64,000 nucleotides of DNA from contig BFEA01000022.1 in assembly GCA_003427395.1 (NCBI GenBank), forward strand, positions 3,385,532 to 3,449,531, given 5' to 3'. Below, piece by piece: positions 1-64,000 of the stretch. Every line of letters begins with the position of its first letter. The first letter of the stretch is position 1. This DNA is from Chara braunii (taxonomy: Eukaryota; Plantae; Charophyceae). The notes below the pieces were generated by a model. It had not been told where the DNA came from, did no database searches, and saw only the letters and a list, made by a program, of their open reading frames with translations. The position numbers and the translations under genes were made by a program.

Positions 1-614
1 GCATGCAGTGACAACATGTTGTCCCTCAACACTTTCAGGGTGTCAGACAAACTCGATTCGTCCAATCCCTCTAACGCAGCCTTGTCAGCCTCTAACGTAT
101 CAAGTCTGGACGCTCTACTTTTTATCTCTCTTTCTCTATCGGTTGCTTTCTTCAGATCCTCTTCTAACTGCTGGCGGAGCCTCTCGACCTGTTGGATCTC
201 TCTGAGCTCCCTCTCACACGGGGTCAACGGGCTGAACTGCGAGCCCGCCATTTGACTAGAAGACTGTCTAGACCCTGTTGAACCGGAAGTGCCCGAGGAA
301 CTTGTGGAACTCGTTGGCATTCCCAACTGAGTCCCACTATTCCCTGACGAGGACGCAGACGATGACGCAGACGATGACGCAGCAGAGCTGGTATCGTTAG
401 CCATTGCTGTTGCTCTGGCTACTGTTGCCCGCTCTCTTGCTACTCTGTTTGCTTCCTGTAATCCTGTTGCTAGAGCACGGGCTCTACATTCGGCACGAAG
501 CCGTCTTTCTTCTCCCTCGTCCAAGGTCCTGAACACGTGCGAAACCCTTAGTGCATCTGCACGTGTAAGTCTTCTATTGTCTGCTCTATCATCAACAGGA
601 TCTGATCCACTCAT
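1..614 (-). CDS. gag: Gag-like N-terminus of an LTR retrotransposon (runs off the left edge)
   Basis: ATG at 614-612 opens a stop-free minus-strand frame to the window edge (MSGSDPVDDRADNRRLTRADALRV...SSAASSS...ERELREIQQVERLRQQLEEDL). It lies just downstream of a putative LTR and PBS. It is missing from the ORF track because it has no stop. Confidence 0.7.
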   Translation of the reverse strand, partial: MSGSDPVDDRADNRRLTRADALRVSHVFRTLDEGEERRLRAECRARALATGLQEANRVARERATVARATAMANDTSSAASSSASSSASSSGNSGTQLGMPTSSTSSSGTSGSTGSRQSSSQMAGSQFSPLTPCERELREIQQVERLRQQLEEDLKKATDREREIKSRASRLDTLEADKAALEGLDESSLSDTLKVLRDNMLSLH

Positions 615-908
615 TAGTTAGGCAGATAGTTTCTGCACTAGAATCCCCTAGTGGAATCCTACCACAACATGTATCTGACCGACACCTAATTTTCTAACAA
701 TAGTTGTGTCCGGCGAGTATCCTACTATACCGAATCAAGTGGCATGTCTACAACATTCACACAGATTGTCTACATGGTCTAGATGCACCCTGATTGGTTC
801 ACTTACAGCAGCATTAGTTAGAACTGGCTATGGTAGCATACAACAGTCCTACACTAATCTGTCCGTGAGGTTAGCAGTCCGTCAACCAACTAATCAAAGG
901 TACAAAAA

Positions 909-920
909 GACAATGTACCA
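909..920 (-). promoter_or_regulatory. Putative primer-binding site (TGGTACATTGTC)
   Basis: On the minus strand TGG begins 2 nt after the LTR-terminal CA. Confidence 0.5.
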
Positions 921-922
921 GA

Positions 923-3241
923 TGTATGATTGATGGGTATGGTTGTGTAAACAGTTGAGCACCAATTGGAACCTACCCTCCCCTCAATCCAACCATCCGA
1001 ACAGCATCATTGAGCAGGCAGTGTCTTCGTGTGNNNNNNNNNNNNNNNNNNNNNNNNNNNNNNNNNNNNNNNNNNNNNNNNNNNNNNNNNNNNNNNNNNN
1101 NNNNNNNNNNNNNNNNNNNNNNNNNNNNNNNNNNNNNNNNNNNNNNNNNNNNNNNNNNNNNNNNNNNNNNNNNNNNNNNNNNNNNNNNNNNNNNNNNNNN
1201 NNNNNNNNNNNNNNNNNNNNNNNNNNNNNNNNNNNNNNNNNNNAGGAGGAATTTATAGAGCGCCCCCATCTCTTCAGGAATTATTTAACGTCGCAGTCAG
1301 GACGACGATCACAGCCAGAATCACAATGAACTCCCAACCAGAAATGTTTATAGACGGTCTGGTAAGCGTCTGTCATGGGTTGGCACACCCGGAGGAACTT
1401 CTATCAGCGCAGCAAGTGCCAAACAGGACAGCAGCCATCGCATGCGTGCACTACTCCCTGGGGCTGGCATGGTGACCGTGACCCAAGTGCTTCGACAAGG
1501 GCCCTTCAGAGGCACCGCCCTTTCTCCTTCCAGTATGCTTCTGGGAAGATTGTCGTCTCTCAAGGTAGCGCGCTCACGACACCTCACCAAAAGAGAGGAC
1601 TCTCAAGTTGGACTCACTTCCTCACGGTAAGAAGAGATTGAGAGAGTAGATAAGGTAAGGGAACAACGTACCTGGAGATAGCTGCCCCCAACCACAGATT
1701 TCTCACCAATTGAGCTGATGTTGCATTTGATGACCGGTCATGACCTCGGTACCACCCACAACGCAATGCAGTGCCACCTTAGTCCAATCCCACATCAGCA
1801 TGCTCTCATCACCAATCAAACATTCCGCTGTATCCCACGGCTAATAATGTCGTCAATAGCCTTCCGGTGCACCCCTCTCTACCCAGGGCGTGCACCTAGT
1901 GTAGCCTGACGTCACAAGTACCCACTGCGAAGAAGCATCATCAACGCACCAAGTCTGTATAACGCCAGCGTGCCAAAGGTAAGTGGCGATCAAACCAGGT
2001 CCGATACCAAATTGCAAGGAACACGAGTATGGACGAAGCACAGAAATCCAGAATGCAAAATCACACTGAAGTCCAAGTATTCAAAGCCAAAGCAGATAGC
2101 ACATGGAACCGAGTAACCATATCCCATTGAGAATGATACAGAAGAATCGTGAGTCAATGTCCATGCCCAACAGGGCAACACCGACAGCATAACCCAAATG
2201 TAGCTCCCTCTTGTGAATGGCGCCAGGCGCCCTATCTACTCTACAGCCTATCCTACAACTACAGCAATGAACAGCAACCAGACAACTTGACTACCAGCGA
2301 GTGATGATGTCAACACCAATGCAGACCTCCACCATCACCAGGTACGTGTCATCTTCCCCACACTCTCCCTTGTTACCCACACAGCGCCCTTCACCTCCGA
2401 AGTACCACCTTCGCCCTCACCTCCCCTGCACCCTCTATTGATAATTTCTTCATTCTATTCATATAGAAACATATTATCATTAATAAAATAGAATAATAAT
2501 CATCATCATAAATAAATTGAATAGAAATATTCTAGATATAATGTATAGATAGGTATATTTAGATTATATATAGATATATATATCTTTAGGACACTATTAT
2601 AGCATCTATTTGTTGAAACTTACTATGGCTGCCAGTGCCCTCAGTGCAGGCAGCGCCCTACCGCCTAGCGCTGGCCTGCTTGCTCTTAGCGCAGCACTGC
2701 CTTGCACAGCGCGGCACACATGCATCCGCGCAGCGTGCCCGCATGTGCCAGCATTGGCCAAGATCCTTGCTGCCTCGCCCTGCTTGCCTATATGCCAATG
2801 CAGCATGTGGGCGGCCTTTCTTCAGCCTGCGACCGGGACCCAGAGGCTGAAGCCTTCCCGATACAGTTGGGCCCCGGAGCAATGCAGTTGCGCCTCTCTT
2901 CTCAAGGCCTGCGGCCAGATTCAGATAGTGGGCCGATTTTCCCTTTGGCATTTCGGCCTCTCTACCCAGCATGCATTGTCGGCCTCACGTTCGAGTGCCC
3001 AGGGCCTAACTAACTCAGAGGCCCTGGGCATTTCAGCATTTGCTGAAATCCGAGACTCGGTGCACTCCAACCAACTGGCGTGCTGCAACTGTATAGACCC
3101 CACTTCGTGAAATGTTGGCCGAGAGGGCTCTTGTGGATTTGCTGGCCGCCTTCACTTAGGGCGGGCACTAGGCTTGCTGGGGCCTTAGCCCAGAACATGT
3201 ACATCATGGCAAGGCCCCTACTTGAGGGCTCAATCCTCACA
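923..3241 (-). mobile_element. 5' LTR (~2.3 kb, contains an N gap) of a minus-strand LTR retrotransposon
   Basis: TG...CA ends with imperfect inverted termini (TGTATGATTGA / TCAATCCTCACA), adjacent to PBS and gag. Its right part is similar to 15290-16252. Confidence 0.7.
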
Positions 3242-3339
3242 GCCTCAATAGATTAGGAGGTGCAGAGGAGGGGAAGAGTTCGTGGGAAACACATTAAAGG
3301 GAGGAGGGGGAACATGGGAAGGGCAGGGAAAAATTGTCG

Positions 3340-3341
<2 letters not shown>

Positions 3342-3385
<44 letters not shown>

Positions 3386-3508
3386 GGGGGGTCGGGGGTC
3401 AGGTCAGAGGGGAAAGACAACAGAGACAAGGCATCAAAATCATGGAAGGAGGGCGGAGAGGGGAAGAGAGGGGGAGAGGGCGGGGAATAATCATCTCAGT
3501 ACAGGGAG

Positions 3509-3561
<53 letters not shown>
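3342..3561. repeat. Two (GA)n microsatellites in purine-rich DNA
   Basis: (GA)n at about 3342-3381 and 3511-3561. Confidence 0.95.
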
Positions 3562-3564
<3 letters not shown>

Positions 3565-4829
3565 CTGACATCATGCTGTTCCTCCAGCTGCAGCAATAAC
3601 CCATTGCTGGAATGCAGGCTGTTTCCACGGAGGTTGGCCGATAACTTCACTGGGAAACTGGCAAGCCAAAGGACTGTTCCCCGGGTACCTGGCAACCTCA
3701 GATTCCAAAACTTTTTTTTTTTTCCGGAGGTGTGGCTTGCTATCCCCCACAACTCCTTGTTGTTGTAAATCCCTCCTGTGTGGTATAGGCGCTGTAGTAG
3801 GCCATGCTTGTGGGGTACAGCACGTATGTCGACACGTGCTTGCTACGCAAGGACCGGGTGCACAGTAAACATGTTCTGAATCGTTGATATTCAGCTCTAT
3901 TTCAATTATTTTCTGGTGCATTCATTGATCTCCTGCTTAAGTGTTGAGTCTCCTGACAGCATTCTCTTTTGAACCCCAGGATGCCTGTTGCTGCGGTTGT
4001 GAAGCTCATCCCTACCAGAGAAGAACCATATTTCAGGAATAACCTTCTCAGCCAGATTTGGAAGAAAAACGGTGAGTTTATTTTCTGCCTTGGCCTGGTT
4101 TGGTCATTGGATTGACACTTTGAACATGGAGAAATTCTGCTCTTAAGGTAGTCTCTTATTATGGTGTTGGATCCTGAGTCTTTATGGTTTTTTGAACCTT
4201 TTCTTTCGTTTTCGAACTCGCAACGGAATTGCCTTGACTTGGTGCCGCTCCTCTGATTCACAAATGGATTGCTTTATTTTTGAATATTTTTTCTCTATTC
4301 TTTATGTTTAACCTTCAATCCTTTTCTTCTTGTTCTAATTTCCTTTTTAACCACTGATTCGGGAAAAGAATTCAGCCCTGTACTGCCTCATATTTTTGAA
4401 TCAATTGTGTAACCTGCAATCAGACTCGTCTTCTTCTTCGTTCAACATGCATGCAAACAGATGGCAATCTAAACTGGCGCCAGGCGCCCACACAAAGCTC
4501 AGAGATATCAAGGCCGAGAACACAGTTCAGATACAAACTCACTTCACACTGGCTATGGCGCCTGAGCGCCTAAACTTCACTTCCCCAATCTGTATTCACA
4601 GGGACTGTTTGCACACACTCAACTCTGGATCTCCCTGGATTTCCCACGCACGTTCACTCTGTATCTCACACACACACACACACACACACACCCTCACTAC
4701 TAACTATCGCTAGCTATGGCAGCTATGGCCGTCGGCAACCACTCCCTACAAGCAGCGATGGCTGCTCTATCTTCCTCGCAGCCCACTTCGACTTTGGGCA
4801 TCTGCAGACCACCTCGCACAAGACGCTAG

Positions 4830-6004
4830 TGCAATGACTTGCTGGTTCCAGGTTGCCTGTAGCCTCTCTCTGACGAGGCTGTACCATAGGTAGGGACAGA
4901 TTTGTAATTTTGTTTGGGTGAGGGCTAACCGAGAGACCTACCTGTAGGGAAAATTTGTGAGGGCTAACTCGAATTTCCTACAGCTATCCTAACTGCGAAT
5001 AGCAGACCCGGGCTACCCCTAGGACAGACAGGCCCTATGGGCCTACGCTGATAGGCAGTCCTATAGCCTATAGCCGGGTAGGGAGAGGCCCTAGAGGCCG
5101 AAACAGAAACGGTACCGGTCGGTCAGTCAGTCCGGTCTAGGTCGTGTCTAGGCTAGTTTAGAGGATAGATAGGATGGGGACATCGGTTCTGGGCTTTTTG
5201 CAGTTGATACTTCGTGGTGGAAATTGCTGCGCACACGGTATCAGGTCGTGGTTGCTGATTCCGGTGGTGGAGACGGCGGACATAGCCAGACCTTCGGGGC
5301 GCTGACCAGACGGGTCAACGCTGTCCGCTCTGACTCTCTGGGAGTCAAAGCGGTCTGGGCTATGAGAGGTCTGATGCGTTGGAGCACGTGGTGCACTGCT
5401 GACCCTCCTCAGGAATAGGGTCCTAGTGGCGATGCAGCCATAGCTGCATCTTCTCAGAGGATATCATCGTCTGGACTTCATCTTCATCAGGGACTGTTGG
5501 CGCTGGGCTTCTTCTTCATCATCTGGGTGGCGATTGGCTCTGGGAGCCTGTTTCACTTTGGTGCAGGCCACTGAGTTGGATGTCAGGGTGGCGTTGGGTG
5601 TTACCTAGGGTTTCGGTGCTATTTTTAGCTGTTCCGGGTGGTGGGGTTGAGGCGCTACCCCTCTGAGGGTAGCACAACAGGGTTCTGAGGTCATTTTAGT
5701 TGAACGATGCTCTAAGTTTAATAAACAGTGGTAATACTGTGTATGAGTTGTCATCTCTTCATTGATTTCTGGTTGTGATCACTCGGTTGTCTTCTATGAA
5801 TGATTGTTGGGACTTACGTGGAGAGAATTCACTGAATTGTGTATTCTGTCACTTCGCTTCTCCGAGTCTTCCGCTGCGTTTTCTTTTCTGGGCGGTGTGA
5901 CCCTCCACTACCTCTCCCCTTCCTTTTGTGCATGTATGGGCATGTACGGGAGTTCCTGTGAGTGAGTGCTGATAAAATTTCAACAGACAATCATGTTTAT
6001 AACA
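4830..6004 (+). repeat. 5' LTR (1175 bp)
   Basis: TGCAATGAC...TATAACA; direct repeat of 13064-14274. Confidence 0.95.
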
Positions 6005-6006
6005 GT

Positions 6007-6018
6007 TGGTATCGGAGC
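6007..6018 (+). promoter_or_regulatory. Primer-binding site, tRNA-iMet type
   Basis: TGGTATCGGAGC 2 nt after the LTR; one mismatch to canonical TGGTATCAGAGC. Confidence 0.9.
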
Positions 6019-7366
6019 AGATCGGACCCAGACAGTGGCAAGATGATGGACTGAGGCAGCCATCACTACCTGAGAGCTTCTGACGTTGGATTTCATGGAG
6101 GAATCACATCTTCAGTACTGCGCTCAATAGGGTGTTGGTGAGGAGTGTGTGGTGGTTGGTATGACATAGAGATTGGTGGCGATTCAGTGCTCAGTGGCCT
6201 GAGAGGCACTAAGGGGCTATTTTTAGCCCAAGCGTTGACTCTGCTGGTGACGAAATACCTGGGGGTATGTCGAGTTTCAGATTCTGGGCTAGATACAGTG
6301 AATCTGATTAGTGGGGGTTAATCGCCATATCAAGAACTACATTATCACCAAGTTTCAGGAGATTTGGAACGTGGGAGCACCAGGAACAGTGAATTGAAGA
6401 AACTGGCGAGATGGCAGCCATAGCTAGTTCAGCTTCTTCGTCCAGTGTCTTGCCCTGAAGTAAGTGTGTTCCTTACTCAAGTCCCTGTAGCGAGTCTGAT
6501 AGTTGTGATTATACTGGGAAAATTGAAATTGTATGTCTATAGACAGTGAAACTTGAAAATCGCACTGCCTGACAGCCAAAGCTATTTCCCCTACCTATCT
6601 ACTTTGACTTCTACTGACTTTGTTTGACCTCCTCTCTGTCTCAAATTGCATCTCTGACTGTGTTACAGTATTGCGATTCAGTACACATAGTGAATTGAGT
6701 AGTTCAGGGTCTGTATGTCAGTGATAATGAAATTTTGAATGTTGCGCTGCCATAGCCAATGCTTGGGGCAGCTAGGGTTTATCATATCTTAGATTCTGTC
6801 CGTCAGAATTTCAGTCTGTCAGTCCCCCTGGAATCGCAATTCAGTATTGAGTCAGTGTCTGAAAGCGCTATACTGGAATTGATGTTTTGAGTAAGATACA
6901 GTGATACCTTTACTTCGCCTCACCTATAGCGGGGCATACAGGGTCCAACAGTGCCAGTGTCAGTAGTAGGAGTCTAAGAATAGCTTGATCAGTCATCCGC
7001 TGCATCTTGGTTGACTACTGAGTTCTGTTAATTGCTACTGACTCTCTGCGCTATTCTAACCTTCCTACTTATAGTCCAAGGTTGCATCCTGACTAATTAT
7101 CTGACAGTGACTCTGGGGTTATAATACTCAGATGAGGGTTCTGGGCCGTGAATGAAAAATCGCAAGCTGATTTTATCTGGACTTATCCTAAACTGACCCA
7201 GAACAGCCCTCAACGGCCTACAGAGGTTGAGCGCTCTTCTGCCCTTTACACCACGTCTCTTCTCATCAGGTGGCAGTGATTACATCAGTGGTTGCGTGTG
7301 TAATCTTAATCCCTGCTGACCTTGTATCTGTCTGTCATATTTATTTGACTGGCTGAGTGGTTCATT

Positions 7367-9447
7367 ATGGCTGACGCTGAAACGAAGATTGAGGGAGGAG
7401 AAACTTCCATTAGCCCTCCTCAAGTTCCTCTCTCTCCTCTGGAGGTGGCTCTGTGTGAGGTTGAGCAGGCTCGCCTCAAGCCATAGGCCCAGATCCAGCG
7501 TTTGAAACAGGAGATGGAGGAAGCTCAGGAGGCTAGTAAGAATGAAGAGAGGAGGAGACAACTACGAAAGGATGTTGAAAAGGTTGTCACGAGTAGTACT
7601 TCCATTCAGTACAGTAAGGATACTGCTGAGTTGGTGCCGTTAACAGACACCATCAACAGGTCTTACTTTTCTAACTGGGACCAGCGGATACTCGCGCTCG
7701 AGACCCAAGGTTCTGCCATCGACCGAAAGGTTGATAAACTGCCAGCAAGCCTTGAGTCCCTGACGGGGAGTGTGAACAACATTCTGCAGCATCTGCACCT
7801 ACCTGTCCCTTCTCCCCAACCTCCTCAACCTTCCCCAATGCCTTCTACACCATCTCACAGTCGGCCATCTTCACCTGCTGGTTCCCATGTGTCCACTATC
7901 TCTGTTCCCTCTGGCACATCTGATCCGTGGCAGCCCAAGCTGACGCCACCTCCAAAGTATTATGGGGAAGACCCCAAGGTGGACGTTTCAGATTGGGTTA
8001 CTGCTATGCAGGCGTACCTGGGCAACTTTGTATGTCCAAAGGTGACAAAGGTAGGGACCATTCTGGGTCGTTTGGAGAGGACTGCACTGAAATGGTGCAC
8101 CTCCACTGCAGCGAAACAGAACTTGCCCATGGACAAATGGGCACAACAGCTGAAGGTGGAGGGGTTGTTGCAGGCCCTGCGGGACCGGTTTGCAGACAGG
8201 GAAATACTGCTGCTGGGCTCGCGCAGATTTGAGGGTTCCCTGTCCAAGCTCTATAGTTTGTTTGAGAGCTTGACTGCAACACCCGGTCAGGAGATGAGTG
8301 AGTCTGACCAGCTCACTCACTTCCTGCGCGCAGCGCCTCCAGACTACTCCATCGCTCTCTACTCTCAGGACCATAAGGACTGGAGGTCCTTTGGCAAAGC
8401 GGCCCTGGACCTGGAGTCTCGGCTCAAGGTTCAGTAACCTTCTGAAGGAAGGAGGAGACCCTCTTCCAGGGGACAGCGCAGGAAGAAGGGTGCTCTATTG
8501 GCTGCTGATGCAAGTTCTGATTCTGATGCATCTCAGCGTGGCAGTCCTCCATCTGAGATTGCATTAGTATCAGCAGTTGAGCCAGCCGTTCTTGCCCTGG
8601 CTGAGAACCTTGCTGCAATCTTCAAGGGAAAGACTGGCAGCAGCAGCAACAAGGCCTCAACCAGCCAGAAGGGGAAAGGGAAGGGGCATGCCTCTTCCCC
8701 TCAGGCCCAAAGAGGGGTTGTTGCAGGCCCTGCGGGACCGGTTTGCAGACAGGGAAATACTGCTGCTGGGCTCGCGCAGATTTGAGGGTTCCCTGTCCAA
8801 GCTCTACAGTTTGTTTGAGAGCTTGACTGCAACACCCAGTCTAGAGATGAGTGAGTCTGACCAGCTCACTCACTTCCTGCGCGCAGCGCCTCCAGACTAC
8901 TCCATCGCTCTCTACTCTCAGGGCCATAAGGACTGGAGGTCCTTTGGCAAAGCGGCCCTGGACCTGGAGTCTCGGCTCAAGGTTCAAGAACCTTCTGAAG
9001 GAAGGAGGAGACCCTCTTCCAGGGGACAGCGCAGGAAGAAGGGTGCTCTATTGTCTGTTGATGCATGTTCTGATTCTGATGCATTCATCTGAGATTGCAT
9101 CAGTATCAGCAGTTCAGCCAGCCGTTCTTGCCCTGGTTGAGAACCTTGCTGCAATCTTCAAGGGAAAGACTGGCAGCAGCAGCAACAAGGCCTCAACCAG
9201 CCAGAAGGGGAAAGGGAAGGGACGTGCCTCTTCCCCTCAGGCCCAAAGAGCTAACCTACCACGACACGTCCATTGGCCAGTTAACATCATGGATCCTTCC
9301 ACCCTTCCCTGGAGAGCGCTCAGGATCCAGGAAGGGCAATGGCAAAAAAGGAAGGAGCGTGAGGTTTGTTTTCGCTGCGAGGGGGACCACTTCCTGGAGG
9401 ATTGTCCCCACATGCCTCGCAAACCTGGTGCTAGTCCAAAAAACTAG
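7367..9447 (+). pseudogene. gag: gag, disrupted by stops and an internal ~550-bp tandem duplication
   Basis: ATG at 7367 is in frame with ORF 7502-8437 (in-frame TAG at 7484). Capsid-like region PKLTPPPKYYGEDPKVDVSDW; C-terminal zinc knuckle CFRCEGDHFLEDC. Confidence 0.88.
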
Positions 9448-12400
9448 ACCAGCAAAGGGAAGTGGAGTTAGCAGCTCCCTCCACTTGTGCTGATTCAGAT
9501 TCTGACGAGTCTGAATTTGCATCTACCCTCACTGACTCTGTTGGAGTTGCTGAGTCAGGATCCTTCACTTACGTGGACCCTGACCTGGATGAGACGTGGC
9601 AGGAAGATGACTGCCAGACTTTTGCTGATCTTTTCCTGTCTTTGCAGGAAAAGAAGAAGCATAAATCAGACCTCATCTTGCTGTGACCCTGGGAGCCAGG
9701 ATCAAAGGCCTACTAGACTGTGGGGCTACGAGGAACTTCATCTCTCCCAAGGTTGTCAGCAAGCTGCATCGGGATGGGAGATTGGTGAAGTTGCAGCAGT
9801 CGCTGGAAGTCAGTATAGGGGACTCTTCCACAATTAGGATTACTACTGCTGTCAAGAACCTACCGGTTATCTTTGACAAGCAGGAGAAGGTCAGGCAGCG
9901 CCTGAACTTCTATGTTTTCCCTAATGTGCCTTTTGATCTTGTCTTCTCCATGCAGTGGCTTGAGGCTACTAACCCTAGGATCGACTGGCAGATCCCCAGG
10001 GTAGAGCTCCCTGACTGTAGAGGGGACTATCAGCCTTGTGTGCTAGCTGATGGGTACCATCCAGTTAGCAGTTGCTATTGTCTGAGGGCACACGAGTTCT
10101 TTCAGCTCTCTCGCTAGACTGCCCACATACGTATGTTTGTCGCATATGTGAAACAAACTGGTGTGGATGCTGCTCCTTGTCCTGCACCGATTCAGCAGGT
10201 TTTGGACCGGTATCCAGACCTGATGCAGGAGCTACTGGACTCGTCCATAGGTAGACCCAACATAGGATTGAGCTCCTGCCAGGTGCGGTCCCTCCCAAGG
10301 GCCGTATCTACAGGATGTCACCTGCTGAACTCGATGAGCTCAGGAGACAACTTGAGACCCTGACCAGCAAGGGCTGGATCAGACCTAACACATCTGAATT
10401 TGGGGCCCCAGTTCTCTTTGTTCCAAAGGGAAATGGAGAATTCAGGATGTGTGTCGACTACAGGGGTCTCAATAAGATCATTAGGAAGTCTACAGAGCCC
10501 CTTCCTAGGATTGATGATCTGCTGGACATGGTGCAGGGTTGCACGATTTTCGGCAAGATCGATCTCAAATCTGGCTATCACCAGATTGAGATGGTTGAAG
10601 GCGATGTCCACAAGACCGCCTTCAAGACCAGATACGACACTTATGAGTACCTTGTCATGCCTTTCGGTCTTTGCAACGCCCCTGGCTCGTAGTTGTGTAC
10701 CTGGATGATGTCTTGGTATTCAGTCAATCTGTCGAGGAGCATGCGCAGCATCTGGCTCGGGTTCTCCAGGCACTACATGAGGCCCAGTATAAGATCAACA
10801 GGGAAAAGTCCTCCTTTGGAGTGACTTTTGTGACTTATCTGGGACATGTAATCTCGGGGGAAGGGCTGGCTCCTGAAGCAACTAAGGTTGCTGCGATTCA
10901 GGACTGGGCACAACCTACCATAGTACGTGATGTCCGGTCATTCCTGGGCATTGCATCTTACTACAGGAAGTTCGTCAAGAACTTCTCTGCTATTGCTGCA
11001 CCCCTGACTCATCTTACAAAGAAAGACACCCACTTTCTTTGGACATCAGACTGTCAGCAGGCTTTTACATGCCTCAAGGAGGCCTTGATGCGTGCACCTA
11101 TTCTGAAGCTACCTGACCCTACCTTGCCCTTCGTACTAACTACTGATGCTAGCCAGTATGGGGTTGGGGCAGTACTTCAGCAGGATGGTGGGCATGGTCT
11201 GCAGCCGGTTGAGTATATGAGTAAAAAGATCAAAGTAAAGAAGCTGCAGGATTCCACGTACGAGAAAGAGCTATATGCTCTAGTGTCAGCACTAAAGCAT
11301 TGGAAGCATTTCCTCATGGGCAAGCACTTCCAGATCTATTCAGATCACTCCACCTTACAGTGGTTGAAGACCCAAGGGGAACTGAATGACAAGCTTGCGC
11401 GCTACATTCAGTTCATTGATCTCTTCGACTTTGAACTGAAGCACAAGAAGGGCTGCTACAATCGTGTAGCAGACGCCTTTTCTCGTAGGCTTGACGCTCT
11501 CTGCCTGATCTCCTCTACTCATACTTTTGGGGACAGCACCCGTCAGACCATTGCCCAGCTATTGCCACAGAACCCGATTTTTGGCCCGATTGTTAGGAAT
11601 CTGCAGACTGATCTTGCCTCTGAACCAGGATACATTCTGGTCTCGGATCTGCTGTACACTTGCAGCAGAGGAGAGGAACGTTTGTGCATCCCTCGGGACC
11701 GCCAGCTGAGAACACTCATTATGTCTGAGTGTCATGATGCTCGCGGCCACTTTGGGGCCTTAAAATCGTTGACAGCCCTGTCACAGTGGTTCTTCTAGCC
11801 AGAGATGAGGAAAGACCTACTGCACTATGTTGAGACCTGTGAATTGTGCCAAAGGAACAAGGTCGTTCGCCGACCTCCCCTTGGCCTGCTGCAGCCACTT
11901 CCCATCCTTGATGCACCAGAAAGTCAGTGGTTATTGATTTCACTGACCTGGGGAGGACCACTCCTCGCGATATGCGTCAGATCATGGTGTGTGTGGACAG
12001 GTTCTCCAAGTACGCAGAGTTTATTCCTTTGCCAGAGGAAGCCAAAGTCCCGGCCGTGCAGGCGGCCTTTGCTGACAGGTGGGTTACTCACCATGGACCA
12101 CCCACCTCTATTGTCAGTGACAGAGATCCGCGGTTCTGCAGCAATGAATGGCAGCCCTATTGTAAGGACTACCTTCATTTCAGACTGGATATGACATCTG
12201 GTCGCCATCCTGAAGCCAATGGGCAGGCTGAAGTGATGAACCAGATTCTTTTCTAGTTGCTGCGTCCGGTGATCAGCCCTGATTAGTAGGATTGGGATCT
12301 CCATCTAGGACGGGCAAAGCTAGTGTACAACACATTTGTACACTCCTCCACAAGGTTCACCCCTTATCGGTTGCACTGGGGACGTGACCCACGGCAGCCT

Positions 12401-13030
12401 CTCGATGACATCATCGATAAGTCTACCCCCAGACTGACTCCTGGGACTGCAGCGTTCATCAGACAGTACGAGGGGGATATCGAACGAGCCAGAGTTAACC
12501 TGCTCACAGCCCAAAAGGCTATGATTCAGCAGGCTCACAAGTATCGTCGACCCTCCCCCATTCGCGCTGGTGACTGGGTCTGGGTACTCCGTTCTGAGCT
12601 ATCGCGGGAGGAGGACATTTTGCCTAAGCTGTTGCCTCGTTATATGGGTCCATGGCAGGTTTTAGACACAGTGGGAGCTGACCCTTTCGGGCCATCTTAT
12701 CACGTGGATGTCCCACTGCATCTACAAACCTACCCTGTCTTTCATGCATCCAAGCTGTTGCCGTTTGTTCCAGCTGACGCATTTCCAGACAGGCCTCCTC
12801 AATTTGGCCCCCCGATCCCCGGGAAGGGATATGAGGTGGAAAAAGTTGAGGATGAGTATGGTACAGGCCCGAATAAGGAGTACCTTGTGAAGTTTCTTTA
12901 CCAGCCCCATACTGAGGATCACTGGTTTACTCGCAAGGAGCTTCTGAAAACAGCAAAGTCAGTTATCCTCAAATATGAGGCTACGCAGAGGGGAGAACCC
13001 CTTCGGCGCTTTGCATGCCTACGCCCCTAG
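9444..13030 (+). pseudogene. pol: pol (protease, RT, RNase H, integrase, chromodomain) with frameshifts, stops and a deletion in RT
   Basis: LLDCGA protease; RT motifs [34 protein letters not shown]; RNase H TTDASQYGVGAVL; integrase CHD..GHFG, CELCQRNK, IVSDRDPRF, HPEANGQAE; GPW motif; chromodomain YEVEKV...EYLVKF...DHWFTRKEL. Confidence 0.95.
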
Positions 13031-13048
13031 CTCGAAGGTCCTCGCTCT

Positions 13049-13061
13049 GGGGGAGGGTAGG
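13049..13061 (+). promoter_or_regulatory. Polypurine tract
   Basis: GGGGGAGGGTAGG ending 2 nt before the 3' LTR. Confidence 0.85.
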
Positions 13062-13063
13062 TC

Positions 13064-14274
13064 TGCAATGACTTGCTGGTTACAGGTTGCCTGTAGCCTC
13101 TCTCTGATGAGGCTGTACCATAGATAGGGACAGATTTGTAATTTTGTTTGGCTGAGGGCTAACCGAGAGACCTACCTGTAGGGAAAATTCGTGAGGGACA
13201 TATTTGTAAAATAGGAAATATGGGCCCAGTACTAACTCGAATTTCCCACAGCTACCCTAACTGCGAATAGCAGACCCGGGCTACCCCTAGGACAGACAGG
13301 CCCTATGGGCCTACGCTGATAGACGGTCCTATAGCCTATAGCTGGGTAGGGAGAGGCCCTAGAGGCCGAAACAGAAACGGTGCCGGTCGGTCAGTCAGTC
13401 AAGTCTAGGTCGTGTCTAGGCTAGTTTAGAGGGTAGATAGGATGGGGACATCGGTCCTGGGCTTTTCGCAGTTGACACTTCGTGGTGGAAGTTGCTGCGC
13501 ACACGGTATCAGGTCGTGGTTGCTGATTCCGGTGGTGGAGACGACGAACATAGCCAGACCTTCGGAGCGCTGACCAGACTGGGGTCAACGCTATTCGCTC
13601 TGACTCTCTAGGAGTCAAAGCGGTCTGGGCTATGAGAGGTCTGATGCATTGGAGCACGTGGTGCACTGCTGACCCTCCTTAGGAGTACAGTCCCAGTCGC
13701 GATGCAGCCATAGCTGCATCTTCTCAGAGGATATCATCGTCTGGACTTCATCTTCATCAGGGACTGTTGGCGCTGGGCTTCTTCTTCATCGTTTGGGTGG
13801 AGATTGGCTCTGGGAGCCTGTTTCACTTTGGCGCAGGCCACTGAGTTGGATGTCAGGGTGGCGCTGGGTGTTACCTGGGGTTTCGGTGCTATTTTTAGCT
13901 GTTCCGGGTGGTGGGGTTGAGGCGCTACCACTCTGAGGGTAGCGCAACAGGGTTCTGAGGTCATTTCAGTTGAACGATGCTCTAAGTTTAATAAACAGTG
14001 GTAATATTGTGTTTGAGTTGTCATCTCTTCATTGATTTCTGGCTGTGATCACTCGGTTGTCTTCTATGAATGATTGTTGGGACTTACGTGGAGAGAATTC
14101 ACTGAATTGTGTATTCTGTCACTTCGCTTCTCCGAGTCTTCCGCTGCGTTTTCTTTTCTGGGCGGTGTGACCCTCCACTACCTCTCCCCTTCCTTCTGTG
14201 CATGTATGGGCATGTACGGGAGTTCCTGTGAGTGAGTGCTGATAAAATTTCAACAGACAATCATGTTCATAACA
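13064..14274 (+). repeat. 3' LTR (1211 bp)
   Basis: Direct repeat of the 5' LTR with scattered substitutions and an extra ~34-bp segment near 13198-13231. Confidence 0.95.
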
Positions 14275-15289
14275 CTAGGGCAGCGCTTCCGCATGGCTCA
14301 CGCAGAATGAATGAATGAATGGACGCTGCCTCTTGATTTATACTTCTGGAGGTCGCTGGTCTGCCCCTTCCCACCAGGCCCATGGTGCAGACAGTCCCAC
14401 ATGGTACTTGCTGACTAGACTAAGTGCGACTGGGAATGGGTACTGCTGACTCGACAAAGTTGGACTCCTACTTACCCACTTGCCTCTGGCCTAACGTGTA
14501 CAAACTCTCGAAAGGCCACTTCCGGAGCTTCCGGAAGTCTGTGGACTTGGCGTTTCGGGACTGTTGCAGCTACGACCTTGACCTTTCAGGACTGTAGCAG
14601 CTACGACCTTGACCTTTCAGAGTTGCAACAAATATGACCCCTACACAGGTATGACCCCTACACGGTTCAAGACCCGACAGCTACACAGACCTACGACAGA
14701 CAACATTCAGCTACCAAAACACGGGTCACGGGTTCAAAACACACAGGGTCGACTTGATACTGTACACGGGTGAGGTAAGGCCTAGGGATCGAGCCCTGGG
14801 ATCTGCATCTGTTACTGCAAAGGTGAAAACCGTTTCAAACCCCATGAACCAGTTGAAATAAAGCCCCAAGCTCGAGTCCAGATTCAACCAGATGACCAGA
14901 ATAAAATCATTCTGAAGTACCTGGGCTCGGTCAGTTCAATCATGATATATCAAGACCGTCGCCCTTTAACAAGAAGAAGAAGAAGAAGAAGAAGAAGAAG
15001 AAGAAAAGGTGATTTAATGAATTAAAAAAAAGAAGAAGAAAATGTTATTTAAGTGTCCACAGTGAGATGATGAAATATAAGAGCCTCATACTAGTTCTTT
15101 TTAGCCGACTGCAATGGATGATAGCTTATGCCACCCTCTCAGTACGCCAATGTGCAAGGAATATGAGTGTGAGCGATATACATAAAACCAAGTTGCGAAA
15201 TCACACAGCTGAGCAAGTAGTAGTATCACAAGTAGAGAGTACAAATGCACCGAGAAAATCATCCATAAAGAGCAATACAATGAAGTATT

Positions 15290-16252
15290 GAGCCAATGTC
15301 CAAGCCCGTAGGCCACACCAACACAGTATCCAGAGTCGCTCTCTCTGTCTGGCGCACAGCGCCCAGCCTACTCTACCACACTATCCTACTCCACAGCTGG
15401 TTCACACAACAGGATCACTTCGGCTCACGAAGACCAATGTACATGACTGTCCACACCATCGGCGACCTCTCTTCATGTACCAGGTACGTATCTCGTCACC
15501 CTCAATCAGACCTTGATTATCCCACACAGCGCCTCACTCCCTGAAGACCACCCGATCATCCGCTGTACCCCCTGGCGCCCAGCAGCCCGGCTATGGCTGC
15601 CTGCGCCCCGCTGCCCTGCAGCGCCCCACCTCACCTCTCGCGCCCCGTCAGCGCCCTTGGCAGCAGCGCAGCATCAAGCGAGAGCGCAGCAGCACTTCCG
15701 CATAGCTATCGCTGGCCAGCATGCCTGGCCTCGGCTGCCTCACTTCCTTTATGGAAGTGGCAGCCTGCTGGATGCTGCGTGTGGTCTGGCTGGAAGCTTC
15801 CAGTAGCTTCCAGTTGAACCTCAGACCCTGTGCCCAGGCCGAGACTTACAGTTGAGGGCCTGGGCCCTTTACTGTTGGGCGCGGCCTCAGTCTCCGGACT
15901 TGGGCTGTTAGCTGCATCTGCGCAGGGCCCCCAGGTAGATGCGTCGGCTGTACTGCTTTTCCAAAGGCCGACAGCCTGCTTCTCAATGTATCGGCCCTGC
16001 TTTGTGAGTAGGTGCCCAAGCACAACTTTCGTGGCCTGGGCCAACTGTACGACGCAGCTTAGTGAGGCTCGCGCATTCACTCAACCAACTGACACGCTGC
16101 AAGAGCCTGAATACCCACATATGGAAATGTCGAATTTTGGCCTGTGACGAATATTCAGGCCCGCCTCACTTAGGGCGGTCACTTGGCTTGCTGGGGCCTT
16201 AGCCCAGAACATGCGATGTCTGATAGGGCCCCTTGAGGGCTCGTTCCTCACA
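15290..16252 (-). mobile_element. Truncated LTR fragment related to the 923-3241 LTR family
   Basis: Shares blocks with about 2155-3241 and ends in a similar terminus (CTTGAGGGCTCGTTCCTCACA). Confidence 0.7.
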
Positions 16253-16316
16253 AATGGCTGGGCAATGAATAGAGAAGTGAGGACTTGATACACTGCCTAC
16301 TCGTCATGCCAAGTAT

Positions 16317-16649
16317 GGATGTGGGATAGAGCCAAGGGTTCCTTCAAGGCAGTCTCAGAAAAGGTACCCTTTGGGCAATCCAGTAATGATCGAGGAGAGG
16401 AGGGTGAAGGAGGTAATGATGGAGGAAAGAAGTCAATCCCTGAGAAGGGGTCGATTAAATCCTTTTCTTACCAGTTCTCACACCAAATACGGATGTGGGA
16501 TAGAGCCAAGGGTTCTTCAAGGCAGTCTCAGAAAAGGTACCCTTTGGGCAATTCAGTAATGATGGAGGAGAGGAGGGTGAAGGGGGTAATGATGGAGGAA
16601 AGAAGTCAATCCCTGAGAAGGGGTCGATTAAATCCTTCTTACCAGTTCT
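16317..16649. repeat. Tandem duplication, ~174-bp period
   Basis: GGATGTGGGATAGAGCCAAGGGTT...CTTACCAGTTCT at 16317 and 16491. Confidence 0.9.
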
Positions 16650-16657
16650 AACTTCTT

Positions 16658-16770
16658 ACTACAGTCTTCCCCCGAATACAACGTACGGTCATTATAGCTG
16701 AATTTAGACTGAAAGATAACCCAAATTCAGCTATAATGACCGTATGTGGTATTCGGGGGAAGACTGTAGT
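16658..16770. mobile_element. 113-bp palindromic miniature element with an 11-bp flanking direct repeat
   Basis: ~48-bp inverted arms around a 17-nt loop; TCTAACTTCTT at 16647-16657 and 16771-16781. Confidence 0.8.
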
Positions 16771-17064
16771 TCTAACTTCTTAGTGGTTTAATCGTAAGAG
16801 TTCTCCATTTCTGGCGGCATGATTGGGATCTGCTGCTGAAGGAAGTTTGCCTAACTCTTATGGAAACGACCACATTGCAGTCCCCCATGCGGATCATGTG
16901 GCAGAGGGGATACTAGGGGTAAGGCACTGAAAGAACACTTTCTTGGTTATTATGGGAGCATAAATGTGCGTATAACGGTATAAGGTTATTTCCTTGTCAA
17001 GGAATTTCATCTTTAATCTGATCCATCGACCTGATTGCGTATATGTTTGAACTGTTTCCATCGA

Positions 17065-17170
17065 CCTTCTTCCCCCGAAAACAACGTCAGGTCATTATAG
17101 CTGTGTTTAGACTGAAAGAAAACCCCAACTACAGCCATAACGACCGTACGTTGTATTTGGGGGAAGAAGG
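17065..17170. repeat. Second, diverged copy of the palindromic element
   Basis: CTTCCCCCGAA...GGTCATTATAGCTG...AGACTGAAAGA...GACCGTACGTTGTATTTGGGGGAAG. Confidence 0.8.
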
Positions 17171-18319
17171 AAGTTCTTGAGTGTTGATGGAATAGGAAAA
17201 GTAAGGCTGCTGCTATGAGGAGTTGGTAGCTGATACATGCTCAGTCGAGCGATGTATTGGGAGCCAAGGATCCGCAAAGTGATGAAAAGGGCTCAAATGG
17301 ACAATACAGTGTCAGCAAAGCATCAACAAGCAATGTACATCCAGATACATATGAAAGTAGCACAATGTAGCACAGCGGAAGACTCAAAGATATCACCTGA
17401 CCTATCCGAGACTGACGCGACATCCCATCATACACCACACGTGAGAGAGGCAGGAGGGGCCACATACATGGAAGAAAGGTCCTCCTTGCACACTGACATG
17501 GGGAAGATACCACGGATAAAGAGATGGCGGAGAGGCGAGACGAAGATGGAGGTGAGGGAGAAGACCAAGATTGCGATAGCGACGTCCAAAAATAGTCTCC
17601 CTGTCGAATGTCCAATCAATGTCTGCCACAAAAATGTCGAATCAGATCCTGGGCCTCATGCCGGATGTAACCTCTGCTTGCAACCTCTCTCTCTCTCTCT
17701 CTCTCTGTGAATGAAAAAGAAGAAGAAGAAGAAGAAGAAGAAGGAAGGATGGAGAAGATATGGAGGGCGAGACGAAGAAGAAGAAGAAGATGTCGTCCTC
17801 CTTGCTGTCTCACCTGCACGTAACTGCCACCATGTACTAACTGCCGCCGTGCTCTCTCTCTGTGCAGGTCGCTGGCGAGAAGGCCAGCTATGGCGCCCAG
17901 GTAGGAGTTCCGCCGACGCAGGTAAGGTCTCCACCTCGCTCCCTACCTACACCTCTACCTCCAACGCAGTGCTGCCACGCTGCTCCAGCAGCGTGTCGCC
18001 CAAGAAGTGAGCTACTTGAACTGTGTGTCTGCCCTGGCCTGGCCCAGCTATATGTAGCGCTGGGCCTCGCAGGTGTGCCCCTGGTCCTGGCCTGAAAGGG
18101 CCTACTCGGTCTGGGTCCCGACCGGACGTCCAGACCCTCCCTTCTGATGCAGCAGGGACGTCCGCTACTGGACGAACACAAACCTGGCCCACAAGAGCCT
18201 GCCTGCAAACGTAGAAGGCCAAAAATGTGGTCTTTGCCCGAACAGACCGAAAGTCTGTTCGGACGAACTGCAAGTCCGAAACGCCGCGAGAACAGACAAA
18301 AATAAGACAGCAAATAAAG

Positions 18320-18560
18320 TAGGCTACCAGCCGGGCCGCCCGGGTCACCCTATTTTCCCGGACGGCCCGGCCGGGCAGCGACCAGGGAAGGTCCTAGCAA
18401 AAAAAAAAAAAAAAAAAAAACGAAAGTTCAAAAAACACTATGTTATGCAGAAAAATAAACTGAACAACTTTTGCCTCAGGGTCACATGGAAAAAAAATTC
18501 TTTACCAAATTTAAAATAAAAAATGAAGTTAAAAAAACAATTTTTTTTTTTTTTGGCCTC
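18320..18560. mobile_element. Truncated copy of the MITE at 35632-35919 (opposite orientation)
   Basis: Starts with TIR TAGGCTACCAGC; the internal sequence is the reverse complement of about 35700-35915. Confidence 0.75.
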
Positions 18561-18671
18561 CAGGGCGAATGTCCGAAGGCATGCGGCCTGGGGGCCCCCC
18601 GCAACCGTCAGGCCTCCAAAATGGGGCCCGTGTGCAGGCTCAGCATGGAACATCCCGCCCTCCTTATGATG

Positions 18672-21320
18672 TCAAGCCGGGTCGAGGGTGAAGTTGACGA
18701 TCCGATTGTGGAACCTTGACGCGAGTATGGCGTGGAGCCAAAGGTACCGGCTTGCCTTGCTGTTTGCGTTCGTAACGCATGCAGACATCGGGGCTGTAGC
18801 CTGAAGTTCTGCACGGGTCAACCAACGGTCAGCCTTATGGCTGCAATAAAAGTATCGTGCGCCGCCCAGACGCTCAAGAAGATCGTCAATACGAGGAAGA
18901 GGCCCCGCATTCTTGACGGTGTGCACGTTGAGCTTGCGATAGTCAATGCTCAAACAAAGATCCTTGTTCTTCTTCCGTACGAAGAGAATTGGCGCACCAT
19001 ATGGTGAGCTACTAGGGCGGATCCAGCCGTTGTCCAACAAGTCATCGACTTGCGCGCGGAGAACCAGGAGTTCTTCCTCGCTCATGCGATAGATGCATCC
19101 TTTCGGCGGGCACGACACCGGCGTCGAGAATGATATCGTGGGAGATTGACCGATCCGGCACCACACCGGTAGGAGACTTGAAAACGTTGGCGAACTCATC
19201 AAGCAACCGCACCACGCGGGTGTCTGAAGACAAGTCCATAGGTGAAGACTTGGCCGCTGCGACGGTCCTAAGAAAACATAGGCCGATCTCGTCGACCGCT
19301 CGTAAGCACAAGTGGCTCGAAAAGATTCGGTCATCACAACTCAGCACCGCATTGAAGGGTGCGGAAGAGGAATGGTACACGGCACCTCGGCGCCAAATGC
19401 GTTGCGAACGGTAAGCGTCTGCTGATGGAAGCTCACCGTGTGGTCCGCACTTGCGAGCCAAGGCATCCTCTAAATAATGTTGAAGTTTGTGTCCAAGACG
19501 TCAAACGTAACTGGCTCTCATGCGTGAGGTGCGAAATAGACCGGCACAGCTTCGATGTAGCGATCAAGAAGTTGTTGCGTCTGACAGTCCGCCATCTTGA
19601 CCGCCGTAGGATGTGGATGTGGCTTCCTTCGAATTTGTGCTCCAAGGCCGTCCCTTTGTATAAAGGACTGGCTCATGAAATTGCGAGTCGCGCCGCTATC
19701 CAGCAAAGCGCTGCAGGACGCTTGCCCAACTTGGATGCGGACATAAAGGAGCGGTGAGTTGTTGTCATCGTACCACTGCGTGCGTGCGAAACTCATGGGC
19801 CACCTTGGTAATATATGCAAGGAGGTTCCCCACCGCAACTTCGTCATCCATCGGCGAAGTTGGTGGTGCATAGAAGGATAAGTATGTGTGGAGATGGGCG
19901 CAGAGTGTTGCGCATTGCGGTCTTGGTAAGCGGCCCGTGGAAGGGGGAGGAAGCCATGCAAAATCCTCGGGCGACAACGGGTCCAAGATCTCTACGTTGA
20001 GCTTGCGTGCCGAATCCCTTGAAGAACCACTAAAATGTCGCTGCTTCCGGACGGAGAAGAAACCACACAAAAACTTGTCCTTGAGCTTGAGAACCGAGCG
20101 ATGGAAGGAGCCGGGCAGCAAAGTCGTCGAAAGAATGAAGAATCGGACTTACGACTTTCGCATGTGCGTCGGAACCTAGGGAGGTTGCTCACGAAGCAAC
20201 CAGTTCTGAAGACGTGGAGAGCGCAACCGTTTCACTCTCGGCGGTGCTCACTTTCCCGAAAGGGCTTTTCCCTTGGCCTTCGTGGGACAGCTGACGGTTT
20301 CGTGTGCGTCGCTGTTGCACCACAAGCAATAATGGTGTCTCGTTCGAAACTTGTAGACGCCTTTTGAGAGACCCTAATGTAGCCAAGGGTATTGAGCTGT
20401 TGTTCCGGACCCGGGGAATGAAGAGGTGTGTGTCTTCGATGTGCCGCATCCTCAACCTTTGGCGGGGCAGCCACCATCCCGGGCGGCTGCTAACCTTTCT
20501 CCCTCGTCAGATGAAGCAGCCTCATTCAAATAGTCGTTCGGCGTTGTTGCCTCGACCACGGCCACTTTCGAACGATGCTGATCTCTGCCCAGGCCTGCAG
20601 AGGGCGAACAGCCAGCATTGCGAGCTTCCGTATTCGTCACTATAATCTGTGAGGCCTTGCTAAATAGTTTCTCAGTTGTGGTGCGCGTCTCCATGATTTG
20701 CGTCAAGGCAATTCCATATTCGTCACTATAATCAGTGAGGCCTTGCTAAATAGTTGCTCAGTTGTGGTGAGTGTCTCCGCGACTTGCAACAAGGCATTCT
20801 GCAATGTCGGGCATGACCTCGTGATGAAGTAGTGCTTGATGCGCGTAAAGGTGATCGACAAGTCCGGCGTGGATGCCAAACGTTGGTACTCGATGATCCA
20901 ATTCATGCTTGGCAAGGCGTTGGGATGGAACTTCTGCAACTTCTCCATTGCCTGAAGCTCGGGCGGATCCACTTCGAACCGCATGTGCCATGATGCCTTG
21001 AGATAAAAGTGATCTTTGTGAGCAGCTCGGAGACAGTGACCTTATGCGTGGACAGCATGTTGTCAAGCCAAGCTTGACACGCGCCCCCCCGACCGGTGAT
21101 ATAAATAGGCATGTGGGTTGGGGTCGCTGACTTTGTACAAGTCCAAACGAGGTCAAATTGGCATCACCATGGAATAGGCTCAGTCTTCGGTGCATCGCAG
21201 AAGATCGAAATTCCATCGATTTTGGGTATGCGCTCGTGAGATGACAGGGCCGGACTGGCAGCTGCTGCGCAAATCTGCTGCTCGAACTGTTGGTTGGTCG
21301 CTTGCTGCTGCCGCGCCGTG
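18672..21320 (-). pseudogene. Decayed, internally deleted Ty3/Gypsy gag-pol
   Basis: Gag (QAWLDNML, AMEKLQKF, IKHYFITRSCPTL), protease ALLDSGATRNF, RT N-terminus [35 protein letters not shown] joined directly to a chromodomain-like tail DRWLTRAEL. Confidence 0.9.
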
Positions 21321-21334
21321 ACCTTCAGAAAATG

Positions 21335-21517
21335 GCCCTCAGTTTCAGGCTGAAAACACTCAGGGCCGGAGAGGCCCTGATTTAGCCTGAAACGACACAG
21401 GGCCTGTAGGCCCTCATTTTCAGGCTTTCAGGCTGAAACGACACGGGGCCTGTAGCCCCTTGTTTTCAGGCTTTTGGCCTGAAAACAACACGGGCCTGAA
21501 AAATGGCCCGTGCAGCC
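21335..21517. repeat. Cluster of short direct and inverted repeats (GGCCTGAAA / TTTCAGGC), resembling a DNA-transposon subterminal region
   Basis: Repeated CTGAAACGACAC(A/G)GGGCCTGTAG and TTTTCAGGC motifs. Confidence 0.55.
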
Positions 21518-22223
21518 TGTTGCAGGGGCAGCATGTAACACAGTGCCAGATCACATCAGAGTGCCACGTGGCACAGTTCTCCCGTGAAGACGTCCAGCAG
21601 CGCACAGTATCGACATCAGCAACAGGTAAGTATCCTCTCTCTCTCTCAATCCACAGATTCCGATCTCCCTCCTTGTCGCGTCCAACTCAGCAATGAAGAC
21701 AATATGGCAGATGCCACGTCAGCAATGAAGACAGTGGCATGCACCACATCAGCAATGTTGAAGACAGCGTGGCATGCGCCACGTCAGCAAGTAGACAGCT
21801 GGTGCCAAAGCAAGAAGGCACCATGTGGCAGTCTCGCGTCGTCGTCCCACAGTGCCAGCATGTAGCCAGCGTCCGGCTAGCGTCAAGCCAGCGTCAAGTC
21901 AGCATAGTCAGACTGAATGTTGACTCCCTGGAGGCAGGCCTTATGTAGTGTTTGACGAGGTTGACCTGCCTCAGGTCTCCCACCCACGGTGGCTCAGATT
22001 TGACTCACAGCCGACAGCCCGGATCTCATACAGTTGCAGATTTCCACTTGGTCCAAATGCTGTCTCGGTACCTGCATACAAACAAGTGTGTGTCTGACCG
22101 GCGGCCTGGGATGGGTCCATGCAGACTTTGACTTGTGGGCCTCTGGGCAGTTGACCAAATTCAACTGTTGGGCGCACAGGCCCTGAAGCCATTTTCGGGG
22201 GTTTTCCTCCCCCTCGGGCAACA
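21518..22223. mobile_element. LTR-like fragment
   Basis: TGTTGC...GCAACA ends and internal GCCACGTCAGCA repeats; no TSD. Confidence 0.4.
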
Positions 22224-22336
22224 TCAGGGCATAACGATCAGGTTATTGCATTTGAGTCTTATTCCCCAGTCGTTCTTAGAATAGAATCGTAACAGAAAAT
22301 CACAGACTTTGAATGCTGAGCTTTGTGGGTTATTGT

Positions 22337-22502
22337 CATGGCAACCGCGGACCCAGACCCGGACATGTCTGGACCGAGGCCCAGACATTTGTCAAGACTG
22401 GTCCAGACGTCCGGTAATCCGGACAGGCACCGGACAACTGGGCAGGACCGGATCCGGAGCGTCTGGACCAGTACGCCAGACACAAAAAACGTCCGGACCT
22501 AA

Positions 22503-22546
<44 letters not shown>

Positions 22547-23209
22547 TTAGTACTAACTTACTAATTATTACTAACCACAGCTTACTGCCTTTCGCTATTC
22601 ACAACCTGACAGCTCAATAGAGTCGATACTGTCACAGAAATTCACAAAGGCTCACACAACACTAGAAAGTTGAAACCAGTTCTCAAACAGACCAATCCCA
22701 GGTCACTTCAGAAAAGAGTACAAAAATCAGAAAGAAACAGAACTTCGAGCTTTGAAGTTAGACTTTCTAATTCATATTCATATGAAAGTTGAAAATTTGA
22801 ACTGTTAAGTTATTCAGATCTGCGTAAGAACAGATCTGAGATCTGGTCAGGACCAGATCTACGACAGGATCTCAGATCTGACCAATATCATCTCTCTCGC
22901 TCGCTCGCTCGCTCTCTAGCTTGATGTTCTGTGGCGCTTTGCAGCCAGCACTTCATTTTCGGAATCGGACTCTGCAGAGGGACCTGTTGGAGGCGTCTGG
23001 CGGCGTCCGGTAGGCCCTGAAAGGGCCAAAAAATACCGGGGGCATTGTTTGGGGGCCTAGGATCCGAAAAACGTCCTAGGACACCCCAAAAAAAATTTCG
23101 AATTTTTCAAAATTGGGCCCAATCCAGACCTACCGGACCAGACACCGGACCCATACCCAGACAACCGGACCGTCTGGATTCTGGTCCAGACGTCCGGCCA
23201 GTTGCCATG
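22337..23209. mobile_element. Non-autonomous hAT-type element (873 bp)
   Basis: TIR CATGGCAAC/GTTGCCATG; 8-bp TSD GTTATTGT/GTTATTAT (1 mismatch); many CCGGAC subterminal motifs; internal (AAC)n. Confidence 0.8.
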
Positions 23210-24686
23210 GTTATTATTACTTATTGTAATTATTTTGTATTAAAAATTTTAGGATTCTTCAGAAACAAAGAAAAAGATATGCTTCCTTTTCCACTGGCAA
23301 GTCAAAATTAAGAACGCTCCCCAGAATGAACAAGGAGCTGGAACCTTGAAGCACTAGTACCTCCACCAGTGTTGGGAAAATAGGGAAAACTGGCAGTTTT
23401 CCCAAACTCCTGAAAAATTGGAGGCCGGGCTCAACTACGTCTGGCATTGATAAATCTCATGGGTGGCCGTCGTTTCATTTCGGCCTCCTAAGAAGGTCGG
23501 AGGCCTACCCGAGGCCTGCTATTTTCCCTCTCGGCAATGGTACTAGTGGTTTAAGGTTCCGTTTCCCCCCCGGGAAAAAAAAAAAAAAAAGGTGCTGCAC
23601 AGTAACGCAACAAAAAGTTATTCCCACATCGACTTTGACTTGCAGATGAATGGTCTTCCTTCCACATGGACTACTCCCTTGCAGCCATGCCAATCGACTG
23701 TGACTCGCAGATGGATGGGCTTCCTTGGGCCGTAGGTATTCCAGAGCATCTCACAGAGGGTTTTGGTTTGTTTGCGTGCCATGTTACAGGTTCACCATCT
23801 TCAGATCCGCAGCCAGAAGCAGGAGCAACAACCAAACTATGAAACCAATGCAGGTTTCAAAATTCGATGCCAGATGACCATCAGTTATGGCTTATCCTGG
23901 GACAAGGGTCGCCTTTGGCCAGAGAGCGACGTAAAATAGAGGAAAAATACCACATGGTACGGCGTCTGTTCTGTGCGTGTCGTAACCACTCGTTCAATCC
24001 TCTTAGAATGGCATTAATCCTAAAGTTAGTTTCGCTTTGAGGAAAGTGCATATGTAAACAGATCATGGTCTTTTTGTCTATCTGTGTGTTCGGTTCTGAT
24101 GTCTCCCTATCAGGGGATAATGGCCATCTCACACTTTTCAGGAGGCCACGTTCAATCGAACTTCCAGGACTAATCGACGACGAAAAGGTGAAAGCGATTG
24201 TCAGTCGTCAATCTCACTGGTCACCTATTTGCCAGAAGTGGGCAGCCTGGCAGAGGCTTCCTGGTTTTCTGCTTTCTCCTGTTCCAATGTCCACTGTCTC
24301 TCTGTGCTGCAGCCGCAGGTAGGCTTTGTGTGTGGAACCAGACACATGATGAATCCACAATGAGTTTCATGGCTTTTGCCAAATCCAGCCTGGTACCGTT
24401 GGTGGCCAGCCGGGTAGGTCCATTCCTGTGGAATTTCTGAAAGGAAGACATGCCGATCAACCTGTGGGGGAAGGGCTGACTATTTTGTGGGTTGTTGGTC
24501 ATGGTATTGTCTTTCTCTACCCAAAAAGTCAGGGCGCACCTGAGGGGTATGCTAAAAAACGATTAGGTTGGAGTTGTAAGAAGTTCTTAGTTTGTTCATG
24601 TGTCTCTTCTTCCCTGTCGATCCTATTTATGGGAAATTCATGCTGGCATGACGACCAAGGTTCACAGCCTCAGACTGCAGGAACTT

Positions 24687-25515
24687 AACGCATACATCTG
24701 AAGAGAGAACACGAACTGTGCAGCTTTTGAAGTCGCCATTCGGCTTACTCGCTTATTCTCTTTGCTGTGTCGTTGAATCTCCCGGAAAAACAAGGAGATC
24801 CTCCCTCTTTTAAAGTCCCCCTCCCCCTTACTAGCGTATCCTCTTTTCTGCAGGAACACAACGCGTACATCTGAAAGAAAAGAACACGAACTGTGCAGCT
24901 TTGGAAGTCCTCCTCCCTCTTAGTAGCTTATCCTCTTTTCTGTGTCGTCAAATCTCCCTCTTACGTGCTTATCCTCTTCTTCGTGCCACCAAATCTCCCA
25001 GAGAAACAAGGACACCCTGGTCTGTAACTGTTGAACAGTTTAAAGGTATTTCCCCCGAACGGATCTGTTAATGTGGGTGAGAGCTCTGTGAACCAGAAAT
25101 GGTAAATATTGTGGTAGAAAGTTAGAAACACAAAAATTCTCAGAGGTCTTCCCTGCACTCGTATGGATGGACTGGATGCACATATGCTGGTGGGGACGTG
25201 GGATCCCTCTGATTGTGTTTGGCTAAAAGGCAAATTCAGTGAATCACAGGCATGCTGCATTCTGCACTGCTGATCCAGTTAAAATCCTGGGTACTCTTCT
25301 GATGGATGCTTGAGGAGCTCTCAGTTCTGATTTTATGGATGGACTGGATGCACATATGCTGGTGGGGACGTGGGATGATATAGGAGTCCCCTTTGCTTGC
25401 GTTTGGCTACAGGGTAAATTAAGTACAGTGAATCACAGGCATGCTTCATTCTGCACTGCTGATCCGGTTAAAGCCTGGATACTCGTCTGATCGATGCTTG
25501 AGGAGCTCTCAGTTC
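24687..25515. repeat. Two local duplications, each with a ~172-bp period
   Basis: AACGC(A/G)TACATCTGAA...GAACACGAACTGTGCAGC at 24687 and 24860; TATGGATGGACTGGATGCACATATGCTGG at about 25162 and 25334. Confidence 0.85.
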
Positions 25516-26370
25516 ATCCGAAGGGAGGTGGAGGGTAAAGCTCAAGTCATGAACAGAGCCACTCAAGCTACTACACCCTTTTTGTGAAGTGGTTCCTGAT
25601 CAGACAGCGGCTCTTCTGTGTGGGATTGTGGAAGCCAGGTGGCCACTGGCATGAACCTTGACATTTCACAAATTGAGCAGAGAACAGCAGCAGGAGGACC
25701 AGTGGCACGTGCTAATACTCTTTTCATCACTCCCACGCGTGTTGGCAACGGTAGTCAAGATAAAATACATAATGCGCTGAGGTGGAAGGAGGTGGGGGGT
25801 TGAGATGTTCAGACGCAACAGTCTGCAGCATCCACCAGTTGTGGGAACAGTGCTTGCAATGCAGCACGAGGAGTGCCGTCAAGAGTCATGGCAGTCGAGC
25901 CTCAAACGGTGATGATAGATGTGATGGAGCTGGCCGGTGATGGGACTTGTAGTAGAAAGGCCGACTGTAGTTGGACATCATTATGTTTCTTAAGTGATTG
26001 CGTTTTTTTGCTACACAGTGATCGGGTACTTGCTTAGGAGCATAGCATGGTACAGGTGAACCAGGAAAGAGAGTGCCTACGATATCATGTTCAGAATTAT
26101 CTTCATCGCTGTTGTCCTTGTGTGGAGCGCTTGTCATTGAATGCAAGGTGCTCAGTCTTCAATTGCATAGCTAACAGCTTGACGAACAGGGATCTGATTG
26201 TCTACTTCACGGCTGGAGGCAAGCAGTATTCATCCACACCAAACTCTTTCTCTGGATCACCTGCCATCAATGCGCAGCAGCAGGGACGCAACTTGCAAGA
26301 CTGCCAAAACACAGAGAACTCTCTATCCAGTATCATATCGGAACCTTCTCTTCTTCCTGCCTCCCTTCAG

Positions 26371-26429
<59 letters not shown>

Positions 26430-27087
26430 CCCCCCCTCTTTGTGTGTCTGTGGGCACATGTGGCCATTGCTTGCTCGCGACGTCTGCACCTCCATGTTGT
26501 AGATGGTTAAGCTGTTCTTCGGCAATGAGCTCATGCCACGTCACATTGCGCCGGTCTCCCATTTGCTCGCGATGTCTGCACATCCATCTTGTACATGACT
26601 AACCTTGTTCGTTTCTCACTCTGGGCATTGGAAGTACCTGTTTTCAGGCATATGCCCTCCTTGTGGTGATGCTGAGAAGGAAGTGGTGCAAATTATTTCC
26701 ATGCTTTCTTTCTTCGCTGAGAGAAAATTGTGTTGTTCGAGAGTTCTGAAGGACCTTCGGGAGAAGAGTGCTTTAGGCTCAATAAGGTCCAGCTGAGCCG
26801 GGTCTGGCAGGGCACCATATGGGATGACTAGGGCAGCGGAGGATGGCATTGCTTTTGTAGCGCTTGCAGGAATTCAGTCTGTTTTTCCGGTGATCTTGCT
26901 CTTGAGTAAGTTCAAGAAGCAGCCAAGGCTGGTGGAGAAGGACCTGTCAATCTGCTGGCTTTGAAAGTACAGACTAAGGAACTTCTTCAAGGGAACAGTA
27001 GAAATGCACAGTGAGGGTGTCAACTCATGTTCCTTGGCTGCAGAGGGTGGGGGAGAACAGGCTGATGAAGGAGCTGCCCTTAAACCA

Positions 27088-27420
27088 CCAGTATACCCAG
27101 GCATGGAGGCGCTCCACTGCGCGCCAAGCTTTGCCGAACCGCCAGCGGTGCACTTTTTTTTCTTTTTTGGCTGGCACCGCCAGCCATTGTGGTCTGGTGG
27201 GCCCGAGGGCGCAAATCTTGGGAGTGGTCGACGAAACGTTTTCTGCAAGGCTGAGGATGTGTATTGGCGGTTTTGAAGGACCAGTACATCCACTGTGGCG
27301 TATTTGCACTGGGCGGCAGGGTTTGCCGAACTGCCACCAGCACACTTTTGTTTTCTTTTTTGGCTGGCGCCGCCAGCCATTATGGTCCAGTAGCCCCGAG
27401 CCCCCCAAAGTGTTCGGATT
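27088..27420. repeat. Diverged tandem duplication (~190-bp period)
   Basis: TTTGCCGAAC...CTTTTTTGGCTGGC(A/G)CCGCCAGCCATT occurs twice. Confidence 0.75.
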
Positions 27421-28599
27421 GGCTCGATTTAGACTCTCAAGTTGGCCTGCGCGACGTCGCGGCTTAAGTGAATGCAGATTGGCAGAGTACATAGCCAGTG
27501 AGAATCTGGACTGGAAGGCCACCATGACCGGGCGTCTTCAAAGCACGGTAATGCTTTGCAGATCACTCTGCAGGGACTAAGTGAAACGGTTAGAGAGGTA
27601 AGAAATACTAAGAATATGATTTATCTTCTGTATATACGCATAAAGCATACACTCATTCCGTCGCATGAACTTGAGTGTAGCAGCTGGGAAGGGCAGAGGA
27701 GATGGAACACTTCTTGCATCAGTGTGCTCCTCCGGAATACACTACGAGATTTTTGGTAGACTCAGATATAGCGCGGGACAATCTTTGCTTTTGCTGCACC
27801 TTTGATTGCAGCAGAGATAGGGTCTGGGCGGGTGATTTATGGATTCGTTTGTCTGTTCTGTAATTATCCTTGAGCCTTGGAGACCTGATAGCCCCACGAC
27901 ATGATCATTCCTGACGACCTGTTTTTTCATTTTGTGCAATAGAAAGCTTGAAAAGATTGACCACCACTTTTCTTCTGAGTGAAGACCTGGCAGTGTCTCC
28001 AGGGTAGACTGCTAAATCAGCCTGAGTGTCCCTTTCTGTATTGTGAATATGCACTGCGCCTCAGTCCTCGTCTACACCAATTTACATTTGAGGCAGAAAG
28101 CTTGCACCATGCTTCATGAACAAGCTCTTCGAAAAAGGGAAACAAAGGCTCCAATTTATAGGTGGGGATCATCACCTGCTTGACTTGTGCCCCATCGTGC
28201 TATAAATAACATTGTTGAAGTCAACAAAGTCTTAAAACAAAGACGAATCATTCCAGGAAAAATATCCCCCCCTCATACCAAAGAATTAAAATCACTAAGG
28301 GAAGCTAATGGAAACCAGGTCTAACGTCCCAAAGAGTGATTACTACGCTGAATTGTTTCAAGAGGCCAGGTCTAGCATTTTGGTTCCTGCCCCACCTGCA
28401 GGTCAGTACTACAGAAAACTCACTCAATGCTTCTCCAATTACGGCCATGGAAACCACCAACAGGCTGCAGCCATTATCTGTAGATAGATTTTCCCCAACA
28501 TAAAAATGTGCTTTCGAAACATTGCCTGCACCTGTGGCAGAGGTGTCTGGTCTACATGTTTGGGCGTCTGGTCCGGTACATGGATTTCACGTCTGCTGG

Positions 28600-28869
28600 A
28601 CATCCCCTATCCCCTATATCCCCTTCTCCTATTCCCTGCACGCCCCAAATCACCCCCTACATGCCCTACATCCCCTCCTACATCCCTTGCATCCCTCCTA
28701 CATCCCCTACGTCTCTGCATCCGCTATAGCGCCTACATCCCCTACAATCCTCTGAAGTCTGTTGGGTGTCGAGTGATTTTGTTCGGATACTGCATGCTGA
28801 TGAGTTCATTTTGTCCACTATTTTATTGGGTCAGATGCGCTTGGTCTACAGCGCCAATTCTTTCAAGTC

Positions 28870-28915
<46 letters not shown>

Positions 28916-29093
28916 CTCGCTCAGCAGTTGAGATGTATGCGGTCTGCATATTCTGACCAATGTTCAGCCCAGATACATCTTGAATGCTGAGTGGTGGCGC
29001 GCAGCACCCTCTCTCTGTACCTTATTTTCTCTCTTTGTGCTATGGCCATTACTGGAAGATTCTGGTGACATTTGCGTGATGTGACCAGATTCA

Positions 29094-29168
<75 letters not shown>

Positions 29169-29220
29169 CATCTACCTACCTACCTACCTACCTACCTACC
29201 TACCTACCTATCTATCTCTC
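28600..29220. repeat. Low-complexity block: CCCTACATCC repeats, (GA)n, (TC)n, (TACC)n
   Basis: Seen directly. Confidence 0.9.
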
Positions 29221-29420
29221 TCCATGTGCATTTTATTTTCTCTCTTTTTGCATTGCCATTACTGGAAGATTCTGGCGACATTTTCGTGCAGCTGAAGCGC
29301 AGAAATGTGACCAGATTCATTCATTGGATGATGATATTCTGAGGCCGTGGCCTTTTGAAAAACAAGAAAAGAAAAGAAAAGAAAAGAAGATGTTTTTGTT
29401 ATTCACCAAGCAATAACACC

Positions 29421-31013
29421 TGTTGGGGTCCCAGATCCCCTGGGCCTGGCTGTGGTCCGACAGGGCCAGTGACTCCGCTGTGCCACTTCGTTGCCGGCCT
29501 TAGTCTTGGCTGCGGTTAAAATTCAGGCCGTTGTCGAGAAACCCGGGGAGAGAAGTTTACCGTTTGCTGAGGCCAAAGGCTACAACGCCTGTCACTTGCT
29601 GTGCCTGCTTCAGAGGTCCTCAGCGACCAGTAAGACACTGGGTCCTACATATCCTTTTGTACACGCTCGACAGACTGGTACATACTTGATGCTTAGTAGG
29701 TTGCCGAATTTGATGTTAATACAAACAAACGCAAAAAGTTGATAAAAGAAAAACACTCTTCAGTTTAGACCTGTGTAACTGAGACCCACGCTCAACCCTC
29801 GACTGTGATAAACTTACGTCACTCACAGTTTTCAAGCCGCCCTCAGGAGTCGTCCTGTTCAAATCTCAAAGAACCCCTCTCGATCATGACAGATTTTACG
29901 CCCCCCCCCTTCATGAAAATCGAATAAAAATCTGGTTTATAGCTGCAGAAGGTTGAGGTTGATGAGGTCCTAGTAAACAAAGGGAAAACAGTGTAAGTGA
30001 GGTCGTCCGATACAACTCGTGATACCCCTTTGTTCCCCTTCATACCTTTCTCACATGCACCAATACCAAGTACAATCCATATTAGAGCTCACAAAACAGG
30101 TGATCGGAGCTCGACCACCATGTAGTACCTTTCTTAGAGCCGAATGCCCGTGTCGCCCGCGTCCTTCTCACCGGCAGCTAGTTCCCAACTGTCAAATAGG
30201 TGTGGGCTCCTTTCCCAGAAGACGTATCTTGTCTGCCGAGTACAGTTGAAACGTGGGATGTCTTGAGAAGCCCTTCTGACACGACTTCAAAAATTACCAG
30301 AAGCAGTCGAGCGAACGATCTGACTCTCGAAACTGATACCCGAAACGACCCAGTTGTGCGAGTGATCAGACACTCGAATTGACGCTCGTAATGAAGCAGT
30401 TGTGCGAATGACCAGACACTCAAAATTGACACTCGAGTGCCAGCAACCAGACACTCGTAATGGACATCCAAAATGGATTGGTTGAGCGAGCAATCGTACG
30501 CTTGAAATTGACACTCGAAATGAAGCAGTTGTGCGGGCGATCAGACACTCGAAACGAAGCAGTTGTGTGAGCGATCAGACGCTCGAAATGAAGCAGTTGT
30601 GCGAACGATCAGACACTCATAATTGACACTTGAGTGTGAGTGATCGGACACTCGTAATGGACATTCGAAATGGAGTAGTTGAGCGAGCAATCGTACACTT
30701 GAAATTGACACTCGAAATAAAGCAGTTGTGTGAACGGTCAGACATTCAAATTTAATACTTGAGATGAAGCAGTTTAGCGCGCGATCAGACGCTCGAAATT
30801 GACACTCGAAACGAAGCAGTTGTTCGAGCGATCAGACGCTCGAAATGGGCGCACTCCTCTCGAACAGTCAGACAGAGCGTGACCCAGAATCTCTCTCTCA
30901 CGCGGAAGCAGTAATTATACCCGTAACCAATTTTTGTTTGAAGGTTTAAGTTGGCAGCTTGAGTTCTCTCGGAGAGAAGGCGGGGATTCTCTTATTAAGT
31001 CTGACCTCCAACA
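29421..31013. mobile_element. Putative LTR containing a minisatellite array
   Basis: TGTTGGGG...CCTCCAACA inverted ends. It lies downstream, on the minus strand, of an integrase tail. No TSD or PPT seen. Confidence 0.45.
30300..30850. repeat. Minisatellite of GACACTCGAAA / GAAGCAGTTGTGCGAGCGATCA modules with a ~197-bp higher-order repeat
   Basis: About 30393-30533 matches about 30590-30730. Confidence 0.9.
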
Positions 31014-33806
31014 CGACAGCAGCTCTCGACAGCAGCAAATCCAGCACTCCTAGAAGACACCGAATATGGTGCCTCTTGACAACAAACGAGAGGCATGGTC
31101 GTGTCTGTCCAGCACCCCGTCGTTCTTGTCTGCGAGCGCCTTCCCCTTGTGCCGGTCCTTCTTAGTTTTCTCCCATAATTTTCCCCGTGCAATGCCTTGC
31201 TCACTCCCCCTTCGTTCGCCCCTCACTCTCTCCCTCGCTTACTTCGGTCCCTCCCTTACTTCGCCCCACACGCTTCGTCCCCGCCGTCAGGTGAGGTTTT
31301 TTACGCACCAACCCCTTCGCGAGCGGTTATGTGAAATGTATGTAACGGCGGTTTCCACGTCACTCTCCTTCAAGGCCGTTTCGCGGGAAGCGGTCGCTGG
31401 ACGTAGGTGCACACGTAAAGTACTGCAGTCCCCCAACTCGCATTCGTCGTTTTACCCTTGATGCATCTTTCTTTGTGTCATACGTGCACGGTTAGGCGCC
31501 CCTAGCTAGGCGCACCCTTGCCAACACGGTTACTCGCCTCTTCACCCTCACCTAATCTCCACTTTCACACTAACCACCTCGGACTCTCCTTCCCCCACCC
31601 GTCCTATTCCTTCACTTCTTCTTGCTTCTCGCTCCTCGTGTCCGTGCCTCTCCCTTTTACTCTCTCCCCTCATATCTTGGTCATTAGCTCGACCAGTGTT
31701 CTAACTGACTTCCTTTGTCCCCACGTTTACTCCTGGTTTTCCGATCGCCACTTGCCTTGCCTACCTTTCTCGTGAGTTTTACCAAGAGACCCTCCCGGAC
31801 ATATCCCTTCCCTTTTTCGTCTCCTCTACCCCCCCTTTTTATAGGGTTTGTTGATGCATAGACGTACCTGAGCAATCGTTCGCCGTAATACGGTGCTTTC
31901 GCGCCTTGGAGCTGGGGGTACCGTCCGTAAAGCAGTTACTGGACCTTCGTAGGCCGTCCTTGTCCGGCGCGAAGCTGCAGTCACGTGAAGGGCGCTCTTC
32001 TTTGGTATTACGTTGTAGCCACACCGAAGCTATCACCATCTCTACGAAGGCAACCACCCAGGCGTCGATATAGTTTCTCCACGTGGAGTGCTCCTCCTTC
32101 CTCTTTCAGCGAGACATGCAACTCACCTGCGAACAGAGAGATCCTTCCCTCGTGCGGCGTTGTGCACTTCGCAAGCGATGGTGACAACTACGCCCTCGCA
32201 GATCCCCTTGTTCACAGTGAACTCTCCCTGTTCTCAGACTTGGCCCTCCCGTCTCTCTCAGCTGCGGGCCGTCCTCAGGTCGTTGAGGTCGTGCACAGGG
32301 TTCTTTCAGAGCGTCGAGTTCTTTTTGTTCACCCCGTACACCTCTTTCTTTTTCAAACTTAGCCGGCCCTTCTTTCCTCGCTGTGCCCTGTCGTCAGGTC
32401 GTTGAAGTCGCAAGCGAGACCCTTTCGGTACGTCGGGTTCCCCCTGTTCCCCGACTTAGCTCCTTCCCCTTCCGCAGTCGCGTTCCTTCCCACGAGTAGG
32501 TTCGCGTGGCGGTTCTCCTTGACCGCGGAGTTCCCCTTGGTCGCTTCGTGTCTCTCCCTCTTTCAGCGATTGCCTCGTCTTTCTATACCTTAGCTCGTGG
32601 TCGACGGTTCAGGGCGCCAAACACATTTTCCTCCCCTCCGTCTTCACTTGGCCTGGACCTGTGGAAAGATGCGTATCTAGGTCTACGAATGTTACTCCCA
32701 GTCGAACGCCTAACCGCATCATGCCGCTTTGACGAGCGGGAAGGGTAGCGAAATTCGACAATTGTGACCTTGGGATTTGGCTCTGAGGACTCGGTCCAGG
32801 AGTTTGTATTTGTTGGCGGCCTTTGTTGGGGTTTTCTTGATTCAGCCCTTGGGTCTTTGACCGATAGCTCAGTGCTATAGCCCGTGTTTGTTGTAGAGGC
32901 CTTTTCCGAGCACCTCCAGTGCTGGCTTGAGGGCCATGATGCGTGCTCAAATTCCAAGTACAGTTGCCGCCGCCGCAGTGTCTGATTCAAGTCATATCAT
33001 TCTCTTCGGTCGTTGCTTGTTGCACCGCGCGATTCGAACTCACGCGGTCTTCCGCTATTGTGTCCCTTCGCTAGGTTCACTGTAGTTGGCCCAGCTCATC
33101 AGCCACTTGCCCCCGTCACCCAAGATCTTCGTCTCGTGTCCCAATCAATCTCCCTCTCATGAAGTTCAATAACACCCCCAGGATGTCCTTGCCCTAGTCA
33201 GTAAGCTTGTGTCCTAGATTTCCCTTGTTTTTCACACCCCAAACCGTGGCCTGCGTTCCCCCACATTTGAACCATTCGGTTGCTCCCTAATGTTCTTATT
33301 ATGTACACATGCAGTCAGGTCATGCACAACATAATCCAGACGTAGGTTTCACAATAAAATAGACTTTCGTAGGGGGGGATAATAGAACAGCAAGAATCAG
33401 GCTGGTTGGGCATGGAAACATAATGTTAGCACAAAAATGGAAAATTATCATAATCAGAGGTTTTCATATTCCTTTTCATCACTCTTTTCCACATTTTTAA
33501 CATAGTTGCAACATAAATAAAATGTTGCCCTCAAGTCGGTACTGCAAAATTGCTTGTGCAGAGTCCCGCGCACGCAATACAGACCAAGCGATAGTGGTAA
33601 GAGGAGTAAGGTCAAAATGACCCCACAAAGGCAGCTCCGAAAATAAAATATACTTGCATGGTATTTTGCATAACAGTAGGTCTAGTGTACATGGTCGTGA
33701 GAACGGAAAGCGGGGGTTTATCCGTGCGTCCTGTTTTTCAATTCTTCACTAGACAAGAGGGAAGTCAAAATCGGTCAGTGTCACTAACCATAGGTTCATA
33801 ATTCCC

Positions 33807-34640
33807 CTATTTCGGGAGGTCGATTGGATTTGGCCGCCCAACAGAAGCCCGAACTTCTTCTTGACGTCTTCGTTGAGATTTGGTCCTATGCCTTGTTTTC
33901 CTCTTAGTCCCACGGTTATCTACTCGCCGGCTCGGGGGGTGCCTTGCCGCAGACTTGCATCTGCTTTGTCTGGTTCCTGTGAGCTTATGCTCCTTGCACC
34001 ATTCTTGTCTGTGATTTAAATGATCTGATCTAGTATCTCGTCTGGTCCGGTCTCTTCGCCTTCTCCTAGTGAGCTCGGACATCGATCTCTTTTTCTTTCC
34101 GATCGCTAACCCTTTGACTTTCTTTGTTGTCGCTCTCTTTCTCTTCTTCAAACTCTCTCCTTTTTCGAATTGGACAGGCAGCCCCTCCTCCATCTTCTTT
34201 TTTCCTTTGTCCTTGGGATCGGCAACTGGCCGTTCAGAGACCTTCATTTCTCTCGGCTTGAAGAGTCTAGGCCTAGCTCCGGCTACTGGGTCCTTCCATC
34301 TAGAACCATCCAGCTCAGCTATCACGTAGGCTCCCCACTCAAGCCCCTCTACCACTCGGTATGGTCTCATCCATCGGTTCGCTAGCCTCCCTGACCAAGT
34401 CATTTCTAAAGCAACATTATACAGTAGTACTTGATCTGCTACTCGTATTTTTTCTTTTCTCACTCTGATATCCTTATCCCACCATTCTTTCCTAAGAGCT
34501 TTTCCCGCAGCCAATCGATCGGACGCAGTCATGAGATCGTCCTCTAGTCCATACACAATCTGTCTAGTCCGCAGAGCTAGGACTCCTCGCGTGTCATGCT
34601 GTCAGCCCAAGCAACGGTCGTGAGATATGCCTCATAATCA
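33807..34640 (-). pseudogene. C-terminal integrase (GPY/F-like) fragment of a non-chromoviral Ty3/Gypsy element
   Basis: DQVLLYN...WSGRLANRWMRPYRVVE..EWGAYVIAELDG...PVAGARPRLF, resembling Athila/Tat-type integrase tails. Confidence 0.75.
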
Positions 34641-35631
34641 TTGCTTGGGATAATACTCAATTATGGTTTCTCTTGATAGTACTGAGTGCTCTCTTTCTCA
34701 TCTCATTCTTGAATGATGCAATGTAGTCTGTCTTATTGTCTTCCAACTTGTCTGATCTTTCTTGCTTTTTTTTTTTTTTTTGTAAAGGGACATGCTCCAA
34801 CCTATTGGTGGGGAGCAGCACGTGCTGGGAACCGGGCTCAACGTCCCATTCAAGAACACATTGAAAAAATAAGAAATTTATGAAGAAATCTTTGAGATAC
34901 CGGGGCCAAAAGACAACTGTGTAATCTACACAAGAACACTGAAATTTTTTGTCCCCCAAAATTCGGATCAAAGAAGCATTCTGGACGAAAAAACCACCTG
35001 CCTTAGAGCCTTTCAGCAGCCCAACCCTACCTGCCTCACCCCTATATCCCGATGCCGAATCTCTACCAGGCCTCATGCCCCCAACTGCTAGGTTACAGAG
35101 TGGCACGACCCACCCTAGAACCCCCCCCCCCCCCCAACCAACAAAACATTCTTCTTTCTCATCTCCTCTTCTTTTCCTTCAATTGGAATCTCAAACAATA
35201 CTGTATTGCTGATGATAAATGGTTTTATCACGGTTTCACACCAACTCTTTCTTTGTTGGTTCCTTAAGTTGTAAAGACTAGAATGGAGCTAAGGATCAGA
35301 GTACCTCATTGCTGTCCACTGACATTCTCCCTAGCCCGGATGACGGTCTTGATGGATGAAGTACTCAGCAGCTATGTATCACCCGCGGTCATGATCGAGG
35401 GCCATTTTACCGCATGCGGTCATGGTCATGCCCGAGGGGGCCGACCACGGAGGCCAGGTGCGGCAAAAAAAAACCGTCATTTTTAATTCTTAGAATACTA
35501 GGCCATATATATATGGGGTTGTAGGGTTTGAAATTCCCTACATCCCCATATTTGTTTTTTGGATTTTGATGTTTTTTGTGATTTAAAAAAAATAGAAAAC
35601 GAAAAAAACAAGTATTAAAATCAAAAGAAAC

Positions 35632-35919
35632 CTAGGCTACCAGCGTGGCCCGGGGTCACTTGCCTGGCCGGGCCAAAAAAAATAAAATAAAAATAAAAAT
35701 AAAAGAATTATTTTTTAATTTTATTTTTTATTCTAAATTTGGTGAAGAATTTCGATGTGACCCTGAGGCAAAAGTTGTTCAGTTTATTTTTCTGCATAAC
35801 AGAGTTGTTTTTCGGATTTTTTGGATTTTTTTGGATTTTGTTTTTGTTTTGCTGGGACCTTCCATGGTCCTTGCACGGGCTGGCCACCCGGGACCCCTGC
35901 GGCCCGGCTGGTAGCCTAG
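35632..35919. mobile_element. MITE (288 bp) with 8-bp TSD, hAT-like
   Basis: TIR CTAGGCTACCAGC/GCTGGTAGCCTAG; AAAGAAAC at 35624-35631 and 35920-35927. Confidence 0.88.
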
Positions 35920-36574
35920 AAAGAAACACAATAAAAAAAGAGAACTTTTTTTTTTTGCTGGTACGTGTGTGTGTGTGTGTGTGTGTGCGCGTGTGTGTGT
36001 GTGTGTGCATGTGTGTGTGTGTGTGTGAAGAGAGACGAAACCCCCGCAAGCATAATCATGGCAAGCCACATGACTCATAAGCAGCCACCTATCCACCTAT
36101 GAACATACGATGACCAACACTGAGTCTTGAGATTCATTAATCTGAGATCCTTAGGAGTCCATTTTGCTTTTTAAGGAAAAACACAGCCATTCTCCGCCCG
36201 AAAAAAATAATCCATCTTTTGTGTGTATGCATTAGCATCCAAGCGAAGGGAGGGATCCAGAGGACCAAGAAAAGGGAAAAGGGGGGGAGACAAGGAAAAA
36301 CGGTGGGAGTTTTATTTTTTTGGGGGGAGGATAGAGGAAAAGCGGGTAGGCATTCCACATATAGACGGTTGTAGTAGTAGACCACTACAAAAAAACAAGG
36401 CTATCACATGAAGGCGATGCACACGATCACGAATCTTCTACAAAAATAGGTACGAAGCAGTCTTCTTCGCGAAAAAACGCTTGCGACTCCAAACGAACTG
36501 CTCCTCAAGAAAAAACATCCTGATGCACAAAGGAGGTCAGAGATCTATGGAGGATGTGAGGAGCTATCCATGAC

Positions 36575-37100
36575 TTAGCGAGGGAGCCTCAGGCAAGAAG
36601 ACACCATTGCTACTACGCACGCAACGACTACGATCGCAGATCCATCGAACATGTTCCACAGCCTATACAATCCCCCCTCGTCCATCCAAACAAAGGAGCG
36701 TCGTCGTCATCAGAAAAACGAGCCTCGATCGCGCCACTCTAATCACTCATAGCCACGCGAAGGTAGAAAGTTATGCAAGAGCAACTCGTGTCCCCGAAGC
36801 AACTATCAAAAACCTCCATTGCTGTAAAGCAGATACCATGAAGCATAAAGGGGGGCAGGCAGCTATTATGAGAGCAAGAGGAAAGCGAGAAGCCATTCAC
36901 GTTTTAGCGAGGGAGCCTCAGGCCGAAAGTTATCGTCACTCCCGAAGGTGCTAGCCATGTACGAAATAACTACGTTCGCAGATCCATCGAGCTTGTTTCT
37001 CAGCATATACACTCCCATCTCGTTCATGTTGACGTCATAAAAAAAAGGAGACCCAAACGTGTCTCATCAACCATTCATGGCTATGCGAAGGCAGAAACTT
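36575..37100. repeat. Diverged ~330-bp-period duplication
   Basis: TTAGCGAGGGAGCCTCAGGC...CGCAGATCCATCGA at about 36575 and 36904. Confidence 0.7.
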
Positions 37101-38820
37101 GAGCAATCGGAGAACGCCGAGCAACTCCATACGTACAACAGTGACTCGTGTTCCCTCCTTAGACCAAGGCCGAATCATCGATCGTCATGCAGGAAAGGGT
37201 AAAAGATAACAGAGAGCGGCATGAACAAAGCTCCACGTATTATGTCCAAGCCATAGAAGCGCCTAAAGCATCATCCCCTCCAACAACAAAAAATCATAGG
37301 ACCAGAGAAGGGGGGCTCCCTCAATACACTCCCCAAGTTTGATCCTCACCAAAGCGGTTATCAAAACCACCATTACTGCAAAAAATGCTCCCGGATGAAG
37401 CGCGCCCATCAATTACAACCAAAGCTAGGACCGAGAACAAAAAAGAGAGGAATAAGGCCAGCACCATTATCATCACTGTCTCATCAACATATCCCTACGA
37501 AGCCCGATTGACTAATGAGCAAACCCTCGTTCTACCATCCATCACCACGTGGGGCATCAACGAAACAACGATGTAACCCGTAATGAACGCAGAGATGAGT
37601 ATAATGGCCACCAAACACCTATGGTAAGTGCTACGACAATCCATGAGGAACTTAACTCGCCACACACCTCCCTCGCGTAGTTAAACCCTCCGTGTAGTTT
37701 CCCTTCACTAGCTGATGGCAACACAGAAATCTACAGCGATGCTCTTCAATAGAAGCAATGAAAGCCAGATAACCAAGAAGGATCGCAACGACGACAATGA
37801 TGCCGAGCACAAAGATCGCAGACTCCATTCAAACAGGCAGCATCAACGCACGAGTCCTCAATCCTTTCGATAAACAGCAAGGAGTTCCTACAGCAAGCCA
37901 TACACAATCAACAAGTATATAAAGTCATGCAGGTCAGGTAGCATCAAGTACTCATATAAGGGAAGGGGAAAGGGGATAAGAGAGAAGGGAAAGAGGGGAA
38001 GATGAGAAAGATTGTCCCAATTCAGCCAAGCGGCCCCATACGTGTCGACGCAACAAAAGGGGGTAGTAGGATATCCCAAAGGCCTTTTCACCAGGAAGCC
38101 CCAATGTTCCCGCTCTGAAAGGGACGAAGCTTAAACAAGCTTGAAGGATAGGGAGAAGGGTATGGAGGGGAAGAAGAGACGAGAGAGAGCAGGAGGAACA
38201 AACGAGGAGCATATTACCGCCAATCCGGATGCAGACGTCGCAACAGTCGTACTCATGGCGCCAAACCAATCACCGAAAGCGGGAGAGAAGTCGACTCAGG
38301 ACGGAATAAGGAAGCGAGGGAGAGAGGGAAGTAGGGAGGGTGATGAGGAGAGAGAAATGCCTTTTTAGCAGGGAAAGACGTAGACCGGGGGAATTCTCAA
38401 GGCGCCGGCGCTATCCACAGGCCAGAGGAAGCGGCGTTCCAAGCACGGGCAGGCCGGAGCTAAGAGCACCAACTTCCAAAGGCAAGACGATTGAGGACTT
38501 GATAGGCGCGATTAGGAGAGTTAAATACACTGCGTGGTTCCCAAGGAAAGTACCCGACGGGTCATCAGAGTACGATCGAAAAAAATCAGTACTAATCCTA
38601 CTGGCTAATGAACCTTAGTACTGCCATTTGTCCTAATACAGAAGTGCATGTACTTTCGACGGGCTCATATTGCAAGCTCACAATGTGAAGAAGCAGTACA
38701 CTTCTTTTGCTTCACCGGTTCAATTGTACGAACCCCTGTTGAAGACCCATAACCCTAAAACCGACTTCACAAGTTTTTTTTTTTTTTTTAAGTATTAATA
38801 TATATATATATATATATATA

Positions 38821-39112
38821 CAGGGTAACCAGCCCGTACGTACGAAGGTCCCCGGGCAGACCTCCGTACGTACGGGCGTTCGGGGGCCCGTACGGGGTCC
38901 AAACCCGACGGCGTTTAGCCCCCGCCAAAAATTATTTTGGGGCCTAAACATCATTATATTTTTCTGAATTGTTTTTCCTGAGTTCTCTATAACGTGAAGT
39001 ATATGCCTGTAAATTTTCAAGTCATTTGGCTAAACAAAATAAGAATTAAAAATCGCCAGAGATGGCGGTGTCAAAACGTGCTCGCCCACGTATTTTTTCA
39101 CTTTTTACTTTT
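38821..39112. mobile_element. Probable end of a DNA transposon inserted in (TA)n, cut by a gap
   Basis: (TA)n followed by CAGGGTAACC and repeated CCGTACG motifs. Confidence 0.4.
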
Positions 39113-39987
39113 NNNNNNNNNNNNNNNNNNNNNNNNNNNNNNNNNNNNNNNNNNNNNNNNNNNNNNNNNNNNNNNNNNNNNNNNNNNNNNNNNNNNNNNN
39201 NNNNNNNNNNNNNNNNNNNNNNNNNNNNNNNNNNNNNNNNNNNNNNNNNNNNNNNNNNNNNNNNNNNNNNNNNNNNNNNNNNNNNNNNNNNNNNNNNNNN
39301 NNNNNNNNNNNNNNNNNNNNNNNNNNNNNNNNNNNNNNNNNNNNNNNNNNNNNNNNNNNNNNNNNNNNNNNNNNNNNNNNNNNNNNNNNNNNNNNNNNNN
39401 NNNNNNNNNNNNNNNNNNNNNNNNNNNNNNNNNNNNNNNNNNNNNNNNNNNNNNNNNNNNNNNNNNNNNNNNNNNNNNNNNNNNNNNNNNNNNNNNNNNN
39501 NNNNNNNNNNNNNNNNNNNNNNNNNNNNNNNNNNNNNNNNNNNNNNNNNNNNNNNNNNNNNNNNNNNNNNNNNNNNNNNNNNNNNNNNNNNNNNNNNNNN
39601 NNNNNNNNNNNNNNTGTATGTATGTATACATATATATAAATCTATATATACATGTATATCCACAACAGCATGACCAACTCCTAATGGGGGAATTCCGTAC
39701 AAACTTGTCAGTCAACGAAATTTTCCTTCATGCTTTAGTCATGAGGGGTAGCCTTCTATTTTCACTACAGGCTCAAGTTGCGGCTTCAGATGTAGAGTCC
39801 CATAATCCTTTCTATGACACCTGCATACCCTGCACATAAGGAAAGATAAATGAAACCATTCCAAGCGATGAACTTAACTTGCCTTCAACCATTCCTGATG
39901 GCATCCATCCTCCTTTTTTCTTTCTTTATTTTTGGGTTATTCTTTGTTATTTCGTGTGTGGAAGCCTAGGGGCCTTATGGTAGCATA

Positions 39988-40021
<34 letters not shown>

Positions 40022-41786
40022 CGCGTGCACACGCGTGTGGGGGGGGGGGGAGGAGACGTGCGCGTTGTCGGGCGGCTCCAGTCTTACACTGCTCTTTACT
40101 TCCTTGATGATAACCTTTGAGGAGCGTTGGATTCAGTTGTTTTGCCTGGGGGGAACACAACTGACATTAAAAGGACACGATATCATATTCGCGCAATGGA
40201 CACCGAGGTCGAGGGGTCTGGAAATAGCAGATTCATGAGCCTCAAGTGAGCTTCATTTACGCACACTATTGAGGCACATCATCGCCAAGATATAAAGGAA
40301 CGACTACTGCAGCAAAGGTGCCAGAAGCTTCAGATGAAGGACACGGACGAGAGAACCGGACTCACGTTAAGAGTCGGGCAATGGACGAGATAATAGAGGG
40401 CGCCGACTCTTGAGACGAGCCCTCGAACGGACTAAGCGGCGGTAACACTAAAGTCCGCAACGAGGTCCAAATTTGAGAGAGAACGCTACGCGAGCATGCA
40501 AGAGACCGTTGCATTTGGGCTGTACGTGAGACTTAAAAAGGGTTGCGGGCCTAAGGTTGGGAAAAGGGTCCTCGGGCCATGAGATTATTTATTTCGGGGT
40601 TCGGGAACTGTGAAAATTTATAGGGCCCAGTGCCTTTCATGTGGGGACAACGGGACGACAGGCTTGGACCTAGGCTCGGAAGGAGGTCCGGTACCAGGGT
40701 GCTGCAAAAGGCCCAGTACCCGACACAAAGACCCCCTTCGCTGAAAACTTTTCGGGGGTCCAAATAGGCCCGGGCACAAGNNNNNNNNNNNNNNNNNNNN
40801 NNNNNNNNNNNNNNNNNNNNNNNNNNNNNNNNNNNNNNNNNNNNNNNNNNNNNNNNNNNNNNNNNNNNNNNNNNNNNNNNNNNNNNNNNNNNNNNNNNNN
40901 NNNNNNNNNNNNNNNNNNNNNNNNNNNNNNNNNNNNNNNNNNNNNNNNNNNNNNNNNNNNNNNNNNNNNNNNNNNNNNNNNNNNNNNNNNNNNNNNNNNN
41001 NNNNNNNNNNNNNNNNNNNNNNNNNNNNNNNNNNNNNNNNNNNNNNNNNNNNNNNNNNNNNNNNNNNNNNNNNNNNNNNNNNNNNNNNNNNNNNNNNNNN
41101 NNNNNNNNNNNNNNNNNNNNNNNNNNNNNNNNNNNNNNNNNNNNNNNNNNNNNNNNNNNNNNNNNNNNNNNNNNNNNNNNNNNNNNNNNNNNNNNNNNNN
41201 NNNNNNNNNNNNNNNNNNNNNNNNNNNNNNNNNNNNNNNNNNNNNNNNNNNNNNNNNNNNNNNNNNNNNNNNNNNNNNNNNNNNNNNNNNNNNNNNNNNN
41301 NNNNNNNNNNNNNNNNNNNNNNNNNNNNNNNNNNNNNNNNNNNNNNNNNNNNNNNNNNNNNNNNNNNNNNNNNNNNNNNNNNNNNNNNNNNNNNNNNNNN
41401 NNNNNNNNNNNNNNNNNNNNNNNNNNNNNNNNNNNNNNNNNNNNNNNNNNNNNNNNNNNNNNNNNNNNNNNNNNNNNNNNNNNNNNNNNNNNNNNNNNNN
41501 NNNNNNNNNNNNNNNNNNNNNNNNNNNNNNNNNNNNNNNNNNNNNNNNNNNNNNNNNNNNNNNNNNNNNNNNNNNNNNNNNNNNNNNNNNNNNNNNNNNN
41601 NNNNNNNNNNNNNNNNNNNNNNNNNNNNNNNNNNNNNNNNNNNNNNNNNGGTAAGTGGTAAAGAGCCAGAGCGCACGGAAGGGAAGGCAGGTGCGCATCA
41701 TAGCCGCGCGCACGGGCGCGCGGACTGTGTACCTCGTGTGCCCGGAACGGGAAAGGGCGTCTATAGCTGCACAACATCAGAGGCCG

Positions 41787-42130
41787 TCACAACCGCGCCC
41801 ACACTCGCGCGGGTAGGAAAGGGCTTGCGTGCACTGAGTTGAAGCTCGCGCGCGCTGGATTAACACTCGCGTGGGGCAGGAAAGAGCTCGCGCGCACTGA
41901 GTTAAAGCTCGTGCGCGCTGGATTGACACTCATGCGGGGCAGGAAGGGGCTCGCGCGCACTGGGTCGGACACCGCGCGCACTGGGTCGGAGCTCACTCAC
42001 ACTGGATCGGAGGTCACACGCACCGGTGCGAGCGCGTGTGCATTGTCAGGGTGTTCGCGCGCATCACCAGGGGAGGTCGCGCGCATTGTCGGGGGCAGTC
42101 ACGTGCGCCTGCGCGCACCCGCGCACAGCG
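41787..42130. repeat. GC-rich tandem repeats (GCGCGCACTG modules, ~60- and ~21-bp periods)
   Basis: Seen directly; resembles a transposon subterminal region. Confidence 0.7.
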
Positions 42131-43341
42131 GATCAGCAACAAAAAAAAAACGAGTTATTTTAAAGAACATTTTTTAACTTTATTTGGTGTGGAATCAGTT
42201 ATAAACATTGCGTGCACACTGTATCTTAACCTTACAAGGTTAAGTAATCTTCGAAAGAGAAACACACAGTTGCATATGGTTGCTCAAATATTGATAACGT
42301 TAATCTCTACTGATAAGCAATAGACATTGTGTTCCAAACAAGTTCAACCAGACGTTGGAAAAATGTTAATTTCAATGTTATGCAAACTGTATGTTTTTGT
42401 TGTTACGTCCTTGGACCAATGTTGTAATTATGTACTGCTTGTCGTGTCATAATGTTGATCGCACGTGAGTGGACCATTGCGCAATTGTTAACCATATGTT
42501 CGCTCAACTCATATAATTACGAATTAAAATCATTGTCCGTACTGTTCAATTATTATGATGAATGTTAGCCAAGTCATTTTTTAAACTTCGGCAGCACTGT
42601 TTTTTCTATCTCGCCAAATATTATGTAACCTTCACATTTATGTTTGGAAATTTTAACTACATGTTTGACTAACATTCTAATTCATAAAATAAAATAAAAA
42701 GTACCCGTCTGTGAGTCGTCCATTGAGGCAATGACACTACGTCTATAATAATATAAGAACCATTTTCAAATTATATGAATAGAGGCCACCATAAACAAAT
42801 TACTCATGTAGTGAATCTAACATTTTTATTTATAAAATATTATTAATATTATACTGTCATTACACGTACTTTGTGTATTAGCAGTAACATAAGAGATGTC
42901 AACATAATGCAAATACTCCATACTACNNNNNNNNNNNNNNNNNNNNNNNNNNNNNNNNNNNNNNNNNNNNNNNNNNNNNNNNNNNNNNNNNNNNNNNNNN
43001 NNNNNNNNNNNNNNNNNNNNNNNNNNNNNNNNNNNNNNNNNNNNNNNNNNNNNNNNNNNNNNNNNNNNNNNNNNNNNNNNNNNNNNNNNNNNNNNNNNNN
43101 NNNNNNNNNNNNNNNNNNNNNNNNNNNNNNNNNNNNNNNNNNNNNNNNNNNNNNNNNNNNNNNNNNNNNNNNNNNNNNNNNNNNNNNNNNNNNNNNNNNN
43201 NNNNNNNNNNNNNNNNNNNNNNNNNNNNNNNNNNNNNNNNNNNNNNNNNNNNNNNNNNNNNNNNNNNNNNNNNNNNNNNNNNNNNNNNNNNNNNNNNNNN
43301 NNNNNNNNNNNNNNNNNNNNNNNNNNNNNNNNNNNNNNNNN

Positions 43342-43391
<50 letters not shown>

Positions 43392-43587
43392 AATCCCAAC
43401 GCCCATCCCCCAACCCCTACCGGGCCAAGACAAACCCGGGAAACAGCCCGCTCTGACCACGTACGCGGGCCCTAAATTTGAGTACGCGCGAATACATATG
43501 CGACACGTATGAGCATACGTGCATACGCGTACGCACGTATGAGGAGCCCGCGTACGTGTACGTCGTGCTACCCAGCTAACTTGCACC

Positions 43588-43922
43588 CTGTGTAGCACAC
43601 CGAACATGTTCGGAGCTTTTCCGAACGTCCGAACATGTTCGGATGTTCGACCGAACATATTCAAAAAAAAAAAAAAAAAAAAAACTTTGTTTTTTGGTTT
43701 TTGATTTTTCACTCGAGTTTGGTTACGAATTTGACCATACCTCCAAGGCAAACGTTGTTTGTATTATTATTTTACATAACATATATTTTTTTCAGATTTT
43801 TTTGAGAATTTGTTTTTTCCTTAAATATTTTTATGTTTGCATTCAGAGAGTTTCGGCGCTCGTTCGCGTTCGGTCCCGAACGTTCGGGTTCGGTCACCGA
43901 ACCCGAACAGGATGCTACACAA
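43588..43922. mobile_element. MITE with CCGAAC subterminal motifs and 8-bp TSD, hAT-like
   Basis: TIR TGTGTAGCA/TGCTACACA; CTTGCACC at 43580-43587 and 43923-43930. Confidence 0.8.
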
Positions 43923-45416
43923 CTTGCACCATCTTTGTACTGATATTGTTGGCAGTATATGAATATATATGTTTTACAATTATAATATATAGAGGGAGTA
44001 TGACCAACACTGAAAAATGCATAAATACATTCTTCGCAAATGCAAAACAAAGTTCCTAAGTATTATACACTAAGACAGTACAAATAAAGATAAAAGGTAT
44101 ACTGTTCATCTCATTTTTATATAAACTTTCATCACTGCGAGTTCTATCGATTCTGTGTCCCAGTCACAGACCGAATTTTAAATACTTTCTACTGTCATTT
44201 ATTCAATGAAATCATAGAAGAACCACAAATACATATACCAACGAATGTATTAAGAAAATTAATTGTCAAATACACCATTACATAAAGTTTTTGTTGGTCG
44301 GTACAACAATTGTTATCATATGCCTCGCTGCAGCAACTACACACTCTAAATGCAATGTTCGACAGTGGTTGTTTGAGATGTGAAAACGGTTTGTACATAA
44401 GACACAAAATACTTCTAATTTGGGAACACACAAACATAAGACTCAAATGATAAGAAGAAAAGCAAAGTCCATTACTCATGCTCGCAAATAAGTTAAAAAA
44501 CAAAAGTTTCATCATCGTGTGCCGCCACCTCAAACTGTTATGTTTTGTTTCACTACGAAAAAAAACGCTAAAATAAACTATTGTACGTTCAAGATTTAAT
44601 CATGTCTACTAATACGCACTTTTTTTTTTTTTTTTTTTTTTTTTTTNNNNNNNNNNNNNNNNNNNNNNNNNNNNNNNNNNNNNNNNNNNNNNNNNNNNNN
44701 NNNNNNNNNNNNNNNNNNNNNNNNNNNNNNNNNNNNNNNNNNNNNNNNNNNNNNNNNNNNNNNNNNNNNNNNNNNNNNNNNNNNNNNNNNNNNNNNNNNN
44801 NNNNNNNNNNNNNNNNNNNNNNNNNNNNNNNNNNNNNNNNNNNNNNNNNNNNNNNNNNNNNNNNNNNNNNNNNNNNNNNNNNNNNNNNNNNNNNNNNNNN
44901 NNNNNNNNNNNNNNNNNNNNNNNNNNNNNNNNNNNNNNNNNNNNNNNNNNNNNNNNNNNNNNNNNNNNNNNNNNNNNNNNNNNNNNNNNNNNNNNNNNNN
45001 NNNNNNNNNNNNNNNNNNNNNNNNNNNNNNNNNNNNNNNNNNNNNNNNNNNNNNNNNNNNNNNNNNNNNNNNNNNNNNNNNNNNNNNNNNNNNNNNNNNN
45101 NNNNNNNNNNNNNNNNNNNNNNNNNNNNNNNNNNNNNNNNNNNNNNNNNNNNNNNNNNNNNNNNNNNNNNNNNNNNNNNNNNNNNNNNNNNNNNNNNNNN
45201 NNNNNNNNNNNNNNNNNNNNNNNNNNNNNNNNNNNNNNNNNNNNNNNNNNNNNNNNNNNNNNNNNNNNNNNNNNNNNNNNNNNNNNNNNNNNNNNNNNNN
45301 NNNNNNNNNNNNNNNNNNNNNNNNNNNNNNNNNNNNNNNNNNNNNNNNNNNNNNNNNNNNNNNNNNNNNNNNNNNNNNNNNNNNNNNNNNNNNNNNNNNN
45401 NNNNNNNNNNNNNNNN

Positions 45417-45466
<50 letters not shown>

Positions 45467-45473
<7 letters not shown>

Positions 45474-47155
45474 CCCTCTTCTACAAAATTATACCTGCAG
45501 AATGTGATTAGATAAAACATGTAAAGGTACCACAATAAAAAATAAATAGAACTGCATAATAAACAAATAAGCACACATATAGACATATTTAGAAATAGTA
45601 TTTTATATATATTTATATATACATATGTAAATACATATATAGAAATACCTACACAAGCGTGACACAATAGGTGCATATGACACAAATATGAACAATGTAG
45701 AAGCTATATAACACAGAACGTAGCAGACAAATCACCCACTACAATTAAATTGTCGGCACAAAAATTTGCACAAACGGGTTATGGGACCATATACTGCACA
45801 CTCTGCGGCACAAATAAGAACTCCACACATACCAGGACATAAACATAAAAATAATAATAATAATTAAAAAACTTAAAAAGTGAAAAATACTACAGACTAA
45901 AAAATGTCACACAGACCCAAAGGCCAAAAACGCCCGCGCAAAAACGGACAAACAGGTCTGCAGATCACCACCATGTCAAAACGACAAAATGAAAAACGCG
46001 CACGACAACCCAATCCGCAAGATGACTGCACGCACACGCCGAAGCGATAGCAGGAAAAACGAGACGACACACATACACCACACAGACGAAACGCCAACAT
46101 CGCCTCAGGACAAAACATATCTAAAGATACAAGCTCGGAGACCTCCATAGCCAGTCCACGATACAACAATACAGACAAAACCAAAACAAGACAAAGACTT
46201 AATGACACAAAAAAGTATGGCAAACGTGACCCCCCAAGGCAACTACCCCCTACAATTGCATCCTTTTTTTTTCCCCCTATGTGCAAACATACCAGAAATG
46301 AGACTTTAAAAAAAAAACCTCTGCAATACGCCATACTTACCCCATGCAAGAACATCGCCCTACTCCACCTCACCTTACCCACCATGCTGCAAAACACACA
46401 TACATACCCCACTCGCGGGTTCACCCTGCGCCCCCTTCCATGGCCTGGCACACTGCACACGCTACTTATATCCCTTCACACCCATACACCTCCTCCTTTG
46501 NCCCTGCGCCCCCTTCCATGGCCTGGCACACTGCACACGCTACTTATATCCCTTCACACCCATACACCTCCTCCTTTGCTTGAGCGCAGGACTTGCCGCA
46601 TGCTAGCGGCTTGAACTATACACGCCGCTGGCGGTGCTGCATACCGCGCGTGTAAGAGAACAACCTGGCACGCTTAACCGGTCGTTCGGCTGACAGGGCA
46701 CTCGGCTGTGCCTCTGATTCTGCGCTTCATATAGTGTTGCGCCTGACTTCTCACCAACCTTCAGCCAATCCAGCTATGGCGATGACTGATGCGACGACTT
46801 CACCAGCTATGACCACTCAGGTATGGACAGTCTATCCAAACCTCTAATTGGTGGTTGGTTTCCTATAAAAAAAACCGTAACTATTACACCCTTACCCTTA
46901 TGCCAACAGGAGCCTAATGACTAATACCTCTGATGAGCTGCTATGGATGCTAGGCGGCGAAAAGCGCGCTTAAGGGCGTGCACCCCCCCTATGGTTGGGT
47001 CCTCAAACCCTCTCCTAACCCCTGCTAACCTGCTAACGCTAATCCTAACTGCTCCATAAATCTTACACATTGTTGTGTGAATACTGTGTGCGACTAAAAG
47101 GACTAACTGGCTATGTCTATTGTCTCAATTCTTGGGATAGCTGTGTTTTTACACA
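45467..47155 (+). repeat. 5' pseudo-LTR of the PLE
   Basis: Direct repeat of about 60289-61872. The left boundary abuts (CA)n and a gap. Confidence 0.92.
46925..46985 (+). ncRNA. Minimal type I hammerhead ribozyme, intact core
   Basis: CCT-CTGATGA(46930-36)-GCTGC..GCGGC stem II-GAAA(46959-62)-palindromic AAGCGCGCTT stem III-TTA cleavage triplet-AGGG stem I. Confidence 0.85.
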
Positions 47156-47979
47156 AACCCCCCCACAAGCTCTCCCAGATCATTGATCCTGTTGCTATGG
47201 ATGGGGTCGAATCCCCACCTCTTTAGACTATGCCAACTGTCCAATCTAACCAGTTCGAAAACACCACAGGAACACCAACCTAACACTACCTCTATCTAAC
47301 TCCCCAATCTATCTAAGAAACCCCAACTCCCACCCCCCACCCCCCACCCCCACTGCCCGCAGCCCTCACACCTGCATACTACATTTCATTCTCTTACTTA
47401 AACTTTCGCGGACTATCCCTTAGCTGCTCGCTTCACGCTAAAACTACACATATTGCTACAAACACTACGTAATTAATACTCATAATCATGCTATACAGAA
47501 ACACACAAAACCGCGCGTACTAGACTTTAAACAACGGAAAAACCGTACTGGATGTTCCCCTCTTGATACCCTGAACTACTACTTAGATCCTCGATTCTCA
47601 ATAATTAAAATTTAACCAGACGACGTCCAACTATAATATTGCAATCCAATCGTCCAAAAATTTGCACAAAAGATCTCATACACACGCTATTAATACTATA
47701 CTTCACCTAACTATACGAGGCTATCACCTCCCACCCTACAACCAATTGCTCATATTAAACAGCACACCACATATGTGGTACGGATAGATGGACAAGACTT
47801 ACATAGCCACAAGAATGATGAACTCACATATAGTAATATACAGAGTATTCACCCTGCTAACTAATATGACGTACGCAAGGTATTTGCTATTAGGTGGATA
47901 ACCATTGACATGATTACTAATTTTTATATGGAATTTCTTAAAATTCATCCACACCATTATGAGCTAACGTATTTATCAC

Positions 47980-49870
47980 GTTACATAAAAAGGAAATGCG
48001 ACAGGAAACGTCGAAACAGGATTTGAAATGAAATGGTTGTCTTGTCTATACCACATACCCGCTGCGCTCATGGACGTTGTTTTGAATTTTTTTTTGAGAT
48101 CTTGTTATGATGGTTTATCTTAAACGTTTCTTAAAATATTGCAATAAGCACTTCAACTCTCGGCTTCTATGATTGGTATATTGTGTGCAATCGCCACTTC
48201 AACCTTCGGTTTTCCTGCTGGTATAATACTATGGACCGTTATTACACTGGATCATGGATCGTAATGCTTTCCTGTCAAAACAATAATTGAAAGGAAATCG
48301 TCGTCACCTCCATACCACATGACCGCTACAGGTCTGATTTTTTCTGCGGTATTCACATTGTGATGTACTATCTTAATTCTTCCCTAGCTCTTACAAAGTT
48401 CACTTCAACTTTCAGACTATAACGTTGGTATAGTACTAGGACTATCAGCAATAATTGCCTGTACTTGTCTAATGCTCGTAATTTCTTAAATCCCGGATAA
48501 TATGGCTAATACGATTACGGACGAACGATTATCCGTAATATCAAAAATTTAAAAGTCGGATTTCATATGACTACGTGGGCACCATTCTTTGACGATCAGT
48601 CATGTGTCCGCCATGTATTGTTGACACGTTATGAAAATATATATTGTAGTTTTTTACAATAATCGACTCCAATTTAAAGAATCTTGCATGCTATACTGAA
48701 ATTATATCCTCTCTCTACGAAGTAATTCCGAGCGTATTAACGTTATTACCACAGTACATAAAAAGTAAAATTGTGCGACAGAAAACGTCGAAACAAAACT
48801 TGAAAAAAATAATTGTCCTGTCTATAACACATACCCAATGTGCTCATAGACGAAAAACTCCTTTCTTCTGAGATCATATTGTGGTGGTTTATCTTAAACA
48901 TTTTATTGACTATTGCAATGGTCACTCCAGCCTTCGACTTTTACGTTGGTAAACCTTGTGCAAAGGCCACTTCAGGTTTCGGGTTCTTACGTTGGTATAA
49001 TGCTATGGACGATTATTACGCTGGATCGTGGTTCGTAATGTCTTCCTGTCGAAATAAGGAACTCATCGTCACATCTATGCCTCTAGCCCGACATAAGTTT
49101 GATTTTAACTGTCGTAATCATATTCTGATATATTATTTTAACGCTTCTTTAGCTTTTGTAAGGGTCACTTCAACTTTCAGTTTTTCTACGTTGGTATATA
49201 TATCTGTACATTCCTAATCTCGTAACTCCTTAAATCCCGGATAATATAGCTAAGACGTTTATGCTTGAATGATTATCCGTAATATCGACATTTTTTAGAC
49301 GGATCGTATGGACTAGCACCAATTTATACGATGATATGGCTAAATACGATGAAGCCCGCACGATTAGGCCCATACGATTTAACACACACGTAAATCTTTT
49401 TTACGACGGTTCTTTCTGTTTTTTGGTTGATTGTAGAAATCAGCAGTAGTTCTGAATGCAACACTGTGGATTTTGGCTTGCGATGGATCGTAGGGACTTT
49501 CAACATTTTTTACCTATACTTGTTTAATCTCGTTCCTTTTTCCACATAATATGACTAATACGATGTAGCCTGTATAAGTTTCTGTAGCATCGGTAGGTCA
49601 TACAAAAGACTATAGGGTCTCTCAACAAACACACGGATATGTTATGGTTCTGCCTTACAATGGATCGTTGAAAATTCCAACCAATTATACTCGTACTTAT
49701 TCAATCTTGTATTTTCTTCGTTCCCATATAAATTACCTAATATGATTAATGCCCGTATCAGTGCATATAATACCCAAGACAGTGACAGTATACACGGTGA
49801 ATCGTAGGATCTAACAACAAATTATATAGTAATACGACTAAAATATTATTTAGCCTGTATGATTAAAACC
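47980..49870. repeat. Degenerate internal repeats of the PLE (~775-bp duplication plus shorter modules)
   Basis: ACATAAAAAG...GCGACAG(G/A)AAACGTCGAAACA at about 47983 and 48756; recurring CACTTCAAC...TGGTATA and ATATGRCTAATACGAT-like motifs. Confidence 0.8.
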
Positions 49871-51269
49871 CATAAATAGAACTCTTGTTGTTGTACACAT
49901 AGAATTAATGGCACCATCACCAACGTATACCCATACTTGTTGATCACGAATGGGATGCCTAGTACGACTTAGCCCGTATGGACAGCTGCAGTATCCAAAA
50001 GATAGGCAAGAATGGGAGAGCTTCTGTTTGCCATTAATAACTTTGATTCACGCTCTTTCGAAATCCGCACGGTGGTTCACTTACATAGGGCGCGCAACTG
50101 CGCCGAGGTTCAAATTAATAATACCAATACGTACTTACGATTATAGAAAAAGGCAATGATAGTCTATCTCCGACAGGCATATACACACCGTCCTATGAAC
50201 AAACCCTCTCACACACGATTGCTGGATATGCATGAGATTAGTTAAACGATACCTACCCTCAATATATGTGTGACGTACATCTACTCATGAAACAGACATG
50301 CTTAATGATTCTCCAAGACTATAAACGTATGATACGTCCGGGTATAATAATAATTAATTAAAAAAACTATAGAGTACCCCAATAAATACGTTCTAAGTAA
50401 GCACCCACATACGAAAGCGTATCTGCCCACACGGATAAGCAAAACCGTACATGCACAAATGAGTTTCTCCCGATGCACATCTACGAAATTACCCACATTA
50501 GGTATGCTCAGTACACATGGAGTTTTTTTAATAAAAATAACAATACGAACCTCTATTCCGTATACAGAATACTGGAAGCAATATCGATAGCAAAAGGATA
50601 CATCCGCTTCCACCTTGCTAATGTATGTTTAAGGAGTGTACATAAGATTTAGCACACAAATAAAGATCTTCTTCGAAAAATTAAAACCTAAACCATAATT
50701 TCATTAATAACAGCATCATAATAAGATCCTTTATTAAAGGGTACATGTTTTCTTACTACATTTGGACAAGCGCCGAAGACGACATATTAGAGAAAGAAAT
50801 CATATACACAAGTCTGCACATATACACATGTCTGCACATATACACATGTCTGCAACCTGCCGTGCAAACCAAAAGACACATTCCAATGAAATCTTCAAAA
50901 ATTAATAGACATAGGCTCGCTAACTAAACGTTCGGAACACAACAAAGAAAGATCGTCTGATATAAACATGACATAAAATATACAAATATACACACAAAAT
51001 AAAAACACTCAAAAGACTTCGCATTCCGCAAAAAGTAATGAGATCGTTCAAACCATCACAATGACTAGACCTCCGATTACCTATTGCAAAAACGCACAAA
51101 CCAATTCTCAATCTCTTATACGAACGATAGTAAGCAAACAACCGAAAACGAAACACTGCGCACCCACATAACCTTTTGCAACGTATAAAATACGCCAGAT
51201 TCAGCATCACTTCTCCACATGCCCAACTTGCTCCAGCTATATCTCACATACTATAGCTACCCTGTCCCC

Positions 51270-52400
51270 CTCTTACGCACATATCTACGATCCGACATCC
51301 ACTAGATCCCCCGCTAATTAACGATCCACATACCAACCAAGCTCTTCCTGCTTGTAATACCCACACAACTTCGTTGCAGGAGCTTGGAGATAAAACGGGA
51401 TCCATTCCAAAAAACGATCCGAAACACCATCCACGATGCCTGACTGACCTCAAAGTAAGCAGGCCCTCTCTCAAAAGCGGATCACTATCACGCAAAGCAT
51501 GCACTCAGCCATTGAAGGGCAACCCAGTACGCAGAGCATATAACCTTTCTACCATTCATAACCATCCCCTATGCTCAAAACGCCGGCCATATAGCTACGC
51601 CCGACCAATGGCGCTTCCGACACAGCCTCCCACTCGACAAAATCAATCTGCTTCTCCGCATGCTCCTGAAGTAGATCACTCGTTAATAACCCCACCATCC
51701 CCGCTATCACATCCACCTCCCCGTCAGGAACTTCATTCGGGATATCCCTTGATGCCTTCGTCACGAACACAGTTACTTCGCAAAGCAAACCATCCCAATA
51801 GCCCAGACACATGCACAACTTTAGAACCAATCGCCCATCCGTTGTAACACGGTAATGACGAACGGAGTTACTCGTCACCCGCAGGCTATACCTAAAATCC
51901 CTACCACAACCATCACCCCGACGATGACGGAGCTCCTGGATCTCAACCGTCTTTCCGTGGACCTCACCCACACATGTGGTAACTACATCCATAGCTGAAC
52001 TAAGATATATCACACTTGTGTCATAGGAAAAACACCGACTCCCGCCCTATCCGCGTGACAAGTGTTAACGGATCTAAATTGCCTCCCGCTCCTCGGTCAC
52101 TATCAGGATAACTTCCAAGGATTGTGAGGAGCCACACTTCCGATCACGATCGAATGATTCTTTCCCCTCACTTTGCTTCGCGATTCACACGGATAGTCAG
52201 TACCACTTGGTCGATTAACAGTTTGGATCGACGGACCAAGATTCGCCCCACGAACTAATACACATGGAGAGAACAAATAACCACCCACAACACAATAGGC
52301 TGGCTGCACGCTACCGCGCACATAAGAATCCGCATCACCATAGCTAAACAAATAACAATGATACTGGTTAGCGACACACACCTCCAATTTATACCCATAC
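51270..52400 (-). pseudogene. Possible decayed antisense ORF inside the PLE
   Basis: Protein-like minus-strand ORFs 52103-52387 and 51549-52013 with in-frame continuation past stops; no recognisable domain. Confidence 0.35.
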
Positions 52401-53495
52401 TTCCACTAGCCTAACTTGCCATTACCACGCACGTATCCCCCCAAAAAAAACACTCGCTAAAAACAAAACGGTTAGCAAGCCCGCAATTTTTTTTTAACCC
52501 CCCCCCCAAAAAATAGCCCAACCAACGTAGAAACCCCGACTATACTGCCTACCGAGATCCACAATAAATAATAAGCCAAATAGCAACCGCAAAAACAGCG
52601 CAAAAAAACAACAAACAAAGATAAGATCTATATGTACAACTACAAGTAGATAACTTCCGAAACAGGGTACCTACACTTAGACAACCCTACTCCTACATTC
52701 AATACATAAAAGCCTATCCGGAAATCATAAATACAGATAAAACTACAGATAATTACTCAACGATATTGCTTTCTATCTATTTTCCCCCCCCTTCTTTTTA
52801 AAGAACATCCACAAACAATTTAACTACTAAATATTTAAAATACAATATTAAAACGCATATGATCGGTTCTCTAAAATTTGAGATAAATAACAAATCAAAT
52901 TAATTAGCAAATATGAAAACTAAAACTAAAACTTAAACCAAAAAAAAAAAAAAAAAAAAAAAAATCATTCTGAAAATATATATTTTTTTTCAATAATAAA
53001 ATAAACATAATAAATAAATAATAATCTTAAATATGATGATAAGTGTAATTTTCTAAGAACATGCAAACCAAAAAATAATTAAAAACAATCTTTGTAAAAC
53101 GGAATCTTAAAGTTAAAAATTAACAGTAAAATACAAAACGGTCACTAATTGATAATGACACCACCCGTTATAACATTGCACAACCCTAACCTCTAGTGCA
53201 ACTATAAGGAGCACAAACCAGTGGCATGGACGCGCTAAACTCACTCTTGACACCCTTTAACCATTCTTCACATACCAAGTCCACCATACACCCCCCCCCC
53301 CTCTTTTGCACATACACACTCATATACCACACACACAAGGCATACCATAACTTAGAGATATACATAATACGGCCTCGCAAGGTACACACATCTGCCCTTA
53401 CTCTACTTCTCGCCTTCTCCTAATCAGAATCCAAATGCAAGGGACCCCATAACAATCGGAAGCTCAGACACATTTAACTAAATTAATAATCGGAT

Positions 53496-56376
53496 ATGCC
53501 TATACGACGCTATAGCCCCGTGGACATGCTGAAGATTGTGTCAGCAGAATATACCGCCTTGCAACTAACTCTGATTACATATCCGAAACGTGTGCAGGAT
53601 GAAGATAGCATCCTCATGGGATGGCACCCGGAGCTTGTTGCTGCCATCAGACCCTTCTCAGCACTGCGACCACCCATAGTACACTGCCAGATCGCTATGC
53701 TTGCTTTCCCTACAGATGTCTTACTGCAGGTATATGAAGCTACGCTGGGACGAGCTCCATTCCTGATCGAAAACCTCTCCTTCAGCGATTGGGCATTGCT
53801 TGTCCACGTCATGCAAAGCAAGCCACAGAAGCTGGACGCCAAAATTCAGAACTTTGCAAGCAACATCGTGGATTCCTGCAGAAAGGCAGCTATCGAGAAC
53901 AGAGAACTGAACCTTATCACAGCCAAAGCTGAGAAGGTCATTCTCGAGCTACATGGATATGATTCTTCACACCTTGATTCCGCAAGACAAATCTCCATCA
54001 CCGAGAGAATTGAAACCTTCAGCGAGACCTACATCAATCGAATGTCACTCTCGCAGGCCGAACTTGAGTACTTAAGGAAGAAGGAGACCGAACGAAGGAG
54101 CAATGCACACACTGAGATTACACCACTCACAAGAGACGCAGGGCATAAATATGCTAAGAATAGCCTATTCTTACCGCTGGCATTAGCACCTGGACAAAGA
54201 AGGTTGTGCAACGCGTCCATAAACGACTCTGGAAGCTTGACACCTTCAACTACACTGCGCCTATCAGCATGGAAGCATACATGGCACTTGCCGGGATCAC
54301 AGACGCAGAAGTAGATAACTGCCGCACTGCTGCTAGGAATGACACTATCTACTTTCCAGCGACTAGAGGCGGTTTAGACGCAGAGTTCCTGCCGATTGTC
54401 AATCTCGAGAAGGGGAAATGCCCAAAGGGACCGCTCCTCCATCAAAAAGGCATCCCGAAGTTCCCCGCAGACCTCTCTGAGCTCAAAACGCTCTGGAACG
54501 CAGGGAGGCCATATCTGACGTGTGCATACACCGGATACGAGAAGAACTTCACATGGGTCAACCACATGATCTGGTACGTCATCGGAAACCTGGACAAGAT
54601 TGACCCACATGCTCCATCGGACAAGATCAGGATGCTTGAATTCCAAGCACTCCTTCGCACGACATGAAGAAAGTCGATACTTGCGCAGATCTCCTTCATC
54701 TTCATGAGAGAATACATGATCAAGATCGTGAACCTTCTCACATAGAACAGAATGATCTCTGCAGAGGAAGTACTGGTGTACGAAGACTTTAGGAACGTGC
54801 CATTCATGCACAAGTTCATTGCTGCACTGCTCCCTGGCATTGAAGGGCTCCTATCGCAATCGGCAAACGCAAGGCGCTGCGCAGATGTTGAAGACAATTC
54901 GCTGAGAAGATGTAGACAAATGAGGCTCGGCAGCACGCCAACCTCAAATGTGTCGCTCACCACACCGGTGCAAACGACAGCCACCACTCCAATAGAGCGG
55001 ACAAACACAGGCAGCACACACACAAGACCCATTGGCACCACACCTAGCAACATGCTGGTAACCAACAACACACCATGCCGAACTATTCCCACACTTGCGC
55101 CGACAACAACCATCACAAATGGACTGCAGCACACACGATGCCGCAACACACATGCAGACTAACACCACAACATAACACAGCGACAAACACACCGTATCGA
55201 AGCACAACACCCGTGAGCCTGAGTGCCACAGCAAGTACAGTTGTCCACGCAATACATAGCACCGAGAACAGCGTAACACCCAACGTCAACTGCAACACTG
55301 CACCCGCGCCACAAGGACACACACCCGTAACTGACGCAGGAACCTCGAACAGACCAGCAATAGAAGGCTTCGCTCAGGTACAGACAAGAGGTAATGCCTT
55401 TGCCATTACTGCTGCACAGCTCGCAGCACGACAAACCAATGTAGCCTCCACTGGCAACGCCACCCTCACAATCGCCCCCACTGCTGCGCAACCTGCAACA
55501 AGACAGACCAACATAGCACACACTAGCTACACACCACTCGTGAACAACCCAACCACACCACGTACGACACACAATGGAGCTAACACTGAACCCGGGTTCA
55601 CAATGTCACTTCCGACACACCTAACCACATACATGAATAACCAAACTAACACAGCCTGCACTGATAGCCAAAGACAGGCTCGCCGGCGAAAACAACTTCT
55701 TAGTATAGCCATGAATCCCCTTCCAGCTGAGGTCAGAAGGAACCGCAGAAGAGGCAACAGAACACAAAAAGTTCATCCTCTTCAGGAAGGGATGCATACC
55801 AGAAGACAAACAAGAAGGAAGAAGCCGCAGTATGATGGAAGACAGCCAGACATACATGAAGCCTTCCTGGCACAACAGCTACGACACCCAATGGTTGCAG
55901 CTCACTAATAGGCACTATCACAAGAAGCGTCTGGAACAACGACAGTCCAAGCACAGACAAGCCCTCCGATGCTGCCAAGAGAAGATCGAGAATGGGCGCC
56001 ACGCCCAGACCAGATCCTGGGACAATGGACGAAGAGGGGCACAACTGCGGTAATGCCCTCCTCAGAACAGCATGTCGCAACAGACCTTGAGGTTATCCAA
56101 GTCGGCAGTTGTGACATCAATGACGGAGAGAGAAGACAATTCCCCATCACAATCAGCTCACCATCACCAGGCACCCCGATCCGTCCAATCTCTGCCATCG
56201 ACGCCTTGAGAACGAACTACGGAGCTAGCAGCGTGAATTCTTCACTGCTCCGAACGAACAGTGGAAACATGGCGCACATGACCCAGTCACAATCCTCGGA
56301 GGAGTCCTGGAAGCGCGTCTGTCGGAGACTCAGCCCAGAGTACCAGTACAACTTTCCTAGCATCGCTAGAGGCTAG
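53496..56376 (+). pseudogene. Decayed accessory ORF of unknown function (~960 codons reconstructed)
   Basis: Five consecutive ORFs (53496, 54206, 54752, 55075, 55969) join with two frameshifts and a few point stops. Globular-looking N-half, Thr/Pro/Ala-rich linker, Arg-rich patch. Confidence 0.7.
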
Positions 56377-57869
56377 CTCGACAGGGAACTGCAGTAGATT
56401 GTAGAACGAAGACTGTCATTTTAGCTCGCGCAGGCTTGGTTACCTATAGACATATGAATTATTTCCAACCCTTATGAGGATTTTTATTGACAAGAGAACG
56501 CGCTGATTAACGTCTTGTTTAATAAAAGATGGCACGCGGCTTGGGCCGTTTCCACAGGCTCAGAAATACTGATAGATTCCGGCTACTTTATTCTTGGTTG
56601 ATAAGCATTCTTAATTTTGTGGTTCTTATCTGCTGAGTACGTAATCCGGACTATCCACATCACATTCCTAGCGTACCTTAAAGCCTTTACTACAGATAGT
56701 AGCATCAGATCGCTAATACATCAGTAGTAAACCAAAATAACGAGAGCCCGGTTTGCGACAGTTTTTAGAACTTGCAAGGCAGGTTTCTTCATTTTTTAGG
56801 TGGTTACATTCTTGTCCTCTTTTCCTCTCTTAAGAACAGTAGAACGCTTGCGCATAACAACAACTGGTTAACCGGCTGAGAAAGTCATCCTTCTAATAAT
56901 AATAGTTCTTGCAGCACTCTGTTTGGGCCATGTACACGAACTCAAACAGGACTGCTAGTTCCCTGCTACTAACCTATAAATTGGTTGATTGGGTATCTAA
57001 TGTGCTTGCTTTACCTTTTTTTCATTGTCTTATAATTTCTTTAAAAGAAGAAAATTGCCGCTACTCCAAAACCCCTTCTGATAACTGGGTAAATAATAAG
57101 CATGCAACTGTGAAATGCTTGCTTTCATGGCTCCCCATTAAAATGCCACCCCCCGTAGCTAGAAAACCCAAATGTTATATTTCTTTCCTCGCCCCACAAA
57201 TACCAGATATCATCAAAACCCCCTCGTTACATCCTACTCCCCTAAACAACGGTAAGGAAAAGATAACATTGACACAACAGCTATTCACAGGACATTGACT
57301 CAAACTGGAAATGATCGTACTGCTGGTCTTACTACCCGTAAAAAAAAGTTGGTTCCACACAGTCCGGCACATCAAACATGAACTTTGTGAACGCAACTTC
57401 AAGTTACAAAGCTTAATTCAACGATTATGCATTAACTAAAAATACATAACTAAAACTATCACAGCTAAAGAGAATACCCTCCCAAAAAGTATCAGATCCC
57501 CAACCCCCCCTAAATATATGCTCAGCACAAACGCAGATACAACTAGAACTATACAATTTACCTCCTATAAACTGAGTTGTATGCACCACTCCCCAATAGC
57601 TCATGCATTGCAACCCACCATAAAGACTGAGCTAACATTTACATCCTGCTACCTTGCCACTTATTCCAAGCCAGAACAAAAATAACTAACAATATAACAA
57701 CAGACAACCCACGTTCAAGACATACACCTCCCCCATACCAGACTGTCCTGCACCTACCATGACGGCTAAACCATTTGCTCGATACCCTAATCGATAAACC
57801 CGCTAGCTCAACCTATGCTTGCCTTCCTATGATGCTTAGCAGAACCATAACACTATATGACTGTCTCTT

Positions 57870-59991
57870 GTGCAGGCACATCGACTACAGACAATGGAGG
57901 ACAGGAGACTTGGTTGGAGATCTAAGATGGAAGCAAACAAACACGTCATCTCCTGCCACTATGTTAACAGATTAATGGACCGATTTAAGTTCAAAAATAT
58001 TTTCCGGAACATACTACTCAAGCACAACCTGGAAGCCGCACCGACTCTGGAAAAATTCACATTCTCCTGGAACTATAATGATCACATCGCCAAAACGCTG
58101 TACAAACTTGCAGCAGTCTTCCGAGACTTCACCCTGACAACTTGGATAGAAGAACTACCGGAAAAATGTTATTGCCAACAGCCAAGATATAAGGAATTCT
58201 CCAACAAACTTGCTGCTGACCTACTACCGGAACAAGAGACACCACACGTCACAACACTGGATCTCAACATAACTAATAACACCGAACTACGAAACATAAT
58301 GAAGAAAGGACTGAACCATATCCCTACCCCTACACCGAACCCTGACGACGTAGTTACAACAGCAAGCAACGTGTGGACACAATTCAGTCTTTCCCTCGAA
58401 AAACACGGTATACCTTTCAACACCTCACAAAAACAACAAGCAAAAAAGAACTTCGACAAAATAATCAAGGAAAACCTCGAAAACATAACAACACACAAAG
58501 TAGTAAGCATACATGATCATCCAATCAAAAATGAGATTAACTTATTGACAAAACACTTCTACATATCTGTGACAAAGCCCCCAACACCATGGTGTTTTCA
58601 TGCATCAACCTCATGAGATTGCTGACCCTACAAAGGTTAACTAGCCCAGACTTCGAAGCACACTCAATAACTGTCACTGAGCTACTGCAGAATATTAAAT
58701 ACCAACTAACAGTAAAATTCCCAGACATCCCAATTGGGAAAATGAGACTCCCCTACTTATTCGCTACATACAAGAAACACAAGAACTCATTCCGCCGGCT
58801 AACAAATGCAGCGGATGTCATCTCGACGCCATTGGCAGACTTAGCAGCAGCAGTGCTTGGCGCCCTAATCCGAATGGTCAAAACACATTGCGGCATTACC
58901 ACACTGTAAACATATGCACAAACGGGACTCAAAGTCCCCTACTGGTGGCCCATAGATTCAACCCCTGACTACACATACAACCTGCCAGATGTCGTCAACT
59001 TGGTATTCTCCGCGGACATCACAAGATGCTACGAAACAATACCTATTGACGATAGCCAAGACGACCTACCTGCAGCCATTCAATTCTTCTGCAAACTAGC
59101 ATTCAGACAGGCTAGGAAAACCTATGGGAGAAATGTTGAACTTGCATGCAGAATCTACAACTACAAAGGAACATGGATTTCTACATGCGAATGGTACATA
59201 AACCCACCAAACGGTCATCTAACTATCAACGAGAACATTATTAAGGAAATCAACAACTGACTCATTAAAAACGCTTACACATCCCTCGGATGCAGCATCT
59301 GAAGACAGGTTCTCGACATACCCATGGGTGTTAGTTGCTCATCTGTTTGGTGCAAAATATACTTTTTCAAGTATGATACAAATTTATGAAGAAATTAACA
59401 CATAAATGCAACAGACAACTACTACCCCTATTTCAACATGTCTTCCGCTACTTCGATGATTTCCACATACTAAACAACCCCAGAATCCACGAATTCCTAA
59501 ATCCAAATATAACCAGCCCACGCAGTCGTTACTATATATACCCCTTACACCTCATTACGTTAAACAAACAAACCACATATAAAATCCAAACAAATGGTAA
59601 CAGCATCGGGATACAAGCAAACTTTCTGAACACAACCTTAACCATCACAAACCTGCAAACTGGGCAATACACAACAAGAAAATTTGACAAGAGAAGGGAA
59701 CTGGGCTTCCCCATTACACGTTTCATACAAGCCAACTCAAACAGACCGCTTCAGCAATCGCTCAACCTTCTAATACCACAGATCATCACAATCATGACCA
59801 TTGAAACAGAAAACGCGCACGCTGCAAAAGAAATCAAACTAACGTTATGCTCACTCCAAAATAATGGCTTTAGATTACACAGACTACTGGGCATCGCAAA
59901 GAAAGTGCTAAAAAATCCCCCGAACTACCAACCCTTTCGTTGCAACCCGGATATCGTACTACAACTGCTGTTATTAAAAATACAGAACTAG
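57870..59991 (+). pseudogene. Penelope-like reverse transcriptase, Naiad/Chlamys-like, frameshifted (frame may extend upstream to about 57145)
   Basis: HVTTLDLNITNNTELRNIMKKGLNHIP; RLPYLFATYKKHKNSFR; YWWPIDS; FSADITRCYETIP; RQVLDIPMGVSCS; FRYFDD; IYP; ANFLN; FDKRRELGFPITRF, in PLE RT order. Confidence 0.88.
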
Positions 59992-60288
59992 TTGCACACA
60001 ATGAATAATAACTAGAACGCAAGCCAACCACGGGCATAATAATAGTAAAAATTATAAATAAACCTTCGGTGTGTGTTAGCCAATTAAACTGGCTTGGTAC
60101 GGATGGAGGACCTATCCCAAATGGGGTAGGTCCACCATCCACCCACCATCCATGGACCTACCCCACTGGACCTCCATTACGAGGGAAAGGGGAGGGACAC
60201 ACACACACACACACATACACGCACACACACACACTCGTACATTAGTCCTACAGACATACTCTTGCACACACACACACACAAATATACA

Positions 60289-61869
60289 CTTCCAACCCTC
60301 TTCTACAAAATTATACCTGCAGAATGTGATTAGATAAAACATGTAAAGGTACCACAATAAAAAACAAATAGAGCTGCATAATGAATAAGTAAGTACACAC
60401 ATAGACATATTTAGAAACAATATTTTATATATATTTATATATACATATGTAAATACACATATAGAAATACCTACACAAGTGTGACACAATAGGTGCATAC
60501 GGCACAAATATGCACAATGTAGAAGCTACATAACACAGAACGTAGCAGACAAACCACCCACTACAATTAAATTGCCGGCACGAAAAACTGCACAAACGGG
60601 TTATGGGACCATCTACTGCACACTCTGCGGCACAAATAAGAACTCCACGCGTACCAGGACATAAACATAAAAAAATAATAATAATTAAAAAACTTAAAAA
60701 GTGAAAAATACTACAGATTAAAAAATGTCATACAGACCCAAAGGCCAAAAATGCCTGCGCAAAACCGGACAACAGGTCTACAGATCACCACCATGCCGAA
60801 ATGACAAAATAAAAAACGCGCACGACAACCCAATCCGCAAGATGACCGCACGCACACGCCGAAGCGATAGCAGGAAAAACGGGACGACACACATATGCCA
60901 CACAGACGAAACGCCAACATCGCCTGAGGACAAAACATATCTAAAGATACAAGCTCGGAGACCACCATAGCCAGTCCACGATACAACAATATAAACAAAA
61001 CCAAAACAAGACAAAGACGTGACCCCCCAAGGCAACTACTTCCTACAATTGCATCCCCTTTTTTTTCCCTTATGCGCAAACGCACCAGAAATGAGACTTT
61101 CCAAAAAAAACCTCTGCAATACGCCATACTTACCCCATGCAAGAACATCTTCTTGCTCCACCTCACCTTACCCACCATGCTGCAAAACACACATATACAC
61201 CCCACTCGCGGGTTCCCCCTGCGCCCCCTTCCATGGCCTGGCACACTGCACACGCTACTTATATCCCTTCACACCCATACACCTCCTCCTTTGCTTGAGC
61301 GCAGGACTTGCCGCATGCCAGCGAGCTTGAATTATACACGCCCCTGGCGGTGCTGCATACCGCGAGTGCAAGAGAACAACCTGGCACGCTTAACCGGTCG
61401 CTCCGGCTGATAGGGCACTCGGCTGTGCCTCTCATTCTGCGCTTCATACAGTGTTGCGCCTGACTTCTCACCAGCCTTCAGCCAATCCAGCTATGGCGAC
61501 GACTGATGCGACGACTTCACCAGCTATGACCACTCAGGTATGGACAGTCTATCCAAACCTCTAATTGCCGGTTGGTTTCTTATAAAAAAAGCCGTAACTA
61601 TTACACCCTTACCCTTATGCTAACAGGAGCCTGATGACTAATCCCTCCAATGAGCTGCTATGGGTGCTAGGCAGCGAAAAGCGCGCTTAAGGGCGTGCAC
61701 CCCCCCTATGGTTGGGTCCTCAAACCCTCTCCTAACCCCTTCTAACCTGCTAACACTAATCCTAACTGCTCCGTAAATCTTACACATTGTTGTGTGAATA
61801 CTGTGTGTGACTAAAATGACTAACTGGCTATGTCTATTGTCCCCATTCTTGGGATAGCTGTGTTCTTAC

Positions 61870-61872
<3 letters not shown>
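60289..61872 (+). repeat. 3' pseudo-LTR of the PLE
   Basis: Direct repeat of 45467-47155, followed by (C)73 and (CA)n. Confidence 0.92.
61642..61702 (+). ncRNA. Second hammerhead copy with a mutated core (CCAATGA)
   Basis: CCCT-CCAATGA-GCTGC..GCAGC-GAAA-AGCGCGCT-TA-AGGG; loop GGGTGC is complementary to downstream GCACCC. Confidence 0.75.
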
Positions 61873-61943
<71 letters not shown>

Positions 61944-61946
61944 ACC

Positions 61947-61978
<32 letters not shown>

Positions 61979-61980
61979 CC
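61871..61980. repeat. (C)73 followed by (CA)n at the PLE 3' junction
   Basis: Seen directly. Confidence 0.95.
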
Positions 61981-63520
61981 CCGGACGATAGTTGGCCAGT
62001 AGAAGCAACAACTTTTTTTTTGTGGCGTAAATGGGATATCAGGTTTAAGACTCTTGTTGAAGATGCATTTGTGAATAATAGTGATTACACATTAGAGCCA
62101 GACGCAATGGTAGACGATGATGAGATCGTGATCACAAACGCTAAATCTGCAAAATTTTGGAAACGCGCACAACAGGTAATTAGAAACGAAAAAGGTTTAG
62201 AGCAAAATGGTCAAAATCGTTACATTGTGCCGTTTACGTTGTACTCCGACAAAACATATGTAGATGGTCACATGAAAACGACATCATACCCTTTGATGTT
62301 ATCACTCGCCGATAGACCGGATCGTGCAAAACTGCTAGCTTACTTCCCGATCTTACATCCGCTTCCTCACATTCATGGATGAACAAGTAAGGCGTCCGCG
62401 TTCATTCGTCGCAAAAGGAGTCTTTTCCATGAAAGTCCCGCTATCATTCTCAAGGAAGCAAAAAAAATATCTCACGAAGGAATGCAAATGCATACCTCAA
62501 GGTATGAAAATATTACGGTTCATCCAGTGTTGTTAAATTACATACAAGATCATCGTGAAAGGTGTCTTTTGACACTTGTAAAGAACGGACGCTGCCCAAC
62601 GTGTATTGTGCCCACTGACAAACTTCATGAGCACATGGATTATAGTACTTTAGCGAGAACAGAGAATGTGGACCGCAGTATTTTGCACGACATTCATCAT
62701 GAATCTGATGAATCAACACATCATGAAGCGTTAGGTTTCGCCAATGAATGCGGAATGCACTATAATATTCCTTTCAATGGCCTTTGGGGGTTTTATCAAG
62801 GTTCTTCCAACAACGATTTGATGTTTGATTACCACTATGCGCAACAACCAGATCGAATGCACACCATAGATCATGGGATATTTGAATATATGATCGAAGG
62901 TGTAAAAACGTTTTGCAATTCATTCGACCGGGCATCCGCAATGCAAGGTGAGTTAAATGCTCGTCTCAAGCAAATCAGCCTTAGAGTCCGTCGTTCGTTC
63001 CAAAAGTTAATGCTACCTGTCGCCACAGGAGCCGATTTCTTCACTCGCGAAGGGCGATTCGAAGAAAAACAATATTGAGCTGTCATGTCAGTTATATTGT
63101 TTATTGTTCATAATTTTGTGGACAGCGCTTAGGGACGCGACCTTGTCAAATGGTTTGATATGTTTCTAGAGTATTTGAGGAGTATGTTTCAAATGACGAA
63201 ACATACGACACAATCGCTTAACATGTGTGAAATCTTCTAAAAGAATTTATGGATTTCACAAATCTTCGATTCAGCCATTTACAAAAGTCAAATTGGAAGA
63301 TAAAGAAAATGCATGACATGAACAAGTTCAAAGCAACAGTGTTGTGGTCAGAATTGCCAAACACATTTGTTGCAGACATTTGGGAACATAACCACATCCG
63401 TCTTTGCAAAAATCCTTATCATGCTTCAAATCGCCGAAACCCTTTGCGGCAAATGGTGAAACACATTGTACGTGCAACAACACTAGAATAACACGTATCA
63501 AAAGTGAGGGTGAGACGTCG
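61981..63520 (+). pseudogene. Plavaka-family transposase, N-terminally truncated, with stops and a frameshift
   Basis: PFTLYSDKT..YPLMLSL, LLAYFP, LFH..IL, VHPVLLNYIQDHRERCLL..RCPTCIVP, PDRMHTIDHGIF, KKMHDM...WEHNHIRLCKNPYHASNRRN..QM match the Plavaka motif series. ORFs 62020 and 62482 are in the same frame. Confidence 0.82.
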
Positions 63521-64000
63521 CAGAGAAGACGAAAATTGGTCGTCGGTATTAGAGACGGAGAGGACAGGACGAAATGTGTTATCTTCTACTGATATAGGGC
63601 GATTGCAATTGAGGTGGTTCAGAATAACTGATGAAATCATAAACGAACAAGTTGTATCATTTGACACTGAAGCATCAAAGTTTTTGTTTCATCTTCTTGA
63701 AAGACAACGATTTCATCTATGTTTAATTCCTCGCTCTCCTCTTTTTGATGTTTTTCCACTTACCTTTTTTGTCTGCTCTTCCTTTGCTGGAATTTGGTTT
63801 CCTCGTTTCACATGTTTATTAGTTGGTGTCCCCTTCCACTTCCTCGAGGTTTTTTCTGTTCTTGATGAATCTCATTTATACTTATACCACGACGCGCTTC
63901 CCCCTTTCGTTGTTTTCCATTTTCGTTCTCGTCTTTGTCTTTGACCTTTTGGAAACGAATTCATTGTCTAGTCTTGTCCAACGTCTTATATCCTCTGTAT

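What the first reader, a model, noticed from the sequence alone, without database searches (positions are those of the whole stretch)
45417..61980. Giant (~14.7-kb) multi-ORF Penelope-like retroelement with ribozyme-bearing terminal repeats
Seen: two ~1.6-kb direct repeats 14.7-14.8 kb apart, with no LTR hallmarks, each containing a hammerhead motif. Between them lie about 6 kb of repeats and ORF remnants, a ~960-codon unknown ORF and a PLE RT. Known: PLEs insert as pLTR-ORF-pLTR with hammerheads in the pLTRs and are usually a few kb with one ORF; very large multi-ORF PLEs are best known as bdelloid Terminons (Athena clade). Inference: this is an independently enlarged, cargo-carrying Naiad/Chlamys-type family in a green-lineage genome and the best candidate here for an undescribed system.
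Basis: partly seen in the sequence, partly recalled or inferred. Interest (0 to 1): 0.9.

Follow-up and report, generated by a model that had tools for sequence, protein, structure and literature searches.

The report
Decayed giant endonuclease-less Penelope-like retroelement
This is an old, broken and apparently silent copy of a 14-16-kb retrotransposon family of the alga Chara braunii; it belongs to the endonuclease-less 'PLE-X' type of Penelope-like elements described in 2021, its 'unknown' large ORF is that type's known N-terminal extension, and the one unreported feature is a small conserved gene on the opposite strand.

Summary
The two direct repeats are real (45443-47164 and 60265-61881, 91-95% identical, 14.7-14.8 kb apart). 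The left repeat abuts an assembly gap. Only the upstream hammerhead keeps an intact core. The '960-codon ORF' and the RT are both broken by frameshifts and stops.

The genome is Chara braunii. Other copies, fetched through ORF-A, RT or asORF protein hits, keep the same gene order. Where both repeats are assembled, they lie 14-16 kb apart. The large unit is therefore a family trait, not an accident of nesting.

The RT has the CxC, DK(A), HVRT and FRYxDD motifs, has no GIY-YIG domain, and is homologous to Selaginella 28S-rDNA elements. The big upstream ORF is homologous to their N-terminal extension carrying the CxCX1-8C motif. This matches the 'PLE-X' (PLE-X1_cBra) type of Craig et al. 2021, including the hammerhead and the (CA)n/(C)n ends. 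It is not a Terminon and not an undescribed system.

Two things are not in that paper's main text:
- The unit is about twice the published Chlamys size range.
- A roughly 147-codon antisense ORF lies 1.5-2.3 kb upstream of the big ORF in 7 of 7 copies and is under purifying selection. Its predicted fold is GNAT-like at moderate confidence.

No RNA reads map to this copy. First readers of this scan noted similar elements on other pieces of this genome.

The parts
44647..45416 (.). Assembly gap (770 N) directly left of the upstream repeat. It hides the true 5' limit and the upstream flank.
45417..45467 (+). (CA)25 at the start of the upstream pLTR. It corresponds to the internal (CA)n at 60197-60264.
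45443..47164 (+). Upstream pLTR: the 3'UTR of a 5'-truncated tandem copy. It is 91-95% identical to 60265-61881. It includes a 78-bp duplication around the N at 46501 that is probably an artefact.
46926..46976 (+). Type I hammerhead with an intact core. CUGAUGA is at 46930-46936, helix II at 46937-46958 and GAAA at 46959-46962. Helix III is the palindrome AAGCGCGCUU at 46962-46971. The predicted cleavage site is after A46972.
46977..47164 (+). Conserved 3' terminal segment. It is rich in CTAAC and ends ...TTACACAAACCCCCCC.
47165..47640 (+). Conserved 5' start of the full-length unit. It is collinear with L001, L002 and L003 directly after their pLTR ends.
47965..49294 (+). Two units of about 0.77 kb in tandem (72% identical). 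L001 and L002 have tandem units of similar size at the same relative place.
51552..51992 (-). Antisense ORF (asORF) of 147 codons from a conserved Met to a conserved stop. The frame stays open as far as 52046.
51993..53495 (.). Interval between the divergent starts of asORF and ORF-A. It is A/T-rich, low in complexity and poorly conserved. A role as a promoter region is inferred.
53490..56376 (+). ORF-A, the PLE-X N-terminal-extension protein, here broken into 5 pieces. The conserved CxCxxC/W-DH domain lies around 54164-54664. A low-complexity T/P/A-rich stretch and a basic tail follow. The stop codon is conserved.
56377..57860 (+). Non-conserved spacer between ORF-A and the RT. It is single-copy at 85% identity or more.
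57861..59991 (+). PLE-type RT ORF, broken. The motifs CxC (KCYC), HVTT, GLNHIP, DKA, LPYL..YKKHK..RRLTNA, A (FSADIT), B (IPMGVSCS, with stops), C (FRYFDD) and SNRP are all recognisable. There is no GIY-YIG domain.
60110..60264 (+). Conserved inverted repeat (GGGGTAGGTCC...GGACCTACCCC) followed by the internal (CA)n, at which the pLTR begins.
60265..61881 (+). Downstream pLTR, the element's own 3'UTR and terminus.
61643..61693 (+). Downstream hammerhead copy with a mutated core (CCAAUGA).
61871..61979 (+). (C)77 followed by (CA)18 at the 3' junction. This is either a microsatellite target or a tail.

Best explanation
The window holds one old, mutated copy of a Chara braunii family of endonuclease-less Penelope-like retrotransposons of the 'PLE-X' (Chlamys-related) type.

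Shown: the family unit is about 14-16 kb and has this order.
- A conserved 5' start.
- Roughly 4-5 kb of fast-evolving non-coding DNA with ~0.8-kb tandem repeats.
- A ~147-codon ORF on the opposite strand (asORF).
- 1.5-2.3 kb of A/T-rich spacer.
- ORF-A (~1000 codons; this is the PLE-X N-terminal extension with its CxCxxC motif, and it has its own conserved stop).
- A ~1-1.5-kb spacer.
- The RT ORF, with a conserved ATG.
- A hairpin and an internal (CA)n.
- A 1.7-2.5-kb 3'UTR with a type I hammerhead ~210 nt before the terminus ...ACACAAA(C)n.
The upstream repeat is the 3'UTR of a 5'-truncated copy that starts at the internal (CA)n. It is a pLTR made by partial tandem insertion.

Inferred, from what is established for PLEs:
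- A transcript running from the upstream pLTR through the element is cut by the hammerheads, probably acting as dimers through the palindromic helix III, to give unit-length RNA.
- The RT copies it by target-primed reverse transcription.
- With no nuclease of its own, priming would use free 3' ends at (CA)n/(C)n tracts, which can pair with the ACAC/C-rich RNA terminus.
- Annealing of the internal (CA)n to the target would give the recurrent truncation point and the tandem arrays.
- asORF would be transcribed from the spacer it shares head-to-head with ORF-A, and it encodes a GNAT-like-fold protein of unknown activity.

This particular copy is dead and unexpressed.
For: Organism and family:
- ORF-A pieces hit 11 or more C. 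braunii proteins at 58-83% identity and 9 more in a second search.

Collinearity in other copies:
- ORF-A then RT at 66-79% nucleotide identity (most pieces 70% or more) in L001-L004. In L007 both are detected only at protein level (47-59% aa). In L008 only an ORF-A fragment is present and no RT is detected.
- pLTR pairs: L003 857-3288 with 16632-19057 (91%, 15.8 kb); L002 14.0-14.4 kb; L008 15.9 kb.
- The same pLTR-end to 5'-start junction occurs in the window, L001, L002 and L003.
- L001 and L002 are collinear over about 5.5 kb of the 5' region.

RT identity:
- 110 homologues, including a Selaginella cluster.
- The motif alignment shows CxC, HVRT, GLNHIP, DKA and FRYxDD.
- No GIY-YIG by Pfam.
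- The Selaginella locus lies in a truncated 28S gene, as the paper describes for PLE-X.

ORF-A is the N-terminal extension:
- BLASTP to P0126 gives E 8e-15 across RPY.KC.C..CE..W.D..WY, and to the Chara protein P0023 E 1e-28.
- C277, C311 and C313 are invariant, and C316 nearly so.

Two sense ORFs:
- The ORF-A stop is conserved and conservation ends after it.
- Conservation resumes about 25 nt before a conserved ATG of the RT.

Hammerhead:
- It is the most conserved non-coding block.
- 94% of cells pair in the proposed structure, against 53% or less when the partners are slid.

Ends:
- (C)n then (CA)n follows the terminus in the window, L001 and L003.
- pLTRs start at (CA)n.

asORF:
- It is the only frame without stops in all 7 copies.
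- Codon-position mismatches are 43/28/83 (p 1e-7), 17/12/31, 37/26/54 and 42/29/61.
- Cross-subgroup BLASTP reaches E 1.5e-12 in this frame only.
- Six annotated Chara proteins match. One of them, CBR_g31911, lies head-to-head with the ORF-A gene CBR_g31912.
- It is absent from the 7.6-kb sister family in L005.

asORF fold:
- The AF2 model has pLDDT 74 and pTM 0.73.
- Nearly all top hits in three libraries are GNAT acetyltransferases: VIA Z up to 7.4, Foldseek probability 0.9-0.99, Atlas TM 0.48-0.55.

Decay and silence:
-.
- 0 reads in two RNA runs, and 6 partial sub-95% reads in a third.

Literature.
Against: - I could not read the paper's supplementary consensus. I therefore cannot show that this family is PLE-X1_cBra itself rather than a sister family, nor whether its length and the antisense ORF were already annotated there.
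- No RT phylogeny with named Naiad, Chlamys, Athena or Coprina references was possible.
- Most of the 5' region (47.6-51.5 kb) aligns with no other copy except within close subfamilies, so nested insertions inside it are not excluded for this copy.
- Only 7 copies were examined, several with assembly gaps, and two of them were picked through asORF itself.
- The left flank is an assembly gap, so no target-site duplication or true 5' boundary can be read.
- No transcript evidence exists for any part, so splicing between ORF-A and RT (as the paper suggests for Selaginella) is not excluded.
- The GNAT-like fold rests on a moderate-confidence model, Z values below 8 and no sequence-level match. The acetyl-CoA loop motif Q/RxxGxG/A is not conserved among copies.
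Confidence: 0.85

Rival explanations
1. Composite locus. A PLE-X element of ordinary size (ORF-A plus RT, about 7-8 kb) sits beside unrelated nested or captured DNA. On this view the 5' 6 kb and the antisense ORF belong to another repeat or to a host gene fragment, not to the mobile unit.
For: 47.6-51.5 kb has no detectable similarity to most other copies. 48-50 kb lacks the C>G skew of the rest of the element. A sister PLE-X family in L005 has a 7.6-kb unit without asORF. A weak asORF-like fragment lies on its own in L005 at 20458-21056.
Against: All five copies found independently of asORF have it at the same place and on the same strand. The pLTR-to-5'-start junction is shared by four copies. 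pLTR spacing is 14-16 kb in four copies. L001 and L002 are collinear across the whole 5' region. Non-coding DNA is expected to be unalignable where coding identity is only 70-79%.
Confidence: 0.08
2. Terminon-like giant element. On this view it is an Athena/Coprina-type EN-minus PLE that attaches to telomeres and carries cargo genes, as in bdelloid rotifers.
For: No endonuclease domain is present. A hammerhead lies next to a CTAAC-rich segment near the 3' end. The element is large and has more than one ORF.
Against: The RT has the Naiad/Chlamys-specific CxC motif, and its extension is homologous to the Selaginella rDNA PLE-X. The 3' ends abut (C)n/(CA)n rather than telomeric arrays. The copy is flanked by a DNA-transposon remnant, and the paper reports a genome-wide distribution. 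It has only three genes, at 14-16 kb versus up to 40 kb for Terminons.
Confidence: 0.02
3. Assembly artefact. On this view the 14.7-kb spacing and the repeat arrangement come from mis-scaffolding of a repeat-rich, gap-ridden region.
For: There are five N gaps between 39 and 45.4 kb, one of them touching the repeat. There is also a duplicated 78-mer around a single N.
Against: Independent short-read contigs match 54000-54590, 54910-59293 and 59458-59999 with no differences. One of them spans from the ORF-A end through the spacer to the RT start. No contig listed there covers 54591-54909 or 59294-59457. The same architecture recurs on six other scaffolds.
Confidence: 0.03

Closest known systems
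PLE-X families (PLE-X1_cBra in Chara braunii; PLE-X1_sTam and relatives in Selaginella), the EN-less branch of Chlamys PLEs (Craig, Yushenova, Rodriguez & Arkhipova 2021, PMC8557442)
   Same: Same host species. No GIY-YIG domain. CxC motif before the RT and DK without G. A canonical hammerhead in the 3' region/pLTR. An N-terminal extension with the CxCX1-8C motif encoded upstream of the RT (homology shown). (CA)n/(C)n at the insertion ends. Interstitial, non-rDNA location in Chara.
   Different: The unit is about 13 kb without the pLTR, against the 3.3-8.2 kb quoted for Chlamys. The extension is a ~1000-codon ORF with its own conserved stop, 1-1.5 kb from the RT, rather than a ~330-aa exon a few hundred bp away as in Selaginella. 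A conserved antisense ORF and a ~5-kb repeat-bearing 5' region are not mentioned in the main text. I could not check the supplement.
Chlamys EN+ elements (for example Chlamys-1_cBra with Josephin, and Chlamys-2_cBra with a gag-like ORF and a hammerhead)
   Same: Shared RT signature motifs (CxC, DK), pLTRs, microsatellite targets and tandem repeats that inflate the length. Accessory domains or ORFs are common in both.
   Different: There is no N-terminal GIY-YIG domain, no Josephin/RING domain and no zinc-knuckle ORF. The accessory gene here is on the opposite strand.
Terminons (Athena-clade giant PLEs of bdelloid rotifers)
   Same: EN-less PLE RT at the 3' end of a long unit with extra ORFs and hammerheads.
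   Different: A different RT clade by motifs. No telomeric repeats or terminal location seen. Far fewer genes.
Retrotransposons with antisense ORFs (for example L1 ORF0, and plant Ty3/gypsy elements with antisense accessory ORFs; from general knowledge)
   Same: A conserved small ORF on the strand opposite to the RT, inside the element's 5' part.
   Different: A different retroelement class. To my knowledge no antisense gene has been reported for a PLE, and a search of the paper library found none.

Membership tests
Penelope-like elements (PLE) | PLE-type RT with the N-terminal GLN.IP and DK(G) motifs and RT motifs 1-7 plus thumb | tested here: met
   The alignment with 9 homologues shows GLNHIP, DKA, LPYL..K.HK..R.LTNA, F.ADIT.CYE.IP, GIPMG..CSP, FRY.DD and SNRP. 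Pfam RVT_1 scores only below threshold.
Penelope-like elements (PLE) | Pseudo-LTRs formed by partial tandem copies | tested here: met
   The upstream repeat equals the element's own 3'UTR. The same holds in L002, L003 and L008. L003 also shows a third 3'-end fragment upstream.
Penelope-like elements (PLE) | Hammerhead ribozyme in the pLTR | tested here: met
   The core and three helices lie at 46926-46976. The block is conserved in 8 copies, 3 of them with an intact core. Rfam models do not detect it. Cleavage activity was not tested.
Penelope-like elements (PLE) | GIY-YIG endonuclease (EN+ clades) | tested here: not met
   No GIY-YIG hit in any ORF of the window or in intact relatives. The RT ORF ends right after the thumb. 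This places it among EN-less PLEs.
Chlamys / PLE-X (Craig et al. 2021) | CxC motif upstream of the RT | tested here: met
   KCYC in the window aligns with the CxC of all homologues.
Chlamys / PLE-X (Craig et al. 2021) | N-terminal extension with the CxCX1-8C motif, homologous to the Selaginella rDNA elements | tested here: met
   ORF-A against P0126 gives E 8e-15 over the motif. The cysteines are invariant. P0126's locus interrupts a 28S gene. The window copy itself has lost two of the cysteines.
Chlamys / PLE-X (Craig et al. 2021) | Insertion at (CA)n / (C)n microsatellites | tested here: met
   The 3' ends are followed by (C)n(CA)n in the window, L001 and L003, and the pLTRs begin at (CA)n.
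Chlamys / PLE-X (Craig et al. 2021) | Placement in the Chlamys clade by RT phylogeny | not testable with these tools
   No named reference sequences were available. Only motif evidence and homology to Selaginella could be used.
Chlamys / PLE-X (Craig et al. 2021) | Length 3.3-8.2 kb without pLTRs ('mostly') | tested here: not met
   47165-60264 is 13.1 kb. pLTR spacing is 14-16 kb in 4 copies. This is a descriptive range, not a defining feature.
Terminons / Athena | Athena-clade RT, telomeric location, reverse-complement telomeric repeats at the 3' end | tested here: not met
   The RT has Chlamys-type motifs. The ends are (C)n/(CA)n. The right flank is a Plavaka-type transposase remnant. The CTAAC-rich stretch is only suggestive. 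Chromosome position could not be tested.
GNAT acetyltransferase superfamily (for asORF) | GNAT fold | tested here: inconclusive
   The AF2 model (pLDDT 74) hits almost only GNAT proteins, with Z 5.2-7.4, Foldseek E 4e-3 or weaker, and TM 0.48-0.55.
GNAT acetyltransferase superfamily (for asORF) | Acetyl-CoA binding motif Q/RxxGxG/A and sequence-profile membership | tested here: not met
   No Pfam or PDB profile hit. The GxG-like stretch occurs in some copies only.

The most novel reading that the evidence does not exclude
In one Chara lineage of EN-less PLE-X retrotransposons the unit doubled in size and acquired a gene of its own on the antisense strand. That gene encodes a GNAT-fold (acyl-transferase-like) protein expressed from a promoter region shared head-to-head with ORF-A. 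It has been kept under purifying selection through the family's diversification because it helps the element, for example by modifying chromatin or a host factor. If so, this would be the first antisense accessory gene reported for a Penelope-like element.
Probability: 0.3. Interest if true: 0.65.

Novelty: new variant of a known kind. Interest (0 to 1): 0.45.

Why it matters
PLE-X elements pose an open question stated in the 2021 paper: how do they integrate genome-wide, or into rDNA, without any recognisable nuclease? This family lays out the complete parts list for that question:
- the CxCxxC extension protein as a separate ORF;
- the RT;
- a conserved hammerhead;
- a conserved hairpin plus internal (CA)n at the recurrent truncation point;
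- (C)n/(CA)n junctions.

It also adds an unsuspected third gene on the other strand. If that gene is functional, PLEs join LINEs and LTR elements as carriers of antisense accessory genes. For genome annotation, the practical point is that dozens of 'hypothetical proteins' of C. braunii are pieces of this element, and several gene models are chimeras. This covers the ORF-A family, the asORF family and fused models such as CBR_g37275.

Tried and rejected
- Rfam at gathering threshold and at E<=10 found no hammerhead. The motif was confirmed by pattern, alignment and pair counts instead.
- The minimum-free-energy fold of the 81-nt hammerhead region is no more stable than shuffles (z 0.07), so thermodynamics alone gives no support.
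- Pfam on all window pieces found no RT and no domain in ORF-A. The only hit is a sub-threshold GRF-like zinc ribbon over the CxCxxC motif (17 bits against a cutoff of 27). This is a weak lead toward ssDNA binding and is not claimed.
- The AF2 model of the ORF-A conserved region (pLDDT 63) had no fold match by Foldseek or VIA (best Z 4.0).
- The ESM Atlas feature search for asORF gave no usable hit.
- Gene model P0030, which fuses ORF-A and RT, looked like evidence for splicing. It spans 38 kb and joins two different copies, so I rejected it.
- RNA-seq gave 0 reads in two runs and 6 partial low-identity reads in a third. There is therefore no evidence for or against a 14.7-kb transcript, splicing or asORF expression. 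For two of the runs the tool itself calls this 'no test'.
- The paper's supplementary files are not held, so I could not compare with the curated PLE-X1_cBra consensus.
- All three homologous-protein searches returned only Chara proteins.
- The plus-strand ORF at 51257-51844 was considered and rejected. Plus frames carry 2-11 stops in the other copies.

Full report
**Observation.** The repeat finder and a self-BLAST confirm two direct repeats: 45443-46500 with 60265-61293 (91.3%), and 46502-47164 with 61217-61881 (94.7%).
- The left repeat begins at the first base after a 770-N assembly gap (44647-45416).
- A 78-bp duplication flanks a lone N at 46501.
- The downstream hammerhead has CCAAUGA in place of CUGAUGA.

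Stop-to-stop translation shows the '960-codon ORF' as five pieces in three frames and the RT as four pieces. Motif B is recognisable but carries in-frame stops. Short-read contigs match 54000-54590, 54910-59293 and 59458-59999 without a difference, including one contig that spans from the ORF-A end to the RT start. The breaks within those stretches are therefore in the DNA and not in the scaffold.

**Organism and family.** The first ORF-A piece hits only Chara braunii proteins, 58-83% identical. Through these proteins I fetched other genomic copies (L001-L004). Later I fetched two more through the antisense protein (L007, L008).
- In L001-L004, ORF-A and the RT lie in the same order and at similar spacing, at 66-79% nucleotide identity. 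In L007 both are detected only at protein level (47-59% aa). L008 carries only an ORF-A fragment and no detectable RT.
- Where both ends are assembled, pLTR pairs bracket them: L003 at 15.8 kb (91%), L002 at 14.0-14.4 kb and L008 at 15.9 kb.
- The junction from the pLTR end (...TTACACAAACCCCCCC) into the interior (ACAC.C.CCC.GATC.TTGATCC...) is the same in the window, L001, L002 and L003.
- L001 and L002, which are closer relatives, are collinear over about 5.5 kb of the 5' region.

The 14-16-kb unit is therefore a property of the family.

**What the genes are.**
- *RT search.* The RT piece found 110 relatives by exhaustive HMMER search, among them several Chara models and a Selaginella moellendorffii cluster.
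- *RT motifs.* The alignment shows the motifs that Craig et al. 2021 use for Naiad/Chlamys: a CxC motif (KCYC), HVRT, GLNHIP, DK followed by A rather than G, and motifs A to E. The protein ends after the thumb, and no GIY-YIG domain is detectable anywhere.
- *ORF-A.* The near-intact ORF-A of L002 (905 codons) matches the N-terminal 100-313 residues of the Selaginella protein P0126 at E 8e-15. The match covers RPYLKCVCLGCE..W.DH..WY against RPYCRCDCQGCE..W.DS..WY. It also matches the more distant Chara protein P0023 at E 1e-28. The cysteines are invariant in a 15-sequence alignment.
- *Selaginella context.* The Selaginella locus is a 5.2-kb tandem next to a 28S gene truncated near model position 1170.

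All of this fits the paper's third Chara type. That type is 'PLE-X' (PLE-X1_cBra): EN-less, with a canonical hammerhead, a CxC motif, 'a unique N-terminal extension ... with a conserved CxCX1-8C motif', relatives in spike-moss 28S rDNA, and (CA)n/(C)n targets. The 'unknown accessory ORF' is therefore a known component.

In this family ORF-A ends at a conserved stop, after which conservation collapses. Conservation resumes about 25 nt before a conserved ATG of the RT. I therefore read them as two ORFs. A splice acceptor (TGCAG|G) at that point cannot be excluded without RNA.

**Hammerhead and ends.**
- The core pattern occurs once in the window, against 0.03 expected.
- The motif is a type I hammerhead with a 6-bp helix II, a 4-bp helix I and a 3-bp helix III inside the palindrome AAGCGCGCUU. 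This is the dimer-prone design typical of PLEs (general knowledge, Cervera & de la Pena 2014, as cited in the paper).
- Across 8 copies it is the best conserved non-coding block.
- 94% of cells pair, and the only changes are compatible one-sided ones. There is too little variation for covariation. Three of the eight copies keep an intact core.
- Downstream ends are followed by (C)n then (CA)n. pLTRs begin at a (CA)n that corresponds to an internal (CA)n just after a conserved hairpin at the end of the RT region.
- In L003 the upstream pLTR follows the (C)17(CA)n terminus of yet another 3' fragment. This picture is what repeated insertion into the microsatellite at a resident copy's tail, with truncation at the internal (CA)n, would produce. 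That step is inference.

**The 5' region and a third gene.** Between subfamilies, only two parts of the 5' region stay alignable. One is the first 0.2-0.5 kb. The other is a ~450-bp block 1.5-2.5 kb upstream of ORF-A. That block is an ORF on the opposite strand.
- It is the only one of six frames free of stops in all seven copies.
- It has a conserved Met and a conserved stop.
- Substitutions pile up at third codon positions: 43/28/83 (p 1e-7), with three further pairs at p<0.01.
- The two subgroups, unalignable as DNA, still match as protein at 23-25% identity, with E down to 1.5e-12 in that frame only.
- Six annotated Chara proteins belong to it. One of them (CBR_g31911) lies head-to-head with an ORF-A gene (CBR_g31912), 2.3 kb apart.
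- The 7.6-kb sister PLE-X family in L005 lacks it.
- An AF2 model (pLDDT 74, pTM 0.73) retrieves almost exclusively GNAT acetyltransferases in PDB by Foldseek, in PDB by VIA (Z up to 7.4) and in the ESM Atlas (TM 0.48-0.55).
- There is no sequence-profile match, and the CoA-binding loop motif is not conserved. I therefore call the fold GNAT-like and the activity unknown.

The ~0.77-kb tandem units at 47965-49294 have counterparts of similar size at the same relative place in L001 and L002. This fits the paper's remark that tandem repeats inflate some families.

**State of this copy.** It is dead. The pLTRs are 5-9% diverged, both sense ORFs are broken, two CxCxxC cysteines are lost and the downstream ribozyme is mutated. 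Three oligo-dT RNA-seq runs gave essentially nothing on 54.0-60.0 kb, and the tool itself marks the two empty runs as no test. DNA word depth in the same call rises about 35-fold over the conserved ORF-A domain and 2-6-fold over the RT. It stays at single-copy level over the ORF-A/RT spacer, consistent with many diverged relatives. The tool cautions that this depth is no copy number.

**Verdict.** What may be new is the doubled unit size and the conserved antisense GNAT-like gene. Whether the curated PLE-X1_cBra entry already contains them could not be checked. First-reader notes of this scan list similar EN-less multi-ORF PLEs and other Chlamys types on other pieces of this genome. I did not test those.

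Noticed in passing
window 62020-63078 (+): Two ORF pieces match the Plavaka (KDZ-type) transposase (PF18759; E 5e-5 and 5e-10). A DNA-transposon remnant therefore forms the right flank of the element.
   Followed up: partly
window 60110-60196 (+); L002 16390-16470; L003 16500-16560: A conserved inverted repeat (GGGGTAGGTCC ... GGACCTACCCC) lies just before the internal (CA)n at which pLTRs start. Rfam gives only a chance-level mir-2188 match there. It may be an RNA or cDNA hairpin tied to the recurrent truncation point.
   Followed up: partly
window 46990-47060 and 61705-61775: A CTAAC-rich stretch (CCTAACCCCTGCTAACCTGCTAACGCTAATCCTAAC) lies right after the hammerhead and is conserved in all copies. 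It loosely resembles reverse-complement telomere-like units, as seen next to hammerheads in EN-minus PLEs. I do not know the Chara telomere repeat.
   Followed up: no
window 46424-46579: A 78-bp exact duplication surrounds a single N (46501) and is absent from the other pLTR. It is probably a gap-closing artefact.
   Followed up: partly
window 39113-45416: Four assembly gaps (502, 869, 415 and 770 N) lie within 6.3 kb, with (CA)n at the gap edges (43343-43412, 45417-45467). This microsatellite-rich stretch is poorly assembled.
   Followed up: no
L004 (BFEA01000443.1), gene 10001-48233: The annotated protein CBR_g37275 (P0030) is a 38-kb chimeric gene model joining ORF-A of one element copy to the RT of another. 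P0137 (with a CCHC knuckle) and P0144 (with WD40-type domains) also fuse ORF-A to unrelated domains.
   Followed up: partly
L005 6350-15128: A second, more distant PLE-X family of Chara (P0023). It has a 7.6-kb pLTR spacing, a 469-codon extension ORF and no antisense ORF inside the unit. A weak asORF-like fragment lies alone at 20458-21056 (minus strand).
   Followed up: partly
L006 764-9724 and 11069-14661: Selaginella moellendorffii PLE-X copies sit in a 5.2-kb tandem next to a 28S rRNA gene cut near model position 1170, with 5.8S and 18S following. This matches the published rDNA targeting.
   Followed up: partly
L002 1-8291 (-): A 2036-aa Ty3/gypsy-type gene model (protease, RT, RNase H, integrase) overlaps the upstream pLTR region of that copy. 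It is either a nested LTR element or an over-extended gene model.
   Followed up: no
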